Shown: piece after piece, positions 1-64,000 of the stretch | How the letters are laid out: each line of letters begins with the position of its first letter | Numbering within the stretch: the stretch's first letter is position 1 | DNA from: Macrostomum lignano | Taxonomy: Eukaryota | Assembly: GCA_002269645.1 (NCBI GenBank) | Contig: NIVC01000716.1 | Coordinates: 269,426-333,425, forward strand | Direction of reading: 5' to 3' | DNA: 64,000 bases | The notes under the pieces: generated by a model | What the model saw: only the letters and a program-made list of their open reading frames with translations | The model's database searches: none | Told to the model about the DNA's origin: nothing | Translations under genes and position numbers: made by a program

Positions 1-112
1 AACTGAAGCGTAGCCAATTAGATTCGAGGTACAGGCTGCCTCAGACATGAACAAAAAAAACTGCCATAGACAAAAGACTGCCTCGAAATTTCCAAGCTTA
101 AGGGTTCTTAGT

Positions 113-606
113 TAGAATTGTCAAAATCTTAAGCAAAAAGTCAAAACTGATTGTAAACTGTTCAATATTGATTAGGAGTTGTCAAAAATGAAGCGGAGTT
201 TTGGGGTACACAAACCATGGAGTGTCAGTTTTGAAGCAACTCTGTCAAAATAGAATCGGACTTTGCGGCCCAACCAGTCAGGCTATTTTAGTCTCTGTGT
301 GTAAAAGGATGGAGAAAATTTTTTTATCAATACTTGTAGATCCCAAAAGTCAGAATCAGCTGATTTTGCACAGATAACTTTCGCCCCGTTCAGGCTTTCA
401 TTTGATTACTTTGTTACCGAATTCTCCCAGGAGAAGTTGACTAAACGTGCATTGTCAAAATTGAACCAGAGTTTGTCAAAATTGAAGCTTGATCTGTCAA
501 TATTGATTGTAGATTTTGAGTGCCCGACCATAGAGTGTCAATATTGAAGAGGAGTTTGTCAGTTTCGAAGTTCTCCTTGTTCAAAATCAAGGGTAAAATG
601 GTGTAA
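113..606. repeat. Diverged partial copy of the foldback-element arm
   Basis: Aligns in direct orientation with 4130-4625 (e.g. gttcaatattgatt, tcccaggagaagttgactaaacg, gagggtaaaatggtgta-like end). Confidence 0.8.
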
Positions 607-1710
607 GTAGGCTGAATGGCACTTTAATAATTCTTTGCCATTTATTGCGGGTTTGTCCACAGAATATAGCAAGGCTTGATAGAACCAACCCACCCCCCTT
701 CTAAACTGTGCTATTTTTAGAACCTACCTTTAGGCTGGCCCTGCCTTCTGCTGCCTCTGCGCTCTAAGTTAGTGCCATAGACAGCATGCCTTGGGCTTTC
801 TAGCACGAGCTCGTGGCGTGAAAGCATGCAGGTCAAATGCATTATTGATCGCGCTAGCCTGTCTTTGCTGTATTGCATTATCTATGGCCCAAGCTGGTGC
901 AGATGAAGCTAGGTTTGGCTTCAAAAGTGCTAATACCGAAGGCATATCTGCTAGAGTTTGAATACGCAGCTTATTGTGATACTGTTTATTTATTTTCGCT
1001 TTCATAGAGAACTGCCGATTCGCCATTCTGTGTATATTCTGTGGTCTAGCTTGCCAATTTTGAGCATGGTCTTCTTTTTCTGAGCTACTGCACACAGATT
1101 CTTCATTTCACGACGGCACCAGTGGTGCAGCCGTAGGTGAGCGAAAGTTTGAAACACTTGATTGAGCACCCGCATGAAATGCAGCTATAGCTCGCAGGCA
1201 GGTAGTGCTATTAATTGTGCCCATAGGTGTTTCCAAATGGCTGGATTATGAAACTGCATGTCAGGGCTGCGTGTAAGGCCTCCATCTTCATAAATGCAAC
1301 AAGCACCACCGGCGAGGGCGCAGTTAATCCGCAGAAAGCATGCGAGCAGGCCTTGCGCTCAATGTGAGCCCCCACAGGTTCGGATGTTGTAAGCAAAGAG
1401 TTTCCCAGCTGCGAAGGCTGCTGTGATGGCAGCCTCGCGCTTGTCATCATTGCTGACGTCCAGTCATGCTGAGCCAGGCCGCTGGCAGGCACGGACCGCA
1501 GGGAATAAAACCGTTGTGTCCGCGGATTGCAGAAAAGGTTCTGAGAAGAGAATTGTGCGATGCCCTTTGTTTTCTCGATGCGAATAGGCTCGTACATGTA
1601 CATCGCTGCATGATTGACAGACAAGTTACGTAATTCGAGACAGCTGCACAACAAATTAAAGTGAAATACCTCAGGTATCTTAATATTTAATTGGGGAAGT
1701 GCAGTCATAG

Positions 1711-2035
1711 TAATACCCATGCTTTAAGGGCGTTAATGGGAAAATCAGAGAGCGCCGTTAGGGCTCACCAACCTCACCTCCACTTCATGGGAAAATGAGA
1801 AAATGGGCGTTAATGGGAAAATCAGAGAGCGCCGTTAGGGCTCACCAACCTCACCTCCACTTCATGGGAAAATGAGAAAATGGGCGTTAATGGGAAAATC
1901 AGAGAGCGCCGTTAGGGCTCACCAACCTCACCTCCACTTCATGGGAAAATGAGAAAATGGGCGTTAATGGGAAATCAGAGGGCGCCGTTAGGCGCCCGAG
2001 GATTTCTCATTAACGCCCTCAAAGCATGGGTATTA
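1711..2035. mobile_element. MITE-like element with ~35-bp TIRs and internal 77-bp tandem repeats
   Basis: taatacccatgctttaagggcgttaatggg at 1711 is the inverse of ctcattaacgccctcaaagcatgggtatta ending at 2035. The 77-bp units start at 1728, 1805, 1882 and 1959 (partial). Confidence 0.7.
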
Positions 2036-2111
2036 ATGTACTATTGCTCATTTATTAACAATGCCAGAGCGCCAGAGGCAGACACTCAAAACCAGGGCCT
2101 CTCTCTCTTAT

Positions 2112-2536
2112 CTATTGAAATGTACCTTTTTGCTTCCTATTTGGTTTTTACTGCGTCCAATTTGGTGCGTTGCAAATAGCCCAGCAGAAGTCATGTTCAC
2201 CATAGACTAAGAACTGAAGTCACCGAGCAATTTGGTTTTTTCGCGACCAATATGGTTTATTTCACGTCACGTATGCATTCACTATCCTCCCTCTGTCCAC
2301 CAGACGGATTTTAGCGTATGGTCCTCTCTGCGCCATTCTTTGCTTTAACTATGCCTTCCAGCTATGGCCCAAATTGCTCGCAGTTAAAACCAAATTGATT
2401 TCTGTTGTCTATGGCTTTCTATGGTTTGTCTATGCAGAATCTCTACTACGCTGCCACGTCAGACTGCTGACTGCCACGCACCAATTTGAATGATGAAAAA
2501 ATCAAATAGGAAGCAAAAAGGTATATTTTAAAATAT
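2112..2536. mobile_element. MITE-like element with imperfect ~60-bp inverted ends
   Basis: tacctttttgcttcctatttg...aatttggtgcgt near 2123-2170 is inverted at 2476-2525. Confidence 0.5.
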
Positions 2537-2699
2537 ATGTTATTGTACCATGACCTTTGTGCCCGCTGGGCACTTATTCTTGCCTTTTAATGCCATAAAC
2601 TACATTTAAGCCCGCTTGCAGGAGTCAAACTTACTTTAATTCAAATTAGCGGGCAGTTAATGATATATTCTTCTGCACTATATCGCGCGAGCGCGGTAA

Positions 2700-2850
2700 T
2701 GACATTAACACTCAAAAAAAGTGCAGTAGAAACATTGCTATGCGCTTTCGTCTATGGCATTAGTTGGCGCCGGAAGGAGTCGAGGAGGGGGGAGAGTGAA
2801 AATGGGGGTGTGGGGGTGAAGCCCCCACTTTCTACAATGAAATGTAAATT
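2700..2850 (+). repeat. Dispersed repeat, second copy at ~30833-30982
   Basis: Near-identical ~150 bp (acattaacactcaaaaa...gcgctttcgtctatggcattagttggcgccggaagg...aatgtaaat) at both loci. Confidence 0.85.
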
Positions 2851-2903
2851 CAGTCTGGATGGGAACTTTCTAGAGCCAAAATGTGTCACTTCACTATTTC
2901 ACT

Positions 2904-4630
2904 CCGCACTGACAAATACACCATTTTACCCTCGATTTTGAACAAGGAGAACTTCGAAACTGACAAACTCCTCTTCAATATTGACACTCTATGGTCGGGC
3001 ACTCAAAATCTACAATCAATATTGACAGATCAAGCTTCATTTTTGACAAACTCTGGTTCAATTTTGACAATGCACGTTTAGTCAACTTCTCCTGGGAGAA
3101 TTCGGTAACAAAGTAATCCAATGAAAGCCTGAACGGGGCTGAAGTGAGCTGTGCAAAATCAGCTTATTCTGACTTTGCTTTTTGGATCTACAAGTATTGA
3201 TAAAATTTATTTTTCTCTATCCTTTACACACAGACTAAAATAGCCTGACTGGTTGGGCTGCAAAGTCCGATTCTATTTTGACAGAGTTGCTTCAAAACTG
3301 ACACTCTATGGTTTGTGTACCCAAAAGTCCGCTTCATTTTTGACAACTCCGAATCAATATTGAACAGTTAACAATCGATTTTGACTAAGACATTTTTTGA
3401 AATAGATTTGACAATTTTTACTAAGATTTCTCTCTTGAGGGGGGGGGTACTTGCTATTTGGGAGAAGGGGTACTGGCTGCATGTATCTACGAGTACATGT
3501 ATGGGAATATTTCTATCCAGGGATGCTTGCTATCTGGGTGGATGTTTGCTACCTGGATTATGCTTGCTATCTGCAAGATGCTTGCTATCTGGGGGATGCT
3601 TGCTATCTGGGTGCACGCTTGCTATCTGGGTGGATGCTTGCTATCTGGGTGTATGCTTGCTATCTGGGTGGATGCTTGCTATCTGGGTGAATGCTTGCTA
3701 TCTGGGTAGATGCTTCTATCTGAGGGATGCTTGCTATCTGCAGGATGCTTGCTATCTGGGTGCACACGCTTGCTATCTGGGTTGATGCTTGCTATCTGGG
3801 TGCACACGCTTGCTATCTGGGTGGATGCTTGCTATCTGGGTGCACGCTTGCTATCTGGGTGGATGCTTGCTATCTGGGTGGATGCTTGCTATCTGGGTGG
3901 ATGCTTACTATCTGGGTGGATGCTTGCTATCTGGGTGGATGCTTGCTGTCTTGGGATGTTTAATGACCGGCCTTTTGCTAGAGTCCCTTGAGAGAGCAGG
4001 GACTCTAGCAAGCATCCCTAAATAGAAATATTCCTATACATGTACTCGTAGATACATGCAGCCAGTACCCCTTCTCCCAAATAGCAAGTACCCCCCCCCC
4101 TCAAGAGAGAAATCTTAGTAAAAATTGTCAAAATCTATTTCAAAAAATGTCTTAGTCAAAATCGATTGTTAACTGTTCAATATTGATTCGGAGTTGTCAA
4201 AAAATGAAGCGGACTTTTGGGTACACAAACCATAGAGTGTCAGTTTTGAAGCAACTCTGTCAAAATAGAATCGGACTTTGCAGCCCAACCAGTCAGGCTA
4301 TTTTAGTCTGTGTGTAAAGGATAGAGAAAAATAAATTTTATCAATACTTGTAGATCCAAAAAGCAAAGTCAGAATCAGCTGATTTTGCACAGATAACTTT
4401 CGCCCCGTTCAGGCTTTCATTTGATTACTTTGTTACCGAATTCTCCCAGGAGAAGTTGACTAAACGTGCATTGTCAAAATTGAACCAGAGTTTGTCAAAA
4501 TTGAAGCTTGATCTGTCAATACTGATTGTAGATTTTGAGTGCCCGACCATAGAGTGTCAATATTGAAGAGGAGTTTGTCAGTTTCGAAGTTCTCCTTGTT
4601 CAAAATCGAGGGTAAAATGGTGTAGTGCGG
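2904..4630. mobile_element. Foldback-like palindromic non-autonomous element
   Basis: Arms 2904-~3532 and ~4006-4630 are near-perfect inverted copies around a central minisatellite. No coding capacity; no TSD seen. Confidence 0.75.
3521..3955. repeat. ~19-bp minisatellite (gatgcttgctatctgggtg)n
   Basis: Many tandem copies; explains the repetitive ACYLG/MLAIW ORFs. Confidence 0.95.
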
Positions 4631-4959
4631 CAGACTTGCATAGGCATGCTATAGGATAAGCACAGTGGGGGACGCCGAGGAGTTGCATAGGCCAGGCACA
4701 AATTGAGGTGGACGTTTCCACGCCATGCACACCTTGTTTACTCTGCTATTCCAAAAACCTTCCAATTCCAGCTTTGCTTCCTGCCTTCCCCCCAGTGCGG
4801 CAGAGTTGCATAATCACAAATTGGAACTGCATACCAAAATGTCTTGTGTGTGATTGGACATTCACACATGGTGATAGACCCACCATACTCCTTCCCCGTA
4901 TCCCTTTAAACTGCCGCCTATCTCCTCAGTGCAAGTGCGGCAGAGTTGCATAAACCCAT

Positions 4960-5340
4960 ACTACTCGCGATGCCGCACACCAGCCTGTCGCGCAGCATGT
5001 CAGGGCAGAACTCCACCAGCTTCCGCAACTCCGCAAGGAACTCTGCCGCCGACTCTCCCAGGCGCTGAACTTGGTTCTTGAAGTGATATTTCTCAAGAAT
5101 CTCACTCGGTCTTGGGTTGAAATTATCGCGCTCAGCAAGCTCGCATATCTCTGCGTAGGGTTCATCCACGACTTTTACTGAAGAGCAGACGCTCCAGGCC
5201 AACTGGAATGTTTTTCTACCGTAGACGCCCAGCAGTGTGGCCCTTTTTGCTCTTCGTCGGTGATGTCCTGTGCCAGGAAGTGTTGCTCTAAATGCTTCTA
5301 GAGCGTTGATGCAAACACCACTGAAGTTTTGAAGGCTGAT
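4960..5340 (-). mobile_element. Gypsy LTR retrotransposon gag fragment
   Basis: ATLLGVYGRKTF...PRPSEILEKYHF...GESAAEFLAELRKL...MLRDRLVCGI matches the Gypsy (K02A2.6-like) gag pattern. Confidence 0.8.
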
Positions 5341-5389
5341 TTTCCGCGCGCTGCGCATTTGCCTGCCTGCCGTGATTCCCCTTCCGTGA

Positions 5390-5790
5390 TTTGTGAGTGT
5401 GCTGACTGCTGAGTCCTTCTACTACAGTGGTCCTTGCGTTTATGTCGCCCGCCAAAAGCAAATCAAAGTTCCTGGTGGAGCTGAGCTCGACCAGTGTGGA
5501 AAGCTCTTCTGGGATCACCCGGTAGATAAACCGAGGTGATAAACCGAGGGTAGTCCTTCAATGGAGTGTGTTCTCAGATTAGATAACACAGATGTCCCTG
5601 GGTTTTCCTCCCGGGTACCAGTGGTTAGACACTGGTATCCGGAGGGGATGTAATTGGGGACTTCCCGTGAGCGTCCAGGTTTCTGGATAAGGGTAATTCC
5701 TGGCTTGTTCTTGCCAATGTGCTTCACCAGGTTTACTAATGCAGCGATGCCTAGTTTGAACTCTTCTAGCAGCATCCTCCAGATGGCAAT
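5390..5790 (-). mobile_element. Non-LTR retrotransposon apurinic-like endonuclease fragment
   Basis: ITLIQKP and DLLLAGDINA motifs in two frames. Confidence 0.6.
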
Positions 5791-5979
5791 CCTGGCTGGA
5801 GAAAGATGTCCTGGCATGGAGGGGCCGCTTGGCCCAGTTCCTCAGAGAGAGAGGCGCTGGCCGTCAAATTCGGCTGCCTCAAGTTCCACCACTACCTTAG
5901 CGGCAGCCAAAATTCAAAGTAATCACCGACCAAAAGCCGCTGGTCAGCCTGCTCAGCCCCGGCTCGCGGCCCCCGTCGC

Positions 5980-7260
5980 GGATCGAGCGCATGGCACTTC
6001 TGCTGCAGGACCTCCACTTGAAAGTCACCTACCAGCCGGGGGCAGACAATCCAGCTGATTTCCTGAGCCGCCAGTCACGTCCAACACCGCCAAAAAAACA
6101 AAGGCGAGGATCTCGACAAGGCATACATCGCAATGACAGCAAAGGCAGCAGCACCGAACAGCATCAGCCTCGACACAATAAAGGTGGCCTCCGCAGGCGA
6201 CAGGGCAATCCAAACCGCCATATCCGGACTCCGGTCCCATCGGTGGGAAATTGACAGCCACGACACGCGCAACCTGCGGCACGAGCTCTCACAACACGAA
6301 GGACTCCTTCAGCTGCAAGGCCCGCACGAACGCAGCCGAACTGAAGGCAGCCCCACTCCAGCCGACTCAGCTGCCGCCCTGGCAAGAGCTGGGCCTAGAC
6401 TTTCTGGGAACGATCAGAGGCCACATACTGCTAGTGGGCACCGACTACTTTTCACGTTTCCCACTGGTACAGACGATGTCGGTGTAGCTCCGGCAGCTCC
6501 GGTCATCCGAACCCTCCGCCAGTGGTTCAGAACGTTCGGCCAGCCAGTCAAGATCACCACCGACAACGGCCCGCCATTCCCGTCAGCAGAATTCAACGCC
6601 TTCCTGCGCAGCCAGGGCGTCCACCACCATCGGACTACGCCGCTGCATCCCCAAGCCAACGAACTCGTAGAGCGAGGCAACCGAGGCCTCAATAAGGCAA
6701 TCACAGCGGCGATCCTGGATGACAGCGACTGGCAGGCGGCACTGGACGACTACCTGGCTGCACGCAGCAACTGGCATGGCCCCAGCCGGCCGACAGCTCA
6801 ACGACACGATCCCCAGCTTGCGACACTCCCAGCCGGTCGACGCCAGGCGACAGACCGTCCACGGCCACGATTCCAGGATGAAGGAGCGGATGAAGACCTT
6901 CGCCGACAGCAAGAGAGGCGCCACCGACCACCAAATCACCAAAGGCGACCTCCGTACTTCGCCGGCTCACCAACCGCAGCAAGACTGACCCGTTCTTTGA
7001 GGCTTCGCCATGGACCGTGACAGAGGTCCGCGGAAACACCCTGCAGCTCCAGCGGGCCGACCAGACGTGCTCCAGGCACGCCGCAGCCACGTCAAGCGAG
7101 TCTCCCAGGCAGCCGTCAATTGGCCGGATGGCATCGGGAAACGTGACAGCGGACAAGACAGTCGGCTGGATGAGCCAGCCGGCCCACCCGAGCCAACCGG
7201 CGACCAGGACGTCCCGCTCGCCAACAGGCCGCACCCCTGACAGGCCAAGGAAACGCCGAA
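5980..7260 (+). mobile_element. Gypsy pol fragment (RNase H end plus integrase), frameshifted
   Basis: YQPGADNPADFLSR; PWQELGLDF...TDYFSRFP; TTDNGPPF...HPQANELVERGNR integrase core. Confidence 0.9.
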
Positions 7261-7399
7261 AAGCTACGAAGAGGGCGACCGGCGAAAGGCTCTGACATCT
7301 GACATCTGACAGCTGACGGAACAGCAGCAAGGACTGATTATTGACTGATTATTGGCACCTGCTTCACTGTTTTCCAGAACTAAGTTTTCGCCATCAGCT

Positions 7400-8185
7400 C
7401 CTGCGCCATGGAGCTGTACAATCAGTGCGTCTTGGGGAAAGAGATTATTTTCCGCTCGGACAGTCAAGCGGCGGTGCGACCCTTGAGCGCACCATCAACC
7501 TGCTCGCGTACAGTCCTCGACTGCATCGAGCAGCTCGACCGCTATGGAGCCTCTAACAAGGTGTCCCTAAGGTGGATCCCCCGTGCACTCGAGCCACCCC
7601 GGCAACGAGTTGGCCGATCGGCTGGCCAAGGCTGGCTTGATCGTTTCTTTTACTGGTCCCCTGCCCGTGGCCCCCACCACAACCGCCGTTGTCCAACACT
7701 CGGATAAACAGTCCTTGACTGTCGGCAATCCAGCCCCCCGCCCTCCCTCATCCGCCCTCCGCAACGCCCTGTTTGGACTCAACCGCAGGGACATCAATTC
7801 GGTGAGCATAGCCCTCTCGGGTCATGGCTGTATTGCCAAGCATCGTCACCTCCAGGGAAAAATCCGAAACGTGGAATGTCCATTCTGCCTCTCCGATGTC
7901 GATAATGCGGAGCACTTTATCTGTAAATGCCCCGCCTTTACTCAGGACAGGCTCACCTACCTCAAATCAGGGCCTCTCCGACGTTTTCAGGCCCGAAAAT
8001 CTCTTGACAGCTCGTCTGATCCCTAAGGGGTACCGGGCGAGCGACAATCCACCTCCTGGACTCTCCGGAGGGTGAGCGCGCTGCGCTGTGGTCGCCAGGG
8101 TTAGCAAAATGGCGGCAACGCCTCCTCGCTGCATCCGGATGCACCGAACCCCCTGCATCTAAGTCAAGCAGGTCAAGTAAGTCAA
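7400..8185 (+). mobile_element. I-group (I/Loa/R1-like) LINE 3' end: RNase H plus CCHC knuckle
   Basis: FRSDSQAAV, LRWIP, GNELADRLAKAG (RNase H) and CPFC...EHFICKCP. Ends in aagtc-like short repeats at 8161-8185. Confidence 0.75.
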
Positions 8186-8830
<645 letters not shown>

Positions 8831-8851
8831 AAATCTAAATTTTCTCTAAAA

Positions 8852-9094
8852 ATGTTTCCAGTTGTCTCTCCAGTTTCTTATTATACTCAGCCTAATCCAT
8901 TGTACAAATCCAAGTACCAATGCAAACTAGAATGTAGTGAGTACATGAGAAAATATTGGCCCGGCGTTGATATCAATGTCCCTAATATTAATCTAGCTCT
9001 CCAAAGACACTGGCTTCTTAAGTATGGAGTAACCTATGTAAAAGATTACGACAGCTACTATAACTTTGCAGAAATCATTAGGCAATTGCGTTAA
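8852..9094 (+). CDS. Subterminal small ORF of unknown function (copies at 25212 and 31873)
   Basis: 80 aa with AAAATG start; conserved KSKYxCKLECSEYMRKYWP in three diverged copies. Confidence 0.55.
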   Translation: MFPVVSPVSYYTQPNPLYKSKYQCKLECSEYMRKYWPGVDINVPNINLALQRHWLLKYGVTYVKDYDSYYNFAEIIRQLR

Positions 9095-9394
9095 AAATCT
9101 CAAGTCGAAACTCAGTAGTTGTCATGAGGGAATTTCTGGGACAAAAGAGAATAAATCCCCCACAGATCAACATCTAGTAAAATCTATCTATACATAATGC
9201 TCTTACATTTAAAATTAGCTATCCCAATGCAATACTTACAACCACTCATCTAGAAGGGGGGGATAAAATCAGTCTACCACCCTCCCTTCCCTAGGACAAC
9301 AAAAATCAACATAATCTAAGGGCGAAAGGTAGCGGTATTCTCACTTATGTTACAGGACTTATAATTAATAGTATGCAGCCAAAAAAACTGAAAG

Positions 9395-9525
9395 GCCAAA
9401 ATCCTTTTCATTCTGGCCTTCACCCGAGGCCAAAATCCTTTTCATTTTGGTCTTCACCCGAGGCCAAAATCATTTGCATTCTGGCCTTGCGCGAGGCCGA
9501 AATCCTTTGCATTCTGGCCTTCGCT
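9395..9525. repeat. ~34-bp tandem repeat, about four copies
   Basis: ggccaaaatccttttcattctggccttcacccga units. Confidence 0.8.
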
Positions 9526-10079
9526 CAACACTGAATTCTTCCTCGGCTGGGCTCAGTTAAAGTAAAAATCTCTCTCCCCACGCGCGCTCTCTCTACCCCC
9601 ATATCTTTCAAAAGTCTTCCCAATTCCTTGTGAGGAGCGCACAAAATAAACCCTGCTTCCAAGGCCCCACCCTCTCTGCCTGTGCACCCGCCCTCTCTCC
9701 CTATGCACCCGCCCTCGCCGCCAACCCCCAACCCCAACTTTGTCTTTCCAAAAATAACAGCTTTAACTAGCTTCCGAGCGATCGATTCCCTCCGCCCGCT
9801 TGAAGTCCCCATGCTGTCTAATCTCCTAAGCATTTCTTTGTCCCAGCGATTCTTCTCCTCTGGAAAATCCTTATACTTAACGTCGTGCCACATGCAGACA
9901 GAGTCTAGCTCGTTCACAGGCTCATGCCCAGGATTTGGATTATTGTTTTTATCTAACTGTATTTCAAGTGGATTCAAAGGCCCGCAATATTTGTAGCCGG
10001 GAACTGTCCAGCCTTTGTTTGGATGAGGAAGCTTTTCTATTAGTCCATGTGAATCTAAGTTACCACCACAGCGTTGCAT
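9525..10079 (-). CDS. Parvovirus-like phospholipase A2 domain protein (Polinton-1)
   Basis: PGYKYCGPLN calcium loop, PVNELD and catalytic WHD. Confidence 0.85.
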   Translation of the reverse strand: MQRCGGNLDSHGLIEKLPHPNKGWTVPGYKYCGPLNPLEIQLDKNNNPNPGHEPVNELDSVCMWHDVKYKDFPEEKNRWDKEMLRRLDSMGTSSGRRESIARKLVKAVIFGKTKLGLGVGGEGGCIGREGGCTGREGGALEAGFILCAPHKELGRLLKDMGVERARVGREIFTLTEPSRGRIQC

Positions 10080-10108
10080 TATTTTTTTTAAATTTACTTT
10101 TTTAAAAA

Positions 10109-11123
10109 ATGACAGATCAGAAACTTAAAAAACTACTACAGCGACAAAGGATTCTTTGTAGGCAAAAATGCCGTTAGTAAACTCATGGAGCTGAGTAAGG
10201 AACCAAAAGCTACAGTAGAAAAATGGCTCTCTAAGCAGGCTGTCTTTCAAGTCTATTTCCCACCAGTAAAATTTGAAAGGTCCCATTTCAGTATTTAAAA
10301 GCCTAATGAGGCGCACCAAGCAGATCTTCTGTTTCTCCCCAATGACTCAGGCTACAAGTATGCTCTCACAATTACAGACATTGCCTCCAGATATAAAGAA
10401 GCTCTTCCACTAAAGACTAAACAATCAGAAGCAGTCGCTAATGCGCTACAAGATATTTATAAAAACTCACCCCTTAGTTACCCTGAAATCTTTATGACCG
10501 ACACGGGTAAGGAATTCATTGGTGCAGTGAAATCACTTCTACATAAGTATGACACAAAAATTCGCTACGGAAGAACAGACCTGCACAGGGATCAAGCGTA
10601 CGTTGAGAGATTCAATCTAACTCTAGCCAAGAGACTATTCACTAAGCAGACAGCGCAAGAACTCAAACTGAGTGCGGGGCAGTACTATACCATGTGGACA
10701 GACCGCCTCTCCACTGTTATGGAGCAACTGAACAATGAAGTCACACGCATGACTGGATTGAAACCGTCTCATGCAATTAAACAAGACACTGTCGAACTTA
10801 AGGCATCTCATGGAACAGACAACACACACAACACAAAACACACCTCAAACTACCCTAAGCTTCCAGGAGTTGAATCACCATACATACTGACAAACTCTGA
10901 GTTTCTACGCTTTTTATATCTACCTGGAGAGCTAGAGAAAGACACCAAAAGAAGAGCTACAGATCCATACTTCAGCCTTGATGTACATAAAATAGACAGA
11001 CATTTTACCTCCGACTCCGGTGACTATTACTTTTTATCTCAAGCCTTTAACCCTAAATCCCCCACGCGGTCATTCACTAGAGCTGAACTCCTAGTGATAC
11101 CAGCTGACACAGAAATTAATTAA
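10109..11123 (+). pseudogene. Retroviral-type (rve) integrase, 5' part disrupted
   Basis: MTDTGKEF...VERFNLTL. Colinear with the intact copy at 43273-44280 but with a frameshift and stop in 10109-10300. Confidence 0.9.
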
Positions 11124-11139
11124 AATATTAAAATAAAAA

Positions 11140-11607
11140 ATGACAAAGATTGAAACCAGAACCATCAATAAACTCAATAAAATCATTGAATCAAAGAAAC
11201 CAGGTCTTATATCAATTAAAGGTGCCAAAGTAAAAATCGATCCCGTGCAGCAAATAGTTCAGTGTAATGAGCAAAGACACAGCATCACAGATGAAAAGTC
11301 AGGAGGAATCCTACCATTAGCAGCTCTTATTCCGATCATTGCAGGCGCTGTAAGTGCCGCAGGTGGTGTAGCTGGAGGTGTAGCAACTGCTGTTAAAGCT
11401 GGGAATGATAGAGCGCACCAGCTAGAATTGCAAAAGATTGCAAGAGACAAAGGTATAACAATTAAGGCAGGAGAGGGTCGCCCTGAGGGCTGCCCCGATT
11501 TTAATGATCATGATGATTGTGAGCATGAAAATTCTGTAAGCAAGTCTGACATTGTCAAAGCCATCATGACACTGCACAATGCTGGGTTTACAATAATGCG
11601 CATGTGA
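11140..11607 (+). CDS. Putative core/maturation protein with adenovirus pX(mu)-like GGILPL hydrophobic segment
   Basis: SGGILPLAALIPIIAGAVSAAGGVAGG; near-identical to 42810-43256. Confidence 0.6.
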   Translation: MTKIETRTINKLNKIIESKKPGLISIKGAKVKIDPVQQIVQCNEQRHSITDEKSGGILPLAALIPIIAGAVSAAGGVAGGVATAVKAGNDRAHQLELQKIARDKGITIKAGEGRPEGCPDFNDHDDCEHENSVSKSDIVKAIMTLHNAGFTIMRM

Positions 11608-11746
11608 ATATGAATGTGAATGTGATGAGGTTTAAAACCCCACTTTATCCAGCTTCATAAACATAACGCTACTTATAGGATGTAGAAACAGTTCAACTTT
11701 TCTATCAGGGCGGTCACCCTCAATTTTTTTTTATTTTCGAGAAAAA

Positions 11747-14700
11747 ATGCCAAAAGCCAATCCAGCAAAAGATTTAGTCAACAAATATTTTTCGTCTCAT
11801 TTACCCTACCCTAAAACCTTACAAGGCGTCTCATTTCAAGACAAAAGTAATTTACTAAGAGAAGCATGCAAACAAAAGTTTAACACCGACCCTGGTCACC
11901 TGGGAAGCTATGAAAAACAGTTGGAAATCATCAATCAATTAGAATTCAACCAGTATGCGCCTATAAAAAATCCTGCAAAGGAAAACCAAGAGAGGAGTCG
12001 CAACTTAGTTAACAAATATGAAACTCTCACTGGTGAAAAAGCAAAGTACCACAAAATAAGCGGGAACAAGAGAAATTAGAGCAATTAATCCATTTAAAAG
12101 AGTCGGAGCTTGCCATTGAAGAGATTAATTTTGCACAGAAGAAGTTTACAGAACATTACATAGAGTACACAATCCCAATAAACGGCACCACCGCAAACAT
12201 CTACGACTATAAAGACAGCATCCAATCAGTTGTTGATCACACACTCAAAACACGCAAGACCTTTAAACTACAGATATCATTTAAGATTGCGTTTTATATG
12301 CCTGCGAAACCCACTGAGCATCTCGAGTATTACATGACAACAAAGGCAAAGCCATTCACCCCTACAGACACACTGGACCCATTCCTTCAAGATGTCACTA
12401 AGAAAATTGAAGCGTTTACATCCAGAGGTTCCGGATGGGTCGTAGGAGGGATTCAAAGAGCGACTGTCATGGTCATGAAATATGACCCACTTAAAGCCTC
12501 CTCTTATATAGAGCTTCCGCATAAGCTAGCCGGAAAAAAAGCTTGCATAAATGTTAAAAATAAAGACAACTGCTGCGCTCTATGGGCAGTTCTCTCTGCA
12601 CTTCATCATGATAGTGTCCTTCACCACCCCGAAAGAACCTCAAATTATCAAAATTATTTCAAGGACTATCTCATCGAATGCGAAAAGAAGGGAATCAGGT
12701 TTGACAAAGGAGGCTTGGCGATCTCTCAGATCCCAAAGCTAGAAGAAGTGTTTAATAACAAAGTTAGAATAACAGTCTTTGAGTGGAGTGAAAAAACTGA
12801 GAAAGTTCAACCGGTCAGATGTAGCAAAGACGTTTTAGATCCTGAGGGGAAAAGGCAGACTGAAGTGGATCTTCTAGTGATTGGTAATTTACTAGAGGAG
12901 GCTCACTATGTTTGGATTAAAGATCTTTCAAGACTCATTCACAAGCAGTTGAATAACCATCACGAGGCTGTTGCCATCTGCCGCTTGTGCCTTAAGCATT
13001 ACAGTGGACCTGAACGCTTTGAAAAGCTAACAGAGCATGAATTATCATGTGAAGATCACCCTACCAACTGCTCTCTTCCTTCAGCTGAAGAGAAGTATCT
13101 CCGGTTTAAGAACTATCACAAGATGGAGAAGCTCCCATTTGTTGTATATGCTGATTTCGAATGCTCAATCGTGCCAAAAACTCAAAAACAAACTCCAACT
13201 CAAAAACAAACTCAAACTCAAAAACATGTCCCCAATTCAGTAGCATATGCCTTTATTAATACAAAAGGACTTGTTGAGTATAATTATTTCTTTGGAGAGC
13301 AGTGTGTGGAGCAGTTTATTGCCAGAACGTTAGAGTTGCAAAGAGTGATTAGCACTCTTCAAACTGTTCCAATAATGATGACTGAGGAGGATGAAAGTAA
13401 TTTCCTATCAGCAACTCATTGCCACATCTGCAGGAAAAAGTTAACTTGCACTGATATTAAAAACCCCACCGTTAGGGACCACTGCCACTTTACTGGGAAA
13501 TTTAGAGGTGCAGCGCATAACACCTGTAATCTAAAGCTAAAATCGTCGGAGAAGTTCTTTTCAAAGCTAACAGACTCTGAAATCTCTGACAAAGACTATG
13601 AGCACGCGAAGCATGTCTATAATTACTTTAATTGTCAAAACTTCTTTCAGTATCACCTGCTTTACCTCTTCACAGATGTGTTTCTGCTGGCTGATGTGTT
13701 TGAAACCTTCAGATACACCTGGTACACAGCATATGGCCTCGATCCAGCACATTATGTGTCTCTGCCTGCCACTAGCTGGGAATCTTTGCTTAAAATGAAA
13801 TGGGATCAAGATCCAGATTGGTACATTGAACTTCTTACAGACATTGACATGTACAATTTTGTCGAATCGTCAAAGCGAGGGGGATCTCAATTTGCGTTAA
13901 CAGGTATGCAAAAGCAAACAATCCCTACATTGAATCTTACAATAAGGAGCAGCCCTCAAACTACATTACTTACTTGGAAGCTAATAATCTACGGTTGGGC
14001 GATGAGTCAAGATCTTCCAGTTAGAGATTTTCGATGGCTACCCTCATCAGATCTAAAGTGGGACTTTTCATTGGCTGCCATTTATGAGGTTGATGTTTAC
14101 ATTCCACCAGAGCTTCACGACTATTTCTCTGACTTTCCACCCTTCCCAGAGAACATCAAGTGTCCGAAAATAATCGAAACTCCCAATGGAACTTGGCACC
14201 TGTCAGGAACAGAAAAAGAACATACAGAGAAATTAACACAGAATCTACACAACAAGACACGTTACAAAATCCATTACAAACTGCTTCAGTATTTTATCTC
14301 ACTTGGTTGTAGGGTCACCAAAGTTCACAGGGCTCTTACATTTACAGAGGAAGCGTGGATGAAACCCTACATTGATAAGAACATTCAGTTTAGGACCAAA
14401 GCAACCAACGACTTTGACAAGAACCTCTTTGAGTTGGCCAACAACTCTGTCTATGGTAAGACTCTTGAGAATGAGCGGAAAAGAACAAACCTGAAACTTG
14501 TTACCTCATCAGAGCCTGCTGTTATTCAGGCAAATATGTCAAAGCCAACATTCAAAGAACTCCATATCTTTAATAGCTACTTAGGTGTGATCATATTTTA
14601 CAAAACCAAGGTGACGCTGCGCAAGCCGATCTATACAGGTGTCACTGTTCTCGACGAATCAAAACGTCTGATGTACCAATTCTTCTATGGCATGAAGCAG

Positions 14701-15128
14701 CAGTACAAGGATAAAATGAAACTCTTGTACACTGACACAGACAGTTTTATTATGGACATTCAAACAGAAGACATTTATCAGGACATAAACGAGATTGCTG
14801 GTGACATAATCACTGAATTCATTGGGTTGAGAGCAAAGTTCTATTTTGTAAAATGTGAGTCGTCAGACCCAATTAAAAATCAAAGGGAATTCCGAAACGT
14901 GTGGTTAGGAAGGAAATTAATGAAGCTGAATACAGAGACACCTTGAATTGCAACAAAAAGACATCACATGAGTTCTCAAAGCTACAATCTAAAAACCATA
15001 TTATTCACACAATTCAACAAAAAAAGATTGGACTGTCAGGTGCAGATAACAAGAGATTCATTTTTGATGACAATATTAACAGTCTACCGTTCGGGCACTG
15101 GAGGTTAGGTTTAGGAGGTGCAGATTAG
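11747..15128 (+). pseudogene. Protein-primed family B DNA polymerase (pPolB) with frameshifts and two internal deletions
   Basis: YADFEC, DHCHFTGKFRGAAHNTCN insert, LANNSVYGK and YTDTDS. Lacks the exonuclease-region block present in Polinton-2 (deleted at ~13545). Confidence 0.95.
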
Positions 15129-15258
15129 GTTCGGGCACTGGAGATTAGGTTCGGGCACTGGAGGTTAGGTTTAGGAGGTGGAGATTGGGTTTAGGAGGTG
15201 TAGGTTAGGTTTAGGTTTAAGAGAAAGTTTAATAAACCTCATAAAAAATGACATAAAA

Positions 15259-15650
15259 ATGACGACAAATAACTTTCTTGAAGATTTGGCTAACGAACTG
15301 GAAGTCCCAAACTTTAGAGGAATATTTCTGAGGGACACTGTGCCTGATTTTCCACTGAATGCGGCATCATGAACTTTGACACCACCGATAAGCCAGGATC
15401 TCATTGGGTTTGCTGGGTGATTGATCCCGATCGCAAGCACAAGTGTTATTACTTTGATAGCTATGGGACGGCAGTACCAGAAGAGCTAAGAAATTATATG
15501 AAGGGAAAAAATAAAAAAAATTATCGCTCAGACTTTATTCTCCAAGGTCTTAGCAGTGATATTTGCGGTGAGTTGTACATGACTGTTTTGTATGCAATGA
15601 CCAAAACACGAAAGACCTACAAGGAAATTATTCTTGGCTGTGTTTCATAA
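15259..15650 (+). pseudogene. Adenain-like cysteine protease, frameshifted
   Basis: GSHWVCW, YFDSYG and Q...SDICG motifs split across two frames. Confidence 0.9.
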
Positions 15651-15654
15651 GGGC

Positions 15655-16366
15655 TCATTGTGCATTTCTCGCCGTCCTTCTTGCCGAATTTCTTGCCGAC
15701 TTTCTTTCCACATAATGTTGAAGAACTTTCTCGAGTTCATTTCTCAGCTGACTCATGTCATCAGTACCGACCATGTTCAAGTTCATTCGAATCGTTTGTT
15801 CATAAAGATCCTGAATGGTTTTGAACTCATCCTCTGAAATGAACTTATCCTCGATTGCCCTTGAAATGTACCCTATGATTGAAGTGTGCACCCCTTTCTC
15901 TTTTACTTGCTTCTCCTGTAGCTGCTTTAGTTTTTTTTCGCCTGTTTCGCGCTAATGCTCCAGTAATTGCTGAAATAAATCCACATGCAGCACCCACAGA
16001 GCCGAGCGGGATTGCGATTGGGACTGTGATGGCTGGCAACGTTGAGACAGCCGCAGCAGATCCAGATAGAACAGACACAGATCCTAGAATCATATTGCTG
16101 TAGTCGAAAATTTTACAGTGGCTGTCATAGCGCTTAATTTTCTTTGTGTTGTGGAAAATATTTTTTTCAAGATCATCTCGCATTTTTTGAATCTCCACTA
16201 GTCGAAACTGCTGAGATTTACAAGTAATGACGGGGTAGAGTTTTTGTTGCGCATATTGAGGTGCACTAGGTGTTGTGGGAGCTGTGGGAGCATTCGGTGC
16301 CATTGGGTTTGGTGCTGTCGGTACTTTAGGTTCAGACTGATCGTATAAAGAATTTTGTTGGGCCAT
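15655..16366 (-). pseudogene. Conserved Polinton membrane-hairpin protein, frameshifted
   Basis: QFRLVEI...two hydrophobic helices...ISRAIEDKFISEDEF; homologs at 37673 and 58915. Confidence 0.7.
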
Positions 16367-16420
16367 TTTTTCCCTAGAAAAAATATAAAAAAATACAAAA
16401 CTACCCGGTTGAAAGATCTG

Positions 16421-17290
16421 TTATTTTCTCTTTGGTAATTTCATCTGCACCCCGTCGGAGCAATCCGGCGCACTCTCAAACGTCAGCCGCCCAGCCGCTG
16501 CCTGCTGGACACGCGATCCTCCGGCGTCACGAGAGCCGCCCAGACAGCCGGCGGCTGCTTCTGCGGCTCCACCGTCAGCTCGGACTCGATCTGCAGGCAT
16601 GTCTGTAAAAACAATAGATTCTGCTTCATCAATAGCAATATCACGAAGATTGAGTGTTCTCTCCAGACGATCAAGCCTCCTTATTATTTTACCCCAAGAG
16701 CTATACATTCCGTTTAGATAGCTACTGTGTGATACATCGTTTCTCTTTAATGCTTCAAGTTTTTCTTTAATTCTATCATGCAACGCTGTTGACTGGTTCA
16801 TGAACTCTTCTAAGTTATTGACTTTAACTGTATTGGTTGCGACGTTTTCTTTAATTCTATCATGCAATGCTGTTGACTGGTTCATGAACTCTTCTAAATT
16901 ATTGACTTTAGCTGTGTTTGTGAAAACTCGTCCTTCAAGAATACGCATCCGTCTATCAGTGGAATTTCCCAGAAGATTAACTGATGATCTCAAGCCGTTG
17001 ATTAGCGAGACTATCGAAGTTATTTCTGACCTTAGTTCATTAGTTGCGTTTAACAACGGCACATAAAGCTTATCACTTTCAAACTTCTGCCTAGCTACTT
17101 TAAGCCTGAGATCTTCCATGCTTATTTGCAACTGGTGCATGGAGCGCTCTAGGGCTTTTAGTCTGTTTTTCAGTTTGATCTCTGGGATCTTTTCGTCGCT
17201 GTTGATATATCGCCTGCCAAGGATGGATATTTAAGCTGATGTAAGAGCGCTGTTGCCAGAAATGTATTCACCTGCAAAATTGATAGACAT
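16421..17290 (-). pseudogene. Coiled-coil (fibre-like) protein
   Basis: Heptad-rich with a duplicated NNLEEFMNQSTALHDRIKE block; almost identical to 36902-37636; 5' frameshift. Confidence 0.65.
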
Positions 17291-17306
17291 CTTTTAATAG
17301 CAAATT

Positions 17307-18106
17307 TTAAATTACAGTTCTTTTCTCCTTGTTGATCATGACAAACTGATAGGGTTGGTTCCACTTTTCGTAGCAGAGGTTAACGAATTCCTCTTGTGAA
17401 ATCTCTCTGTTTAAGTTTTTTGTTGGATTTATAAAATAGGCAGGCGCAATGACCTCATTATAAAATCTTTTTAGCCTGTCCTGTGGAATGGTTGGAAACA
17501 GGAGAATCAGATTGCAGTTCCCGCGAATTGTTTTTTTCGGGAGCTCGAACCAGTTCTCTGCAATGTAAATTACATTACAATTGTTATGTCGTCCTCTTGT
17601 AAAATAGTTTTCTATCTGCTTCTGTGGGCCTGTCATACAATCATCAAAGACGATCAAATGCTTTCTCCCCTTTTCTAGCTCATCTGGATGGGGTAGAAGT
17701 TTGGTCTTTGGATCCACCTGTGGATCTCCATAGGTGAACACTTTGATGTTCTGCGATTTTCATTGTCTTTGATGTGCTTTGCATATTCGGCAGCAACAAT
17801 TTCTGGGTTACTGGGAAGGTTTTGTTGGTTTTTAAAACATTGAATAATGTCCTCTTTGTTCAGTTTGTTTTGCAATCCAGAAATCAGCATTTTATACTCA
17901 TCTTGATACAGTGTGGGAGAGTAGATGTGCAGAGTGTCATAGTCGATAAAGCCAGGTCTAAGAAGCATGTTAAAGACTCTGAATGTTTTACCTGAACCTG
18001 ATGAACCAACAACAATGCAGCTGAAGTGACTTGGGATTGACTCGTGATGAGAAAACTTAATCTGATTACGCGTCCAGTGAGGATTGAAGTCGTTTGAAAA
18101 GTCCAT
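17307..18106 (-). pseudogene. A32/FtsK-like genome-packaging ATPase, frameshifted
   Basis: Walker A GSSGSGKT, Walker B LIVFDD, RGRHNN motif. Confidence 0.92.
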
Positions 18107-18537
18107 TTTTTCTATGATGAAAAAAATTAAATAATTTAGATGTGTCATTTCGGGACTTAAATGTGTCATTTCGGGACTTGTCTTGTACCCTTGAAAAGTA
18201 CCCTTTAGTCAAATTTGAAATCACTTCCTTTTTTAATGCTAGCTCTCATCTTCTCATAGACTGCAGGGTCCACACTGTCTGGATTTGGGGCCAGTGGAGC
18301 CAGCGGGGCCGGCGGCTGAATCTCTTGTTTAGGTTTTACAGTGTCCTTTATCTTTTTGGCTGCTGTGGCTACACTGCCAGCCGCTTCGGCAACGTTCTTG
18401 ATGTTCTCTTTGTTCTCTTCAATGTCCTTAAAAATCTTGGCCCCCTGAGCGATCAAATCGGCAAGGCCATTCCCAGAGCGTTCTTTTCTTGGATAGTGGC
18501 CTGCAGGGAAAAGTCCAGATCCACGTTTAATGAGATT

Positions 18538-19140
18538 AACCTGAGTTGGTTTTTGGACGAAAACTGCGGGTTCCCGTGGTTTCAGCGTTTGACCAAGGCG
18601 AGTCTGTGCTGTACAAACTATCCGATGCAGTTGGGCAGCCCGCGAAATTCCTGATGACCGCGGGACGCAACACAGCCTGGGTTTTGGCGAATGGCCGCCT
18701 ACAGTTTGCTAGCACCAACCAAATCGCTCCATACCATGGTGCTGACATCGACGATGGCGAGGAGGAAGAGGGTGATGCTACACCGGCAACGACCCCGGAT
18801 GACGATGGACAGCATCCAACGTCTACGCTGAGACGAAGCTCACGCATTAGGCTGCAACCTAACAGATTTGCGCCATAAAATCGCTATGGCATGAACTAGC
18901 TAAGATTGACACTAGTTGGCGTGCGTTTACTGTTTACTGACATATTTAAACTGTTTTGTTATGCTTGTCCAATGTTCCCATTTGGAGGGGGACATGAAGT
19001 GCATGGCAAATGCACTTAATTATTGTAGCCCATACTCGTACTTTGCGAGTTTCGTCCCCTTTTATTACGTGCTAACTGTAGTAGTCCCCATTCACTTATG
19101 TCTATGACCACGACCTTAAAACCCTCGTATTGCCTCCCCC
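18538..19140 (+). mobile_element. Gypsy-like pol 3' end with PPT and start of LTR
   Basis: LRRSSRIRLQPNRF C-terminus; purine tract ggaggggga at ~18984 followed by TGAAGTG. Confidence 0.55.
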
Positions 19141-19345
19141 CAAGCGCGTCTTCTCTCTAAGTTTTTCTTCGGCCCAAAGCTTTCGGAATCGCATGACAAA
19201 TAAAAAGCAATATCAGCCATAAGAGATAATCTGCAACAAGACAAATACATCAGTTACCAGACACAACAATGGCGTTTTATCAGTTTGAACAAAAAGAAAT
19301 ACACAAGATGAAAAATTGAGCAGTTTGGGGGGCGGCACTTAAAGT

Positions 19346-19537
19346 GTTAGCGTATTTGCGATATGAACTAACAACCATAGATATGTCAGTGCGATACTGT
19401 ATTGGATATTTATTGAACTTTCTAGAAAGGGATACGCACAGCTATTTGCACCAACAATATTAATCAATATTATGTATCTGACAATTACTATATAAAGTAC
19501 TAAAAGTATATATACGAGCTATATACTATAAACAACA
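19346..19537 (-). repeat. Copia 3' LTR
   Basis: On the minus strand, PPT TTAAGTGGGAG (19548-19538) is followed by TGTTG...CTAACA, with AATAAA inside. Confidence 0.65.
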
Positions 19538-19662
19538 CTCCCACTTAATTGTCAGAAACTTATCATTGGAAGATTTAAGTTAATCGCGGAAGATTACTCA
19601 GTAGTCTATGATATTAAAAATGGATGACAATGACATTAATTACTTCAGTTACTCCAGTTACT

Positions 19663-21732
19663 TCAATTCATATCCATACACTTAATACCAAGCATTGATC
19701 GCAGATTTTCAAACTGATGCCTGGGAATTGGCTTTGTCAGAATGTCCGCCTGCATTTCCTTTGTCGGACAGTATTCCAGTTTCACAGTACCAGCTTGAAT
19801 AGCATCTCGAATAAAATGATAGCGGATGTCAATATGCTTTGTCCGCTTGTGTCGAATCGGATTTTTTGACATTGCAATGGCTCCTTGATTGTCTTCTTTA
19901 ATTACAGTTGACCCAGTGACATTGGCACCCAAATCACTTACAAGTCGACGAAGCCATATTGCCTCCTGTGTCGCAGAGGCAAGGGCCATGTACTTAGCTT
20001 CTGTCGTTGACAACGCCACCGTGGTTTGCTTTTGACTTAACCATGTTACTGCTCCACCGGCCATAATGAAGACACTTCCAGTGACTGAGCGTCTGCTATC
20101 CAAGTCCGACGCCCAATCAGCGTCTGAGTAGCCAATGATCTCGTTACTTCCAGACTTCTCATATTTCAGAACGACGTCCGATGAGCCTTTCAGCTATCGA
20201 AGAATTCTCTTGGCAGCGGTGAGATGAGCCTCAGTTGGTTTGGAATTGAATTTCGATACTGATCCCACTGCTTGAGCAATGTCTGGCCGTGTAGCGATCG
20301 CTGCGTACAATAGGCTGCCTACAATTGATTGATAGGCCTTTGGATCCACGAATTTGCTGTAGCCATCGTTTTCAACGAGCTTGACGCTTGAATCCATTGG
20401 GGTTGTGGCTGGGTTTGCTTCCAACATTTTAAACTTCTTCAGTAGTTGCATAATGTATTGCTTCTGATGAAGTTGAAGAAATCGTCTCTCTGAGTCAATC
20501 ACTATTGTCACTCCTAAACAGTAATGAAGCTCTCCCATATCTTTCATCTTGAATCGTCGAGTGAATTCCTCCTTGATACTCTGCATTTCATCCATAGTAT
20601 CAGTAGCCATCACCAAGTCGTCAACATAAACCGCAATGATTGACATGTTTCCAAGTTTGCGAGTGAACACACATGGGTCTGCTCCACTTTCCTTGAATCC
20701 AATCGAGATTAGATAATCACAGAGGGCCTTGTTCCAACACCGGGGTGATTGCTTTAGACCATATAGCGATCTTTTCAGCTTGCAGACTAAATTCTCTTTG
20801 TCGCATTTAACGTATCCGGGTGGTTGATCCATGAAGTTTTCTTCTGTTAAATGTCCGTTTAGAAATGCAGTGACCACATTCATTTGATGAATGTGCATTT
20901 CTCGTTGAGTTGCGAATGCCAGTATAGTACGGATTGATGAGAATCTTACCACAGGAGAAAACGTCTCGTCATAATCCACTCCAGGTTGTTGAGAATACCC
21001 TTTGGCAACCAGGCGTCCTTTGAATCGTTCAATGTTTCCGCAGCTGGCATGCTTCACTTTGAATACCCACTTGCAGCCAACAGTCTTTCGTCCTTCTGGA
21101 AGAGAAACTAATTCCCACGTTTCATTTTCTATCAGAGAGTTGTATTCCGAGTCTGTTGCTTTTTCCATTCCTTCGCATTGTCACAACTCCAAGCCTCGTC
21201 AATCGGTCTGGGTTCCAAAATCTCCATGGCTCGAAAAGCACGATGTTGTGGCTCTGTTGTACTTAGGCTAGCTACTTCGAAGTTCTCATTGTATTGAAAA
21301 CGCTCTGGGGTTTTCCTTTGTCGCGTGGTCTTTGGCAGAATTTGTTGGATTTCAGTTTCAATTTCTTCATTCGGAGTTGTTCGGCTGTTGTGCTCGTCGA
21401 GGTTCACTTCCATATGTGAATTTATCTTTTCATTGTTCTGCTGGAAATCATTCAACTTTCCGAAGTCTCCCTCATTGAAGATGACATCGTAACGAACAAC
21501 TGTTTTCCTAGTTCTTTCGTCAAACAATCTGTAGCCCTTTTGATTGTCACTGTAGCCAACGAACCTAAGCTTGGTAGTCTTCTTATCAAGTTTTTGTCTC
21601 TCTACTGTAGGAATTTGAGCATAAGCTACACAGCTAAACGTTCGAAGGTGTGAGATGTTTGGCTTTCGTCCACACCATCTTTCGTAGGGTGTCATCATTG
21701 GCGCTACCGAGTTCGTCGTCCAAACTTGTCCA
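19663..21732 (-). mobile_element. Ty1/Copia pol 3' half (integrase end, RT, RNase H), frameshifted
   Basis: TPYERWCGRKP, FKGRLVAKGYSQQPGVDY, VYVDDL, KHIDIRYHFIRD. Confidence 0.95.
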
Positions 21733-21802
21733 AAGTTCCTCTTTGTCATAGTATTTGTCAATGTCTTTTTCGAAAATAGGTGGCATTTTTACTTGAAATA
21801 AA

Positions 21803-23041
21803 TTATTTTTTGTTGAACCGCGAAAGCAGAAGCTCTCTCGCCCTCTTATCGATGTATTTTCTCTCAAGCATTTTATCCAGGATGTTGACAAATTCTTTTC
21901 TATTCTCGTCTTTCATTCCGGTCTTTGCCGCTCCTAGAAGAACCGTTACTCGCTTGTAGATTTCAGCTATTCCTTTTCCAGATTTGGGCGGTTGGTTTTG
22001 GGGTTGTGGAGTTGGTTGGGTTTGAAGCTGTTGGGGAGGTGATGCATAAGACTGCTCGCTTTCAGAGATGGAACTGTCATGCGGTGCCTGTCTTTGTTGA
22101 GGTGTGAAAACTCTTTGATTGATTCTATTCATTCGATCTGGAGAGTGTTGTTCTAAGCGTTGCCAGGCATCTGGGTGATCATTTTTATATTTAGCTACTT
22201 GAGTCGGATCTGCATTTTCCAGTTGCCTGAGTACTTCTGTAAAATGTTGTTGCTGTGGTTGTTGTTGTTGCTGTTGTTGTTGTTGTTGTTCTAGATATTT
22301 CATCTGATCAATGACTTCCACCTGATCTGGCAAACCGAACCATACTTTGATGTGCTTGTACTTTTTGAATCTAGTCAGGTTGACACCGCTATCGTACATG
22401 TGTTTCAGAACTTCTGGGACCTTTAGTATTTCTATATCTCTAGCAAGAGCAAATGTCACTAGATCTTTGTAGTTCTTTAGCTGCTTGTCCGAGATTCTCT
22501 CTTGGTTCTTGGTCATAAAATTCAGTAAGGTTTCTGTGACAGGAATTCTCTTAGTGTCTGAGCCTTTGAAAACAGAAATATTTTCCTTATTTGTGTCGAT
22601 ATAATATTCCACTGGTTCATTATAAATGTTTTTTCTCCACACACTTATTCCAAATACATATTTCCCATCATATTCTACACGCTCTACTGGTCCAAAAATG
22701 TTATCTGTCACTTTTAGTTGTGATTGATGTGGTTGTGGTTGTTGTGGTTGCGGCTGTATCTGTGGTTGCGGCTGTATCTGTGGTTGCGGTTGTATCTGTG
22801 GTGCTTCTGGAATTTTGCCCAAAGCCTTTTGCACCTGGGTTTCCTGTATGTCGTCGATAGTTTCTTTGACCTGATCAATATTTTTCTTAGCTTCTCCATA
22901 CCCGGGTTTATGAAACTCTGTGGCTGCTTGGACAAACGCATTGTAGGATTGTTGCTCCTTATTTATTAGCCCGGTAACTCGTTTCTCTGCTTGTGCTAGC
23001 TTCTCCAATTCAGATATCTGCTGTGTACTTTTTCGTTTCAT
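21803..23041 (-). CDS. Gln/Pro-rich Polinton protein with conserved C-terminal helical motif
   Basis: 412 aa. C-terminal GKG...LLGAAKTG...EFVNIL motif; homologs at 34345 and 55525-56255. Confidence 0.75.
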   Translation of the reverse strand: MKRKSTQQISELEKLAQAEKRVTGLINKEQQSYNAFVQAATEFHKPGYGEAKKNIDQVKETIDDIQETQVQKALGKIPEAPQIQPQPQIQPQPQIQPQPQQPQPHQSQLKVTDNIFGPVERVEYDGKYVFGISVWRKNIYNEPVEYYIDTNKENISVFKGSDTKRIPVTETLLNFMTKNQERISDKQLKNYKDLVTFALARDIEILKVPEVLKHMYDSGVNLTRFKKYKHIKVWFGLPDQVEVIDQMKYLEQQQQQQQQQQPQQQHFTEVLRQLENADPTQVAKYKNDHPDAWQRLEQHSPDRMNRINQRVFTPQQRQAPHDSSISESEQSYASPPQQLQTQPTPQPQNQPPKSGKGIAEIYKRVTVLLGAAKTGMKDENRKEFVNILDKMLERKYIDKRARELLLSRFNKK

Positions 23042-23070
23042 TTCTTATTTTATTTTATTTTTAGTTAAAA

Positions 23071-24271
23071 ATGAACGACCCACTGACACCAGTTTTCTAC
23101 AAAATTAACAAGCCTATTTTGAGTGATGATAGCACAATCAAAGCGACTCAGGTAAGAGTTCCCAGTCAGGAAAATCAGAATGAAACTAATTTGGGTCCAG
23201 GTCAAACGCTGACTTTCACATACAACGGATGTTCGTCTTTGGTCAGTGTCCACAGTCTAAGGAGTGGCTTCTATATGACGTTTCAATTCAAAACTAAAGG
23301 GGGCGCAGACGCCGCTCATGCTAATGATGACCTACACAATGCGGATGTCGCACTAACCAGTAATTTCTGGGCTTATATGTTCAAAGAATTTAATGTGTCC
23401 AATGGAAGTACAGAGTTGGAAAGAATAGCAAACTTTGGTGTGGTCTATGATACCCAGTGCTTGATTGAGAACCCGGATTTTATTCAGATGGGGAGCGGTG
23501 CTGGATTCATCCCCAATGAACAGACAGGAGATGAGAATGACCCTGGTTACAAAAAGAGAAAGGAGAGATACAACTATGCACTTGTTGGTGAGAACGATGC
23601 TGCTAAGAATCCGCTGTTTAGGTCTGTAGATATTTTTGGACCTTTGAGGTTTATGAGTGGTTTCTGTAATAGTTTCAATCGGTTGACAAGCAACTTTAGC
23701 TACACATTTAGACTGACTAGAGATGACTGCACTCAAAGCTGAATACTTGAAGGCGATTGAGAAAGACATTGATGTTGCTTATACAACTTATATGTGCAGA
23801 GATGAGCGGAATGACGCAAGACACAATATTTGCATTAAAGAAGGCTCCTGTAGCAATCCAAGGTACATTATTGTCACTATGAGGAATACAACTAATGTAG
23901 GTAGATATCTACATGGAAACATTCGATCGATTCAACATGAGATCAGTGACAATTTATACCCTGCATTGCCACAAAATGGGAATTTCTCGGAGAACAAGAT
24001 TTGTAAGTTTTACAATGAACTGTCGGACCTGGCTGTCAAAGAGAATAACGGTATTGTTTTGACAACCTTGCAGTATAAAAAACTATATCCAATATTTGGT
24101 GTTGATGTGACTGCTAGACAAATGCCTACAGACAATAGCCCTGTTAACATTGTGACTAATATCGAGCGGAAAGAATTTGGTGCCGCAACGGCTGTTGATC
24201 TGTTTATTATCTATGCATTTGAGAGGAAAATCAAGGTCAATATGATCAATAACTCGTCTAGTAAAGTTTGA
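23071..24271 (+). pseudogene. Double jelly-roll major capsid protein, frameshift plus small deletion at ~23730
   Basis: Size, position next to the penton and beta-strand pattern (TLTFTYN, VALTSNFWAYMF, YPIFGVDV); colinear with 33028-34314. Confidence 0.8.
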
Positions 24272-24293
24272 ATAATTTTTTTTCAATAAAAAA

Positions 24294-25150
24294 ATGGAAG
24301 CCATAGCCGAAAGACTAAACAACATTGTTTCACACTCTAAGGAGAGCATTCCAATCACTGTAGCGGGGCGCATTACTGAGTCAAACGGAATCTTCATTCA
24401 AAAATTGGAGCAACCACTTCGTTTGGATCCCGAGGCGAATTACCACGTCTATCTCAATGATTTCACTGGGTGGTCAAATGTTCCCAACGTGACAGCGGAA
24501 AATAACAAGTTTTATTACAAATGGAAGCGTACTACAACAGAGGTTGTGATATTTCCTGTCAGCACACAGAGCGTGGATACTTATAATTACTTATTGGAGA
24601 ACGTCTTCACTAAACGAAAGCATTTTGAGATACCGGATGCAAGCAAACCAGAAAATAAACTGTTCCCTGTTAGATTAACTTATGATCTAACTGTCATGAG
24701 AGTTGTCTTGTAAGTTCATAAGGACGCAGAGGTAGAGTTTAAAGATGGCACTTGGTATCGCGAGTTGGGATTTGAAAAGAGAGTTTATGGTGGCGCCACA
24801 GACCAAAGCCCGCCGCAGGCGCCTGGCACTGTTGCTGTGTCCCGGCTAATATCCGGTATGTACTTGGCGCCAAATATCGCTGACATTGTCAAAGGTTTGA
24901 ATATATTAATTCGCAGCAATCTGAGCCATGATTGGATATTCAAGGGCAAACGAACCAACATACTTTTAACATTTCAAACTCTGTTGCTGGTGGCAAAATG
25001 CTTGTGCAAAAGCCAAACCCTGTGAAAAGAGTGATTCTGAGTAATAGAGAGATACATGAAATCGTTCTGCAGTTTGAAACAGAGGATGGAGTTGGTGTCG
25101 ATTTTAACGGGGAAGAGTTTGTGCTAACAATTGTTATAGAGAGAATGTGA
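24294..25150 (+). pseudogene. Minor capsid (penton, single jelly-roll) protein with stop and frameshift
   Basis: LEQPLRLD...VYLNDFTGWSNVPNV..NNKFYY and C-terminal VDFNGEEFVLTI. Confidence 0.8.
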
Positions 25151-25211
25151 GTCGTCCTCAGACTTGTAAAATTACGATATAAGCCACCAGGTACAACCTT
25201 GTAGTTGGCTA

Positions 25212-25475
25212 CTACAACTGCCTTATAACTTCAGCAAAGTTATAATAGCTGTCAAAATCGTTAATGACTACTCGATTTTTTTCAAACCAGTGAGATTTAA
25301 GTGCTTGATTAATATTAGGGACATTGATATCAACGTCGGGCCAATATTTTCTCATGTACTCGCTGCATTCAAGTTTGCATTGGTACTTACTCTTGTAATT
25401 AGGCTCGTGCGCTTTGTAATAAGAACCCGGAGGGACAACTGGAAACATTTTTATTGAGAATTTAATTTTTTTCAA
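25212..25475 (-). CDS. Subterminal small ORF, right-end copy
   Basis: Homolog of 8852-9094, pointing inward from the right TIR. Confidence 0.5.
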   Translation of the reverse strand: MKKIKFSIKMFPVVPPGSYYKAHEPNYKSKYQCKLECSEYMRKYWPDVDINVPNINQALKSHWFEKNRVVINDFDSYYNFAEVIRQL

Positions 25476-26071
25476 AGGGTGAGGACCCTGCGCTGATGAT
25501 TTAAAGTCTTAGGGATCTGGTTTCACGTTGCAAATTGAATGTGGGGAGAAGAATGCAGATTGATTTCTGATTGTTTCGAAGATGCTATGGGTGGATGTCA
25601 GTGTCAGTGAGCATAACAGGTGTTAGTGGACAATATGGATATAGGGATAATATGGATGGATTTAATAGGATTATGTTCGAAGTTTTCGGAGCAAGTGCGA
25701 CCCCCCCCTTTTTTCTGATTCTGTCAGGGATAATACCGGCTTGTAGGGCTTGTAGGGATTGTACCGGCGAGCAGGAAGACGAAGTCTAAATTGGCGACGA
25801 CAGAGTATAAATGTGCGTACATGTACTACAGATAAAAAATTTCTCCACTTTAAAGCACTTTCGGCCCCATAATGATTCTCACAATGAAGAAGGAATACGC
25901 AAAAGTCAGTAAGTATTACGCTCGTATGCAGAAGCATATGCACTCGTACAACGGATCTTATCTCTGCCATTTGAAATCGACTTTTATTAGTCGATATTTA
26001 CACGACAACCAATGCAACAGATACTTGTAGTAATGAAAAGAGTTCCAGAATTTAAACTTTCTAAAGGACAT

Positions 26072-27482
26072 TCAGACTTTCTTGGCTGCGAACTCCTTCG
26101 TTGCCCAAAAGACGTCCCACGGCCAAGACTTGAAGTCCTCACCCAGCTGCACCAATCGGGTGCCGACCAGGTTGTGCGGCAGCAGGCCGAGCGACTTGTA
26201 GAACTCGATGATGCCGGGAGCTATATCCGAGTGGAGTACTTTCGTGCCCTCCCACTCCATCATGATCACGGACACTTTGAAGCGTTTGAAGACTTCGGCC
26301 CCGGTGGCTTTTACCAGCCACTCGTGAGATTCCATGTCGACCTTCACTACGAGCTCGCTGACGCCGGAGAAGCAGCCGTCTGCGACGACGATCTCGTCAA
26401 GGGAAGCCGTTCGCACGTCGATAAAATCAGATATCCTCGTGTCGCCTTTGTTCATGGGCCCGCCACCTCCGGTGTTGCAGGTGCTGGGCAGGGCGATGTT
26501 CATCTTGTCGTTGCTCTTCAGACCAAGGGCGTTCCAGTACACCCGCACTCGTTCTTGAAAGCCGTTCGCCGTCACCGAGGCGAAGAGGCGGATGGAGTTC
26601 TGCAGAATCAAAAACGCAGCAGTGAGGAGGCTGCCTGAAGGGAGCGCGTGCACTCTTGAGTTCGATATGCCTATGCTTTACGATATGCGATATGCGATAC
26701 GATATACGATATGCTTATACGCCTATGCTTTTATTCTTATACGCCTCGTGTACCAAAATCTGACCTTGTCCGAGGGGTTTTTTGAGTGCACTTAAAACTC
26801 AGAATTTTGCTAATATAAAACTAATAAAAAGCTGAACTATAACAGTCAACAGCGGATGATTTTAATAAGCTTCATATTAAAAAGTACAAATTGTCCTCTA
26901 AACTTGCCCCCCTGGTTTACCTGGTAGAAGGCGTCGATCGCCACAACCTGGCGTCCCATCTGCGCAGCGTGCAGGCTGTAAGCTCCCAGCTGGCTGCCGA
27001 CGTCGAGCAGCCCTGCGCCCGGCAGCAGCTCCAGCGCGCTGCGAATGAAATTCGTCTGCTCCGACTCCCACACGTTATTGCTGATGATGGCCTGTGAGAT
27101 TAAGTCCCAGGAAGGGTGAACCATCATGGTGATGTAGCCAGTGGGGTGTCTCAGACGGGCCGTCTTGAACTCGCTCTGGTCCAGGTGGGCGATTGTGGCA
27201 ATGCGACAGATGGCGGGGTTCGGATTCGGAGCGCAGATCTTGCCTAGCTGTAGTATTTGTAGCATCAGTGGGTCATGCAGTCATCGCCTGTACTGTAGTG
27301 CAGCAAAAAGGCATGAAAAAGGTACTCACCATTTCCTGCGTAAATGTCACTCTGAAACATTTCTTAGATGAGTAAGGTTGCTTAAAGCCTGATTTACGAC
27401 TGTAGATATATGCTCCCAGGAGAGCAATAGCTGTCAGGGCGACAAAGATAACTCGCCATAGCGTCTGTTGGTTTTTCAGCAT
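26072..27482 (-). CDS. Host FkbM-family (Methyltransf_21) methyltransferase with N-terminal membrane anchor; exons ~27482-27330, ~27247-26921, 26599-26072
   Basis: LLDVGSQLGAYSL SAM-binding motif, VKVDMESHE, VIMMEW. Donors gtgagt (27329) and gtaaac (26920); acceptor ttctgcag before 26599 keeps frame. Confidence 0.85.
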
Positions 27483-27551
27483 CTAAAAAGTTGAGTGTTA
27501 GTTTTATTTTTATTTTTTCATGTCAGCTAAAAAACTATCAGCAAAATATAA

Positions 27552-27733
<182 letters not shown>

Positions 27734-29288
27734 GAGAGAGACAAAAGCAACATGTCACACTTCAAATTTCTTTTTAAAATAATCTCATCTTGATGCAGTT
27801 ACAGGTGTTGCAACTGAAGTCAGAGCCCTCACAGAGTAAGTGCAAAAACGCTAAGTAAGCAAACAAGAATGGGCAGACGGGTAGACTTCTTGATTTTAAC
27901 TTACTCTTAATTTTTGCAGCATATTTCACCTTTTGCTATCTAAGGTGTAGCAAGATGGATTTGCAGGTTCTTAGGATTGTTTTTACGGTCTCAGCAGCTT
28001 CTACCGGTAGTAGTGCCAGCCATCTTATTCACGATTCTATAATCAAACTGGCTCACATCTCTGCCCCGATTTTTTCACTGTAGCAGTTTTCATTCTTTTG
28101 TGCTGGCTGTGAATTTTCTTCTCTCCCCCACCCGTAATTTCGTTGAAATCCTTTCGTAAGGGCTTGAATATTGCTCACTGAATGTAAAACTAAGATGCTG
28201 TGCAAACTGCGTATGGTACCCTCTGACACGTACATATACTAAATAATTGCTTTGCTCATGAATCAGCACATTTTCAGCAGCTTTTCTACCCAACCCCACC
28301 CAGTAGCTTAATACCGTGCTAAGATTCAATTGTGCTTCAATTTACAAGGGCCTGCAAGTCTGCAAGTAGAGTTCGAAGTTTTTAGAGAACGAGCAACCAA
28401 CACGAAGAATTGTGTGTGGTTAAAAAGAATTTTTCAAAAACGGAGCTCAGCGTCCTAAGGCAATGAGAATGAATTTGGATTTCATATGCGTTTGGTTTTG
28501 CTCAGGTCGGAGCAGTAGCTCGTAATGCATATTGCCAAAATATAATAAAACAAACCAGTGCCGCCATACAATTACGCTCAACTACCTATGCTAGGATAAT
28601 TCTCTATTAAAGCGTATCCACTCTGCGAATATAATTTTTAAATTTGTTCGCTCCCGAGTGGAAAAATATAGAAAATATGTAACATTAAATTATAATAAAT
28701 TAACACTGAACTATGTCGGCCTATCTGTCTCAGTGTCTGTCTGTAAGATGTCTCAGACAGACAGATAGACAGACAGACAGACACTAAGTCACATAGACAG
28801 ACACTAAGACAGAAAGAGAGACAGCAGATAGACTATCATGTGTCGAGATTAAGATGACAAGCGATGCGAAGTTATCGTTTGTATTTGACGGTATAATCAG
28901 GAATCTTGAGCGCGTAGCTCTAGGCGGGGTCTTGAGGGGGAGAAGGGCTGAAACCGAGAGGGAGCTCTGCGAAAGAAAGAGTATACTGCCATAGACTAAC
29001 GAAACAGCAACAAAACGAAAGTTGAGCGAAGCTTAAGTCACATAGACAGAAAACAATTTAACCTACAGAAAGTGCATTTCTCGCCTCTTTCGCAGTCTCA
29101 TCCTTTTCCCGAGGAACAACAACTTCTATGGTAATGTATCGGTTGTAGGAGGACTGAGAACCATTTCTCAGTCCCCAAACGAGGCCTGAGAAATAGTTCT
29201 CAGTCCTGCTATAAACAGTTGTATTTAACAAATGTAAACCAACAACAGGAAGTTCAAATAGTAAGATTTAGAAGCGTCTTGTAAGCAC

Positions 29289-30615
29289 TCACTCGAAAAC
29301 GATTTCAACGGTGTTGGTGTTACCATTGATGTTAAGCCTCATTTTCTTTGCAGGATTAGCAGTCACTACGTTACTTTGTTCCATAGCTTCAACAGAGCGT
29401 TCAGGCTCGGTGTCAATAGACAGACTTGATGACTGACCACCAGATTGAAGAGCATGCGATACTTTAACATGGTCTTGTACGTCAAACTGAATATAGCGCT
29501 CAATAGCTGTCGAAGAGTGTCCTGTAACACGAGCGATGTCCTCTCTAGCAAAGCCAGCACGGTGTAGAGTACTTGCGCAAGTCTTTCGTAGAGACTGATT
29601 AGTGTACCTTTCAGTCACTCCAGTTAGGGGAGCCGTTAATTCACGAACAATACCGTCCAAGCTGTGCCGGCCGACGGGTGCGTTTTGGTACCACCTGCCT
29701 TGCTGGATGCTGGCATCGCTACGCATCCAAGCCAGGAACAAATTCTGAACCGTACAGTTTTCCGGTCTTTTGTCCACATACAGCTTGTAGATGCAGGGTA
29801 GACATCTATCATGATCAGCAGTATGAGATGCTTTAACGGTTTTCAATGGAACAAAACGTCGCTTTATGCCAGCGTTGTTGGTCTTCGTGGCTCTGTTCTC
29901 ACAGTAAACTAGAAGTTCTTGACCGTCTTCATGCTGCAACTGGATCTCACAGCTATATCTCAGACCATGCAGCTCCGTGCCTCCCACGCAAAGCGAACTG
30001 CTTGCCAAGGTAGAACACAAGCGTAAACAGCAGTAATTTCGGCGACGTTGATGCAAGACGTCCTTTCTGCCACAACTCCTCCTCCAGAGTTGCGGGAATT
30101 GGGCTAGACGCATTTGTCCCCGGAACTAGGCCCTCTCTAGTAGCTTCTTTCATGGCAGCATCCAATGCCATTCTTGCATCCCTGCACGCAGCGTCCTTCC
30201 AGAGATTCAGTTCTTTCTTGAGCGTGTACTGCAGATAGTGTTGCATCATGGAAAATATGTCCCTAAGGGTCGTAGCATTGTATTTAGTGCCATCGACTTT
30301 TCGCACCTCGAGAATGAACATCTTTAATAGATAGTTCCAATCGCAAGCGTTCCATTCATGACGCTCCTTCAACACGAGAAGGCCAGTTGTATCACCATGT
30401 AGAATTCAATTGTGTCGCTGCTCAAACCACTGGTCAAAAATTCTTACAGCCCATAGTTCCTTCCTTCGCGTATTTGGTGGGATAGCAGCGTCCAGCTTCC
30501 CTTGTATTTCGTCAGTCGAGAGCGTAGCGAATCGATCACTACCAGCAGCAGGATTCGTTGCAGCGGATTCTTTACTTTCAAAATATCGTAGCACTAGATC
30601 TAAGTCGTCTTCCAT
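29289..30615 (-). pseudogene. Crypton-type tyrosine recombinase (DUF3504-like), two frameshifts
   Basis: IPPNTRRKELWAVRIF, FILEVRKVDG, FALRG, YTNQSLRKT, VTGHSS...ERY catalytic-type motifs. Confidence 0.85.
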
Positions 30616-31444
30616 GGTTCTATTATATATGCAAATGGATGGACTGCTCAGTGCTCCATCTAGGTAGACGATTTATAACACTTTAGCCAGTCAGTCACAT
30701 AGCTTGTGCCATAGACTAACTGTACTGGATATTGATGCGTATTTTGCTTTCAGTAGGTTAAATATTTTCTCCTCCTTTTTCCAAATATGTCTATGGAAAA
30801 GAAAGTCCTCGGATGATATTCTCAAGGCTAATAACATTAACACTCAAAAATAGTGCAGTAGAAACATTGCTATGCGCTTTCGTCTATGGCATTAGTTGGC
30901 GCCGGAAGGAGTCGAGGAGGGGGGAGAGTGAGAATGGGGGTGTGAGGGCGAAGCCCCCCACTTTCTACTATGAAATGTAAATATATTTTAGTCTATGGCC
31001 CACATCGACATTAATATGCACTGTAGTTTTTTGACCCCATAAAGAGGGAGACAGAAGGTTTAAGAGAGCTGAGTAGATAGACAGAAGATTTGATTGCTTG
31101 CATCTTTCATTTACGCAAACGAAATCGCCATGGCTGACGCAGAGCCAACTACAGTGGCAGAAGTTCTGCCTCCTCTATTTAACTACGGAGCTATGCCGAA
31201 TGGTGAGATTTCAGGAGTAACATCCGGCGAGTTCGACTTGATTTGCACGTCATTCGATCATGCCCAAGGTCATTAGACAGTCGAGATGCAGCGAACCGCT
31301 ATAGATTCTCCGAGAAAAGCTGCTAGAGGCTTTCGCTATCTTCTTGAGTTTATGAAGAACGTCAGTGAGAAAGCAGGCGGCCTTACTAAGGTGTACACCG
31401 ACCGCTGCATATGGTAAGTAGTTTGACCTGTACTTTTGCCCACC

Positions 31445-31846
31445 AGTAGAATGCATGAGGGGGCTTCTGGGACAAAAATTTTCACCTCCTCCATAATCCC
31501 ATTAAATCCATCCATATTATCCCTGACAGAATCAGAAAAAAGGGGGGGTCGCACCTGCTCACAAAACCTCCTCCATAATCCCATTAAATCCATCCATATT
31601 ATCCCCGACAGAATCGTGAAATAAAGGGGAGGGGTCGCACTTGCTCCGAAAACTTCGAACATAATCCTATTAAATCCATCCATTATTATCCCTGACAGAA
31701 TCAGAGCATAACAGGTGTCCACTAACACCTGCAATGCTCATTGACACCGACATCCACCCATAGCATCTTCGAAACAATCAGAAAATAATCTGCATTCTTC
31801 TCCCCACATTCAATTCGCAACGCGAAACCAGATCCCTAAGACTTAA
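31445..31846 (+). repeat. Left TIR of Polinton-2
   Basis: Inverse of 46853-47255. Confidence 0.93.
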
Positions 31847-31899
31847 AATTATCAGCGCAGGGTCCTTACCCTTTGAAAAAAATTAATTTCTCAATAAAA

Positions 31900-32136
31900 A
31901 TGTTTCCAGTTGTCTCTCCAGGTTCTTATTATACTCAGCCTCATCCATTGTACAAATCCAAGTACCGATGCAAACTAGAATGCAGCGAATACATGAGAAA
32001 ATATTGGCCCGGCATTGATATCAATGTCCCTAATATTAATCTAGCTTTCCAAAGACACTGGTTTCATAAGTATGGAGTAGTCATTAACGATTACGACAGC
32101 TACTATAACTTTGCAGAAATCATTAGGCAATTGTGA
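31900..32136 (+). CDS. Subterminal small ORF
   Basis: Homolog of 8852 and 25212 ORFs; AAAAATG start. Confidence 0.55.
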   Translation: MFPVVSPGSYYTQPHPLYKSKYRCKLECSEYMRKYWPGIDINVPNINLAFQRHWFHKYGVVINDYDSYYNFAEIIRQL

Positions 32137-32140
32137 TTTC

Positions 32141-33004
32141 TTACATTCTCTCAATGATTAACGTCAATACAAACTCTTCACCGTTGAAATCAACACCCAT
32201 CCCATCTTCAGTCTCAAACTGTAGCACAATCTCGTGAATCTCCTTATTACTCAATACAACTCTTTTCACTGGATTTGGTTTCTCTACCACCATCTGTCCT
32301 CCAGCTACAGAGTTGGAGATGTTGTACAAAATATTAGTTCGCTTTCCCTTAAATACCCAATCAAGACTAAGATTACTTCTGATTAGAATATTTAAACCCT
32401 TTACAATGTCTGCAATATTGGGTGCTAAGAACAAACCGCTTACATTTTCCCGGGCCATTTTAACGGTCCCCGATGCTTGAGTGGCGGTCCGCGCCGCGGA
32501 TTCTGTCTTATAAACTTTCGTCTCGAATCCCAGTTCCCTATACCAAGTGTCATCTTTAAACTCAACCTCCGCATCTTTGTGAACTTGCATGACCACTCTC
32601 ATTACAGTGAGATCATAGGTTAGTTTGACAGGGAACAGTTTTTTACCTGGCTTACTCGCATCAGGTGTCTCAAAATGGCCTCTCTTAGTAAAGACATTTT
32701 CTAGAAAGTTATTGTAGGTATCTACACTTTGCGTGCTCACATGGAATACCACAGGGTCTGCTGCTGCACCTTTCCATTTGTAATAAAACTTATTATTTGC
32801 TGCCATCACATTGGGAACGTTTGACCAACCAGTGAAGTCGTTAAGATAGACATGGTAATTAGCACCTGGATCCAGGCGAATCGCCTGCTCTAATTTTTCA
32901 ACAAACATCCCGTTTGAGCCATTAATTCGCCCAGTTATTGTAATAGGAATGCTCTCCTTAGAGTGAGAAACAATATTATTTAGTCTTTCAGCAATCGCTT
33001 CCAT
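32141..33004 (-). CDS. Minor capsid (penton) protein
   Basis: Intact 287-aa ORF with penton motifs as in 24294. Confidence 0.85.
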   Translation of the reverse strand: MEAIAERLNNIVSHSKESIPITITGRINGSNGMFVEKLEQAIRLDPGANYHVYLNDFTGWSNVPNVMAANNKFYYKWKGAAADPVVFHVSTQSVDTYNNFLENVFTKRGHFETPDASKPGKKLFPVKLTYDLTVMRVVMQVHKDAEVEFKDDTWYRELGFETKVYKTESAARTATQASGTVKMARENVSGLFLAPNIADIVKGLNILIRSNLSLDWVFKGKRTNILYNISNSVAGGQMVVEKPNPVKRVVLSNKEIHEIVLQFETEDGMGVDFNGEEFVLTLIIERM

Positions 33005-33027
33005 TTTTTTTTCACATAAAAAATTAT

Positions 33028-34314
33028 TTAAACTTTACTGGATGAATTGTTGATCATGTTAAGCTTCACCTTCCTCTCAAATGCATAGATAATGTACAAG
33101 TCCACAGGTGTTGCGGCAGTCCTCTCAATGTTAGTCACGATATTCACAGGGCTGTTATCAGTAGGCATTTGTCTGGCAGACACATCAGCGCCAAACATCG
33201 GATATAGAGTTCTATATTGAAGAGCAGTGATAGCAATTCCATTGTTCTCTTTCACAGCCAAGTCGACCAACTCGTTGTAAAATTTGCTAATCTTGTTCTG
33301 ACTGAAATCTCCATTTTGTGGCAGTGCAGGGTAAAGATTATCACTGATTTCATGCTGAATGGACCGCACGTCTCCATGCATGTAGCGTATGATGCTATTT
33401 GGGTTTCTCATGTTAATAATAATATACCTTGGATTGCTGCATGATCCCTCTTTAATGCAGATGTTTGTTCTAGTTTCGTTTCGCTCATCTCGACACATGT
33501 AGTCCGTGTATGCAACATCAATGTCCTTCTCTATTGCCTTGAGATAATCAGCTTTTAGTGCAGTCTTTGGCTCAATGACTTCCAAATACAGCTCGATTCC
33601 GGTTAGCTTCACAGCCATCCCAGTGTGGTCCGCCCCAGTCCACAACACTCTACTGCGATCATCTCTAGTCAGTCTAAATGTGTAGCTAAAGTTGCTAGTC
33701 AGTCGATTAAATGTATTACAGAATCCACTCATGAATCTCAGTGGTACAAATACATCAACAGACCGATACTGCGGGTTCTTAGCAGCATCATCAGCACCTT
33801 GCAATGCATAGTTGTATCTCTTCTTCCTCTTTTTTTAGCCACTGTCATTGATATCTCCTTCTTTTTCGTCTGCAATAAAACCCGCACCACTTCCCAATTG
33901 AATAAAATCAGGATTCTCGATCAAACAATGAGCGTCATAGACAATTCCATAGTTGGCGATTCGCTCCAACTCTGTGCTCCTATTCGATACACTAAACTCC
34001 TTGAACATGTACGCCCAAAAGTTACTAATCAGAGCCACATCCGCATCATGCTTGTCAACGTTAGCACGAGCCGCATCCGCACCACCTTTTGTCTTGAATT
34101 GAAATGTCATATGGAAGCCGCTCTTAAGACTGTGCACACTAACCAGAGACGAACATCCATTGTATGTAAATGTCAGTGTTTGACCTGGACCCAAATTAGT
34201 TTCATTCTGGTTCTCGTGACTCGGAACTCTAACTTGTGTCGCTTTGATTGTGCTATCATCACTCAAAATAGGCTTGTTAATTTTGTAGAAAACTGGTGTC
34301 AGTGGGTCGTTCAT
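33028..34314 (-). CDS. Major capsid protein, one frameshift in an A-run near 33835
   Basis: Two ORFs (33835-34314 and 33028-33804) join into an MCP colinear with 23071. Confidence 0.82.
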
Positions 34315-34344
34315 TTTTTAACTAAAAATAAAATAAAATAAGAA

Positions 34345-35490
34345 ATGAAGCGGAAAAGTTTATATCATATCTCTGAACTAGAAAAGCTGGCGCAAGCAGA
34401 GAAACGAGTTACCGGACTAATCAACAAAGAACAACAATCTTACAATGAATTCGTCCAAGCAGCCACCGAATTTCACAAACCTGGATACACAGAAGCGAAG
34501 AAAAACATCGACACTGTGAAGGAAACAATTGATGATATTCAAGAGAGCCAGTTGCAAAACACATTGGGTAAAATCCCATCTTCACCGGAACAACCACAGG
34601 CTCAGCAACCAGGACAACCAGTGCAGATGAATGTGACGGATAACTTTTTTGGCCCCGTAATGGTTGATGGAAAATATTTTTTTGGAATTAGCGCCTGGCG
34701 AAAAGAAATTACCAAGGAACCGGTGGATTACAACATTGAAGTGACAAAGGAAAATATTTCAATCAATAAAGGTGCAGAAACTAAAAGAATCCCCTACACT
34801 AAAACTTTACTTGATTACATGACTAAAAATCTAGAGAAAACGTCTGAAAAGCAGCTAAAAAATTACAAAGATCTTGTTACCTTCGCTTTAGAGAGGGACA
34901 TAGACATTCTCAAGAACAACGGTGTTTTGAAAGTTTTACATGAAAACAGGAATGACTTGAACAGGTTTAGAAAATACAAATACTTTAAACAATGGTTTGG
35001 TTTGCCAGATCAAGAAGAGGTCATAAGACAACAACAACAACAACCACAACAACAGCAGCAACCACAGCAACCACCACCTCCACAGCAACAAAAAACCCAG
35101 GTTGAACAAGTACTTGATACACTTGACGCCGCAGAACCGATTGTTGTTTCGCAGTACAAAGATACAAACCCTGATACTTGGCGACAATTAGAGCGGCTCT
35201 CCCCAGAACGAATGAAGCGAATCAATGACAGAGTATTCACACCTCAACAAAGACAAGCGCCACATGACAGTCCCTCCTCTGACCAATCATTCGAATCACC
35301 TCCAAGCTCTTCCGGAAAAGGCATGCCTGAATTCTACAAGCGGTTAGCTGTTCTTCTAGGAGCGGCAAAGACCGGAATGAAAGACGAGAATAGAAAAGAA
35401 TTTGTCAACATCCTCAATGAAATGCTTGAGAGAAAATATATCGATAAAAGAGCAAGAGAACTTTTGCTTTCACGGTTTAACAAAAAATAA
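34345..35490 (+). CDS. Gln/Pro-rich Polinton protein
   Basis: 381-aa homolog of 21803-23041. Confidence 0.75.
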   Translation: MKRKSLYHISELEKLAQAEKRVTGLINKEQQSYNEFVQAATEFHKPGYTEAKKNIDTVKETIDDIQESQLQNTLGKIPSSPEQPQAQQPGQPVQMNVTDNFFGPVMVDGKYFFGISAWRKEITKEPVDYNIEVTKENISINKGAETKRIPYTKTLLDYMTKNLEKTSEKQLKNYKDLVTFALERDIDILKNNGVLKVLHENRNDLNRFRKYKYFKQWFGLPDQEEVIRQQQQQPQQQQQPQQPPPPQQQKTQVEQVLDTLDAAEPIVVSQYKDTNPDTWRQLERLSPERMKRINDRVFTPQQRQAPHDSPSSDQSFESPPSSSGKGMPEFYKRLAVLLGAAKTGMKDENRKEFVNILNEMLERKYIDKRARELLLSRFNKK

Positions 35491-35506
35491 ATTTCTATTT
35501 AAAAAG

Positions 35507-35887
35507 ATGCCAATTATTTTCGAAAAAGACATTGACAAATACTACGAGAAAGAGGAACTTAATCTCATTAAACGCGGATCTGGACTTTTCCCTGCAGGCC
35601 ACTATCCAAGAAAAGAACGCTCTGGGAATGGCCTTGCCGATTTGATCGCTCAGGGGGCTAAGATTTTTAAGGTCATTGGAGAGAACAAAGAGAACATCAA
35701 GAACGTTGCCGAAGCGGCTGGCAGTGTAGCCACAGCAGCCAAAAAGATAAAGGATACGGTTAATGAAACCCGGAAATCAATACCAGATATTCAACCCCTT
35801 GCACCGAGTGCAGATAGTGTCGATCCAGCCATCTACGCAAAGATGAGAGCTGAATATAAGAAAGGAGGCGGTTTTAAATTTGACTAA
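35507..35887 (+). CDS. Small amphipathic virion-type protein
   Basis: GSGL and GNGLADLIAQGAKIFK segments; homolog at 52594. Confidence 0.65.
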   Translation: MPIIFEKDIDKYYEKEELNLIKRGSGLFPAGHYPRKERSGNGLADLIAQGAKIFKVIGENKENIKNVAEAAGSVATAAKKIKDTVNETRKSIPDIQPLAPSADSVDPAIYAKMRAEYKKGGGFKFD

Positions 35888-36085
35888 TTTGGTGCACCCT
35901 GACGGTAAAAGAGGTGTGAGGGTGTAGGACTAGTCGGATGTAGGACTAGTAGAAAAAAAAGACACACACAACCCGAAAAAAAGACACACATATCCCGTAA
36001 AGAGACACACACATACACATCCCGAAAAAAGACACACGCGTCTTAAATACACAATTTTAAAAAGAAAAAGCTTTTTACATAAAAA

Positions 36086-36886
36086 ATGGACTTCACAAAC
36101 GACTTTCATCCCCACTGGACACGCAATCAGATAAAATTTGCTCACAACGAGATAATTCCAGGGCACTTCCGATGCATTGTTGTTGGCTCATTTGGGTCAG
36201 GGAAAACCTTCAGAGTTTTTAACATGCTCCTCAGACCTGGATTCCTCGATTATGACACACTACATATCTATTCACCCACTCTGTATCAAGATGAGTATAA
36301 AATGCTAGTAGCGGGCCTACAGAACAAACTCAACAAGGAAGATATTATTCAATGTTTTAGACATCAAAAAGACCTCAACAGCAACCCGGAAGTTGTAGCC
36401 ACTGAATACGCAAAGCACATCCCAGACAATGAAAAATGGCAAAACATTAAAGTTTTCACTTATGGAGATCCACAGATAGATCCTAAAACTAAACTCTTAC
36501 CTCAACCTGATGAACTAGAAAAGGGGAGAAAGCACCTGATTGTCTTCGATGACTGCATGACAGGTCCCCAGAAACAGATAGAAAATTATTTCACCCGGGG
36601 TAGACATAATAATTGCAATGTTATTTACATTGCCCAAAACTGTTTTGAACTGCCAAATAAAACAATTAGAGGTAACTGTAATTTGATTCTCCTTTTCCCA
36701 ACCATACCACAGGATCGCCTGAAACGATTTTATAATGAGGTAATTGCCCCAGCTCACATTACATATCCAGCTAAGAACTCTAACAGAACAATATCACAGG
36801 AGGAATTTGTTAACATATGCTATGAAAAGTGGAACCAACCCTATCAGTTTGTCATGATTAATAAGGAGAAAAGAATTTTAATTTAA
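36086..36886 (+). CDS. A32/FtsK-like packaging ATPase
   Basis: GSFGSGKT, LIVFDD, RGRHNN; intact ORF. Confidence 0.95.
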   Translation: MDFTNDFHPHWTRNQIKFAHNEIIPGHFRCIVVGSFGSGKTFRVFNMLLRPGFLDYDTLHIYSPTLYQDEYKMLVAGLQNKLNKEDIIQCFRHQKDLNSNPEVVATEYAKHIPDNEKWQNIKVFTYGDPQIDPKTKLLPQPDELEKGRKHLIVFDDCMTGPQKQIENYFTRGRHNNCNVIYIAQNCFELPNKTIRGNCNLILLFPTIPQDRLKRFYNEVIAPAHITYPAKNSNRTISQEEFVNICYEKWNQPYQFVMINKEKRILI

Positions 36887-36901
36887 TTTTTTATTTAAAA
36901 A

Positions 36902-37636
36902 ATGTCAGTAAATTTTGCAGGTGAATCAACTACAGGCAACAGCACTCTCACAACTTCCTTCCTTGATAAGCGCTACATTAACACTGATGAAGAGATCCCA
37001 GAGATCAAACTGAATAAAAACAGACTGAAACAATTAGAGCGCTCCATGCACCAGTTGCAAATAAGCATGGAAGATCTCAGGCTTAAAGTAGCTAGGCAGA
37101 AGTTTGAAAGTGATAAGCTTTATGTGCCGTTGTTAAACGCAACTAATGAACTAAGGTCAGAAATAACTTCGATAGTCTCGCTAATCAACGGCTTGAGATC
37201 ATCAGTTAATCTTCTGGGAAATTCCACTGATAGACGGATGCGTATTCTTGAAGGAGGAGTTTTCACAAACACAGCTAAAGTCAATAATTTAGAAGAGTTC
37301 ATGAACCAGTCAACAGCATTGCATGATAGAATTAAAGAAAACGTCGCAACCAACACAGTTAAAGTGAGGAATTTAGAAGAGTTCATGAACCAGTCAACAG
37401 CGTTGCATGATAGAATTAAAGAAAAACTTGAAGCATTAAAGAGAAACGATGTATCACACAGTAGCTATCTAAACGGAATGTATAGCTCTTGGGGTAAAAT
37501 AATAAGGAGGCTTGATCGTCTGGAGAGAACACTCAATCTTCGTGACATTGCTATTGATGAAGCAGAATCTGCTGCTCGTCCGGTCATTTCTACAGATGAA
37601 ATTATCAAAAAGAAAACAGATCTTTCAACTGGGTAG
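36902..37636 (+). CDS. Coiled-coil (fibre-like) protein
   Basis: N-terminal DKRYIN motif shared with the Polinton-3 fibre; heptad repeats. Confidence 0.65.
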   Translation: MSVNFAGESTTGNSTLTTSFLDKRYINTDEEIPEIKLNKNRLKQLERSMHQLQISMEDLRLKVARQKFESDKLYVPLLNATNELRSEITSIVSLINGLRSSVNLLGNSTDRRMRILEGGVFTNTAKVNNLEEFMNQSTALHDRIKENVATNTVKVRNLEEFMNQSTALHDRIKEKLEALKRNDVSHSSYLNGMYSSWGKIIRRLDRLERTLNLRDIAIDEAESAARPVISTDEIIKKKTDLSTG

Positions 37637-37672
37637 TTTTATAATTTTTTTTATTTTTTTCTAGGGAAAAAA

Positions 37673-38385
37673 ATGGCCCAACAAAATTCTCTATACGATC
37701 AGTCTCAATATGCTGAACCTAAAATACCGACAGCACCAAACCCAATGGCACCGAATTCGAACACACAAAGCCTGGAACCGAATATAAATGCACCTCAATA
37801 TGCGCAACAAAAACTCTACCCCGTCATTACTTGTAACTCTCAGCAGTTTCGATTGGTGGAGATTCAAAAAATGCGAGATGATCTTGAAAAAATATTTTCC
37901 ACAACACAAAGAAAATTAAGCGCTATGACAGCCACTGTAAAATTTTCGACTACAGCAATATGATTCTAGGATCTGTGTCTGTTCTATCTGGATCTGCTGC
38001 AGCTGTCTCAGTGTTGCCAGTCACCACAGTCCCAATCGCAATCCCGCTCGGCTCTGTGGGTGCTGCATGTGGATTTATTTCAGCAATTACTGGAGCATTA
38101 GCGCGAAACAGGCGAAAAAAACTAAAACAGCTACAGGAGAAGCAAGTAAAAGAGAAAGGGGTGCACACTTCAATCATAGGGTACATTTCAAGGGCAATCG
38201 AGGATAAGTTCATTTCAGAGGATGAGTTCAAAACCATTCAGGATCTTTATGAACAATCAATTCGAATGAACTTGAACATGGTCGGTACTGATGACATGAG
38301 TCAGCTGAGAAATGAACTCGAGAAAGTTCTTCAACATTATGTGGAAAGAAGGACAACGAGAAGTATAACGAGGAATGCACAATGA
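37673..38385 (+). pseudogene. Conserved membrane-hairpin protein, frameshift near 37890
   Basis: Colinear with 15655-16366. Confidence 0.7.
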
Positions 38386-38389
38386 ACCC

Positions 38390-38791
38390 CTATGAAACAC
38401 AGCCAAGAATAATTTCCTTGTAGGTCTTTCGTGTTTTGGTCATTGCATACAAAACAGTCATGCACAACTCACCGCAAATATCACTGCTAAGACCTTGGAG
38501 AATAAAGTCTGAGTGGTAAATTTTTTTATTATTTTTTCCCTTCATATAATTTCTTAGCTCTTCTGGTACTGCCGTCCCATAGCTATCGAAGTAATAACAC
38601 TTGTGCTTGCGATCGGGATCAATCACCCAGCAAACCCAATGAGATCCTGGCTTATCGGTAGTGTCAAAGTTCATGATGCCGCATTCTTTTCTTAGAGGAA
38701 AATCAGGCAGAGTGTCCCTCATAAATATTCCTCTAAAGTTTGGGATTTCCAGTTCGTTAGCCAAATCTTCAAGAAAGTTATTTGTCGTCAT
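38390..38791 (-). CDS. Adenain-like cysteine protease
   Basis: H (GSHW), D (FDSYG), Q and C (QGLSSDICG) intact. Confidence 0.93.
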   Translation of the reverse strand: MTTNNFLEDLANELEIPNFRGIFMRDTLPDFPLRKECGIMNFDTTDKPGSHWVCWVIDPDRKHKCYYFDSYGTAVPEELRNYMKGKNNKKIYHSDFILQGLSSDICGELCMTVLYAMTKTRKTYKEIILGCVS

Positions 38792-38836
38792 TTTTTATGT
38801 CATTTTTTATGAGGTTTATTAAACTTTCTATTAAAC

Positions 38837-41800
38837 CTAAACGTAACTTCCACCTCCTAAGCCTAATCTCCAATGCCCGAACGGTAGACTGTTGATATTG
38901 TCATCAAAAATGAATCTCTTGTTATCTGCACCTGACAGTCCAATCTTCTTTTGCTGAATTGTGTGAATAATATGGTTTTTAGATTGTAGCTTTGAGAACT
39001 CATGTGATGTCTTTTTGTTGCAATTCAAGGCGTCTCTGTATTCAGCTTCATTAATTTCCTTCCTAACCACACGTTTCGGAATTCCCTTTGATTTTTTAAT
39101 TGGGTCTGACGACTCACATTTTACAAAATAGGACTTTGCTCTCAACCCAATGAATTCAGTGATTATGTCACCAGCAATCTCGTCCTTCATTTTCCCAATC
39201 ACTTTCTTGTTAGTGGCGTCAAACACTTGATCGCCATTCTGTGTCCTGAAAGATTCATCATACTCAGACAAGTCAAACAAATCTTTTTGCTGCAGCATGT
39301 CCTGATAAATGTCTCCTGTTTGAATGTCCATAATAAAACTGTCTGTGTCAGTGTACAAGAGTTTCATTTTATCCTTGTACTGCTGCTTCATGCCATAGAA
39401 GAACTGGTACATCAGACGTTTTGATTCGTCGAGAACAGTGACACCTTTATAGATCGGCTTGCGCAGCGTCACCTTGGTTTTGTAAAATATGATCACACCT
39501 AAGTAGCTATTAAAGATATGGAGTTCTTTGAATGTTGGCTTTGACATATTTGCCTGAATAACAGCAGGCTCTGATGAGGTAACAAGTTTCAGGTTTGTTC
39601 TTTTCCGCTCATTCTCAAGAGTCTTACCATAGACAGAGTTGTTGGCCAACTTAAAGAGGTTCTTGTCAAAGTCGTTGGTTGCTTTGGGCCTAAACTGAAT
39701 GTTCTTATCAATGTAGGGTTTCATCCACGCTTCCTCTGTAAATGTAAGAGCCCTGTGAACTTTGGTGACCCTACAACCAAGTGAGATAAAATACTGAAGC
39801 AGTTTGTAATGGATTTTGTAACGTGTCTTGTTGTGTAGATTCTGTGTTAGTTTCTCTGTATGTTCTTTTTCTGTTCCTGACAGGTGCCAAGTTCCATAGG
39901 GAGTTTCGATTATTTTCGGACACTTGATGTTCTCTGGGAAGGGTGGAAAGTCAGAGAAAAAGTCGTGAAGCTCTGGTGGAATGTAAACATCAACCTCATA
40001 AATGGCAGCCAATGAAAAGTCCCACTTTAGTTCTGATGAGGGTAGCCATCGAAAATCTCTAACTGGAAGATCTTGACTCATCGCCCACCGTAGAGATTAT
40101 TAGCGTCCAAGTAAGTAATGTAGTTTGAGGGCTGCTCCTTATTGTAAGATTCAATGTAGGGATTGTTTGCTTTTGCATACCTGTTAACGCAAATTGAGAT
40201 CCCCCTCGCTTTGACGATTCGACAAAATTGTACATGTCAATGTCTGTAAGAAGTTCAATGTACCAATCTGGATCTTGATCCCATTTCATTTTAAGCAAAG
40301 ATTCCCAGCTAGTGGCAGGCAGAGACACATAATGTGCTGGATCGAGGCCATATGCTGTGTACCAGGTGTATCTGAAGGTTTCAAACACATCAGCCAGCAG
40401 AAACACATCTGTGAAGAGGTAAAGCAGGTGATACTGGAAGAAGTTTTGACAATTAAAGTAATTATAAACATGCTTCGCGTGCTCATAGTCTTTGTCAGAG
40501 ATTCCAGAGTCTGTTAGCTTTGAAAAGAACTTCTCCTGTGGTGGTAAACCTTCTTCAAATACGTGATAACCAGTAATATTCTCATAGGGGTAGAAGCCTT
40601 TCTTTCTTAAAAGTTTAAATGATTCATAAGTGTTGTTAATTTTACTTGCAAACATCTTTGTATATGTACATTGTTCATCTTTTAGATTCTTGCTTAGTTC
40701 GTCTAGACTGGCAGCTAGAAATTGATATGAATCCTTCAGTCTTATTTTACCTTTACCCGAATTATCCTGTTTAATATCAACACACTTAAACTTCTCCTTG
40801 TTCTCTGCGATGCAATCAAGGTGTATGTCTGGAATCATACCGATTTTTTCAACTATTAAATGCATGTCATAGTTCTTTGCGTTGTGACAAAATATCGTTA
40901 GATCATGAATGTTTGATTTTAGCTTTAGATTACAGGTGTTATGCGCAGCGCCTCTAAATTTCCCAGTAAAGTGGCAGTGGTCCCTAACGGTAGGGTTTTT
41001 AAAATCAGTGCAAGTTAACTGTTTCCTGCAGATGTGACAATGAGTTGCTGATAGGAAATTGCTTTCATCCTCCTCAGTCATCATTATTGGAACAGGTTGA
41101 AGAGTGCTAATCACTCTTTGCAACTCTAACGTTCTGGCAATAAACTGCTCCACACACTGCTCTCCAAAGAAATAATTATACTCAACAAGTCCTTTTGTAT
41201 TAATAAAGGCATATGCTACTGAATTGGTGATATGTTTTTGAGTTTGAGTTTGTTTTTGAGTTGGAGTTTGTTTTTGTGTTTCCGGCATGATTGAGCATTC
41301 GAAATCAGCATATACAACAAATGGGAGCTTCTCCATCTTGTGATAGTTCTTAAACCGGAGATACTTCTCTTCAGCTGAAGGAAGAGAGCAGTTTGTCGGG
41401 TGATCCTCGCATGATAATTGATGCTCTGTTAGCTTTTCAAAGCGTTCAGGTCCACTATAATGCTTAAGGCACAAGCGGCAGATGGCAACAGCCTCGTGAT
41501 GATTATTCAACTGCTTGTGAATGAGTCTTGAAAGATCTTTAATCCAAACATAGTGAGCCTCCTCTAGTAAATTACCAATCACTAGAAGATCCACTTCAGT
41601 CCGCCTTTTCCCCTCAGGATCTAAAACGTCTTTGCTACATCTGACCGGTTGAACTTTCTCAGTTTTTTCACTCCACTCAAAGACTGTGATTCTAATTTTG
41701 TTATTAAACACTTCTTCTAGCTTTGGGATCTGAGAGATCGCCAAGCCTCCTTTGTCAAACCTGATTCCCTTCTTTTCGCATTCGATGAGATAGTAGTTGA

Positions 41801-42685
41801 AATAATTTTGATAATTTGAGGTTCTTTCGGGGTGGTGAGGGACACTATCATAAAGAAGTGCAGAAAGAACTGCCCATAGAGCACAGCAATTGTCTTTATT
41901 TTTAACATTTATGCAAGCTTTTTTACCGGCTAGCTTATGCGGGAGCTCTATATAAGGGGAGGCTTTAAGTGGGTCATATTTCATGACCATGACAGTTGCT
42001 CTTTGAATCCCTCCTACGACCCATCCGGAACCTCTGGATGTAAACGCTTCAATTTTCTTAGTGACATCTTGAAGGAAAGGATCCAGTGTGTCTGTTAGGG
42101 TGAATGGCTTCGCCTTTGTTGTCATGTAATACTCGAGATGCTCAGTGGGTTTCGCAGGCATATAAAACGCAATCTTGAATGATATCTGTAGTTTAAAGGT
42201 CTTGCGTGTTTTGAGTGTGTGATCAACAACTGATTGGATGCTGTCTTTATAGTCGTAGATGTTTGCGGTGGTATCCTTAATTGGGATTGTGTACTCTATG
42301 TAATGTTCTGTAAACTTCCTCTGTGCAAAATTAATCTCTTTAGTGGCAAGCTCCGACTCTTTTAAATGGATTAATTGCTCTAATTTCTCTTGTTCCTGCT
42401 TATTTTGTGGGTACTTTGCTTTTTCACCAGTGAGAGTTTCGTATTTGTTAACTAAATTGCGACTCCTCTCTTGGTGTTCTTTTGCAGGATTTTTTATAGG
42501 CGCATACTGGTTGAATTCTAATTGATTGATGATTTCCAACTGTTTTTCATAGCTTCCCAGGTGACCAGGGTCGGTGTTGAACTTTTGTTTGCATGCTTCT
42601 CTTAGTGAATTACTTTTGTCTTGAAATGAGACGCCTTTTGAAAAAGTTTGTTGACTAAATCTTTTGCTGGATTAGCTTTTGGCAT
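38837..42685 (-). pseudogene. Protein-primed DNA polymerase B, frameshifted near 40205, 40088 and at the N-terminus
   Basis: YADFEC, HNAKNYD, KDSYQF, KGFYPY, KLANNSVYGK, YTDTDS, ADNKR. Confidence 0.96.
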
Positions 42686-42809
42686 TTTTTTCTCCAAAAT
42701 AAAAAAAAATTTTGAGGGTGACCACCCTGATAGAAAAGTTGAACTGTTTCTACATCCTATAAGTAGCGCTAGGTTTAAGAAGCTGGATAAAGTGGGGTTT
42801 TAAACCTCA

Positions 42810-43256
42810 TCACATGCGCATTATTGTAAACCCAGCATTGTGCAGTGTCATGATGGCTTTGACAATGTCAGACTTGCTTACAGAATTTTCATGCTCACAA
42901 TCATCACGATCGGGGCAGCCCTCTCCTGCCTTAATTGTTATACCTTTGTCTCTTGCAATCTTTTGCAATTCCAGCTGGTGGGCTCTATCATTCCCAGCTT
43001 TAACAGCAGTTGCTACACCTCCAGCTACACCACCTGCGGCACTTACAGCGCCTGCAATGATCGGAATAAGAGCTGCTAATGGTAGGATTCCTCCTGACTT
43101 TTCATCTGTGATGCTGTGTCTTTGCTCATTACACTGAACTATTTGCTGCACGGGATCGATTTTTACTTTGGCACCTTTAATTGATATAAGACCTGGTTTC
43201 TTTGATTCAATGATTTTATTGAGTTTATTGATGGTTCTGGTTTCAATCTTTGTCAT
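42810..43256 (-). CDS. pX(mu)-like hydrophobic core protein
   Basis: SGGILPLAALIPIIAG segment. Confidence 0.6.
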   Translation of the reverse strand: MTKIETRTINKLNKIIESKKPGLISIKGAKVKIDPVQQIVQCNEQRHSITDEKSGGILPLAALIPIIAGAVSAAGGVAGGVATAVKAGNDRAHQLELQKIARDKGITIKAGEGCPDRDDCEHENSVSKSDIVKAIMTLHNAGFTIMRM

Positions 43257-43272
43257 TTTTTATTTTAATATT

Positions 43273-44280
43273 TTAATTAATTTCTGTGTCAGCCGGTATC
43301 ACTAGGAGTTCAGCTCTAGTGAATGACCGTGTGGGGGATTTAGGGTTAAAGGCCTGAGATAAAAAGTAATATTCTCCAGAGTCGGAGGTGAAATGTCTGT
43401 CTATTTTATGTACATCAAGGCTGAAGTATGGATCTGTAGCTCTTCTTTTGGTGTCTTTCTCTAGCTCTCCAGGTAGATATAAAAAGCGTAGAAACTCAGA
43501 GTTTGTCAGTATGTATGGTGATTCAACTCCTGGAAGCTTAGGGTAGTTTGAGGTGTGTTTTGTGTTGTGTGTTCTATGAGATGACTTAAGTTCGACAGTG
43601 TCTTGTTTAATTGCATGGGATGGTTTCAATCCAGTCATGCGCGTGACTTCATTGTTCAGTTGTTCTATAACAGTGGGGAGGCGGTCTGTCCATTTTAAAT
43701 AGTACTGACCACTTTTTAGTTTCAGCTCTTCAGCTGTCTGCTTAGTGAATAGCCTCTTGGCTAGAGTTAGATTGAATCTTTCCACAAAAGCCTGGTCTCT
43801 GTGCAAGTTTGTTCTGCCATAGCGTATTTCCGTATTATGCTTTTGTAGGAGACTTCTTACTGCCCCATAGAATTCCTTACCCTGATCGGCCATGAACATT
43901 TCTGGATAGGTTAGAGGAGAGGTTTCATAGATCTCTTGCAGTGCGCTGGCAACAACCTCTGACTTCTTCGTCTTGAGTGGGCGAGCTTCCTTATATCTGG
44001 AGGCAACGTCTGTAATTGTGAGAGCATACTTGTAGCCCGAGTCATTGGGGAGAAACAGAAGATCTGCTTGGTGCGCCTCATTAGGTTTATAAATACTGAA
44101 ATGGGGCCTTTCAAATTTTACTGGTGGGAAATAGACTTGGTAGACTGCTTGCTTAGAGAGCCACTTTTCTACTTTAGCTTTTGGTTCCTTACTTAGTTCT
44201 GTGAGTTTACTAACGGAATTTTTGCCTACAAAGAATCCTTTGTCGCTGTAGTAGAGTTTTTTAAGTTTCTGATCTGTCAT
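43273..44280 (-). CDS. Retroviral-type (rve) integrase
   Basis: D-D-E: QADLL, MADQGKEF, VERFN; intact 335-aa ORF. Confidence 0.95.
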   Translation of the reverse strand: MTDQKLKKLYYSDKGFFVGKNSVSKLTELSKEPKAKVEKWLSKQAVYQVYFPPVKFERPHFSIYKPNEAHQADLLFLPNDSGYKYALTITDVASRYKEARPLKTKKSEVVASALQEIYETSPLTYPEMFMADQGKEFYGAVRSLLQKHNTEIRYGRTNLHRDQAFVERFNLTLAKRLFTKQTAEELKLKSGQYYLKWTDRLPTVIEQLNNEVTRMTGLKPSHAIKQDTVELKSSHRTHNTKHTSNYPKLPGVESPYILTNSEFLRFLYLPGELEKDTKRRATDPYFSLDVHKIDRHFTSDSGEYYFLSQAFNPKSPTRSFTRAELLVIPADTEIN

Positions 44281-44310
44281 TTATTTAAAAAGAAAATTTT
44301 AAATAAAATA

Positions 44311-44799
44311 ATGCAGCGCTCTGGTGGTAAAATAGATTCACATGGACTGATAGAAAAGCTTCCTCATCCAAACAAAGGCTGGACACTTCCCGGCTATAAA
44401 TATTTCGGGCCTTTGAATCCACTTGAAATACAGTTAGATAAAAACAATAATCCACATCCTGGGCATGAGCCTGTGAACGAGCTAGACTCTGTCTGCATGT
44501 GGCACGACGTTAAGTATAGAGATTTTCCAGAGGAGAAGAATCGCTGGGACAAAGAAATGCTCAGGAGACTCGACAATATGGGGATTTCAAGCGGGTGGAA
44601 GGAATCGATCGCTCGGAAATTAGTCAAGGCGGTTATTTTTGGTAAGAAAAAGCTGGGGTTGGGGGTCGGCGGTGAGGGCGGGTGCATAGGGAGAGGGGGC
44701 GGGTGCACGGGGTGCTCGGGAACAGGGTTTATTTTGTGTGCTCCAAACGAGGAACTAGGCAGACTGCTGAAAGATATGGGGGTAGAGAGAGACGCTTGA
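44311..44799 (+). CDS. Parvovirus-like PLA2 domain protein (intron-less)
   Basis: PGYKYFGPLN, PVNELD, WHD. Confidence 0.85.
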   Translation: MQRSGGKIDSHGLIEKLPHPNKGWTLPGYKYFGPLNPLEIQLDKNNNPHPGHEPVNELDSVCMWHDVKYRDFPEEKNRWDKEMLRRLDNMGISSGWKESIARKLVKAVIFGKKKLGLGVGGEGGCIGRGGGCTGCSGTGFILCAPNEELGRLLKDMGVERDA

Positions 44800-45003
44800 G
44801 TCGGGAAGGATTAAAAAAAAGACTCATCGATATTAAATTTTAATAAGTGAAGAGCATGGTTAAATATTTTATTTTATGTTAATAAACAAAAAAAACATTA
44901 ATACAAAGTTGTTCAAAGTTACATATAATAATTTCCTTAGTTAATTCATCCAGTTATTATTACATTGAAAACACTACGAGTAGGCTTAGCTTCGAAAAAA
45001 ATT

Positions 45004-45483
45004 CTAAACACTTTCCAGGATCTCCAGGATTTTTTTTCCAGGATTTTTTTCCAGGATTTTATCAATGTAAACTACTCATAGTAGTACTCTTAACACTTTC
45101 CTGGATCTCCAGGATTTTTTCCAGGATTTTTTTCCAGGATTTTATCAATGTAAGCTACTCATAGTAGTTTTCTAAACACTTTCCTGGATCTCCAGGATTT
45201 TTTTCCAGGATTTTTTTTCCAGGATTTTATTAATGTAAACTACTCATAGTAGTTTCTAAACACTTTCCTGGATCTCCAGGATTTTTTTCCAGGATTTTAT
45301 CAATGTAAACTACTCATAGTAGTTTTCTAAACACTTTCCTGGATCTCCAGGATTTTTTTCCAGGATTTTTTTCCAGGATTTTATCAATGTAAACTACTCA
45401 TAGTAGTCCTCTAAACACTTTCCTGGATCTCCAGGATTTTTTTCCAGGATTTTTTTTCCAGGATTTTATCAATGTAAACTAGT
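45004..45483. repeat. About six tandem 72-87-bp units containing ACTACT-CAT-AGTAGT
   Basis: Unit taaacactttcctggatctccaggattt...atcaatgtaaactactcatagtagt. Confidence 0.92.
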
Positions 45484-45548
45484 TTTCAAGGTAAAATAAC
45501 AGGATGAATTTTTTACGTTACAATTTGCTTAGTTTATTCATCCTTGGC

Positions 45549-46426
45549 TTAGTCGACTGATGCAGTTGCCAACTCCATCGTAGTCTCCTCCAGCAAGGCG
45601 TCCTCGTTCTCTCCTTCAAACACGATGGCAATATCAGTCTCCAACTTGCAGCAGAAGTTGTCGTCCTGCTCCGCCTCTTTCTCGATCGCTCTTTTGTATG
45701 TGAGCAGCGACTCGAACGAGTACCCGGAGAAGACTAAATTTGGGTACTTCCTGATGAACCCGTGGAAGGTGTACAGTCGTTCGGCGAACTTGGGGTCGAT
45801 GTCCAGTCGCTTGGCGGCTCTTTCTGTTGAGAGACCTTGGGTCTTAATAGACGCGAGGATCTCCGCCTGCTTTTTTCTCGCCAGACAGGTGAGCACCTCC
45901 AAGTCCCCAATGAAGGACTCTAAACTGGCGAACTGCGTCAACATTCCGTCCACATCCGTTTGAACGTCGGCCAAGCATAACGCTTTAGCGTTGTAGAAAC
46001 TAAAAAAAGCAATAACACGGAATCATAATGTAAAATATGTTTCGCTTTCTAGAAATCATAAAAACCTTAAGTAATTTAAATCACGTTTTAACCAAGTCAA
46101 GGATTGCAAATAATTGAATAAGCAAAAAAAACTTACCGCGTCTTGATGTCGATCTGCTCATTTTTAATTTTTTTGAGACTCTCTTTTAGACGCGCTATGA
46201 AGCGTGCTTCTCCGCGCTCCTTGTCATTACTGGAGCGCTTGGCCTCGTCGGATTTCTCTTTTTTCAACGATTCACGATTGATTTTTTGCAAGCATCCAAA
46301 AAGTGAGGCCTGCTCGTCTTCGTTAATGGCGGTAATCGCGACAGCCGTGCTTGCGATGTCTTTGCTACTGATACTTTTAATTGTATCGATAATTTTTGTC
46401 GGCTGCTGTTTCGCCTTCGAATTCAT
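45549..46426 (-). CDS. Two-exon accessory gene of unknown function (exons 46426-46137 and 45999-45549; 246 aa)
   Basis: Donor CG|gtaagt at 46136 and acceptor ttttttag| at 46000. Splicing joins KTR to FYNAKALCLADV in frame. TATA-like tatataaa ~80 nt upstream. Confidence 0.75.
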
Positions 46427-46514
46427 GACAGAAGAGAGCAAGGTGAGGCTAGGCGAGGCAGGGCGAGTCGAGGCGGGGCGAGGTGCGGTGTGAATCGGCT
46501 GTTTATATACCCGG

Positions 46515-46845
46515 CAGTTGCATGTAGTTGCCAACTACAAGGTAGTACCTTGTAGTTGGCAACTACAAGGTACTACCTTATAACTTCAGCCAATGGAGAG
46601 AATGGAAAGCACATGTGGAGCGCATGGCATGGGTTTTATTTTTACGTAGAACTTACGTAAACAAGGTACTACCTTGTAGTTGGCAACTACATGCAACTGT
46701 CTTATAACTTCAGCCAATGGAGAGAATGGAAAGCACATGTGGAGCGCATGGCATGGGTTTTATTTTTTAGAACTTACGTCTACACTCTACAAGGTACTAC
46801 CTTGTAGTTGGCAACTACAAGGTAGTACCTTATAACTTCAGCAAG
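46515..46845. repeat. Nested palindromic and direct repeats upstream of the spliced gene
   Basis: 43-bp near-perfect palindrome at 46524-46566, further copies at ~46663 and ~46790, and a duplicated ~65-bp block containing CCAAT. Confidence 0.85.
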
Positions 46846-46852
46846 AAGTTGA

Positions 46853-47255
46853 TTTAAAGTCTTTGGGATCTGGTTTCGCGTTGCAAATTGAATGTGGGGA
46901 GAAGAATGCAGATTATTTTCTGATTGTTTCGAAGATGCTATGGGTGGATGTCTGTGTCAGTGAGCATAACAGGTGTTAGTGGACACCTGTTATGCTCTGA
47001 TTCTGTCAGGGATAATAATGGATGGATTTAATAGGATTATGTTCGAAGTTTTCGGAGCAAGTGCGACCCCTCCCCTTTATTTCACGATTCTGTCGGGGAT
47101 AATATGGATGGATTTAATGGGATTATGGAGGAGGTTTTGTGAGCAGGTGCGACCCCCCTTTTTTCTGATTCTATCAGGGATAATATGGATGGATTTAATG
47201 GGATTATGGAGGAGGTGAAAAATTTTGTCCCAGAAGCCCCCTCATGCATTCTACT
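46853..47255 (-). repeat. Right TIR of Polinton-2
   Basis: Inverse of 31445-31846, ending GCATTCTACT. Confidence 0.93.
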
Positions 47256-49329
47256 CCCACCATATTCATGTGTCTCTGTGAAGACATTTGAATCTAGACA
47301 AATCAGTTGCCAAATTTTCTTAAACTGCAGAGTAACTAGAGCGTGCCACCTGGATGCCTGTGGCCAGACTATCCAGGAGATCTTGCTCATCACTGGGCAA
47401 AAGTGTGAGCGGACTGTTAAGCGCTACTTATCGAGGCGTCGTGATCGCAGTTTGTATAGGGCATCTCTGGCTGTGGATCAGGCGCTGAATCATACAGTTT
47501 CCGAAACTAATGTCATTAAGATTGTTAAGCTAGCTCGTCCAAAATCCAATCACAATAAGCGAGGCTACGATGGAGGAATGTGCGGATGTTTATCAAGAGC
47601 CTGTCCAGACCGACGGTGCACTACGTGTTCAGGCTGCTCCGTCTGCTCTCTCTCTCTGGGTCGTATGTAGTCCAAGAGTGTTTTCTCAATGTCCGCAAAC
47701 GACAGGTCGGCTACAAGTCGTGGGGACACGAGATCTTGCAATTTTTCAAGTGCAGTCAGACCGCAGCAAGCTAGGAAATTGTCGGCTAGGAAAAGCTAGG
47801 AAAAAATCTAGAAAACACGGACTCTACTCCGCCCCATAGGTAGCCGACATGAGGAAGCGAATATAAATAGCGAGCGCCCGCAAGGGGGGGGGGACACGCT
47901 CTCCAACCCACCCCCACGGCCGACCCAAACCCCCAGCAAATCACAGCCGCAGCGAATCACAGCGCAGGGCGAGAGAAATAATCAGCAAACAAGCCCGGCT
48001 TAAGCCACCGGCTGCGGCATACGCACGAAAAAAATTAGATGCGAAAAAGGGTGACTCTGTGTGGGCAGGGTGTAGTTGCACCACAAAATTGCACGCCACA
48101 ACAATAAGAAGGCACTTTTGAGGCCATAGACAAATTAATGGTGATCCGAGAGGATGGGTGCCTAATTAATCTCGGCAAACCAGCGTTTTACATGTAGAAC
48201 AATGGCGCTCGCCAGACAATAGTTGTCACGCACTGGGACCGGTGATTCTTTGGATTGTTATGCTGCTTGACAATCCTACAAACAATGCATTGTATATAGT
48301 AACGCATTGTTCTGCACAAAAATGTGAATAATGATCGTCAAATTGCTAGACAATGAGTTTTTTGTCTTGGTGGCAATTTTGTGAGATGTGATATATGTAC
48401 TGTAGAAATGAAAAGACCGATGGTCCGCCAAACTATTTTGGAGCTGAGGCTCAAGCGAGACGCTAACAAAACGAAAAGCGTAAACCGTACACAGGGCTAA
48501 AAGCTCTCTCGATGATATATATATTGCAGTCAGTCAGAATCAGCCAGCGTGGAGGGGGGTGGGTGAGATGGGCCTGGGCTAAATCGGCGTACATAGAAAA
48601 TTGAATAATAAACACGTACGTACATTAAATCACGCAGTGGAATTGGAAAGAAAATCAATGCTACTAATCTACCTCCCAAACATACCCCCACCTTAGCATG
48701 ACAATGACAAAAACTATTCGAGGGATGAAACAATAAAAACGAATACGGTATTAGGAAAATATTCGAAAACGATGCGTGATGCAAAATCAAACTCAAAAAG
48801 CCAAAAAGCAACGTTGCATGAAAAATAATGGCGACATTGTGACGGGTAGAAAATTAGAGCTAAAGACGATAAGTACGCAGATCGTAGATACAATCGAAAA
48901 TTTTGCAAAAGTGCGTCAGCTATCAAGACAGATTTCCAAATTAAATACGAAAGAAAATTACCGCCACCAGCAACCGCAACTGAAGCAAAAACTGAAACAA
49001 AAATTGTAAGCATTGGGCTATCAAAAGGTCGTTACTAGTGCAAAAACGATGGAACTTCTAAGCGCGGAAAATAAAGCAATATTAAGTAGAGCTCAAAGAA
49101 TGCAAACATCGCTCGTAAAAAACTCAAAAAACACAAAAGATAAACTTGCCGACAAATTCACTAAACCGTAACGACTGCTGTTCAGCAAAATTCACGCAAG
49201 AAAATAAATAGCTAAATAATGAATGTTAATCGCGTTGAACACTGAAAACGAAAATTGGGTTAAGACGGGTGAAGCCTTATTCATATTTTAAGTATAGCAG
49301 CCAGCTACTTCGCTGAAAAAATATACGCG

Positions 49330-49896
49330 CTGCATGCATCTACAATCTCTTCCTAACTCGGCATCTTGCATTCGTCTTCGTTACTACGAAAAGTACAACA
49401 TGGCGACGAGGAAAATTAAAGTCGCCGCGGAACGATACTGCAGTCACCAAATCTTCATCCCGATGTCTTCCGGACTCGACTTCCGACTGGGGGAGATGCC
49501 GCTGTGCTACCCCGATGTCGAACAGTATTTCAAGCGCCTCGGTTTTTACATTAGCGCAACGGAAAAGAATGACCAGAGCAAAGCCGTTCTACTTGCTACT
49601 TGTGGAGATGCCGCATTTTCACTGATTGAAACAGTTGTGCAGCAGAAATCGCTCCTTCGGAATTCGGTGTAGTGTTCTTCGAAAGGCGGAATGATATCAA
49701 CACCTTCTCACATTCGGAACCTATGTCATTACTGTTCTGCTTCAGAGTCACTAGGATCCTGCTAGGATCCTGCAAGAGTGGAAGCTCTATCCAACTTGTC
49801 AGAGCCAAAAGACCGGGATCAATTGAGAAGTGCTATATGCACCTTAAGACACTACGGGATTTTTTGTCGGAACTTCTCTATGATCGCCAAGCCGCT
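49330..49896 (+). mobile_element. Degenerate Gypsy element (LTR end, PBS, gag and pol scraps)
   Basis: ...ACAACA followed by PBS-like TGGCGACGAGG at 49401; gag VEQYFKRL...VLLATCG; RT/RNase H scrap FCRNFSMIAKPL, cut at 49896. Confidence 0.65.
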
Positions 49897-50417
49897 AGTA
49901 GTAGTATGTTATAAGGGGTTGCGCCACACTTTATTGCTCGGGCGCATTGCGCGCCAGCTCGCTGGATGACTCAACCCCTTATAACATACTACTACTACCA
50001 GGAGGTCATGGGTTCATGTGGGGTGTGATAAATATAAAAATATATAAATATACATATATCTGTGACTGAGGGTGTTGAGGGTGAGGGCATGTGGGGGCAT
50101 TGGCCTGTGGTATATTTCTCAGAACACCGATTTTTCAGAATTTTTATACTTTTAAAAAGGGGGGTGCCCTCGCCCTCATGCCCTCACTCATTTTGAAAAT
50201 CACTAAAAATAAGTGAAAAATGACTAAAACAGGTGAAAATGGTCTGAAAACAGCGATTTTTGTGATTTTCAAAAATTTTGAAAAAGTGCAATTTTCACGA
50301 TTCCAGCTCTAAAACCATAAGAAAAGTTGGATCCTCGGGTCAATTTAATGCAATTTCAGGTATATACAATATGAAAGTGTCATCTAATTTAACGATAGTA
50401 AATTTTATATATATAAA

Positions 50418-52640
50418 ATGGCCTTCAGTAAACCATTATTTCTAGGAAATGCTTTAGATATTCAGTCAGCTATAACAAAACTACCACCCATCTTCGCCAC
50501 TTGAAAATATCCTGGCGAATTTCATATTCCAGGGTATTCTTTTGCAGGTTACGTAGTGGCCTGAGTGAGGAAGTCAATGTCCTTGCTAGTCATCAAATAA
50601 GCACTTGTTAACTTTTCTAAAGTAAAAATGGAGCAAACAATTCGAAAAATCCTTCTGAAACCAATTGATGATAAGGTTGGGCATGATCAAATTCTTCATG
50701 ATCTTTTTCAAGAAGAGTTAATAATTTCACACAAGATTAAAGTTATTCAAATGAGACTAGGCAGACTATATGAAATTTTGGATTCGAGAAGGTAAAAAAG
50801 ATAGACCTGGTTCACGTTGAGCGAAAGATTGCATTAGAGCTTAAATCTTCTGATAACACGGACAATTCATCAAGTCGTGAAAGGAATTATCAGAAACTAT
50901 TAGACTATAAAAATTCTTATCCCACCTATCAGTTGTATTATGTATGCATCAATAATACTACAAAGGAACCTAAGAATATTTTACTAGACAATGGAATCAC
51001 CCTTATAACAGGAGAATTTGCATTGAAATTTCTTTATGGTGATCAATACAAAAAAATTATAACCAACATTAAACAAGTGCTTAGTGATTGGCGACACCTT
51101 CAAATTGCGGGAACTCCGTCCGATTCTAGTACGTCAATAACAGCCTCAAGTACCACTTCAGTTGAGAAATCTTCTGAAGGAACACAGGTAATTCCTGTTC
51201 CCAATCGGACTTCGTCCGCGAACCTATGGTTCGATGGTAACAAGCTTGAGGACATGGTGGAAATCCGCAGCCAAGCTCCTAAGTCCGAACGAAGTTGACA
51301 AGGATATGGAGAAGGTTCAGAGACTTAATGGGGGTGGGGCTGAAGGATCTGGTCAATCCTGATGAAGCCTTAAGATAAAGTCCAGCCTCTTTCGAAAGAT
51401 TGAGGAACAACTGCCGGGTACAAATTTAGACAAGAGACTCAATCCAATTACAGACCGGCCTCGGTATGACAGTCTACCAATTAACCCAATCGATTGGACT
51501 GCTTACTATCATGACAAAAACTATAGAGATGCTGAAAACACTTCTTCAAATCCAGAGGAAGCTCTAGCAAAGAAGCATATAGCTGATGAAAAAATGATAG
51601 CTGATTTAGATGCTATTCCAACCAGTGACTTGTCTGTGAAAGAGAGACTCATTCGAAATCTAGTAAAGCGTATTATCAAGGCTAAAGTTCGGTTTGGATT
51701 AGGCATTCATACTCACAACCCCAACAATTGTATAGACTGTCTAACAATTTATGGTAAGGGTCTTAGCTATGAAGATGCAGTAAAATTGCATAAAGAATAT
51801 CGAAAGCCAAGAGTATTTAGAAAAATGATTCACTATGCAAAAGACACAATTTGGCATGCAGATATCATTATCCTACCGCCCGAAAGAGGTTACAAATATG
51901 CTCTAACTATCATAGATGGTTTTACACGTTACGCCTGGGCAGTTCCTTTGAAAACAAAGACGGGAGCGGACGTTGCAGAAGCTTTCCAAAAAGTATTTAA
52001 GGAATCAGGAAGACGATCAGAGAGACTTTGTGTAGATGAAGGCAAGGAGTTTTATAATCAGCATATGTACAAGCTATACTCGTTTTCAAAAGACAACATT
52101 AGAAAGAAGGATGAAAGGGGTGAATATATTAACAAGATGTTTTCAATTTATGGCGAGTCCAAGAATGCAATGATTGAGAGGTTCAATCGTACTCTCACAA
52201 ATAAACTCTGGTTTGAATATGATCTACAGGGTAATCAGAAGTGGCTCCACAAATTGCCAGCTATTATTGAAAAATACAACAACACAATCCATTCTGAGAT
52301 TCTGATAACTCCTTCAGAAGCATCTAAACATCCTGAGCGAGTACCAAAGCCAACTTTCGAGTATTCAAATGAGAAACCAAACTTCAAAGTAGGTGACAAA
52401 GTTCATATCTATAGATATAAGGAGCACTTTGAAAAGGGTCGAAGAGGATATTGGAAAATTTCAGAAGTGTTTAGGATAAAGAAAATAGTTTACTCCAATC
52501 CCATAACCTACATTATTGAGGATGAGAATGGAGAAGAAATCATTGGATCATTTTACAAATCCCAGCTTCTACCAGCAAATTTTTCAACTAAAAATGAGCG
52601 CCTATCGAACAAACTGCAAACGGGCGAAAGGTCAGATTGA
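50418..52640 (+). CDS. PLA2-integrase fusion gene interrupted by a group I intron (exons 50418-50549 and 51414-52640; in-frame TGA at 50502)
   Basis: Exon joining gives HIPGYSFAG|PGTNLDKRL...PINPID...YYHD, then in-frame rve core (HADII, VDEGKEF, IERFNRTL). Confidence 0.85.
50550..51413 (+). ncRNA. Group I intron, subgroup IC1-like ribozyme (864 nt)
   Basis: 5' exon ends in U and pairs with IGS GCCUG (50559-63). P AAATTGCGGGAA 51102-13, Q AATCCGCAGC 51262-71, R GTTCAGAGACTTAAT 51315-29, S AAGATAAAGTCC 51372-83. Terminal G at 51413. Confidence 0.93.
50628..51298 (+). pseudogene. Intron-encoded PD-(D/E)XK restriction-endonuclease-like protein (one frameshift at ~50775-50790)
   Basis: QMRLGRLYE...IDLVHVERKIALELKSSDNTDNSSS...YQKL. 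Looped out by an 11-bp stem (50599-609 with 51072-82). Confidence 0.7.
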
Positions 52641-53016
52641 AACGTCTGATTCACAACTACTAGCTGATAAAGAGGGTGAAGGAATTGGTGATATGATCAG
52701 TGGTGTCACAAACTTTTTATCAAATCATGGAAGTAAAATTGTGAGTGGAGCTGATGCAATAGGTAAAACAGCTACCACAGCGAAGAACATATTCGATGCG
52801 AAGAAATCATACAGTGACATGTCTAAAGCAGGTGAGGATCTGGAATATATTAGAAAGAAACGTAGAGATAAAGAAGCAAAGAAAAGAATGGAAGAAGAGC
52901 AACAGATAGCTTCTCAATCAAATAAGGCTATTCAAGATATTGTTAAAAAGGCTCTAGGAACAGCAGAACAGTCTCAAGTGTCTTTGAGACAAGGCAATGG
53001 TTTGAAGAAATTCTGA
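52594..53016 (+). CDS. Small amphipathic virion-type protein
   Basis: GEGIGDMISGVTNFLSNHGSKI; positional and motif homolog of 35507. Confidence 0.6.
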   Translation: MSAYRTNCKRAKGQIETSDSQLLADKEGEGIGDMISGVTNFLSNHGSKIVSGADAIGKTATTAKNIFDAKKSYSDMSKAGEDLEYIRKKRRDKEAKKRMEEEQQIASQSNKAIQDIVKKALGTAEQSQVSLRQGNGLKKF

Positions 53017-53024
53017 CCTTAAAA

Positions 53025-53294
53025 ATGAGCGAGAAAAACACTGAAGCAAGACTCAATCGATATGTTCGAGAGGGAAAACCAAGATATGTTACTGTAAATA
53101 AGCAAAAGAAATATCTTTCTAAAGAGAAGATTCGAAAACTGCAAGAGAAACAGAAAGAACATGAAGGTGGAATAATTCCTCTATTAGGCTTACTACTAGC
53201 AATTTTGGGTGGTATCGGAGCAGCCTCAGGAGTTGGTACAATGATTGCAAAAGTGTTAATACAGCCAACAATGCTAAACATAATAAGACAATAG
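53025..53294 (+). CDS. pX(mu)-like protein, possibly frameshifted near its end
   Basis: Basic N-terminus followed by GGIIPLLGLLLAILGGIGAASG. Confidence 0.55.
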   Translation: MSEKNTEARLNRYVREGKPRYVTVNKQKKYLSKEKIRKLQEKQKEHEGGIIPLLGLLLAILGGIGAASGVGTMIAKVLIQPTMLNIIRQ

Positions 53295-53421
53295 AAGTCG
53301 AACAAGTACCCAGCGAAGCAGTCAAGTGGCTGCTAAAGACGTTTAAAGTTGAAAAGGAGAAACAGGGTAATGGGATAATTCTTAGACCTCATGAAGCTTA
53401 GTTGAAATTTCTCTTATAAAA

Positions 53422-54727
53422 ATGGAGAACAAAAAGAATATACTGAGCATATATGAGGACAAAACTTTTAGCTTTTTCAAAAAGAAAGAAGACTATATTA
53501 AGATTTCTCCAACTCCAGGTAGCACTAATAATCTCAATGTTGCAGGAGGTCAAATAGTTCATGAAGTCAATTCAACAGAGTCATACATTCTCATGTCAGA
53601 GGCATTCGGTTGTATAAAATACTCAATAACACAACGAGATAACACCGACTTGAATACGAACATTACTCTAGAACATAATTGGCCTATGAGACTTTTCTCT
53701 CAACTCATTGTTGACATTGGAGGAACAAAGAAAGTCTATAATGATCCTGGAGAGTATGACACAATCTTAAAGTCCGTAATGTACTCAAAATTAATGAATG
53801 AAGTTGGAGAAGCATACGGATGGATTCCAGACACTGGAGATGCTGGGACTGTTTCTGATATACCTCTAGCAAACAACGCAGATGCTGAAGCTGTGAGAAC
53901 TGCAGCAATCGCTATGAAAAATAGACTCAATAAGAAGGATTCGAATACTGGATACATTAGGAGGCTTGAAAATTATAACAATGTCACTAATGCTCCAAAC
54001 AGAGGTGGAACAATCAAACTATCATTAACACCTCTCATTGGTGTGAAACGATGCTGAAATTTTCTTTGGAGCTGCCGGGACGGAAGCTAAGTTAACTATT
54101 AATAGCTTTGAGATTTGGATCCCTGCTATTACTTTGTCACCCAGTGCTGAAGCAGCTTTTCTAAAATCACTCAACAAGGACATTACAGTATCATTTCCAG
54201 AGAGGGTAACGGTTCCACCACAACTCATTCAAGGAAGTCCATATACATGGAACATAGCCAACATCTCCAATATGCCACTTGCAATCTTTGTAGCTTTCAA
54301 ATATGACGTAAACAACCCATCATATATAGTTAATGATCACAAGTATGTGTCTTACAAAACGGGAGCAAATGCAGTGAAAATAACCCAGCTTCAAGTCAGA
54401 TTAAATCAGGTGATGTATCCGAATGATTATGTTGAAATTGATCCAGTAGCTCAAGACATTCACAGAGCGTATGAAATGTACGAAGACATCTGCAGCCGTT
54501 TCGGTGTAACTCCTCCATTCAATAAACAAGACTTTCTAACCATCTATCCAATCTTTTGCTTTGATCTAACAGCTCAAGATGAGTTTCTGGTCAAGAGTGG
54601 AGTGAATATTCAATTATTTATCAAGAAGTCAACAAATGTTGAGCTGACTGCTTTTGCACTAATTCTTGAACAAACAAAGAATGTAATAAAAGTTACCAGT
54701 GAATATCAAATGACCCGCGTCGAATAA
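53422..54727 (+). pseudogene. Major capsid protein, frameshift/deletion at ~54040
   Basis: KISP..S.NNLN..GQIV, ITLEHNWPMRLFSQ, NDPGEYDTI, YPIFCFDL. Confidence 0.85.
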
Positions 54728-54748
54728 GGTCATTTTTTCTTTTTTTAA

Positions 54749-55522
54749 ATGCCCAAAGTAAAATTTCAGCATGATCCTATTTTCCCTAATCCTCTTTTAT
54801 GTTGTATTATCGGCGCTACAAATACGGGTAAAACATATTTACTATTCCATATTCTTACAAGTCCTGAAAAACTAGTTGACTTTAATGAGTTAGTTTTATA
54901 TGTTCCCAGAGCATCTCAAATGGATCCAGAGTATCAGTTTCTAAAATATGGCTTTGAAAATGGTCTCCCACCTTCTCTTATCAACTCACTCTATCATGTC
55001 TACCAGGTGAGTGAGGATGCATCTCCTGAAGATATTAGACATATTTGTCGAGAGGCAGCCAACCCTGGTCGAGTGCAAAGCACATCAGAAAATTCAGAAG
55101 TAATAGAGAAAATTCCTGTCACTCTTTACCATACTCCAAATGAAGAAATTTTTCATAATGGACTAAAGACATGTGTGATATTGGACGATGTTTTGGGAGA
55201 GGCTAATCAAACATTTCAGGAAAGTCTGTTTCAGAGAGGCAGGCATGGAAACTGTTGTGGTTTTTATCTAGCTCAAAATTTTACCAAACTAGATCGCAAT
55301 ACTGTCAGGGAGAATACGACATGTTACATAATCTTTAAACAAAAAGATACAAACTTGAATCACATTGCTAGAAATATAGAAACGAATTATGAACCCGCTA
55401 TATTCAAGGCTAAATGTAGAGAGGCTTGGAAAAAGAAGTATGGCTATATCTATATAAATACAAGAGCTGATGAGGATGAGCAAGATTTGTATAAGGATGT
55501 TCTAACTAAAATCCCATTGTAA
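54749..55522 (+). CDS. A32/FtsK-like packaging ATPase
   Basis: GATNTGKT, VILDD, RGRHGN. Confidence 0.93.
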   Translation: MPKVKFQHDPIFPNPLLCCIIGATNTGKTYLLFHILTSPEKLVDFNELVLYVPRASQMDPEYQFLKYGFENGLPPSLINSLYHVYQVSEDASPEDIRHICREAANPGRVQSTSENSEVIEKIPVTLYHTPNEEIFHNGLKTCVILDDVLGEANQTFQESLFQRGRHGNCCGFYLAQNFTKLDRNTVRENTTCYIIFKQKDTNLNHIARNIETNYEPAIFKAKCREAWKKKYGYIYINTRADEDEQDLYKDVLTKIPL

Positions 55523-55524
55523 AA

Positions 55525-56255
55525 ATGACTAATGAATATATAAGAGAACTCATTAATTTAGCAAAGCAGCGAGAAACGTACAAATCCAGAAATGATGCTC
55601 AACGCTATTTGAAAATTGGAGAAGAGAGTTTATATGCAAGAGTGGCTCCATTAGCTCAAAAACCTGTCACAGAAAAGCTCGATGAATTTATTGATGTCAA
55701 TGCCAACCTTGTTGATAAACTTCAGAATCAAAAAGTTCCAGTTCCGCAATCAAGTACACCAAAAGGACGATTTGAACCTCTGGAAGTATTTGACAAAATA
55801 ATTGAAGAAATTGGAAAGATTCCAATAACTCAAAGACCAGCGCCTAGTATACGAATTCAAAAAACTGATGCTGGATATATATTTGGATCATCTGTAATAG
55901 ATGTTGAATTCCATGAACAAGGTCGAGACATCATTGTCAACGAATTTCGAATGCCATTTTCTGAAGATCTTGAAGAGTTGTTCAAAATGCCTAAAGTAAC
56001 TGAAAATGGTGAAGAGCTGAAGCAATTCAAGATGCAAACATTGCAGGATTATGTTAACCTCATTGAACATTGTAAAAATCCAGCGGCCAAATCAAGTGGG
56101 ATTATAAGCAAGCAGTAAGGATATTGAAAGATAATCCACCAGGATATCGAGTAAAACCGGGATCTGGACTCAGTGAAAGAGTGTTGACATTACTAGCCGC
56201 AAAAGCAGAGGGACATAACAATGTTGATAAAGAGCTAGCAGAATTACTTGCTTAA
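55525..56255 (+). pseudogene. Homolog of the Gln-rich Polinton protein, frameshift near 56100
   Basis: Shifted tail GSGLSERVLTLLAAKAEGHNNVDKEL matches the C-terminal motif of 21803 and 34345. Confidence 0.6.
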
Positions 56256-56257
56256 AA

Positions 56258-57049
56258 ATGGAAAAAGAAATAGAAAAAGTCAACATCCTCTTGAGTAAAA
56301 AGTTTCAACGCACATTTGACTTCTTTTCAATTAAAAACCCATTTCGACAAACTCTAGGCACTCCTATAAATTTGTATGAAGATCGAGAATACGAAGCTGG
56401 TATAAAAAAGTTTGCAGTCTTTGATGCTATTAACAATATTGAAGGAGGCAATAATGAGTTGCGATACTCGAGGGATAGTGTTAGAACATGGAAAAAGTTA
56501 AAGATTCAAGCAGGGTCATGGGAAGTTAAAAGTCTGTCAAGCGAGATTCAAAGATTGCTAACAGCTGCAAATGATTGGAAAGAGGGGGCTATTGTTTTCA
56601 GTGCAAGCCTAGACACGCGTAGAGTTAAGTTACGGTTAGCCACAGATTATCAAGTTGATTTCAGGGATGCACATTCCAATAACTTTAGAAGACTGTTGGG
56701 ATTCAATTCGGAAGTGTATTTGAAACCATTTGAGAGAGCTCCAAATCCAGCTCGGATAGACGGAGCTAGAAGTGCGATCATGGTTCGTTGTCTAAATATC
56801 AAATGGGGGTTTATCACTGATCCAGCTAATGGAAATCATTTAATTGATAAGCAAATACTTCTTTCAATTCCATCGTTCTCTGTCCCAATGGGAAGTAAAA
56901 TTATTCAAGAGCCCGCAAATCCTGTGTACATACCACTAACTACAAACATGTTGAGCACATTCGACTTTGTCATCGAAGATGAGTCTGGTGTTCTATACGA
57001 CTTTGATGGCGAGGAAATATTTATAAATCTTCACATACGACAAAAATGA
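56258..57049 (+). CDS. Minor capsid (penton) protein
   Basis: LGTPINL, NNIEGGNNELRY, GSWEV, YDFDGEEIFINL. Confidence 0.85.
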   Translation: MEKEIEKVNILLSKKFQRTFDFFSIKNPFRQTLGTPINLYEDREYEAGIKKFAVFDAINNIEGGNNELRYSRDSVRTWKKLKIQAGSWEVKSLSSEIQRLLTAANDWKEGAIVFSASLDTRRVKLRLATDYQVDFRDAHSNNFRRLLGFNSEVYLKPFERAPNPARIDGARSAIMVRCLNIKWGFITDPANGNHLIDKQILLSIPSFSVPMGSKIIQEPANPVYIPLTTNMLSTFDFVIEDESGVLYDFDGEEIFINLHIRQK

Positions 57050-57477
57050 GCGAAGCTGAGACATGGAATGCATTTAAACAAAAGTTTGGGACTGACACTA
57101 CGACTAATATTGATCTGATAAATTGGGCAAAATATCTCAAGTTAAAACCATTTCGCTATGCCATGAGAGATGACATTGTTGACTTACCACAGTATGGTTA
57201 CTTTATGACAAATATTCACACTTCGAAAGAACGGGGTATACATCATTCAGCTATATTTTCAGCTCCTGATAAGGTTTATTTTTTTGATTCCTATGCACTA
57301 CCGCCCACACTGGAAATTATGGAAAAGTTTAATCACACAAAGAATAGAATATGTGGAGACATGGAAGAACAAATTCAAACTTTTGATAAGAAATTTTGTG
57401 GTCAAATGTCGCTGTACTTTTTACACCGAATCGATAAAGGAGATAGCTATAATGAAATTTTGCAGCAATTAAAATGA
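57046..57477 (+). CDS. Adenain-like cysteine protease
   Basis: GIHHSA, YFFDSY, QIQ...KFCG. Confidence 0.9.
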   Translation: MSEAETWNAFKQKFGTDTTTNIDLINWAKYLKLKPFRYAMRDDIVDLPQYGYFMTNIHTSKERGIHHSAIFSAPDKVYFFDSYALPPTLEIMEKFNHTKNRICGDMEEQIQTFDKKFCGQMSLYFLHRIDKGDSYNEILQQLK

Positions 57478-58883
57478 GTTACAAGAATACTGCCAATCAA
57501 TTTGGTTACTCGTCAAATTCAAATGATATAGCACCTGGAATAACAATAGCGTTAGCTGATGATCGATACATCAATGAAAATGAAGGATATAAGAGAGAGG
57601 AAATAGATAATTTATTGTTAGCAAAGAGAAATGTTTCAGACTCTTATTCAAAGGAAGATAGTGACGCAATGAATATCACCATGCTACAATTAATTGACGA
57701 TGCTCATGGGCGCGTAAACAATGTCTACACAAAAACCGAAACTGACACTAAGATGTATTCTAAAACCGAAATTGACACTAAGATGTATTCTAAAACTGAG
57801 ATTGACACTAAGATGTATTCTAAAACTGAGATTGACACTTTGTTAGCAGAAAGGCAAGGTACTGCGGGAGGTACAGAGAGTTCGAAATTAGTCAATATTC
57901 TTTCATTACTGACTTCAAACGCTTCCCATCCTGACATGAAAGTGACCGCTTCTCATAACTCTTCAGCAGCATATCATGTTGCAGATTCAAACCCAGCTTC
58001 AGAATGGAGCAGTGTAGATGACTCAGACAAGTGGATACGAGTTCAATTTCTGAAAAGAGCTAGGAAAGTTGTAGAGATAAAGTTGGAAGGAGAGGTGTGG
58101 CCTGGTTGGTCTGTTAGTGTGAGCCTAAATGGAACAAACTGGACACCTGTTGAACAAAGTGCACCCATTGAACTACGAAGAGGCAATGCACATCTTAGGA
58201 AAAAAATACCTAATCCCTCATATTATTTTCATTATTCTCTTAATTTTTCTGGTTCCGTAAAGCTTACAAAAGTTGAATTACTTGAGAGACAAACAGTGGT
58301 TAATGATTTAGTGTGGCCTATAGATAGACTTCAAGCTGTACCAAAGCTATACGTAGACAATGCACTTGAATCAGTGGAGCTGCGACTAAGGCGGGGACTA
58401 GGTTTCAAATCTTATACAGGATATATTCCCCCACTAGCAACACGTCAAAACTATAGAGAAAGGGGTTTCAATGTAGCGTCATCAGGAGCATTTGAAACGT
58501 CAGATAATTGGGGTTATGTAGTATCTAATTCAGAATGGGCATCGAGGAATGAACCCAATTCTTACATTGAAGTACAACTTCCCGAGTCCATTCGAATTTG
58601 GAAATTCGGGTTAAAAGGAACCAAAGCAGTGGGTAGTGAAATTATAAAAAATCAACCAAAAATTTTTATTCTGAAAGGAAGCAATAACAACAGAGACTTT
58701 AAGAATATTTTTTCTACCGAAAACTCTGGTTTAGTTCCTGGAGTGATGAAGTATTTCGAAGTAGCTTCCACCGAAAAATTCTCTGTTTATAGAGTGCATA
58801 TTAATTCAACCACTGAAGGATCAACTGTTCTTATAGTTTCAGGCTTTCAACTTTATCCGATTTTAGACATAATCGCCACATAA
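57474..58883 (+). CDS. Fibre/spike-like protein with YSKTEID repeats and two discoidin (F5/8-like) domains
   Basis: DDRYIN anchor, 10-aa repeats at 57725-57840, and two ASS...EW.S...WI.V...F.L.GS..G..W-type modules. Confidence 0.65.
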   Translation: MSYKNTANQFGYSSNSNDIAPGITIALADDRYINENEGYKREEIDNLLLAKRNVSDSYSKEDSDAMNITMLQLIDDAHGRVNNVYTKTETDTKMYSKTEIDTKMYSKTEIDTKMYSKTEIDTLLAERQGTAGGTESSKLVNILSLLTSNASHPDMKVTASHNSSAAYHVADSNPASEWSSVDDSDKWIRVQFLKRARKVVEIKLEGEVWPGWSVSVSLNGTNWTPVEQSAPIELRRGNAHLRKKIPNPSYYFHYSLNFSGSVKLTKVELLERQTVVNDLVWPIDRLQAVPKLYVDNALESVELRLRRGLGFKSYTGYIPPLATRQNYRERGFNVASSGAFETSDNWGYVVSNSEWASRNEPNSYIEVQLPESIRIWKFGLKGTKAVGSEIIKNQPKIFILKGSNNNRDFKNIFSTENSGLVPGVMKYFEVASTEKFSVYRVHINSTTEGSTVLIVSGFQLYPILDIIAT

Positions 58884-58884
58884 A

Positions 58885-59655
58885 AATGAATGAAAAAATG
58901 AACACATCTATCCTGTGGTTGAGCTGCATGAAGCAGATTTGAGGGAGCGGGACTATTTCAATCAGAGAAAGGGTGAAATCAAAGGCAGTATTGAATGCAT
59001 TACTAAAGATCTTACAATTTATAGCAAAAAAGTAAACAAGTACAAACGACAAAATAGCAGGATAAATTGGATCAACATTGTGACAGGAAATGTAAGTCTC
59101 TTGGCTGCTACAGGAATTGGCATAGCAACATCGATACTGACATTGAATCCCTTAGTTATTGGAGTAGTAATCGGGGCAATGAGTGGTTTTGAAGCTGTAA
59201 AATCCACGTCGTTGTTTGCAACTGTGAAAATTCATTGCCAAAAGCAGAAGGCAAAATACATTTTTCTCAGAGATCTGGCAAATCAATACAGAGAGAGATT
59301 GAGATTGTATATTTACTCCCAAAAAGCAGTTGATGATTATAGATTAACTCTTGAAGAGGTTCAAGCAGCTGCTGCAATTTATTCAGAATACAGAGAGAAA
59401 AGAGACCAATTGTTAGACGCCTGTGTTGCGCCTGAAGAAGTTAACCATTCGGAAGTCGTTGATAAAATCCTCAAAGAGAGTAGACTTGGTAATTCAGCGA
59501 AGGAAAAAATTAAAAAGGAACTTCTGGAGAAAGATCTGAGAGAAAAATTAGGTCTAGCTGATAAGCCAAAAGAGTACTCGGCAACACTCAATCTTCAATC
59601 AAATGCTCCAAGTGCACCCCCCCTATGCTTGAGTCTGTTTAATTTTTTTTCTTAA
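58885..59655 (+). CDS. Conserved membrane-hairpin protein
   Basis: Basic helix, two hydrophobic helices, AVDDYRLTLEE; homolog of 37673. Confidence 0.65.
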
Positions 59656-59657
59656 AA

Positions 59658-62120
59658 ATGGAAAGGAAAATACCAGCGGCCTCTTATGAATTTGATCTCG
59701 ACTCCGTTGAAGAAATTCGCGGTTTAATCTCCCCAATTCTTTCCGAATATTTGATGGCTAGAGATTCAATAAAATACAGAATTTCCTTTGTCGCAGAATT
59801 TTATAAAGGAACTACCGACAGTTGGATTGAGTTCCAATATCATTCAAAGTATCGAACTTTGTTAAATCTTCTCCAAGTGGAAACTAGTATAGAAAGTACA
59901 ATTCAGGATGTTCTGGATGAATTCGATGGATGGAAGGATAGTTTTAATGAAAGGGGATCAGGATATTATTTTGTTAAGTTAGTAAAGATTGTGTTGAAAG
60001 TTGTTGGCATTAATCAGTTGAAAGGAGGAACTTATATTCCAATTACAATTAAATCAAACGCATTAGTAAATGTTAAGAACACTACAGACAATAGGTGCTT
60101 TCTCTGGTCTATTTTAGCAAAGCTCCATCCTGTGAAGGAACATAGATATAGAGTTGGTAAGTATACACAGTATATAAATGAAATAAACTTAGGAGACGTT
60201 GAATTTCCAGTGGACATTCGAGATATCTCTGAGATTGAAAAGTTGAACAGTCTTCATATAAATGTGTTTGGATTAAGGGATATAAATACTAAAGAGTCAA
60301 TATATTCTATTCGTCTGACAGAAGATTACGACAACCCCAATGTTATTGATTTACTACTTGTCAAAAATTATTATTGTTTAATAACAGACTTGTGTTTATT
60401 CCTCACGTCCCAAAATTACAACAGGGTTTTTCTTTGTCGAAAGTGTCTTCAAGTTAAATACTCCCAGGATGCACTGGATAATCATAAAGCAATCTGTACT
60501 GACTTCAAAGTGTCAATTGAAGTTCCAAAGATTGATAAGAGGATATTAAAGTTTAAAAACTACCACATAAGTGTAAGAAAACCATTTGTGTTTTATGCAA
60601 TATTAGATTATGTAACGATGGATGATAAATCACTAGAGCTATCACAATGGACACTTTTTACTAGTTCCGACTATGAGGACATTATAAAATCAGATATTAT
60701 TTCAAATACTACAGTGGAATCATTCGTTGAAACCGTAATCAAAAAGTTTGAGCATATAAAAAATGAAATGGATAGATATAAACATCCAAGTTTAAGTGAT
60801 CTCGATGAGACTGATTACAAAGCGGCAGAACAATGTTTTCTCTGCTCAAGGCCATTTGTAAATAGTAAAAAAATTCGAGAGCATAATCACTACAATGGTA
60901 AATATCGCGGCGCAGCATGTCAATCATGTAATACCAAGGATGGCAAGGCGAATCAAACGGTACCGTTGTTTCTCCTGAATGAATCTGGAAAAGATATAAA
61001 CTATTTGATAGTTCCATTAACACGAATAAAGAATACAGCGTATAAATTGGATTTCATTTCTAAAACATCGGAAGACCATGTTGCAATTAAGTGAGGGAAT
61101 TATACCAGTGGTGTTGTGTTTTTAGATGGATCTAGGTTTTTGGAACCACCATTTACACTCTCTGAAGAAGAAATAAAATATTTGCCACCCAGTGATACAA
61201 CGGCAGTAATTAGAAAGATTTACTCATTTGTCAACGCTTTTGAGAAGTTTCGATCAACATTTTTGAAATATTTCAAGATAGATCCTGCGTATTGCTTTTC
61301 CCTTTCTGGATTATCGTGGGCATGTGGGTTGAAATATACCAATGTTGAGCTGGAATTACTTGGTGATAAAGATATGATATCCGTGGTAGAAAGTGGTATT
61401 CGCGGCGGTTTCTCTGGAGTTCTTGGAGATCGATATAAAAAAATGAACAATAAGTATTTAGAAAATTATGACAGCAATTCTGAATCGTCGTACATGTTAT
61501 AATTGGACAAGAATAATTTATATGGTGAAGCAATGATGAAAAATCTACCTGTGCGAGATTTCAAGTTTGAAAATGATCTAGAGTATCACAAGAATATTCC
61601 TAATGACAGGGGTTGTTTTCTTGAAGTTGACCTTCAATATACAGAGGAATGTAAGAAAGCTACAAGTAAATATCCACTGGCTCCTGAGAAACGAACAACT
61701 AGATTTGAGGATTTATCTGACATACAGAAGCAATACCTCGAAGTCGAAAAGAAAAAGTTTGTTCAATCCAAGTTGATGTTGACATTTTACAACAGTGATG
61801 CAATATCTCAGTGTTTATTCTCAGTGATTATAATTCTCAGTGATTACTCAGGATGTTTATGAGGATCTTGAAAAAATTAAAGAACACTTAGACACATCGG
61901 ATTATCCAAGAGAGCATCCACTATACTCCGAGACGAACAAGAAAGTCATTGGAAAGTTGAAAGATGAAATGAATGGCTCAATAATTTCCGAAGCTGTATT
62001 CCTGCGGTCAAAGGAGTATGCTTTCACTACAGTTTCAGGGGAGTGTGTTACGATCAAGGGGGTTGATAAAAGCAGTACAAATATAAAGTTTGAAACATTT
62101 AAAAACATACTATTGACAGA
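59658..62120 (+). pseudogene. pPolB of Polinton-3, fragmented and 3'-truncated
   Basis: ERGSGY, CFLWSIL, EHNHYNGKYRGAACQSCN, GIRGGFS, NNLYGEAM, VIGKLKDE, LRSKEY. Confidence 0.92.
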
Positions 62121-62963
62121 TTACAATTTCATTGTTAGTAAACCTCTCTTTGAACAAAGTAGTTACCTGTTTGAGTTTGTTGGCTCTTTGTATTGAATTT
62201 ATATTCTTCATTGTACTCTGTAGTTTCTTTTCAAGTGCTTTTAACTTCTCTTTATCATCAGCCGCCTTCTTAATTGCAATTTCGAGTCTAGTCTTTCGGT
62301 GGTTTAACTCACTGCTAACAAGATTTGATATTTTAAGAAATATGTCATTTATACTACTTAGTTCTCTCCACTTATCATCATCAAAATAGTAAATACCATC
62401 GCTATTGTAAATTATATTATTCTTCTTATATTCATAAACAAAGTTGGTTATGTTAACGTCAGTGAAATTATCATCAAGATACTCAATCCTACCATAGTAA
62501 TCATATTTGCTTTTCCATTCCTTATATTTGTTATAGTTTTCTTTACTTGCCCATTTCTTTAGTGTACCGATAGTAAGTCTGTCCTGTGCATCAGCAGAGC
62601 TGGCACTGGTGCTATTCCACTCCTTTTTACATGATTCGGAATCGAACTTATCATCATAATTTACTTTTGACCAATCAGTGAATACTTTGTACATTTCATC
62701 ACCACTGCCTATGTCGCGGAGTATAAGTGCTACCTTGTACCAAGAATCATAGTCTTGGTTTTTGTGTTGTATTATACTTAACAACTTTGAAACTCCTTCA
62801 CAAGTGGGTGGTGGAACGGTGCTTTTTAGTGCCTGTTTATCGGGTTCTTGGTTTTCTTTTTTATCCTGTGGCTCAATTAATCTATTTATCTCTTCAAGAA
62901 CTACAACTGGCATGTCTATTAACCTTTCGGGCTTTATACGTTTGTATTCCCTAATTTCACCAT
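62120..62963 (-). pseudogene. D5-like primase/helicase fragment (PriCT-2-type domain), truncated at both ends
   Basis: DYDSWYKVALIL...FTDWSK...KFD..SCKKEWNS...LTIGTLKKWA matches the PriCT-2 pattern. Confidence 0.75.
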
Positions 62964-63325
62964 AGTAGAAGGCGTGAGGGGGCTTTTGGGACAAAATTTT
63001 TCACATCCTCCATAATCCCATTAAATCCATCTATATTATCCCCGACAGAATCAGAAAAAAGGGGGGTCGCACTCGCTCACAAAACATCCTCCATAATCCC
63101 ATTAAATCCATCCATATTATCCCTGACAGAATCAGAGCATAACAGGTGTCCTACTGTTATGCTCTGAGGGTTTATGCTCTGAGCATAATCCACTAACATC
63201 CACCCATAGCATCTTCGAAACAATCAGAAAAGAATCTGCATTCTTCTCCCCACATTCAATCCGCAATGTGCTACCACATCCCAAAGACTTTAAATCATCA
63301 GAGCAGGGTCCTTACCCTTTGAAAA
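62964..63325 (+). repeat. Left TIR of a fourth Polinton (Polinton-1/2 family)
   Basis: AGTAGAAGGCGTGAGGGGGCTTTTGGGAC and the same subrepeats as 8384 and 31445; not followed by the family's genes within the window. Confidence 0.88.
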
Positions 63326-64000
63326 AATATAAATAATTTTATTATTCATTAGTAAGAATGATATATTTATTAACGGTTGCACAACTGATAGGATATGTAT
63401 CAACTATTACAAGATTATCAAAAATGGTAGAAAAAACAGACACTATGTAGGATCTGCGTTAGAATTCTTCAACAACATACAGAGCCAGCCTAGCGTTCCT
63501 TTGAGCCAGCAGCTAGATTCTCTAACGCCGTTAGAATTTTCTATGTGAAAATTTGGTGTGCCCAAGCTTATCTTGCGGGAAACTTTTCACATAGAAATTT
63601 CTAACAGCGTTAGAATTTCAAACCCACCGACTGAGTTGCACACAGTACTGAGAAAATTGCTACCCTCCTCTACTTAACCAATCGGCTGTCTCCAGTTGTT
63701 GAATCTACTCTTTGAAATTCTAACGCGTTAGAAAAATTCTAAATGAACTGAATTTAAAAATTACACAACTTTCCACGCAGGATCACTGGCCAAAATTTCT
63801 TCTAGAAACTTCATCTTAGAGTTTAGTTCCCTAATTGGCATTGACACCTGTCTCAAGCCTGGGTAGGTAACAGACAGTTTGTACAGACGAATGTACAAAT
63901 AGCCAGTTGATTCCTGGATGTTTACATTTTTACACAAATGGGCGAACCGCACTTTAACATCTTGTCCAAAGTTCTCGGTGCGATAAGTTTTTAGCAGCCG

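Follow-up and report, generated by a model that had tools for sequence, protein, structure and literature searches.

Polinton-3, a Polinton-like element in Macrostomum lignano DNA, and its relatives in public assemblies have been almost completely purged of the five-base word GGNCC and of the dipeptide Gly-Pro, and the Gly-Pro codons of their PLA2 motif are the insertion point of a group I intron that encodes a nuclease of the Eco47II family. We consider it probable (about 0.7) that this clade carries a methylase-free, restriction-type homing endonuclease and protects itself by avoiding GGNCC.

Within the window (the whole 64,000-nt stretch of DNA analysed), Polinton-3 occupies the right part, and its membership of the Polinton-like elements follows from the joint presence of a double jelly-roll capsid (PF21738), an A32-like ATPase (PF04665) and an rve integrase (PF00665) (Table 1). 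A palindrome comparable to that at its left end lies at ~215-365 in the relative L001, 5' of exon 1. We found no inverted repeat pairing the left end of Polinton-3 with its right end, which is truncated. The exon 1 translation ends ...HIPGYSFAG and aligns collinearly both with exon 1 of L001, which is intact, and with P0013, an intron-less homologue; exon 2, which matches the Pfam families rve (E 3.5e-10) and Phospholip_A2_4 (E 9e-4), shares 79% identity with P0012 and 74% with P0013. The capsid gene is split into two ORF pieces in different frames, where relatives encode the protein in one gene (419-451 aa). Counterparts of the four ORFs that follow the ATPase, one of which (57474-58883) has an F5/8 type C domain (Pfam PF00754), are present in the relative L144 with equal sizes and order. 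The large replication-gene ORF, earlier named pPolB, is broken by two in-frame stops and at least one frameshift; it is homologous to an 882-aa ORF of Polinton-1 (E 2e-30) with the same Endonuclease_7 insert, the only Pfam match obtained, and neither a Pfam polymerase profile nor a PDB entry matched it. The PriCT_2 ORF lacks its 5' part at the right edge of the element, where the mechanical ORF enters the neighbouring terminal repeat. Since the nuclease is frameshifted and several other genes are broken, nothing is active at this locus: the window copy is an inactive, decayed and truncated relic.

Table 1 Features of Polinton-3 and comparator sites, in coordinates of the window.
Feature	Position	Strand	Basis and state
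Comparator GGGCC, PLA2 Gly-Pro of Polinton-1	9979..9983	-	exact count
Comparator GGGCC, PLA2 Gly-Pro of Polinton-2	44407..44411	+	exact count
Left-end palindrome, 31-nt arms, 40-nt spacer	49896..49997	.	inverted repeat I7
Polinton-3, decayed right-truncated Polinton-like element	49897..62963	+	rve integrase, double jelly-roll capsid, A32-like ATPase; 0 GGNCC
Exon 1 of PLA2-integrase gene, last codon Gly GGT 50547-50549	50418..50549	+	one in-frame stop: broken
Group I intron, 864 nt, inside split GGNCC (GGT/intron/CCG)	50550..51413	+	Rfam RF00028
Intron ORF, Eco47II-family PD-(D/E)XK endonuclease	50628..51298	+	PF09553; one frameshift: broken
Exon 2, remaining PLA2 domain (PGTNLDKR...HDxxY) and rve integrase fusion	51414..52640	+	frame intact
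Major capsid protein, double jelly roll	53422..54727	+	PF21738 DJR-like_dom, E 9e-7; broken, at least one frameshift
A32-like packaging ATPase	54749..55522	+	PF04665, E 8e-6; intact
Four more intact ORFs (56258-57049, 57046-57477, 57474-58883, 58915-59655)	56258..59655	+	ORF list
Large replication-gene ORF with Endonuclease_7 insert	59658..62196	+	PF02945, E 3e-7
PriCT_2 (primase C-terminal) ORF fragment	62110..62963	-	PF08707, E 1e-11
Polinton-1/2-type terminal inverted repeat, neighbour truncating Polinton-3	62964..63133	.	94% complementary to 47086-47255

An exact count gave 81 GGNCC for the window and none within 49897-62963; the interval free of it runs from 48570 to 63307 (14.7 kb), and the second-largest gap in the window measures 3.8 kb. 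Markov models of order 0, 1, 2 and 3 predict 13.9, 13.7, 12.1 and 7.3 occurrences for 49897-62963, and none of 2000 dinucleotide-preserving shuffles came out at zero (mean 13.8, minimum 4). Among 136 XXNYY and 224 palindromic patterns GGNCC was the most extreme outlier (p 1e-6 to 6e-6, against ~3e-3 for the runner-up). Both halves of the motif are missing (GGWCC, 0 versus 8-9 expected; GGSCC, 0 versus 4-5), while GGCC (10) and CCNGG (17) stand at normal counts. These figures bear out a preliminary description of the same DNA, which had claimed that GGNCC is lacking over ~13 kb, that CCNGG occurs about 17 times (exactly so, at the positions it gave), and that GGNCC is present in Polinton-1/2 and the fourth terminal inverted repeat (8811, 9979, 12375, 44407 and, for the last, 63307), including the homologous PLA2 Gly-Pro codons. 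The region bounds and the motif were picked only after the sequence had been read and, the sequence being heterogeneous, simple Markov nulls yield small p-values for other words too.

The rest of the window served as a control, with 31 GGNCC observed versus 35 expected in Polinton-1, 20 versus 31 in Polinton-2 and 26 versus 30-32 in the left flank. The first of these counts also bears on the idea that the nuclease responsible is encoded not by the intron ORF but by the Endonuclease VII-like insert of the large replication gene; although the ORF beginning at 59658 does match PF02945, the homologous Polinton-1 ORF contains the insert as well in an element with nearly its full complement of sites, which makes the idea scarcely credible.

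The avoidance extends to protein sequence. Gly-Pro codons always read GGN-CCN, so synonymous change cannot abolish a GGNCC located there. Gly-Pro was absent from the coding stretches of Polinton-3 (0 versus 6.7 expected), as had been claimed for its ORFs, and occurred once in the proteins of relatives, versus 21.6 expected; the reversed dipeptide, Pro-Gly, was found 9 and 27 times, respectively. When the Polinton-3 proteins were held fixed and synonymous codons shuffled, a mean of 5.3 GGNCC was obtained, with P(0) = 0.0036.

The intron interrupts the PLA2-integrase gene precisely at the junction of two PLA2-motif codons, GGT (Gly) and CCG (Pro). Its RF00028 core (51025-51404) scores 91 bits versus a gathering score of 50 (E 1.4e-22), and those of the relatives L063, L001 and L144 score 80.6, 65.3 and 59.4 bits. 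The P1 helix pairs exon CAGGU (50545-50549) with GCCUG (50559-50563), placing a U.G pair at the splice site, and the final base, G 51413, acts as omega-G. Six intron-bearing sequences (the window, L001, L063, L144, L150 and L151) share one insertion point, and in all six the splice boundaries are the same, the intron ends in G directly 5' of CCN, and all five P1 pairs form, with U.G each time and one compensatory change from C-G to U-A. The intron length is a multiple of three, and exons 1 and 2 are in one frame. We therefore assign the intron to group I and predict it to be self-splicing.

Natural intron-less homologues (P0013/L143, L147 and L149) read unbroken ...GYSFAGPGTNLDKRLNP... across this point, and the intron-less alleles L143, L147, L149 and L145 have GGGCC or GGCCC at it. 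The intron-bearing L144 and the intron-less L147, which come from the same sample and have different flanks, are 98.4% identical over 9.6 kb. It had been proposed that the intron hides the sole Gly-Pro site of the element. The split itself, GGT/intron/CCG, is as described; the masking is better understood as a consequence of homing, because on the simplest view the intron sits in GGNCC because its nuclease cuts there.

The ORF within the intron, the tail of which overlaps the ribozyme core, was identified as an Eco47II-family nuclease by the match of its longer stop-free part to PF09553 (RE_Eco47II; 27.4 bits versus a curated cut-off of 25.9, E 3e-6). It shares 48-62% identity with the intact metagenomic proteins P0001-P0011 (136-233 aa), and PF09553 is a precomputed annotation of P0004, P0005, P0007-P0009 and of the L149 ORF. 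Residues D65, E76 and K78 are invariant in nine intact relatives and present in the window copy and in homologues from giant viruses, with which the motif around the catalytic E-x-K is also shared. An AlphaFold model of P0001 has pLDDT ~90 over residues 1-166 and ~30 in the tail, and among PDB folds EcoO109I (1wte, E 4.5e-5, probability 1.00) matched the modelled intact relative best, followed by other PD-(D/E)XK nucleases. Eco47II homologues have been described as cutting GGNCC (PMC10305163), while EcoO109I cuts RG/GNCCY and AvaII G/GWCC (PMC7337904). Family membership, the fold neighbour, the intron insertion site and the avoidance of GGNCC lend indirect support to GGNCC as the presumed specificity of the intron nuclease. 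A short recognition site, as the preliminary description had suggested, is further argued for by the genome-wide lack of a five-base word combined with a single-domain protein of ~165 aa. With four specified bases such an enzyme would shred host DNA, and would therefore demand tightly restricted expression. Several features expected of a homing endonuclease are present, namely an ORF in a group I intron, presence/absence polymorphism and an intact target in the intron-less allele; nuclease activity and homing, like any role in competition, are inferred.

The description of the system as methylase-free also held up. No Pfam methylase was detected among the Polinton-3 ORFs, and tblastn searches with two giant-virus C5 methylases against the window and nine related loci gave nothing at E<=0.05. 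We therefore do not classify it among the type II restriction-modification systems. In metagenome bins of giant viruses (Nucleocytoviricota), where homologues of the nuclease at 30-46% identity are common, the free-standing gene adjoined a C5 methylase in ten out of ten loci checked. The intron gene may plausibly have come from, or be sister to, a giant-virus nuclease gene. GGNCC counts in giant viruses themselves are mixed, ranging from depleted to over-represented. These systems are of the chlorovirus restriction-modification type, in which the virus is protected by its methylase; the Polinton-like clade has neither methylase nor sites.

To assess replication, relatives were fetched from public assemblies with GGNCC fixed in advance as the motif. 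Eight pooled sequences (71 kb, window included) contained 3 GGNCC versus 38 (order 1) or 28 (order 2) expected, and 58 CCNGG versus 39-43 expected; ten relatives without the window (64 kb) had 3 GGNCC versus 27 or 19. All three surviving sites are the PLA2 Gly-Pro of intron-less copies. The low-GC relatives are expected to hold merely 2-5 GGNCC apiece and are therefore convincing only when pooled. AAWTT, AGNCT and GANTC likewise gave small p-values in the pooled relatives under simple Markov models, at a 0.4-0.75-fold depletion versus ~0.1-fold for GGNCC. In contrast, the outgroup Polintons without the nuclease (L154 and Polinton-1/2) have normal GGNCC counts, with 11 observed versus 16 expected and three Gly-Pro in L154, and the host flanks of L144, L147, L148 and L145 contain 7-12 GGNCC apiece. 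The claim that the element has been purged of its own targets, made for Polinton-3, can therefore be extended to its relatives, which are likewise depleted of GGNCC and Gly-Pro.

This replication decides against chance, and against base composition or codon usage as an incidental cause in one AT-rich 13-kb element. The post hoc choice of bounds and motif, an order-3 expectation of only 7.3 and the small p-values of other words lend such an explanation some initial appeal; the dinucleotide shuffles, the codon-shuffle and the dipeptide tests nonetheless reject it, and the multiple-testing worry is removed because diverged relatives, examined for a motif fixed beforehand, reproduce the absence and retain sites only at the intron insertion point. 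We regard it as refuted, and its residual probability as negligible. Mutational decay, in which GGNCC cytosines methylated by a giant-virus or host enzyme are lost by deamination like vertebrate CpG, is very improbable as well. Although C5 methylases do accompany the giant-virus homologues, the expected products show no surplus (GGNCT/AGNCC reaches 0.40 of expectation, GGNTC/GANCC 0.92), the loss is complete and extends to Gly-Pro in conserved proteins, where it took a change of amino acid, and host flanks and co-resident Polintons of the same genomes are not depleted.

The nuclease gene lies in the intron in the six sequences named above and is free-standing in L148, L149 and L153. In L148 and L153 it is found just upstream of the PLA2-integrase gene, in which the PLA2 Gly-Pro is replaced by Gly-Ala and Gly-Val, respectively, and neither sequence has a single GGNCC. 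The free-standing homologue in L149 is intact but distant, and L149 nonetheless keeps GGGCC at the PLA2 site. L147, L145 and L143 have no intron and no nuclease gene in the retrieved sequence, and are as depleted as the carriers. Depletion in intron-less relatives, named beforehand as an outcome that would tell against the proposal, was thus observed in L147, L145, L149 and L143, so the purge characterizes the clade as a whole, whether or not a member now carries the intron. The nuclease explanation survives because the intron is polymorphic at 98% identity and other members carry the gene free-standing.

As present carriage is not required, the selection could come from a GGNCC nuclease external to these elements. 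The purge would then have been imposed on unmethylated elements by Eco47II-like restriction-modification systems of giant viruses, and the intron nuclease would be a long-site homing endonuclease whose position is a by-product. The abundance of methylase-paired homologues in giant viruses fits this account, as do the depleted copies in which no nuclease gene was retrieved and the site that L149 retains despite its homologue. However, most of the purged lineages sampled have the nuclease gene, and the unpurged L154 and Polinton-1/2 do not; a folded protein of ~165 aa with no extra DNA-binding domain leaves little room for recognition of a long asymmetric site; and GGNCC is the sole palindrome essentially absent, where assorted giant-virus systems should have marked several sites. 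We therefore judge this account unlikely as a replacement for selection by the clade's own nuclease. The two are compatible, and an external giant-virus system as driver is a live alternative.

In the own-nuclease reading that we favour, the Polinton-3 clade carries a restriction-type, Eco47II-family endonuclease without a methyltransferase, placed, in the window and at least five relatives, in a mobile group I intron in the middle of GGNCC, at the Gly and Pro codons of the PLA2 calcium-loop motif. A small dimeric PD-(D/E)XK enzyme would cleave plain GGNCC, and clade genomes with extra sites would fall prey to their own enzyme or to a co-infecting relative's, so that selection would strip all GGNCC through synonymous changes and loss of Gly-Pro from the proteome. 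The PLA2 Gly-Pro, kept for function, would be the last remaining site and hence the homing site: an intron-less allele, once cut, would be repaired from an intron-bearing one and acquire the intron, which would split the site (GGU/intron/CCN) and render the carrier fully resistant. Other members would have reached the same end with Gly-Ala or Gly-Val in place of Gly-Pro, beside a free-standing nuclease gene. DNA rich in unmethylated GGNCC, whether from the host, Polinton-1/2-like elements or unmodified viruses, would be a substrate. More tentatively, and at somewhat less than even odds, the nuclease may have a dual use, in intron homing and as a weapon against the GGNCC-containing DNA of competing Polintons, unmodified viruses and the host, with immunity gained by rewriting genome and proteome, the last gap closed by the intron or by Gly-Ala/Gly-Val, and the gene exchanged with giant-virus restriction-modification systems. 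Intron loss might then be costly, and co-resident Polintons might suffer interference, as the preliminary description had envisaged.

Several known systems share parts of this arrangement. The bacterial, GGNCC-specific type IIP systems of the Eco47II/Sau96I type have a nuclease of the same PF09553 family with the same PD-(D/E)XK residues, and the recognition sequence of the Eco47II family is both the word avoided and the intron insertion site in the Polinton clade (PMC10305163; PMC3424549); a 2012 survey of PD-(D/E)XK proteins gives the family as bacterial (PMC3424549). Unlike these systems, the clade has no methylase, belongs to the eukaryotic virus-like elements, places the gene in a group I intron and would be protected by site absence instead of modification. 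EcoO109I (1WTE/1WTD) and AvaII (6G3B) read a GGNCC core and cut to leave a 3-nt 5' overhang (PMC7337904). The intron nuclease homologue shares only 13-14% identity with them, at TM-scores of 0.45-0.51, and its sequence-profile match to AvaII was not significant (E 0.88); furthermore, the clade avoids all GGNCC, beyond RGGNCCY or GGWCC.

Another parallel is I-Ssp6803I, a PD-(D/E)XK homing endonuclease of a group I intron. Such enzymes have in common with the Polinton nuclease a restriction-like fold, a mobile group I intron and the interruption of their own target in conserved coding sequence. They differ in sequence family and in having long, rare sites with no known genome-wide avoidance in carriers, whereas the footprint in the Polinton clade implies that the site is five bases long, four of them specified. 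The I-Bth0305I family (PMC3239194) serves for comparison, with reviews in PMC3943268 and PMC3384342. In phage and prokaryote genomes, selection is known to remove short palindromic targets of type II enzymes (PMC6286503, PMC4687349). In those cases the source of the enzyme is the host or a competitor; in the Polinton clade the depleted lineage itself carries it, and the avoidance is total, down to the loss of a dipeptide at the protein level. Finally, RF00028 introns have been reported in genes of protist Polinton-like viruses from Paulinella micropora, Desmodesmus and Rhodomonas lacustris, in a survey that leaves the intron proteins unannotated and gives no nuclease family, target site or site avoidance (PMC12220804).

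The findings presented here add giant viruses and Polinton-like elements to the bacterial range of the Eco47II family, and connect group I introns of Polinton-like viruses with a nuclease and a target that can be identified. What defines a homing endonuclease is its long, rare target; what defines a restriction enzyme is the methylase that partners it. In the Polinton-3 clade, an enzyme of a restriction family appears to serve as a homing endonuclease with a five-base target and no methylase, at the price, for its carrier, of purging the site genome-wide and of removing even one dipeptide from all proteins. This would be a clean natural example of a DNA-level conflict shaping protein sequence, and the absence of GGNCC and Gly-Pro, combined with a PLA2 Gly-Pro that is split or mutated, provides a sequence-only marker by which that conflict may be traced in public assemblies.

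Exact counting found 81 GGNCC sites in the 64-kb window and none between positions 48570 and 63307, a gap of 14.7 kb that is the largest in the window (the second largest is 3.8 kb) and that bears out the preliminary description, in which about 13 kb of Polinton-3 had been reported free of this motif. Within Polinton-3 itself (49897-62963) there are 0 GGNCC and exactly 17 copies of the mirror motif CCNGG, the number previously estimated by eye. Both nulls proposed in that description as a check predict sites where none is observed: 7.3-13.9 under Markov models built on the composition of the region itself (13.9, 13.7, 12.1 and 7.3 at orders 0, 1, 2 and 3) and 5.3 under a synonymous-codon shuffle that keeps the proteins constant (P(0) = 0.0036). 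In 2000 dinucleotide-preserving shuffles of the region the motif occurred 13.8 times on average and never fewer than 4 times. When 136 XXNYY words and 224 palindromic patterns were compared, it led all other outliers in the region by about three orders of magnitude; neither GGWCC nor GGSCC is present, and the frequencies of GGCC and CCNGG are ordinary. The dipeptide Gly-Pro, earlier said to be missing from the Polinton-3 ORFs, occurs 0 times in 3,835 codons against 6.7 expected, with nine Pro-Gly. Avoidance can therefore be seen at synonymous positions and also at the level of the protein sequence. The co-resident elements do contain GGNCC, as had been noted, and are not purged (Polinton-1, 31 observed against 35 expected; Polinton-2, 20 against 31), nor is the left flank of the window (26 against 30-32), where another integrase fragment is the sole content seen. 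Were the loss of GGNCC a decay driven by methylation, its deamination products should have accumulated; they are not in excess, and this explanation is therefore disfavoured.

The genes and other features of Polinton-3 are collected in the table, together with those of related loci from public assemblies (L-handles). This copy of the element is decayed, with one in-frame stop in exon 1 of the PLA2-integrase gene, one frameshift in the intron ORF, at least one frameshift in the capsid gene, and two in-frame stops plus at least one frameshift in the large replication ORF. An exact-protein look-up with the window's ATPase returned no match. The polymerase label of the large replication ORF found no support in profile or PDB searches; this ORF is homologous to its counterpart in Polinton-1 (26% identity, E 2e-30), neither of the two matched polymerase profiles, and both hold an Endonuclease VII-like (PF02945) Cys-rich insert. 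That insert was considered as a cause of the purge and ruled out, because Polinton-1 carries it and is nevertheless unpurged.

Coordinates of features in the window and in related loci (window positions unless a locus is named)
Feature	Position	Remarks
Palindrome, left end of Polinton-3	49896-49997	102 nt
Corresponding palindrome, L001	about 215-365	
PLA2-integrase, Polinton-3		parvovirus-type PLA2 domain fused to rve integrase
Last codon of exon 1 (GGT)	50547-50549	
Group I intron	50550-51413	864 nt
Intron nuclease ORF	50628-51298	continues into ribozyme core
Rfam group I match	51025-51404	
First codon of exon 2 (CCG)	51414	frame unchanged
Double jelly-roll capsid protein, Polinton-3		
A32-like ATPase, Polinton-3		
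Further ORFs, several, Polinton-3		without assigned family
Large replication ORF, Polinton-3	59658-61094	carries Endonuclease_7 insert
Large replication ORF, Polinton-1	12298-14946	
PriCT_2 fragment, Polinton-3		strand opposite to other genes; 5' part missing
TAAAAATGG, Polinton-3	50623-50631, 53417-53425, 56253-56261, 59653-59661	
30-nt tandem repeat, Polinton-3	57732-57839	within F5/8-type-C ORF
Fourth terminal repeat, Polinton-1/2 type	62964-63133	cuts right end of Polinton-3 at 62964; counterpart 47086-47255
Tandem array, Polinton-2	45015-45458	period ~83 nt; CCNGG at regular spacing
Free-standing nuclease gene, L148	9441-9974	directly upstream of PLA2-integrase gene
Free-standing nuclease gene, L153	393-920	directly upstream of PLA2-integrase gene
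PLA2 GGGCC, L149	3511	Gly-Pro codons
Eco47II-family ORF, L149	8135-8722 (-)	intact, distant; beside ATPase gene
Nuclease + C5 methylase, L003, L005, L008, L013, L019, L023, L043, L064, L083, L116	about 9.4-11.9 kb in each	giant-virus loci

Several structural features accompany these genes. Polinton-1 and Polinton-2 form a large inverted pair, with arms as long as 1.5 kb that are 97-99% identical, and a terminal repeat of their type adjoins and truncates Polinton-3. The long palindrome, which starts (G)TAGTAG... and lies a few hundred bases 5' of exon 1 both here and in the relative L001, may form a terminus or have a part in replication. Five copies of the word TAAAAATGG are present in the window against 1.1 expected; the four inside Polinton-3 overlap the start codons of the intron nuclease, the capsid gene, ORF 56258 and the large replication ORF, the other ORF starts being mostly (T)AAAAATG. 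The same context lies 5' of the nuclease ORF in five relatives (L144, L063, L150, L151 and L153). It resembles a promoter or initiator motif common to these ORFs, and as such would supply the intron ORF with its own expression signal.

The PLA2-integrase gene is interrupted by the one group I intron that Rfam detects in the entire window (91 bits, gathering score 50, E 1.4e-22). Exon 1 ends with ...HIPGYSFAG and the protein resumes at PGTNLDKR..., so that a would-be GGTCC is split; the intron of the preliminary description thus does divide the one Gly-Pro GGNCC, and its type is group I. These bounds were set by natural intron-less homologues, which give a Gly|Pro junction; one of them, the metagenomic protein P0013 (74% identical), reads ...HIPGYSFAGPGTNLDKRLNP... 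uninterrupted. All comparators were natural intact and intron-less homologues, none of them spliced, repaired or frame-joined artificially. The same junction ruled out a canonical GT...AG splice pair and a splice end at the end of the Rfam model, which would give Gly-Glu-Gln-Leu-Pro. In P1, exon CAGGU pairs with GCCUG, which lies ten bases inside the intron; the splice site has the canonical U.G, and the final base of the intron is G. All six related introns examined have the same exon pairing, U.G and final G, one of them with a compensatory change from C-G to U-A. A P10 pairing with the 3' exon was not conserved and was left out of the evidence.

The longer stop-free part of the intron ORF matches Pfam PF09553 (RE_Eco47II) above the curated cut-off, and 11 metagenomic proteins (136-233 aa, 48-62% identical) represent its uninterrupted form, from which the window copy differs by its one frameshift. 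The catalytic D...E-x-K is invariant in the family members aligned. An AlphaFold model of one intact relative, P0001, is confident over residues 1-166 and has a disordered tail (residues 167-233), whose coding sequence overlaps the ribozyme core; the apparent protein conservation in this tail (HLQIAGTPS...) coincides with conserved intron RNA. The closest PDB match of the predicted fold is EcoO109I with its cognate DNA (E 4.5e-5, probability 1.00), an enzyme that recognises RG/GNCCY, its relative AvaII recognising G/GWCC (PMC7337904). GGNCC cleavage has been ascribed to Eco47II homologues (PMC10305163), and PF09553 has been classed as a bacterial family of the PD-(D/E)XK superfamily (PMC3424549). 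Both the profile match and the nearest fold agree with the earlier proposal that the element carries a nuclease of short-site type; its enzymatic specificity, its activity and any role in competition we infer.

To follow the purge beyond this copy, relatives were drawn from ENA, JGI and Logan contigs, with the GGNCC motif set before any of them was inspected. Dozens of copies are present in the ENA samples from which L144, L147, L148, L145 and L149 were taken. The nearest, L001 (integrase 79% identical), reproduces the Polinton-3 layout of palindrome, intact exon 1, intron with intact nuclease ORF and exon 2, and has 0 GGNCC and 7-8 CCNGG in 4.7 kb. In L144 the integrase is only 46% identical, a distance at which DNA changes with respect to the window have reached saturation, and the intron and an intact nuclease sit at the same codon boundary; seven GGNCC lie in its host flank and none in 12 kb of element. 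Its intron went undetected at the Rfam gathering threshold in a 44-kb batch and scored 59.4 bits in a local search. The short intron-bearing contigs L063, L150 and L151/L152 likewise have zero GGNCC. L147 is the L144 element without the intron, 98.4% identical over 9.6 kb, from the same sample and with a different genomic flank, and its sole GGNCC lies at the PLA2 Gly-Pro codons. Identity between the two is only 92-95% in exon 1 and immediately 5' of it, against 98.4% downstream, which could reflect a co-conversion or recombination tract. The intron-less L145, L149 and L143 (a 1.6-kb fragment) also retain a single GGNCC each, again at the PLA2 site. Compared with L144, the L149 element has undergone rearrangement. 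In L148 and L153, where the nuclease gene is free-standing, there is no GGNCC at all and the Gly-Pro of the PLA2 motif is replaced by Gly-Ala and Gly-Val, respectively; these appear to be resistant forms of the site next to the nuclease gene.

In a pool of eight sequences, the window among them (71 kb in all), 3 GGNCC were counted where 38 or 28 were expected, and 58 CCNGG where 39-43 were expected; the relatives alone (n=10, 64 kb) gave 3 GGNCC against 27 or 19. Gly-Pro, expected 21.6 times in their proteins, occurs there once, at the PLA2 site; Pro-Gly occurs 27 times. The outgroup L154, which has the PLA2-integrase without a nuclease gene, has three Gly-Pro and 11 GGNCC (16 expected), and an IMG/VR scan with the integrase alignment found a single distant locus, unpurged. 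The comparison of intron-bearing with intron-less relatives envisaged in the preliminary description thus replicated the purge but revealed it to be clade-wide, with the intron-less L147, L145, L149 and L143 included. Other words deviate too: relative to the order-1 expectation, GGNCT/AGNCC stands at 0.40 and GGNTC/GANCC at 0.92 in a clade pool of Polinton-3, L001, L144, L148, L149 and L145, and AGNCT and GANTC are moderately low in the relatives. Relaxed specificity, other restriction pressures or null-model misfit are possible reasons.

Methyltransferase profiles matched none of the Polinton-3 ORFs, and tblastn with two giant-virus C5 methylases gave nothing significant in the window or nine related loci, in line with the earlier view of the system as methylase-free. 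Giant-virus metagenome bins contain many nuclease genes distantly related to this one, at 30-46% identity. There the genes are free-standing, no group I intron being found in the eight nuclease loci searched, and a convergent C5 cytosine methylase adjoins the nuclease in 10 of 10 loci examined; some of these methylases are extended by a C2H2 zinc finger or carry a Rho_N-like N-terminus. Neighbour-joining placed the giant-virus nucleases in one clade, whose sister clade unites the intron-type enzymes with that of L153, the L148 and L149 enzymes being more divergent; the residues surrounding the catalytic E-x-K hardly differ between intron-type, free-standing and giant-virus enzymes. GGNCC counts in the giant-virus loci are mixed and were not taken as evidence on specificity. 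Some loci combine an excess of GGNCC with a near absence of CCNGG (L064, 67 GGNCC against 26 expected and 4 CCNGG against 26; L116, 99 against 58 and 6 against 64), and others lack both words (L019, L083, L108). Such sharp differences in short palindromes, seen when L064, L116, L023 and L025 are contrasted with L019, L083, L049, L050 and L108, suggest several different restriction pressures.

In the main rival explanation, GGNCC restriction systems of giant viruses impose avoidance from outside, and such pressure may also contribute. This rival is less able to explain why most lineages sampled in the purged clade have the nuclease gene and the unpurged outgroups have none, and why this palindrome alone has been essentially eliminated. 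The simplest account is that a restriction-type enzyme, presumably active and specific for GGNCC, circulates in the clade without a methylase, and in its core the earlier model is supported. Genomes of the clade would survive by carrying no GGNCC sites; the PLA2 Gly-Pro, functionally retained, would be the last target left, so that the intron would home there and its insertion would split the site, some lineages having mutated it instead. The intron had previously been thought to mask this site; insertion does split it, but its position is best explained by homing and not by concealment selected for. L149, with its intact distant homologue and retained PLA2 site, is not explained by this model.

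In the literature searched we found no description of an Eco47II-family nuclease within an intron, or of GGNCC or Gly-Pro avoidance in Polintons. Group I introns have been recorded in Polinton-like viruses with their proteins unannotated (PMC12220804), restriction-site avoidance has been treated in general work (PMC6286503, PMC4687349), and the homing endonuclease families have been reviewed (PMC3943268, PMC3384342, PMC6083498). Homing endonucleases and restriction avoidance are kinds already known, and we rate the Polinton-3 system as a variant of both.

Follow-up and report, generated by a model that had tools for sequence, protein, structure and literature searches.

A nuclease-bearing group I intron in a Polinton gene of Macrostomum lignano, and a possible restriction system without a methylase

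The stretch of DNA considered here (64,000 nucleotides from Macrostomum lignano, hereafter the window) raises the question of whether a ribozyme of the self-splicing kind can reside in a protein-coding gene within animal nuclear DNA and, if so, what it would be doing there. An earlier note, made from the sequence alone, had read the insert at 50550-51413 as an IC1-like group I intron in a Polinton gene, and its identity as a group I intron is now virtually certain. In a scan of the whole 64 kb, the sole Rfam match was the group I intron model RF00028 at 51025-51404, clearly above its cut-off (91 bits, E 5.4e-22; gathering score 50), and 28 of 28 genome copies scored exceed the same cut-off. 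Among 30 sister copies, 20 carry the insert, while in the remaining 10 exon 1 joins exon 2 with 0 nt at the intron site; because these natural empty alleles fix both ends independently, the boundaries are exactly 50550-51413. The parts of the intron are as follows.

50545..50592, forward strand: P1 (with its U-G pair at the 5' splice site), P2 and the 5' strand of P2.1 (motif, folding)
50550..51413, forward strand: group I intron, IC1-like, 864 nt, splitting a Gly/Pro codon pair
51085..51413, forward strand: ribozyme core, from the 3' strand of P2.1 to the terminal G (RF00028, pair counts, folding)

The core comprises P3, P4, P5, P5abc, P6, P6a, P7, P8, P9, P9.0 and the terminal G. All of the motifs named previously were recovered in place: P1 (CAGGU 50545/GCCUG 50559), P2.1 (50585/51085), P3 (51095/51330), P4 (51106/51264), the A-rich bulge (51236), P6a (51276/51308) and P7 (51322-26/51378-82), with a U preceding the insert and CU before the terminal G at 51413; for P1, P2, P5abc, P8 and P9, folding agrees with the earlier description. 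Covariation was assessed in 17 chosen introns drawn from two families and one metagenome contig, an alignment of related rows that leaves out L271, L272 and near-duplicates and whose pair counts stand without a shuffle control. In these rows, P4, P6a and P7 retain standard pairs at every position (17/17), three of the five P7 pairs change on both sides, double changes also occur in P3, P5a, P5b, P5c and P8, and the G-C guanosine-binding pair in P7 is universal (17/17). The 3' end is G in 6/6 rows of the first family and A in 8/10 rows of the second; A-terminated introns in coral mitochondria provide a precedent for the latter. Introns of the IC1 subgroup are characterized by P2, P2.1, P5abc with an A-rich bulge, a GAAA loop and a receptor in P6a/b, and those residing in rDNA commonly add P9.1 and P9.2. 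By motif, folding and pair counts, the former features are all present here (the GAAA loop and A-rich bulge in P5abc, a CCUAAG/UAUGG receptor-like motif in P6a), and P9.1 and P9.2 are absent from the 50550-51413 intron; the sequence thus fits an IC1-like assignment, made by features rather than by subgroup-model scores.

The setting of the intron in a Polinton protein-coding gene, likewise proposed earlier, is borne out by the genes that surround it. The element is a Polinton/Maverick, carrying the defining integrase, A32 ATPase, jelly-roll capsid and protein-primed polymerase B, with the host gene of the intron (a PLA2-like domain fused to an integrase) followed downstream by capsid, ATPase and polymerase.

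49897..50399, forward strand: Polinton left end, with the terminal motif AGTAG at its start (homology with L002-L008 and L028)
50418..50549, forward strand: exon 1 of the PLA2-like/integrase gene, 44 codons, the last being Gly, with a premature stop at 50502-50504
51414..52640, forward strand: exon 2, the remaining PLA2-like domain and a retroviral-type integrase (Pfam)
53422..54727, forward strand: major capsid protein gene, split in two in the window copy (PF21738)
54749..55522, forward strand: A32-like packaging ATPase (PF04665, E 7.7e-6)
56258..58883, forward strand: three ORFs, the last with a Pfam F5/8 type C match, the other two with none
59658..62196, forward strand: protein-primed polymerase B region, in pieces (Endonuclease_7 domain; tblastx)

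Homology with the eight copies that define the left end starts at 49894-49897, with a different flank in each, and an internal inverted repeat occupies 49897-49997. Polintons are bounded on both sides by terminal inverted repeats and a 6-bp target duplication; the right end of this element was sought and not found within the 64 kb window. Exon 2 matches PF00665 (rve integrase) at E 3.4e-10 and, below cut-off, PF08398 at E 0.0012, and the second capsid piece gives a DJR-like PF21738 match that also falls below cut-off (E 2.8e-4). The ORFs at 56258..58883 are, from their position and from recall, presumably minor capsid, protease and fibre-like genes, and tblastx, via a sister copy (L039), links the polymerase region to its counterparts in the other Polintons of the window. 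Several genes are broken, and the window copy is a pseudogene. Excision of the intron does restore the PLA2-loop motif in frame, as had been claimed, but yields no whole protein in this copy because of the exon 1 stop.

This Polinton (family 1) has a relative in the same genome (family 2) whose exon 2 is approximately 58-60% identical. In the 764 Mb and 5269 contigs searched, the ribozyme core pattern has 117 matches, many of which belong to family 2; as many loci come in near-identical sets, assembled counts may exceed true copy numbers. Introns of family-1 sister copies are mostly 879-894 nt long, the window intron being 16 nt shorter than most, and those of family 2 are ORF-less, approximately 300 nt long and located at the same Gly/Pro site. 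Empty copies of both families exist: 20 of family 1 in the genome, and two DNA alleles of family 2 that read GGT|CC across the site.

The additional length of the family-1 intron is where the earlier reading proved incomplete: the IC1-like ribozyme in a Polinton gene stood, but a nuclease gene making up about 460 nt of the insert was overlooked, as were the logic of the word GGNCC and the second intron family, both set out below.

50628..51298, forward strand: Eco47II-family PD-(D/E)xK nuclease gene, extending from the P2.1 loop into the ribozyme core (PF09553, E 3.1e-6)

In the window copy, the gene is split into two frames (50628-50792 and 50774-51298), and in 13 of 20 intron-bearing copies examined it is a single open frame of 211-228 aa. 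One natural open copy (P0006) scores 31 bits against PF09553 (RE_Eco47II; cut-off 25.9), and two close homologues, those of L262 and L042, fall below the cut-off at 18.8 and 20.9 bits. The similarity to Eco47II itself is weak, and searches of NCBIfam, PHROGs and PDB sequences with the nuclease gave no match. Residues D65, E76 and K78 of the PD-(D/E)xK-type motif are retained by at least 90% of the 19 homologues compared. With an AlphaFold model (pLDDT 92) as query, two fold searches both gave EcoO109I as the top match (Z 9.8, rmsd 3.6, 159 residues aligned, next best Z 7.2; E 2.4e-4 in the second search), with residues 1-160 aligning along EcoO109I as a 160-residue domain that lacks any extra DNA-binding domain. 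The product is thereby shown to be a PF09553 member with a predicted PD-(D/E)xK fold and intact acidic and lysine residues. Between diverged copies, dN is 0.05 and dS 0.24, the signature of a gene evidently under purifying selection. One relative (P0035) is a fusion of a C5 methylase with an Eco47II domain, and the nuclease family is therefore of restriction-modification stock. Copies that are 99.0% identical in exon 2 are only 93.4% identical in the intron and 88.5% in exon 1, with mosaic boundaries falling near the intron, a pattern that would fit intron transfer and, equally, ordinary recombination.

What such an enzyme might cut is suggested by its relatives and by the site at which its intron sits. 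Homologues of Eco47II have been assigned the specificity GGNCC (PMC10305163), and EcoO109I is reported to cut RG^GNCCY (PMC3089450). Any Gly-Pro codon pair spells GGNCC, the insertion point lies between Gly and Pro codons, and the junction word across it is GGC|CC in 10/10 empty alleles examined. Avoidance of GGNCC was accordingly expected beforehand, from the family name and the junction, and then counted.

50400..62900, no strand: element body without any GGNCC site (0 seen, 10.9 expected)

The word is normal in the other two Polintons of the window (20 seen against 23.5 expected, and 16 against 18.2). It is absent from five of five element sets of the two families (7.4 to 10.9 expected in each) and is the most depleted of the 256 XXNYY patterns in every one of them; these sets represent two related lineages and not five independent tests. 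In the window element, GGWCC and GGSCC are both at zero, and GGCC is normal (9 seen, 9.5 expected). The loss extends to the proteins: there are no Gly-Pro dipeptides in 3166 residues of 12 ORFs, where 5.1 would be expected, a zero reached by 0 of 1000 codon-order shuffles and by 14 of 1000 synonymous shuffles. Of two empty copies, one likewise lacks GGNCC over 9 kb of downstream sequence, where 7.8 would be expected, and the other (C620) contains four sites besides the junction; one copy group has a site upstream, in a stretch that is not homologous to the window. Copies devoid of the nuclease gene are thus purged too. Host-like DNA is rich in the word (28 seen, 34.1 expected, in 9 kb), which is the chief difficulty for a GGNCC cutter in this setting; integrated copies would have to keep the enzyme unexpressed, or its activity would be limited to a lytic or compartmented phase. 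A genome-wide search for C5 methylases returned 12 matches, none on the contigs listed for these elements, and none was detected among 44 ORFs scanned. Family, fold match and site depletion together make GGNCC the likely specificity of the intron nuclease; the ease with which restriction folds change specificity counts against that assignment. The evidence points to a 5-bp target rather than to the long (14-40 bp) target expected of a homing endonuclease.

Family 2 shows the same components in another arrangement. In 8 of 14 loci, a free-standing nuclease, 65% identical to the intron-borne one, is encoded just upstream of the PLA2-integrase gene, and in the other 6 another viral ORF fills the slot; this ORF has no Pfam or PHROGs match and weakly resembles HNH nucleases (atlas 0.89, 52% of members), which is a lead only. 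The three family-2 sets counted, with either ORF in the slot, are all without GGNCC; the purge is not one to one with the nuclease gene, since two counted loci with the other ORF are also purged. In trees, the free-standing family-2 nuclease falls beside family 1 and inside the set of intron-borne relatives, the root not being fixed, and a grouping of the 12 intron-borne rows that excludes the free nuclease was rejected (p-AU 0.012, post hoc test). The idea that family 2 represents a stage before entry of the nuclease into the intron was dropped on these grounds; judged from the trees, exit from the intron would be at least as likely as entry into it.

Relatives beyond this genome extend the pattern in part. 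On one metagenome contig (L042), a PLA2-integrase gene is interrupted at the same site by the same intron with its nuclease, and 1297 nt of it contain no GGNCC; 11 database homologues of the nuclease read on into group I core motifs. Free-standing relatives of approximately 30% identity occur in metagenome and viral contigs, some of them from giant-virus bins. No intron core was found by blastn in 89 of their loci, a C5-methylase motif lies nearby in only 3 of 54, and they mostly show no special loss of GGNCC (pooled, 0.74 of expected in 90 loci, like other palindromes). Related P6-P7 intron motifs occur in genes of viral contigs, which we take to be capsid- and RNA-polymerase-like; in 121 viral-contig loci sharing the P6 motif, none matched this nuclease or the host gene. 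A scan of prokaryote genomes gave one distant locus. A giant-virus source for both intron and nuclease is plausible.

Given these findings, a mechanism can be proposed in which restriction operates without modification. The messenger RNA of the PLA2-integrase gene would be made by group I self-splicing, the intron having the structure required and presumably the catalysis, and the intron would supply a restriction-derived nuclease, so classed by family and fold, that probably cuts GGNCC. Protection from this enzyme would be twofold. The carrier has lost GGNCC throughout the sequence examined, Gly-Pro dipeptides included; and at the Gly-Pro codon pair of the PLA2 loop, which could not be mutated away because every such pair reads GGNCC, the intron splits the site instead. 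A purge that spares only the intron-split copy suggests a DNA-cutting weapon with no need of a protective methylase. In an intron-less sister, the insertion point would be essentially the only place cut, and repair from an intron-bearing copy would amount to homing; the nuclease gene does lie in or beside the intron that disrupts its presumed target, and empty alleles exist, as for homing endonucleases. DNA of other origin that shares the compartment, be it from other Polintons, from a helper virus or from the host late in infection, would be cut at many places, a form of interference competition. The short, ORF-less intron of family 2 would confer immunity to the same enzyme, there often encoded just upstream. 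As a whole, a methylase-free system of restriction and homing, grounded in the intron structure, nuclease family, fold and purge, and in which splicing, cutting, homing and competition would follow, seems reasonably probable. The fuller reading, in which purge and ribozyme-broken Gly-Pro site replace modification, the enzyme both drives homing and destroys competing DNA, and ORF-less introns (the A-terminated ones included) serve as immunity, is favored at slightly better than even chances.

Of the alternatives, the one that survives best, and is nonetheless unlikely, is that the nuclease is an ordinary homing endonuclease with a long site centred on the insertion point and that GGNCC was purged otherwise, be it by a GGNCC restriction system of a helper giant virus or by an ancestral specificity that has since lengthened. 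Known PD-(D/E)xK homing enzymes do read long sites (17 bp in the case of I-Ssp6803I; PMC3424549), a long site would spare the host, and the purge of copies that lack the nuclease gene is readily accommodated. However, the domain of 160 residues has no additional DNA-binding domain, synonymous positions of the exon sequence around the insertion point are free to vary, both within families and between them, and a second cause would be needed for family specificity, fold match, junction word and purge to coincide.

It is also improbable that the nuclease cuts GGNCC mainly to destroy host or helper-virus DNA in a lytic phase, the intron being self-protection and homing rare or incidental. Such a role would be in keeping with the chlorovirus restriction enzymes, which are thought to degrade host chromatin and failed to explain virus exclusion (PMC7019647), with the free-standing state of the gene in 8 of 14 family-2 loci, and with the persistence of many empty family-1 copies. 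Location of the gene inside an intron (in family 1, L042 and apparently the 11 database homologues) is nevertheless typical of homing elements, the mosaic boundaries fall near the intron, and a slot shared with a weakly HNH-like viral ORF is what would be expected of selfish nucleases. This explanation and the preferred one, restriction without modification coupled to homing, overlap.

A further objection is that the intron may be a relic that does not self-splice in the animal, the spliceosome using a GT at 50548 and an AG at 51428-29, or the integrase being made from a downstream start. By inspection of the sequence, this GT-AG pair keeps the frame and drops six codons of the PLA2 loop; in addition, A replaces the terminal G in 8 of 10 family-2 introns, and the window copy is a pseudogene. 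The read evidence covers 4 runs of the 24 listed. One contig, from a run only guessed to be RNA, joins the end of exon 1 to exon 2 (depth 3.3, two mismatches), another of the same four runs shows an empty DNA allele, and the genome assembly contains neither the exact family-1 exon junction nor the variant exon start; the guessed-RNA junction is not counted as proof of splicing, because the empty family-2 DNA alleles share GGT|CC. The GT-AG joint, for its part, was not seen in the 4 runs examined, and its AG is missing from one copy (L256). Compensatory changes maintain P3, P4, P5abc, P7 and P8 across lineages, and exon 1 is itself constrained: in 9 intron-bearing family-2 copies, its pN/pS is 0.32, even though, in 5/5 copies read, translation running on from exon 1 would meet a stop among the first five intron codons. 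Purifying selection on exon 1 despite a stop just inside the intron would argue that splicing works in vivo, and the relic explanation is accordingly very unlikely.

The animal nuclear setting assumed by the earlier note is supported by several observations. The genome holds 86 Wnt exon matches and 18 troponin matches, troponin being a bilaterian marker. On contig C67, a Wnt exon and an intron-bearing copy lie approximately 128 kb apart; on C952, a Wnt exon is 24 kb from a family-2 intron; and C506 contains a Wnt exon together with a family-2 copy. Coupled with the eight left ends in distinct flanks, these linkages establish that the Polinton family is integrated many times in a bilaterian genome. 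The possibility that the contigs are contaminants of protist, fungal or giant-virus origin is close to negligible, given this sharing of contigs with Wnt exons, the 117 core matches and the presence of the stretch in 20 runs, from 8 studies that carry one organism label, even though the nearest public relatives of intron core and nuclease reside in viral and metagenome contigs and the window's own contig has no host gene that could be found, only transposon-like ORFs.

Numerous known systems share parts of this arrangement. A 2025 report describes group I introns in Polinton-like viruses of the protists Rhodomonas, Paulinella and Desmodesmus, where, as here, RF00028 introns interrupt protein genes of integrated elements; they are 309-376 nt long and lie in a short gene that precedes the one for the capsid, and no nuclease is named (PMC12220804). 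The present case differs in its bilaterian host, its location in a PLA2-integrase gene and its encoded nuclease. The earlier note's claim to novelty was, in view of these viruses, slightly overstated. No group I intron in animal nuclear DNA, and no Eco47II-family intron nuclease, was found in a literature search that had most subscription journals outside its reach. In a paper on nematode Polintons, group I introns are mentioned only as one place from which an HNH domain might have come (PMC10748475). Restriction-like folds within group I introns are exemplified by I-Ssp6803I (PD-(D/E)xK) and I-Bth0305I (EDxHD), which are described as bacterial or phage enzymes of other Pfam families with long targets (PMC3424549; PMC3943268), whereas the enzyme considered here is of PF09553 and apparently keeps a 5-bp restriction site.

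With Eco47II-type systems, the intron nuclease shares its family and a short palindromic site (PMC10305163), and the chloroviruses indicate that such restriction enzymes work in a eukaryotic cell (PMC7019647). In both, a companion methylase is reported beside the nuclease (PMC10305163; PMC7019647), the chlorovirus restriction genes being described as always adjoining one (PMC7019647); no C5 methylase was found in the searches made here, and protection apparently comes from site loss and the intron instead. Collaborative homing by free-standing endonucleases beside ORF-less introns has been described, and family 2, with its free nuclease directly upstream of a target-splitting ORF-less intron, resembles it (PMC11296320); in family 2, by contrast, the free gene is nested among intron-borne ones, and the order of events may be exit rather than entry. 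The use of an intron nuclease as a weapon has been demonstrated in phage: gp210 of PhiPA3, proposed to harm a co-infecting virus, is reported to be an HNH enzyme acting on one specific sequence (PMC11620839), in contrast to the predicted short-site cutter of an animal element, for which competition is proposed. Lastly, group I introns of chloroviruses and giant viruses also occupy protein genes of eukaryotic DNA viruses and have related P6-P7 motifs (PMC7019647), but are not integrated in animal chromosomes. The present system, a group I intron with a PF09553 nuclease by the features examined, would work like both a homing intron and a restriction system, although not necessarily as a classical member of either.

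If these interpretations are correct, animal cells rely on group I ribozymes to splice the coding messages of more than 100 assembled loci, and Eco47II-type enzymes are a new source of intron nucleases, with a restriction enzyme having turned into a homing enzyme while its site was not lengthened. There would also be a rationale for an intron being useful to its carrier. As a single genome holds empty alleles, ORF-less introns accompanied by a free nuclease, and nuclease-bearing introns, the long-discussed route between these states becomes directly testable, and the A-terminated introns offer natural variants for the study of 3' splice-site choice. Finally, the principle of self-protection suggested here, in which a purge of the target site is combined with an intron at the one site retained, may be new.

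Capsid-like, ATPase, protease-like, fibre-like and integrase genes are present in the family-2 elements (L273 + L255, L274 + L256, L276), the related Polintons with an ORF-less intron, and a polymerase B ORF was not found in the roughly 11-12 kb seen of them; replication of these elements may depend on another element. A single slot upstream of their integrase gene is occupied alternatively by the Eco47II-like gene or by the following ORF, for which a relationship with HNH nucleases is a weak lead:

L263:172-630; also L255, L258, L265, L266 and L269: viral ORF, uncharacterised, containing the motif H-x-D-H-x-I-P

Three alleles of family 2 in the genome assembly (G000) have their exons joined without the intron, and two of them still have the junction ending in U that is seen in intron-bearing copies, which is what a precise loss of the intron would leave. 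Directly upstream of an empty allele, a truncated, intron-bearing start of the gene (L034:487-920) is a possible scar of rearrangement or repair. Short GC-rich hairpin inserts, present or absent by copy, occur in the intron loops of P5, P5c and P6b and also close to where exon 1 begins, and are like a small mobile palindrome.

C1051:285565, C3031:79194, C3967:31632: empty family-2 alleles
Window 51200-51235 and 51121-51140; L023, L258, L268, L270, L255, L257, L259, L265, L269: GC-rich hairpin inserts

Elsewhere in the window lie the following features:

9100-25400 and 32000-45000, in opposite orientation: two further Polintons of another family
29289-30405 and 26072-27280, minus strand: DUF3504/tyrosine-recombinase-like ORF and two methyltransferase-like ORFs, in DNA between Polintons
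62110-62913, minus strand: primase C-terminal (PriCT-2) ORF, right edge of the main, intron-bearing Polinton

The two further Polintons are up to 99% alike in parts, and their PLA2 is a separate gene that keeps the Gly-Pro loop and has no intron; a copia-type retrotransposon at about 19660-21790 splits one of them. Two ORFs between the Polintons resemble pieces of a methyltransferase-fold gene, a scanned piece of which had no Pfam match, and the PriCT-2 ORF adjoins a repeat also present at 8400 and 31460.

Counts of GGNCC, the inferred nuclease target, are normal in both further Polintons. Strong depletion was found in a few contigs that carry a distant, free-standing relative of the nuclease, namely L098, L107, L088 and L131 (seen/expected 3/29.6, 1/21.8, 2/12.7 and 36/129.6, respectively), in whose fetched DNA a C5-methylase motif was not found. 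CCNGG and CANGG/CCNTG are also rarer than expected in family-2 sets (for example, 4/16.9), a hint that this family avoids another site as well.

Follow-up and report, generated by a model that had tools for sequence, protein, structure and literature searches.

The window analysed here, a stretch of 64,000 nucleotides of Macrostomum lignano DNA, contains an integrated Polinton-like virus of ~16 kb with terminal inverted repeats at both ends (left, 47018–47255; right, 62964–63136), and this element houses the intron and the nuclease ORF described below. The repeats pair through 170-nt arms, the left arm being 94% complementary to 62964–63133. The remaining element genes, assigned with Pfam, occupy 53422–62994 and include those for a truncated double-jelly-roll capsid protein (54134–54727), an A32-type ATPase (54749–55522), a discoidin-domain protein (57474–58883), an EndoVII-domain protein (59658–61094) and, on the minus strand, a PriCT primase (62110–62994). 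Of the 11 element ORFs that were run against Pfam none has a methyltransferase domain, and tblastn found no methyltransferase match in the related loci L001–L005 or L021 either.

The intron splits a phospholipase A2 (PLA2)/integrase gene on the plus strand. Exon 1 (50419–50549), recognized from its translation (MAFSKPLFLG...KYPGEFHIPGYSFAG) and by comparison with exon 1 of L002, possesses an in-frame TGA at 50502–50504 where L002 has GGT. Exon 2 (51414–52640) completes the PLA2-like motif (PGTNLDKRL...HD) and encodes the integrase core, with Pfam matches to Phospholip_A2_4 (1.2e-3) and rve (3.4e-10). Sequence comparison indicates that the predicted spliced product regains its frame, reading YSFAG|PGTNLDKRL as in intron-less homologues, and of 46 integrase homologues that bear the motif, almost all as uninterrupted ORFs, 33 have G-PGT at the junction position. 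A second integrase in the same window (43273–44280, minus strand) is without the PLA2 motif and was for that reason dismissed as a further target. When used as a query against IMG/VR the window integrase gave no match, and an integrase alignment found one distant locus; a genome scan with a seven-sequence alignment gave three loci.

The intervening sequence is an 864-nt group I intron (50550–51413, plus strand), which matches Rfam RF00028 over 51025–51404, scoring 91 bits where the gathering cutoff is 50. P1 (50545–50563) is formed by exon CAGGU (50545–50549) and the internal guide GCCUG (50559–50563), and the sequence places a U50549–G50559 wobble at the 5' splice site. In L001, L003 and L004 a C:G pair of P1 is replaced by U:A, exon TAGGT facing guide GCCTA, which is a compensatory change. 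The Rfam alignment assigns P3–P9 and the omega-G (51413) to a ribozyme core at 51083–51413. On the basis of this core, the U–G pair, the omega-G and the restored reading frame, self-splicing at 50549/51414 is predicted.

The original prediction put an ORF with an AAAAATG start inside the loop of an extended P2.1 that is closed by a perfect stem, and so it proves: the 5' arm AAGCACTTGTT (50599–50609) and the 3' arm AACAAGTGCTT (51072–51082) are exact reverse complements on either side of the ORF, the latter also coding for KQVLS, with which the nuclease domain ends. Since this helix is placed between P2 and P3, it is P2.1 by position. With the window copy counted, six related copies were compared, and each has a closing helix of 11–18 bp; its sequence takes several different, covarying forms.

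The ORF itself is broken. From the ATG at 50628 frame 1 has 55 codons before a TAA at 50793–50795, and the N-terminal part (residues 1–50, 50628–50776), which includes Glu49 (GAA, 50772–50774), is 50–53% identical to residues 1–49/54 of homologues P0005 and P0001. Frame 3 is open from ~50774 to the TGA at 51296–51298 and reads ...FGFEKVKKIDLVHVERKIALELKSSDNTDNSSSRERNYQKLL...; its catalytic and recognition part (50777–51094), supported by the PF09553 match, invariant columns and the AvaII alignment, holds Asp60 (50804–50806), Glu71-Leu-Lys73 (50837–50845) and the recognition loop NTDNSSS (50855–50875). As had been proposed, there is no stop ahead of the ribozyme core, and a C-terminal tail (51095–51298) runs through P3–P6 to the TGA; homologous ORFs likewise enter the core, but with differing stop positions.

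A single frameshift in a T-run near 50777 had also been proposed. The frame does change there, but through a deletion at 50775–50779 of 5 codons plus 1 nt, visible in the DNA alignment with L002, L001 and L021 and as a gap in the protein alignment. At the DNA level 16 nt are missing relative to L002 and 13 nt relative to L001 and L021, at a cost of 4–5 residues (LAEKY) which are kept in every intact homologue. The 16 missing nucleotides rule out a one-base slip in TTTT and, together with the position of AAAUUUU outside the zero-frame register, programmed -1 frameshifting. The deletion makes the window copy a pseudogene, and because the integrase exon contains a stop codon as well, this copy is a fossil. 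The search for intact versions of the ORF in other copies was successful in L001, L002 and L021. Endogenous copies display four independent lesions, and among genome-integrated elements broken copies outnumber intact ones.

Pfam assigns the ORF to PF09553 [RE_Eco47II] with 27.5 bits (E 2.8e-6), 1.6 bits over the gathering threshold of 25.9 for the window copy, aligning residues 52–152 with positions 86–186 of the 202-position profile. The match lies wholly inside the unrepaired frame-3 segment. RE_Eco47II also matches 17 of 18 clade members (best 2.6e-8), so that the suggested likeness to Eco47II/Sau96I holds, as does the absence of LAGLIDADG, GIY-YIG, HNH and His-Cys motifs: the Pfam scan at E≤10 reported RE_Eco47II alone, with no match to those families or to PF11645. 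The description of the protein as not a classical homing endonuclease is correct for the four classical families, but a PD-(D/E)XK precedent exists in I-Ssp6803I, a member of another family. The ORF has 17 homologues with E-values down to 4e-53 and is no chance reading frame; several are intact across the lesion, and the intact ORFs lie in diverged copies at 46–64% identity. The homologue alignment shows little or no variation at E49, D60 and E71-L-K73. Only a chance FliW match resulted when the repaired protein was scanned against NCBIfam, phmmer with the single protein against PDB sequences returned chance matches, and in tblastn neither plasmids nor phages yielded a match to the nuclease domain. 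Eco47II and Sau96I are restriction endonucleases which recognise GGNCC. The two are 33% identical (PMC3045609). Descent of the ORF from this Type IIP family is supported by the sequence comparisons.

The predicted structure is in agreement. The AlphaFold model (pLDDT 91.4) has an alpha-beta-beta-beta-alpha-beta PD-(D/E)XK core, and Foldseek, as recommended in the original prediction, returned nucleases. The top rank is held by the DdmD nuclease domain (E 4.5e-4, TMq 0.41), while the best match with substantial coverage, and the highest coverage overall, is that to EcoO109I, second by E-value (6.6e-4, probability 1.0, TMq 0.64). A Foldseek search of viral predicted structures gave no convincing match. 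AvaII was the sole PDB sequence match, weak by itself (E 0.36); hhalign nevertheless pairs the family with AvaII at 86.7% probability, with E49/D60/K73 falling on E123/D147/K163, which bears out the proposed D...ExK centre. In the same alignment NTDNSSS coincides with AvaII N167–S173, a loop which contacts G:C pairs (PMC7337904), and AvaII E115/N116 correspond to a 4-residue gap in the intron nuclease family.

All seven copies have a 5' exon that ends in GGT, and the four that retain both exons invariably give GGT|CCN when spliced in silico, the codons for the Gly-Pro of the YxGPGT PLA2 motif. In the window the junction reads TTTGCAGGT|intron|CCGGGTACA. Intron-less alleles have GGGCC at this position, for example TTTGCAGGGCCAGGTACA in L102, whose integrase is 75% identical to that of L002, and thus intron-plus and intron-minus alleles of one site both exist. 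The contention that the intron splits a GGNCC site is therefore upheld; the predicted target spans the junction and is missing from the intron-containing allele. In each of the intron-less elements L102, L103 and L104 the Gly-Pro site is the sole GGNCC of the element. L103 retains it despite possessing a free-standing nuclease paralogue; such paralogues also occur in the related small viruses L009 and L010.

GGNCC is otherwise scarce in these elements. Six related elements, statistically non-independent, were pooled (56 kb) and contain 3 GGNCC where 30.3 were expected, the lowest observed/expected ratio among all 256 XXNYY words, and two of the three are the Gly-Pro site of intron-less elements. 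GGWCC (1 versus 20.7 expected) and GGSCC (2 versus 10.1, both at the junction) are depleted alike, so that any GGNCC is apparently selected against; a GGWCC-only specificity with GGGCC as an escape allele was rejected on this ground. The flanks of the junction vary by allele (A-GGTCC-G, A-GGGCC-A, T-GGGCC-A) without fitting RGGNCCY, which was discarded as the specificity. A 5-bp site is favoured by the homology and by the genome-wide avoidance of GGNCC whatever its central base. L001, in which the ORF is intact, has one GGACC. In the window a 14.7-kb stretch (48571–63306) is free of GGNCC, and 50370–63136 has 0 where 13.3 were expected. Three sites cluster at 48236–48570, inside inverted repeats. 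Neither the host flanks (109 versus 138 expected) nor the other Polinton of the window (17 versus 22) is depleted, and an effect of host or regional composition was therefore rejected. The avoidance extends to protein: the window element encodes 0 Gly-Pro dipeptides against 7.5 expected, and 7 Pro-Gly.

Among distant homologues the nuclease adjoins a convergent C5 methyltransferase in nearly every locus of more than 5 kb. Pairs of Eco47II-type nuclease and C5 methyltransferase are common in giant-virus contigs, one of which carries an NCLDV capsid gene, and one pair was found in a Muribaculaceae MAG, the single MAG by which bacterial family members were sampled. Depletion is not a trait of the whole protein family, as many distant giant-virus loci are undepleted; nearly all of these have an adjacent C5 methyltransferase. 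The giant-virus contig L006, with a solitary homologue, has 3 GGNCC where 18.5 were expected.

We consider it probable that the ORF once encoded a GGNCC homing endonuclease of Eco47II/Sau96I descent and has since decayed, its intron residing in a Polinton-like virus integrase gene; the cleavage specificity, cut positions, expression and homing of the enzyme are what we infer from these comparisons. In intact relatives the intron would splice itself out and restore the integrase message, and the ~160-residue nuclease would act as a dimer, with E49, D60, E71 and K73 as catalytic residues and N77–S83 as the base-reading loop. The enzyme would cut GGNCC, including that of the intron-less integrase allele. 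Since Gly-Pro can be encoded only as GGNCCN that allele would always have a site, and since GGNCC has been purged from the rest of the virus genome it would be the only target. Repair of the cut allele from an intron-bearing copy would copy the intron in, and the resulting allele would be immune because its site is split. Purged genome and split site together would thus allow a 5-bp cutter that has no methyltransferase to act as a homing enzyme specific for one site. Against homing, known homing sites are all much longer than 5 bp, and an enzyme with so short a site would cut the host about every 600 bp; the elements that show the depletion are related; and the GGACC of L001, the three sites at 48236–48570 and the Gly-Pro site kept in L103 beside its paralogue all fit poorly.

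The purge could also have been driven by others. Small viruses that replicate in giant-virus factories might be exposed to a giant-virus restriction-modification (R-M) system of GGNCC specificity, the intron then being kept for splitting the one Gly-Pro GGNCC that could not be recoded, and the nuclease being a passenger or the original means of insertion. The Eco47II-type pairs of giant-virus contigs would supply the enzyme, and as the intron-less L103 and L104 are also purged except for the Gly-Pro site, the purge needs no intron nuclease. This account leaves unexplained why the intron should carry a nuclease of exactly that specificity family and why its ORF should be intact in copies as diverged as 46–64% identity; we regard it as possible but would not favour it. 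It is compatible with homing, and both may be true. Rather doubtful is the idea that the nuclease is mainly a methyltransferase-less restriction weapon against host, helper-virus or competitor DNA, the virus protecting itself by site avoidance, the intron serving as a safe harbour and homing being incidental. Chlorovirus restriction enzymes, by analogy, degrade other DNA. The R-M ancestry and short predicted site agree with such a role, as do the free-standing paralogues of L103, L009 and L010, the solitary homologue of the depleted L006 contig and the predominance of broken copies in integrated elements, a bias to be expected were the expressed nuclease toxic to its host. Yet the sole target in intron-less relatives is the exact site of intron insertion, a signature of homing, and the ORF sits in a peripheral intron loop, where homing endonuclease genes are typically found.

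It is improbable that the true site is longer or different (GGWCC, RGGNCCY or at least ~14 bp at the junction), with GGNCC a by-product of the Gly-Pro codons. Homing endonuclease sites normally are 14–40 bp, and the N-terminal 40 residues of the nuclease family lie outside the Pfam match. I-Ssp6803I, itself a PD-(D/E)XK enzyme, reads a 17-bp site (PMC3424549). Against a longer site stand the parallel depletion of GGWCC and GGSCC, the variable junction flanks and the gap in place of the W-selecting E115/N116 of AvaII. Lastly, the frameshift, the stop in the integrase exon and the truncated capsid gene might suggest that nothing here is functional, the frame having arisen by accident or through faulty assembly of a dead repeat. 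This is extremely unlikely given homologues at 4e-53 whose ORFs are intact, the conservation of the catalytic motif and a fold predicted with confidence; it is refuted for the gene family and holds only for the window copy, which is dead.

Homing enzymes usually have long, tolerant sites and restriction enzymes short, strict ones under the guard of a methyltransferase. Here, we suggest very tentatively, a Type II enzyme has become a homing endonuclease without acquiring a long site, the genome supplying the specificity, and the intron is at the same time a move in an arms race between giant and small viruses, which it may be because the giant-virus R-M pairs share GGNCC specificity. If so, every GGNCC, and hence every Gly-Pro, would have been eliminated except the functionally fixed Gly-Pro of the integrase PLA2 motif, which would be both the homing site and, once split, the last restriction-sensitive site to be removed. 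The small virus would be immune to its helper's enzyme while turning on helper, host or rival a GGNCC cutter that has no methyltransferase, which suggests that GGNCC restriction is a weapon common to giant viruses and the small viruses dependent on them. The loss of Gly-Pro would moreover be a clear example of proteins themselves being shaped by restriction-site avoidance. The evolution of a restriction enzyme into a selfish homing element is a testable model; intact genes (P0001, P0005) exist.

The nuclease resembles Eco47II/Sau96I in passing the family HMM, in its PD-(D/E)XK residues and in the ELK...NTDNSSS block. The R-M enzymes are paired with a methyltransferase, as are the distant homologues, whereas the intron clade has none, is found in a eukaryotic virus within a group I intron, apparently achieves self-protection by site avoidance and the splitting of its last site, and has a nuclease of ~160 residues with a tail read through the ribozyme. 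AvaII (G^GWCC, PDB 6G3B) shares the catalytic E/D/K and has N-T-E-N-S-S-S for NTDNSSS, but its segment G113–N116, which selects the central W, is missing. EcoO109I (RG^GNCCY, PDB 1WTE), the best high-coverage fold among solved structures, has a C-terminal elaboration and flank recognition which the intron nuclease lacks. Identity to both is low, 13–16% over the Foldseek alignments.

To our knowledge I-Ssp6803I, from a cyanobacterial tRNA-fMet group I intron, is the only restriction-fold homing enzyme characterised. It too represents a restriction fold recruited as an intron-encoded homing endonuclease, but it is bacterial and belongs to a different family (PF11645), and the present nuclease derives from a 5-bp Type II family and lies in a eukaryotic virus, inside a gene that codes for protein. 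Group I introns have been described in Polinton-like viruses of Paulinella micropora (n=53), Rhodomonas lacustris (n=44) and Desmodesmus (n=2) (PMC12220804); these are host elements of the same kind, and the discoidin-domain gene typical of the rhizarian ones is present here also. As far as its text and two supplements go, that survey reports Rfam matches only, states the associated protein to be unannotated and makes no mention of Eco47II; assuming that those introns belong to the same intron family, our results offer a possible function for them. The R-M systems of chloroviruses and other giant viruses likewise place a prokaryote-type restriction nuclease in a eukaryotic virus; unlike them, the intron nuclease has no methyltransferase, is carried by an intron, and finds in related genomes a single predicted target, its own insertion site.

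The only Rfam match around 50-52 kb of the window was to the group I intron family (RF00028, 51025-51404, 91 bits against a gathering score of 50). An integrase exon read from the flank (...KYPGEFHIPGYSFAG) stops at 50549 and resumes at 51414 with PGTNLDKRL...PINPIDWTAYYHD..., in which Pfam places an rve core extending to 52640 (rve, 3.4e-10; Phospholip_A2_4, 1.2e-3); the intron limits are therefore 50550-51413 (864 nt). In P1 the guide GCCUG pairs with exon CAGGU, U50549 and G50559 form the splice-site pair, and 51413 is the omega-G. Relatives with exon UAGGU carry the guide GCCUA, a compensatory change in P1.

The interrupted gene belongs to a 16.1-kb Polinton-like virus bounded by terminal inverted repeats (47018-47255 and 62964-63136; 170 nt, 94% complementary, with internal short repeats), whose genes specify integrase, a truncated double-jelly-roll capsid protein, A32 ATPase, discoidin-domain and EndoVII-domain proteins and a PriCT primase. 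Just left of the integrase gene is a G-rich imperfect palindrome, GGGTGTTGAGGGTGAGGGCATG...CATGCCCTCACTC (50066-50199), which gave only sub-threshold miRNA-like matches in Rfam. On the minus strand at 31000-45000 is a second, different Polinton-type element. Its protein-primed PolB (40059-42539) includes an Endonuclease VII domain, either as a fusion or as an interruption, and its rve integrase (43273-44280) has no PLA2 motif. Endonuclease VII domains (PF02945) occur in three large ORFs including this PolB (12298-14946, 59658-61094 and 40059-42539) and may be other mobile nuclease insertions. A Copia-type reverse transcriptase (20194-21168, minus), a DUF3504/tyrosine-recombinase ORF (29289-30113, minus) and another rve fragment (6133-7020) mark the window as a eukaryotic region rich in transposons.

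The original prediction placed a nuclease ORF in the loop of an extended P2.1, and this proved correct. The helix arms AAGCACTTGTT (50599-50609) and AACAAGTGCTT (51072-51082) are exact complements, and all related copies have an equivalent helix of 11-18 bp around the ORF, in several different sequences. The helix is real and, lying between P2 and P3, is P2.1. Its 3' arm doubles as coding sequence for the final residues of the nuclease domain. Frame 1 runs from ATG 50628 through 55 codons to TAA 50793, and frame 3, which includes IDLVHVERKIALELKSSDNTDNSSSRERNYQKLL, is open from about 50774 across P3-P6 to TGA 51296-51298, as originally described. It reads into the ribozyme core in every clade and ends variously in P6, the P8 region or P5 (tails at 51095-51298 in the window, 1259-1477 in the related locus L002 and 3575-3694 in L001). 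Where the tail looks conserved as protein (HLQIAG..., ASSTTS.EK), it reflects conservation of the RNA.

When the repaired 223-residue protein was scanned against Pfam at E<=10, the sole family returned was RE_Eco47II (PF09553; 27.5 bits, gathering score 25.9), and, as had been claimed, no LAGLIDADG, GIY-YIG, HNH or His-Cys domain appeared. The match covers residues 52-152, entirely within the unrepaired frame 3, and the family is matched by 17 of 18 clade members (best 2.6e-8). E49, D60, E71-L-K73, T78-D-N-S-S-S83 and K90 are invariant or nearly so. An AlphaFold model of an intact homologue (P0001, residues 1-161) was confident (pLDDT 91.4, pTM 0.84) and shows a long helix followed by beta-beta-alpha-beta-beta-beta-alpha. 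Foldseek against the PDB gave two matches below E 0.001, the DdmD nuclease domain (4.5e-4, TMq 0.41) and, with the best coverage, EcoO109I (6.6e-4, prob 1.0, TMq 0.64), which cuts RG^GNCCY; other PD-(D/E)XK nucleases followed.

Among PDB sequences the family profile matched, weakly, only AvaII (6G3B), a G^GWCC cutter. By hhalign (86.7% probability, 66 columns, 39% identity) E49, D60 and K73 align with AvaII E123, D147 and K163, and the loop DNTDNSSS with DNTENSSS. In the AvaII-DNA structure loop contacts by N167, T168, N170 and S171 specify the outer and inner G:C pairs, and the central W is selected by E115 and M112 via a metal ion (PMC7337904). Segment G113-N116 of AvaII is absent from the intron nuclease family, a gap that would agree with a free central base. 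Eco47II is 33% identical to its homologue Sau96I, both being assigned to PD-(D/E)XK (PMC3045609, PMC3424549), and the proposed resemblance to these enzymes is borne out by Pfam and by the AvaII and EcoO109I links.

A frameshift had been placed in a T-run near 50777. The frame is indeed broken there, but by a deletion, directly after the catalytic-helix Glu, of 5 codons plus 1 nt: those of 17 metagenomic homologues (46-64% identity, E down to 4e-53) that span the break all have 4-5 additional residues (LAEKY or similar), and in DNA alignments the window is 16 nt short of L002 (13 nt short of L001 and L021). The missing nucleotides and residues rule out both homopolymer slippage and programmed frameshifting. 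Decay affects the rest of the element too: the integrase gene that hosts the intron is a pseudogene in the window, exon 1 having an in-frame TGA (50502-50504) where L002 has GGT (Gly), and the capsid ORF is truncated. Other genome-embedded copies are also damaged: L003 by a frameshift (one extra A), L004 by an in-frame stop and L005 by a frameshift. The search for intact copies succeeded with L001, L002 and L021; the gene is real, and what the window holds is its fossil. In a host genome with about one GGNCC per 600 bp, making a 5-bp cutter would be costly, which agrees with the damage seen in most integrated copies.

Gly codons are GGN and Pro codons CCN, so that a Gly-Pro dipeptide is always encoded by GGNCC. 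All seven intron-containing copies have GGT at the end of the 5' exon, and the four with a 3' exon as well have the junction GGT|CCN; three intron-less elements read GGGCC there. Of 46 integrase homologues bearing the motif, nearly all uninterrupted ORFs, 33 have G-PGT at this position. Intron insertion destroys the GGNCC site, as predicted, and 48571-63306 of the window is free of GGNCC throughout.

Site avoidance provided the strongest independent test. Against a first-order Markov expectation, GGNCC occurred 0 times in 50370-63136 (13.3 expected), and in 51414-62000 it was the most depleted of 16 SSNSS control words. The whole element, TIR to TIR (47018-63136), has 3 (20.4 expected), all within 335 bp (48236-48570) of the GC-richer left arm. 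This arm (47.3-50.0 kb, GC about 0.44) has no recognisable viral gene and may be a nested insertion. L002 and the L003 element have none (4.8 and 3.4 expected), and L103 and L104 one each, in both the Gly-Pro junction site; a single GGACC is present in L001, where the ORF is intact. Six elements pooled (56 kb) gave 3 where 30.3 were expected (P about 4e-10, the counts being not fully independent because the elements are related), and of the 256 XXNYY words none had a lower ratio; GGWCC occurred once (20.7 expected) and GGSCC twice (10.1), both at the junction. Control counts were 109 against 138 expected in host flanks and 17 against 22 in the second, unrelated Polinton. In 51414-62000 and the pooled elements CGNGC (1 against 6.8) and AGNCC/GGNCT (pooled, 77 against 132) were also under-represented; the cause may be pressure from other restriction systems or a relaxed specificity.

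Avoidance extends to the proteins. In the window element's ORFs (50370-63136) Gly-Pro is absent (7.5 expected) and Pro-Gly normal (7); L002 and L003 (9700-20235) show the same pattern, and in L103 and L104 the junction is the only Gly-Pro. Restriction-site avoidance can thus be read from the amino-acid sequences themselves.

A profile search over 1.84 billion representative proteins found 321 relatives, 193 at E<1e-10. Relatives with 27-44% identity come from giant-virus contigs and GVMAGs, where they neighbour an intein-bearing RNA polymerase, MutS or an NCLDV capsid gene. In nearly every locus above 5 kb a convergent C5 cytosine methyltransferase adjoins the nuclease. This holds for almost all of the distant loci (L011-L100; L105, 932-3516, with an NCLDV capsid gene though labelled an archaeal MAG; L106, 1703-3416), and one locus is a Muribaculaceae MAG with the same pair. 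Such classical R-M pairs give the family assignment a functional anchor. A methyltransferase is lacking in the intron clade. No C5 methyltransferase lies within 4 kb of a solitary homologue on a giant-virus contig (L006, 4001-4579), which has 3 GGNCC (18.5 expected): the same strategy of no methylase and no sites. Related small viruses (L103, 8135-8722, minus; L009 and L010, 4001-4621) have free-standing Eco47II-like paralogues whose recognition loops diverge (KTDNYNSK, QTDNHNSK). L103 retains its GGGCC Gly-Pro site; the L009 integrase has G-AQT in place of G-PGT and therefore no GGNCC site.

A homing mechanism, for which we infer expression, cleavage and transfer alike, is the best reading. 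The restriction-family nuclease housed in the intron loop would cut GGNCC, and in genomes of the lineage the sole such site would be the one that intron-less alleles cannot avoid, at Gly-Pro of the PLA2 motif. Repair off an intron-bearing genome would copy the intron into the cut allele, and the intron-split site would be immune. Eco47II-type R-M pairs seem common in giant viruses, since the distant homologues almost always adjoin a methyltransferase; giant-virus GGNCC R-M systems may impose the purge, the intron protecting the last site. Alternatively, the nuclease may serve chiefly as a weapon that works without a methyltransferase and attacks the DNA of host, helper or rivals. Both explanations are compatible with homing.

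A survey of Polinton-like viruses, notably those of Paulinella micropora, counted group I introns and left their proteins unannotated; Eco47II is mentioned neither in its text nor in two of its supplements (PMC12220804). A full-text literature search for RE_Eco47II returned nothing, and for Eco47II with intron or homing only general PD-(D/E)XK surveys. We regard the ORF as a putative intron homing endonuclease gene drawn from a 5-bp Type IIP family, its specificity supplied by the genome and not by the protein. Restriction-fold homing endonucleases have, to our knowledge, one characterised precedent, I-Ssp6803I. That enzyme is bacterial, recognises a 17-bp site (PMC3424549) and belongs to a different family from the intron nuclease.
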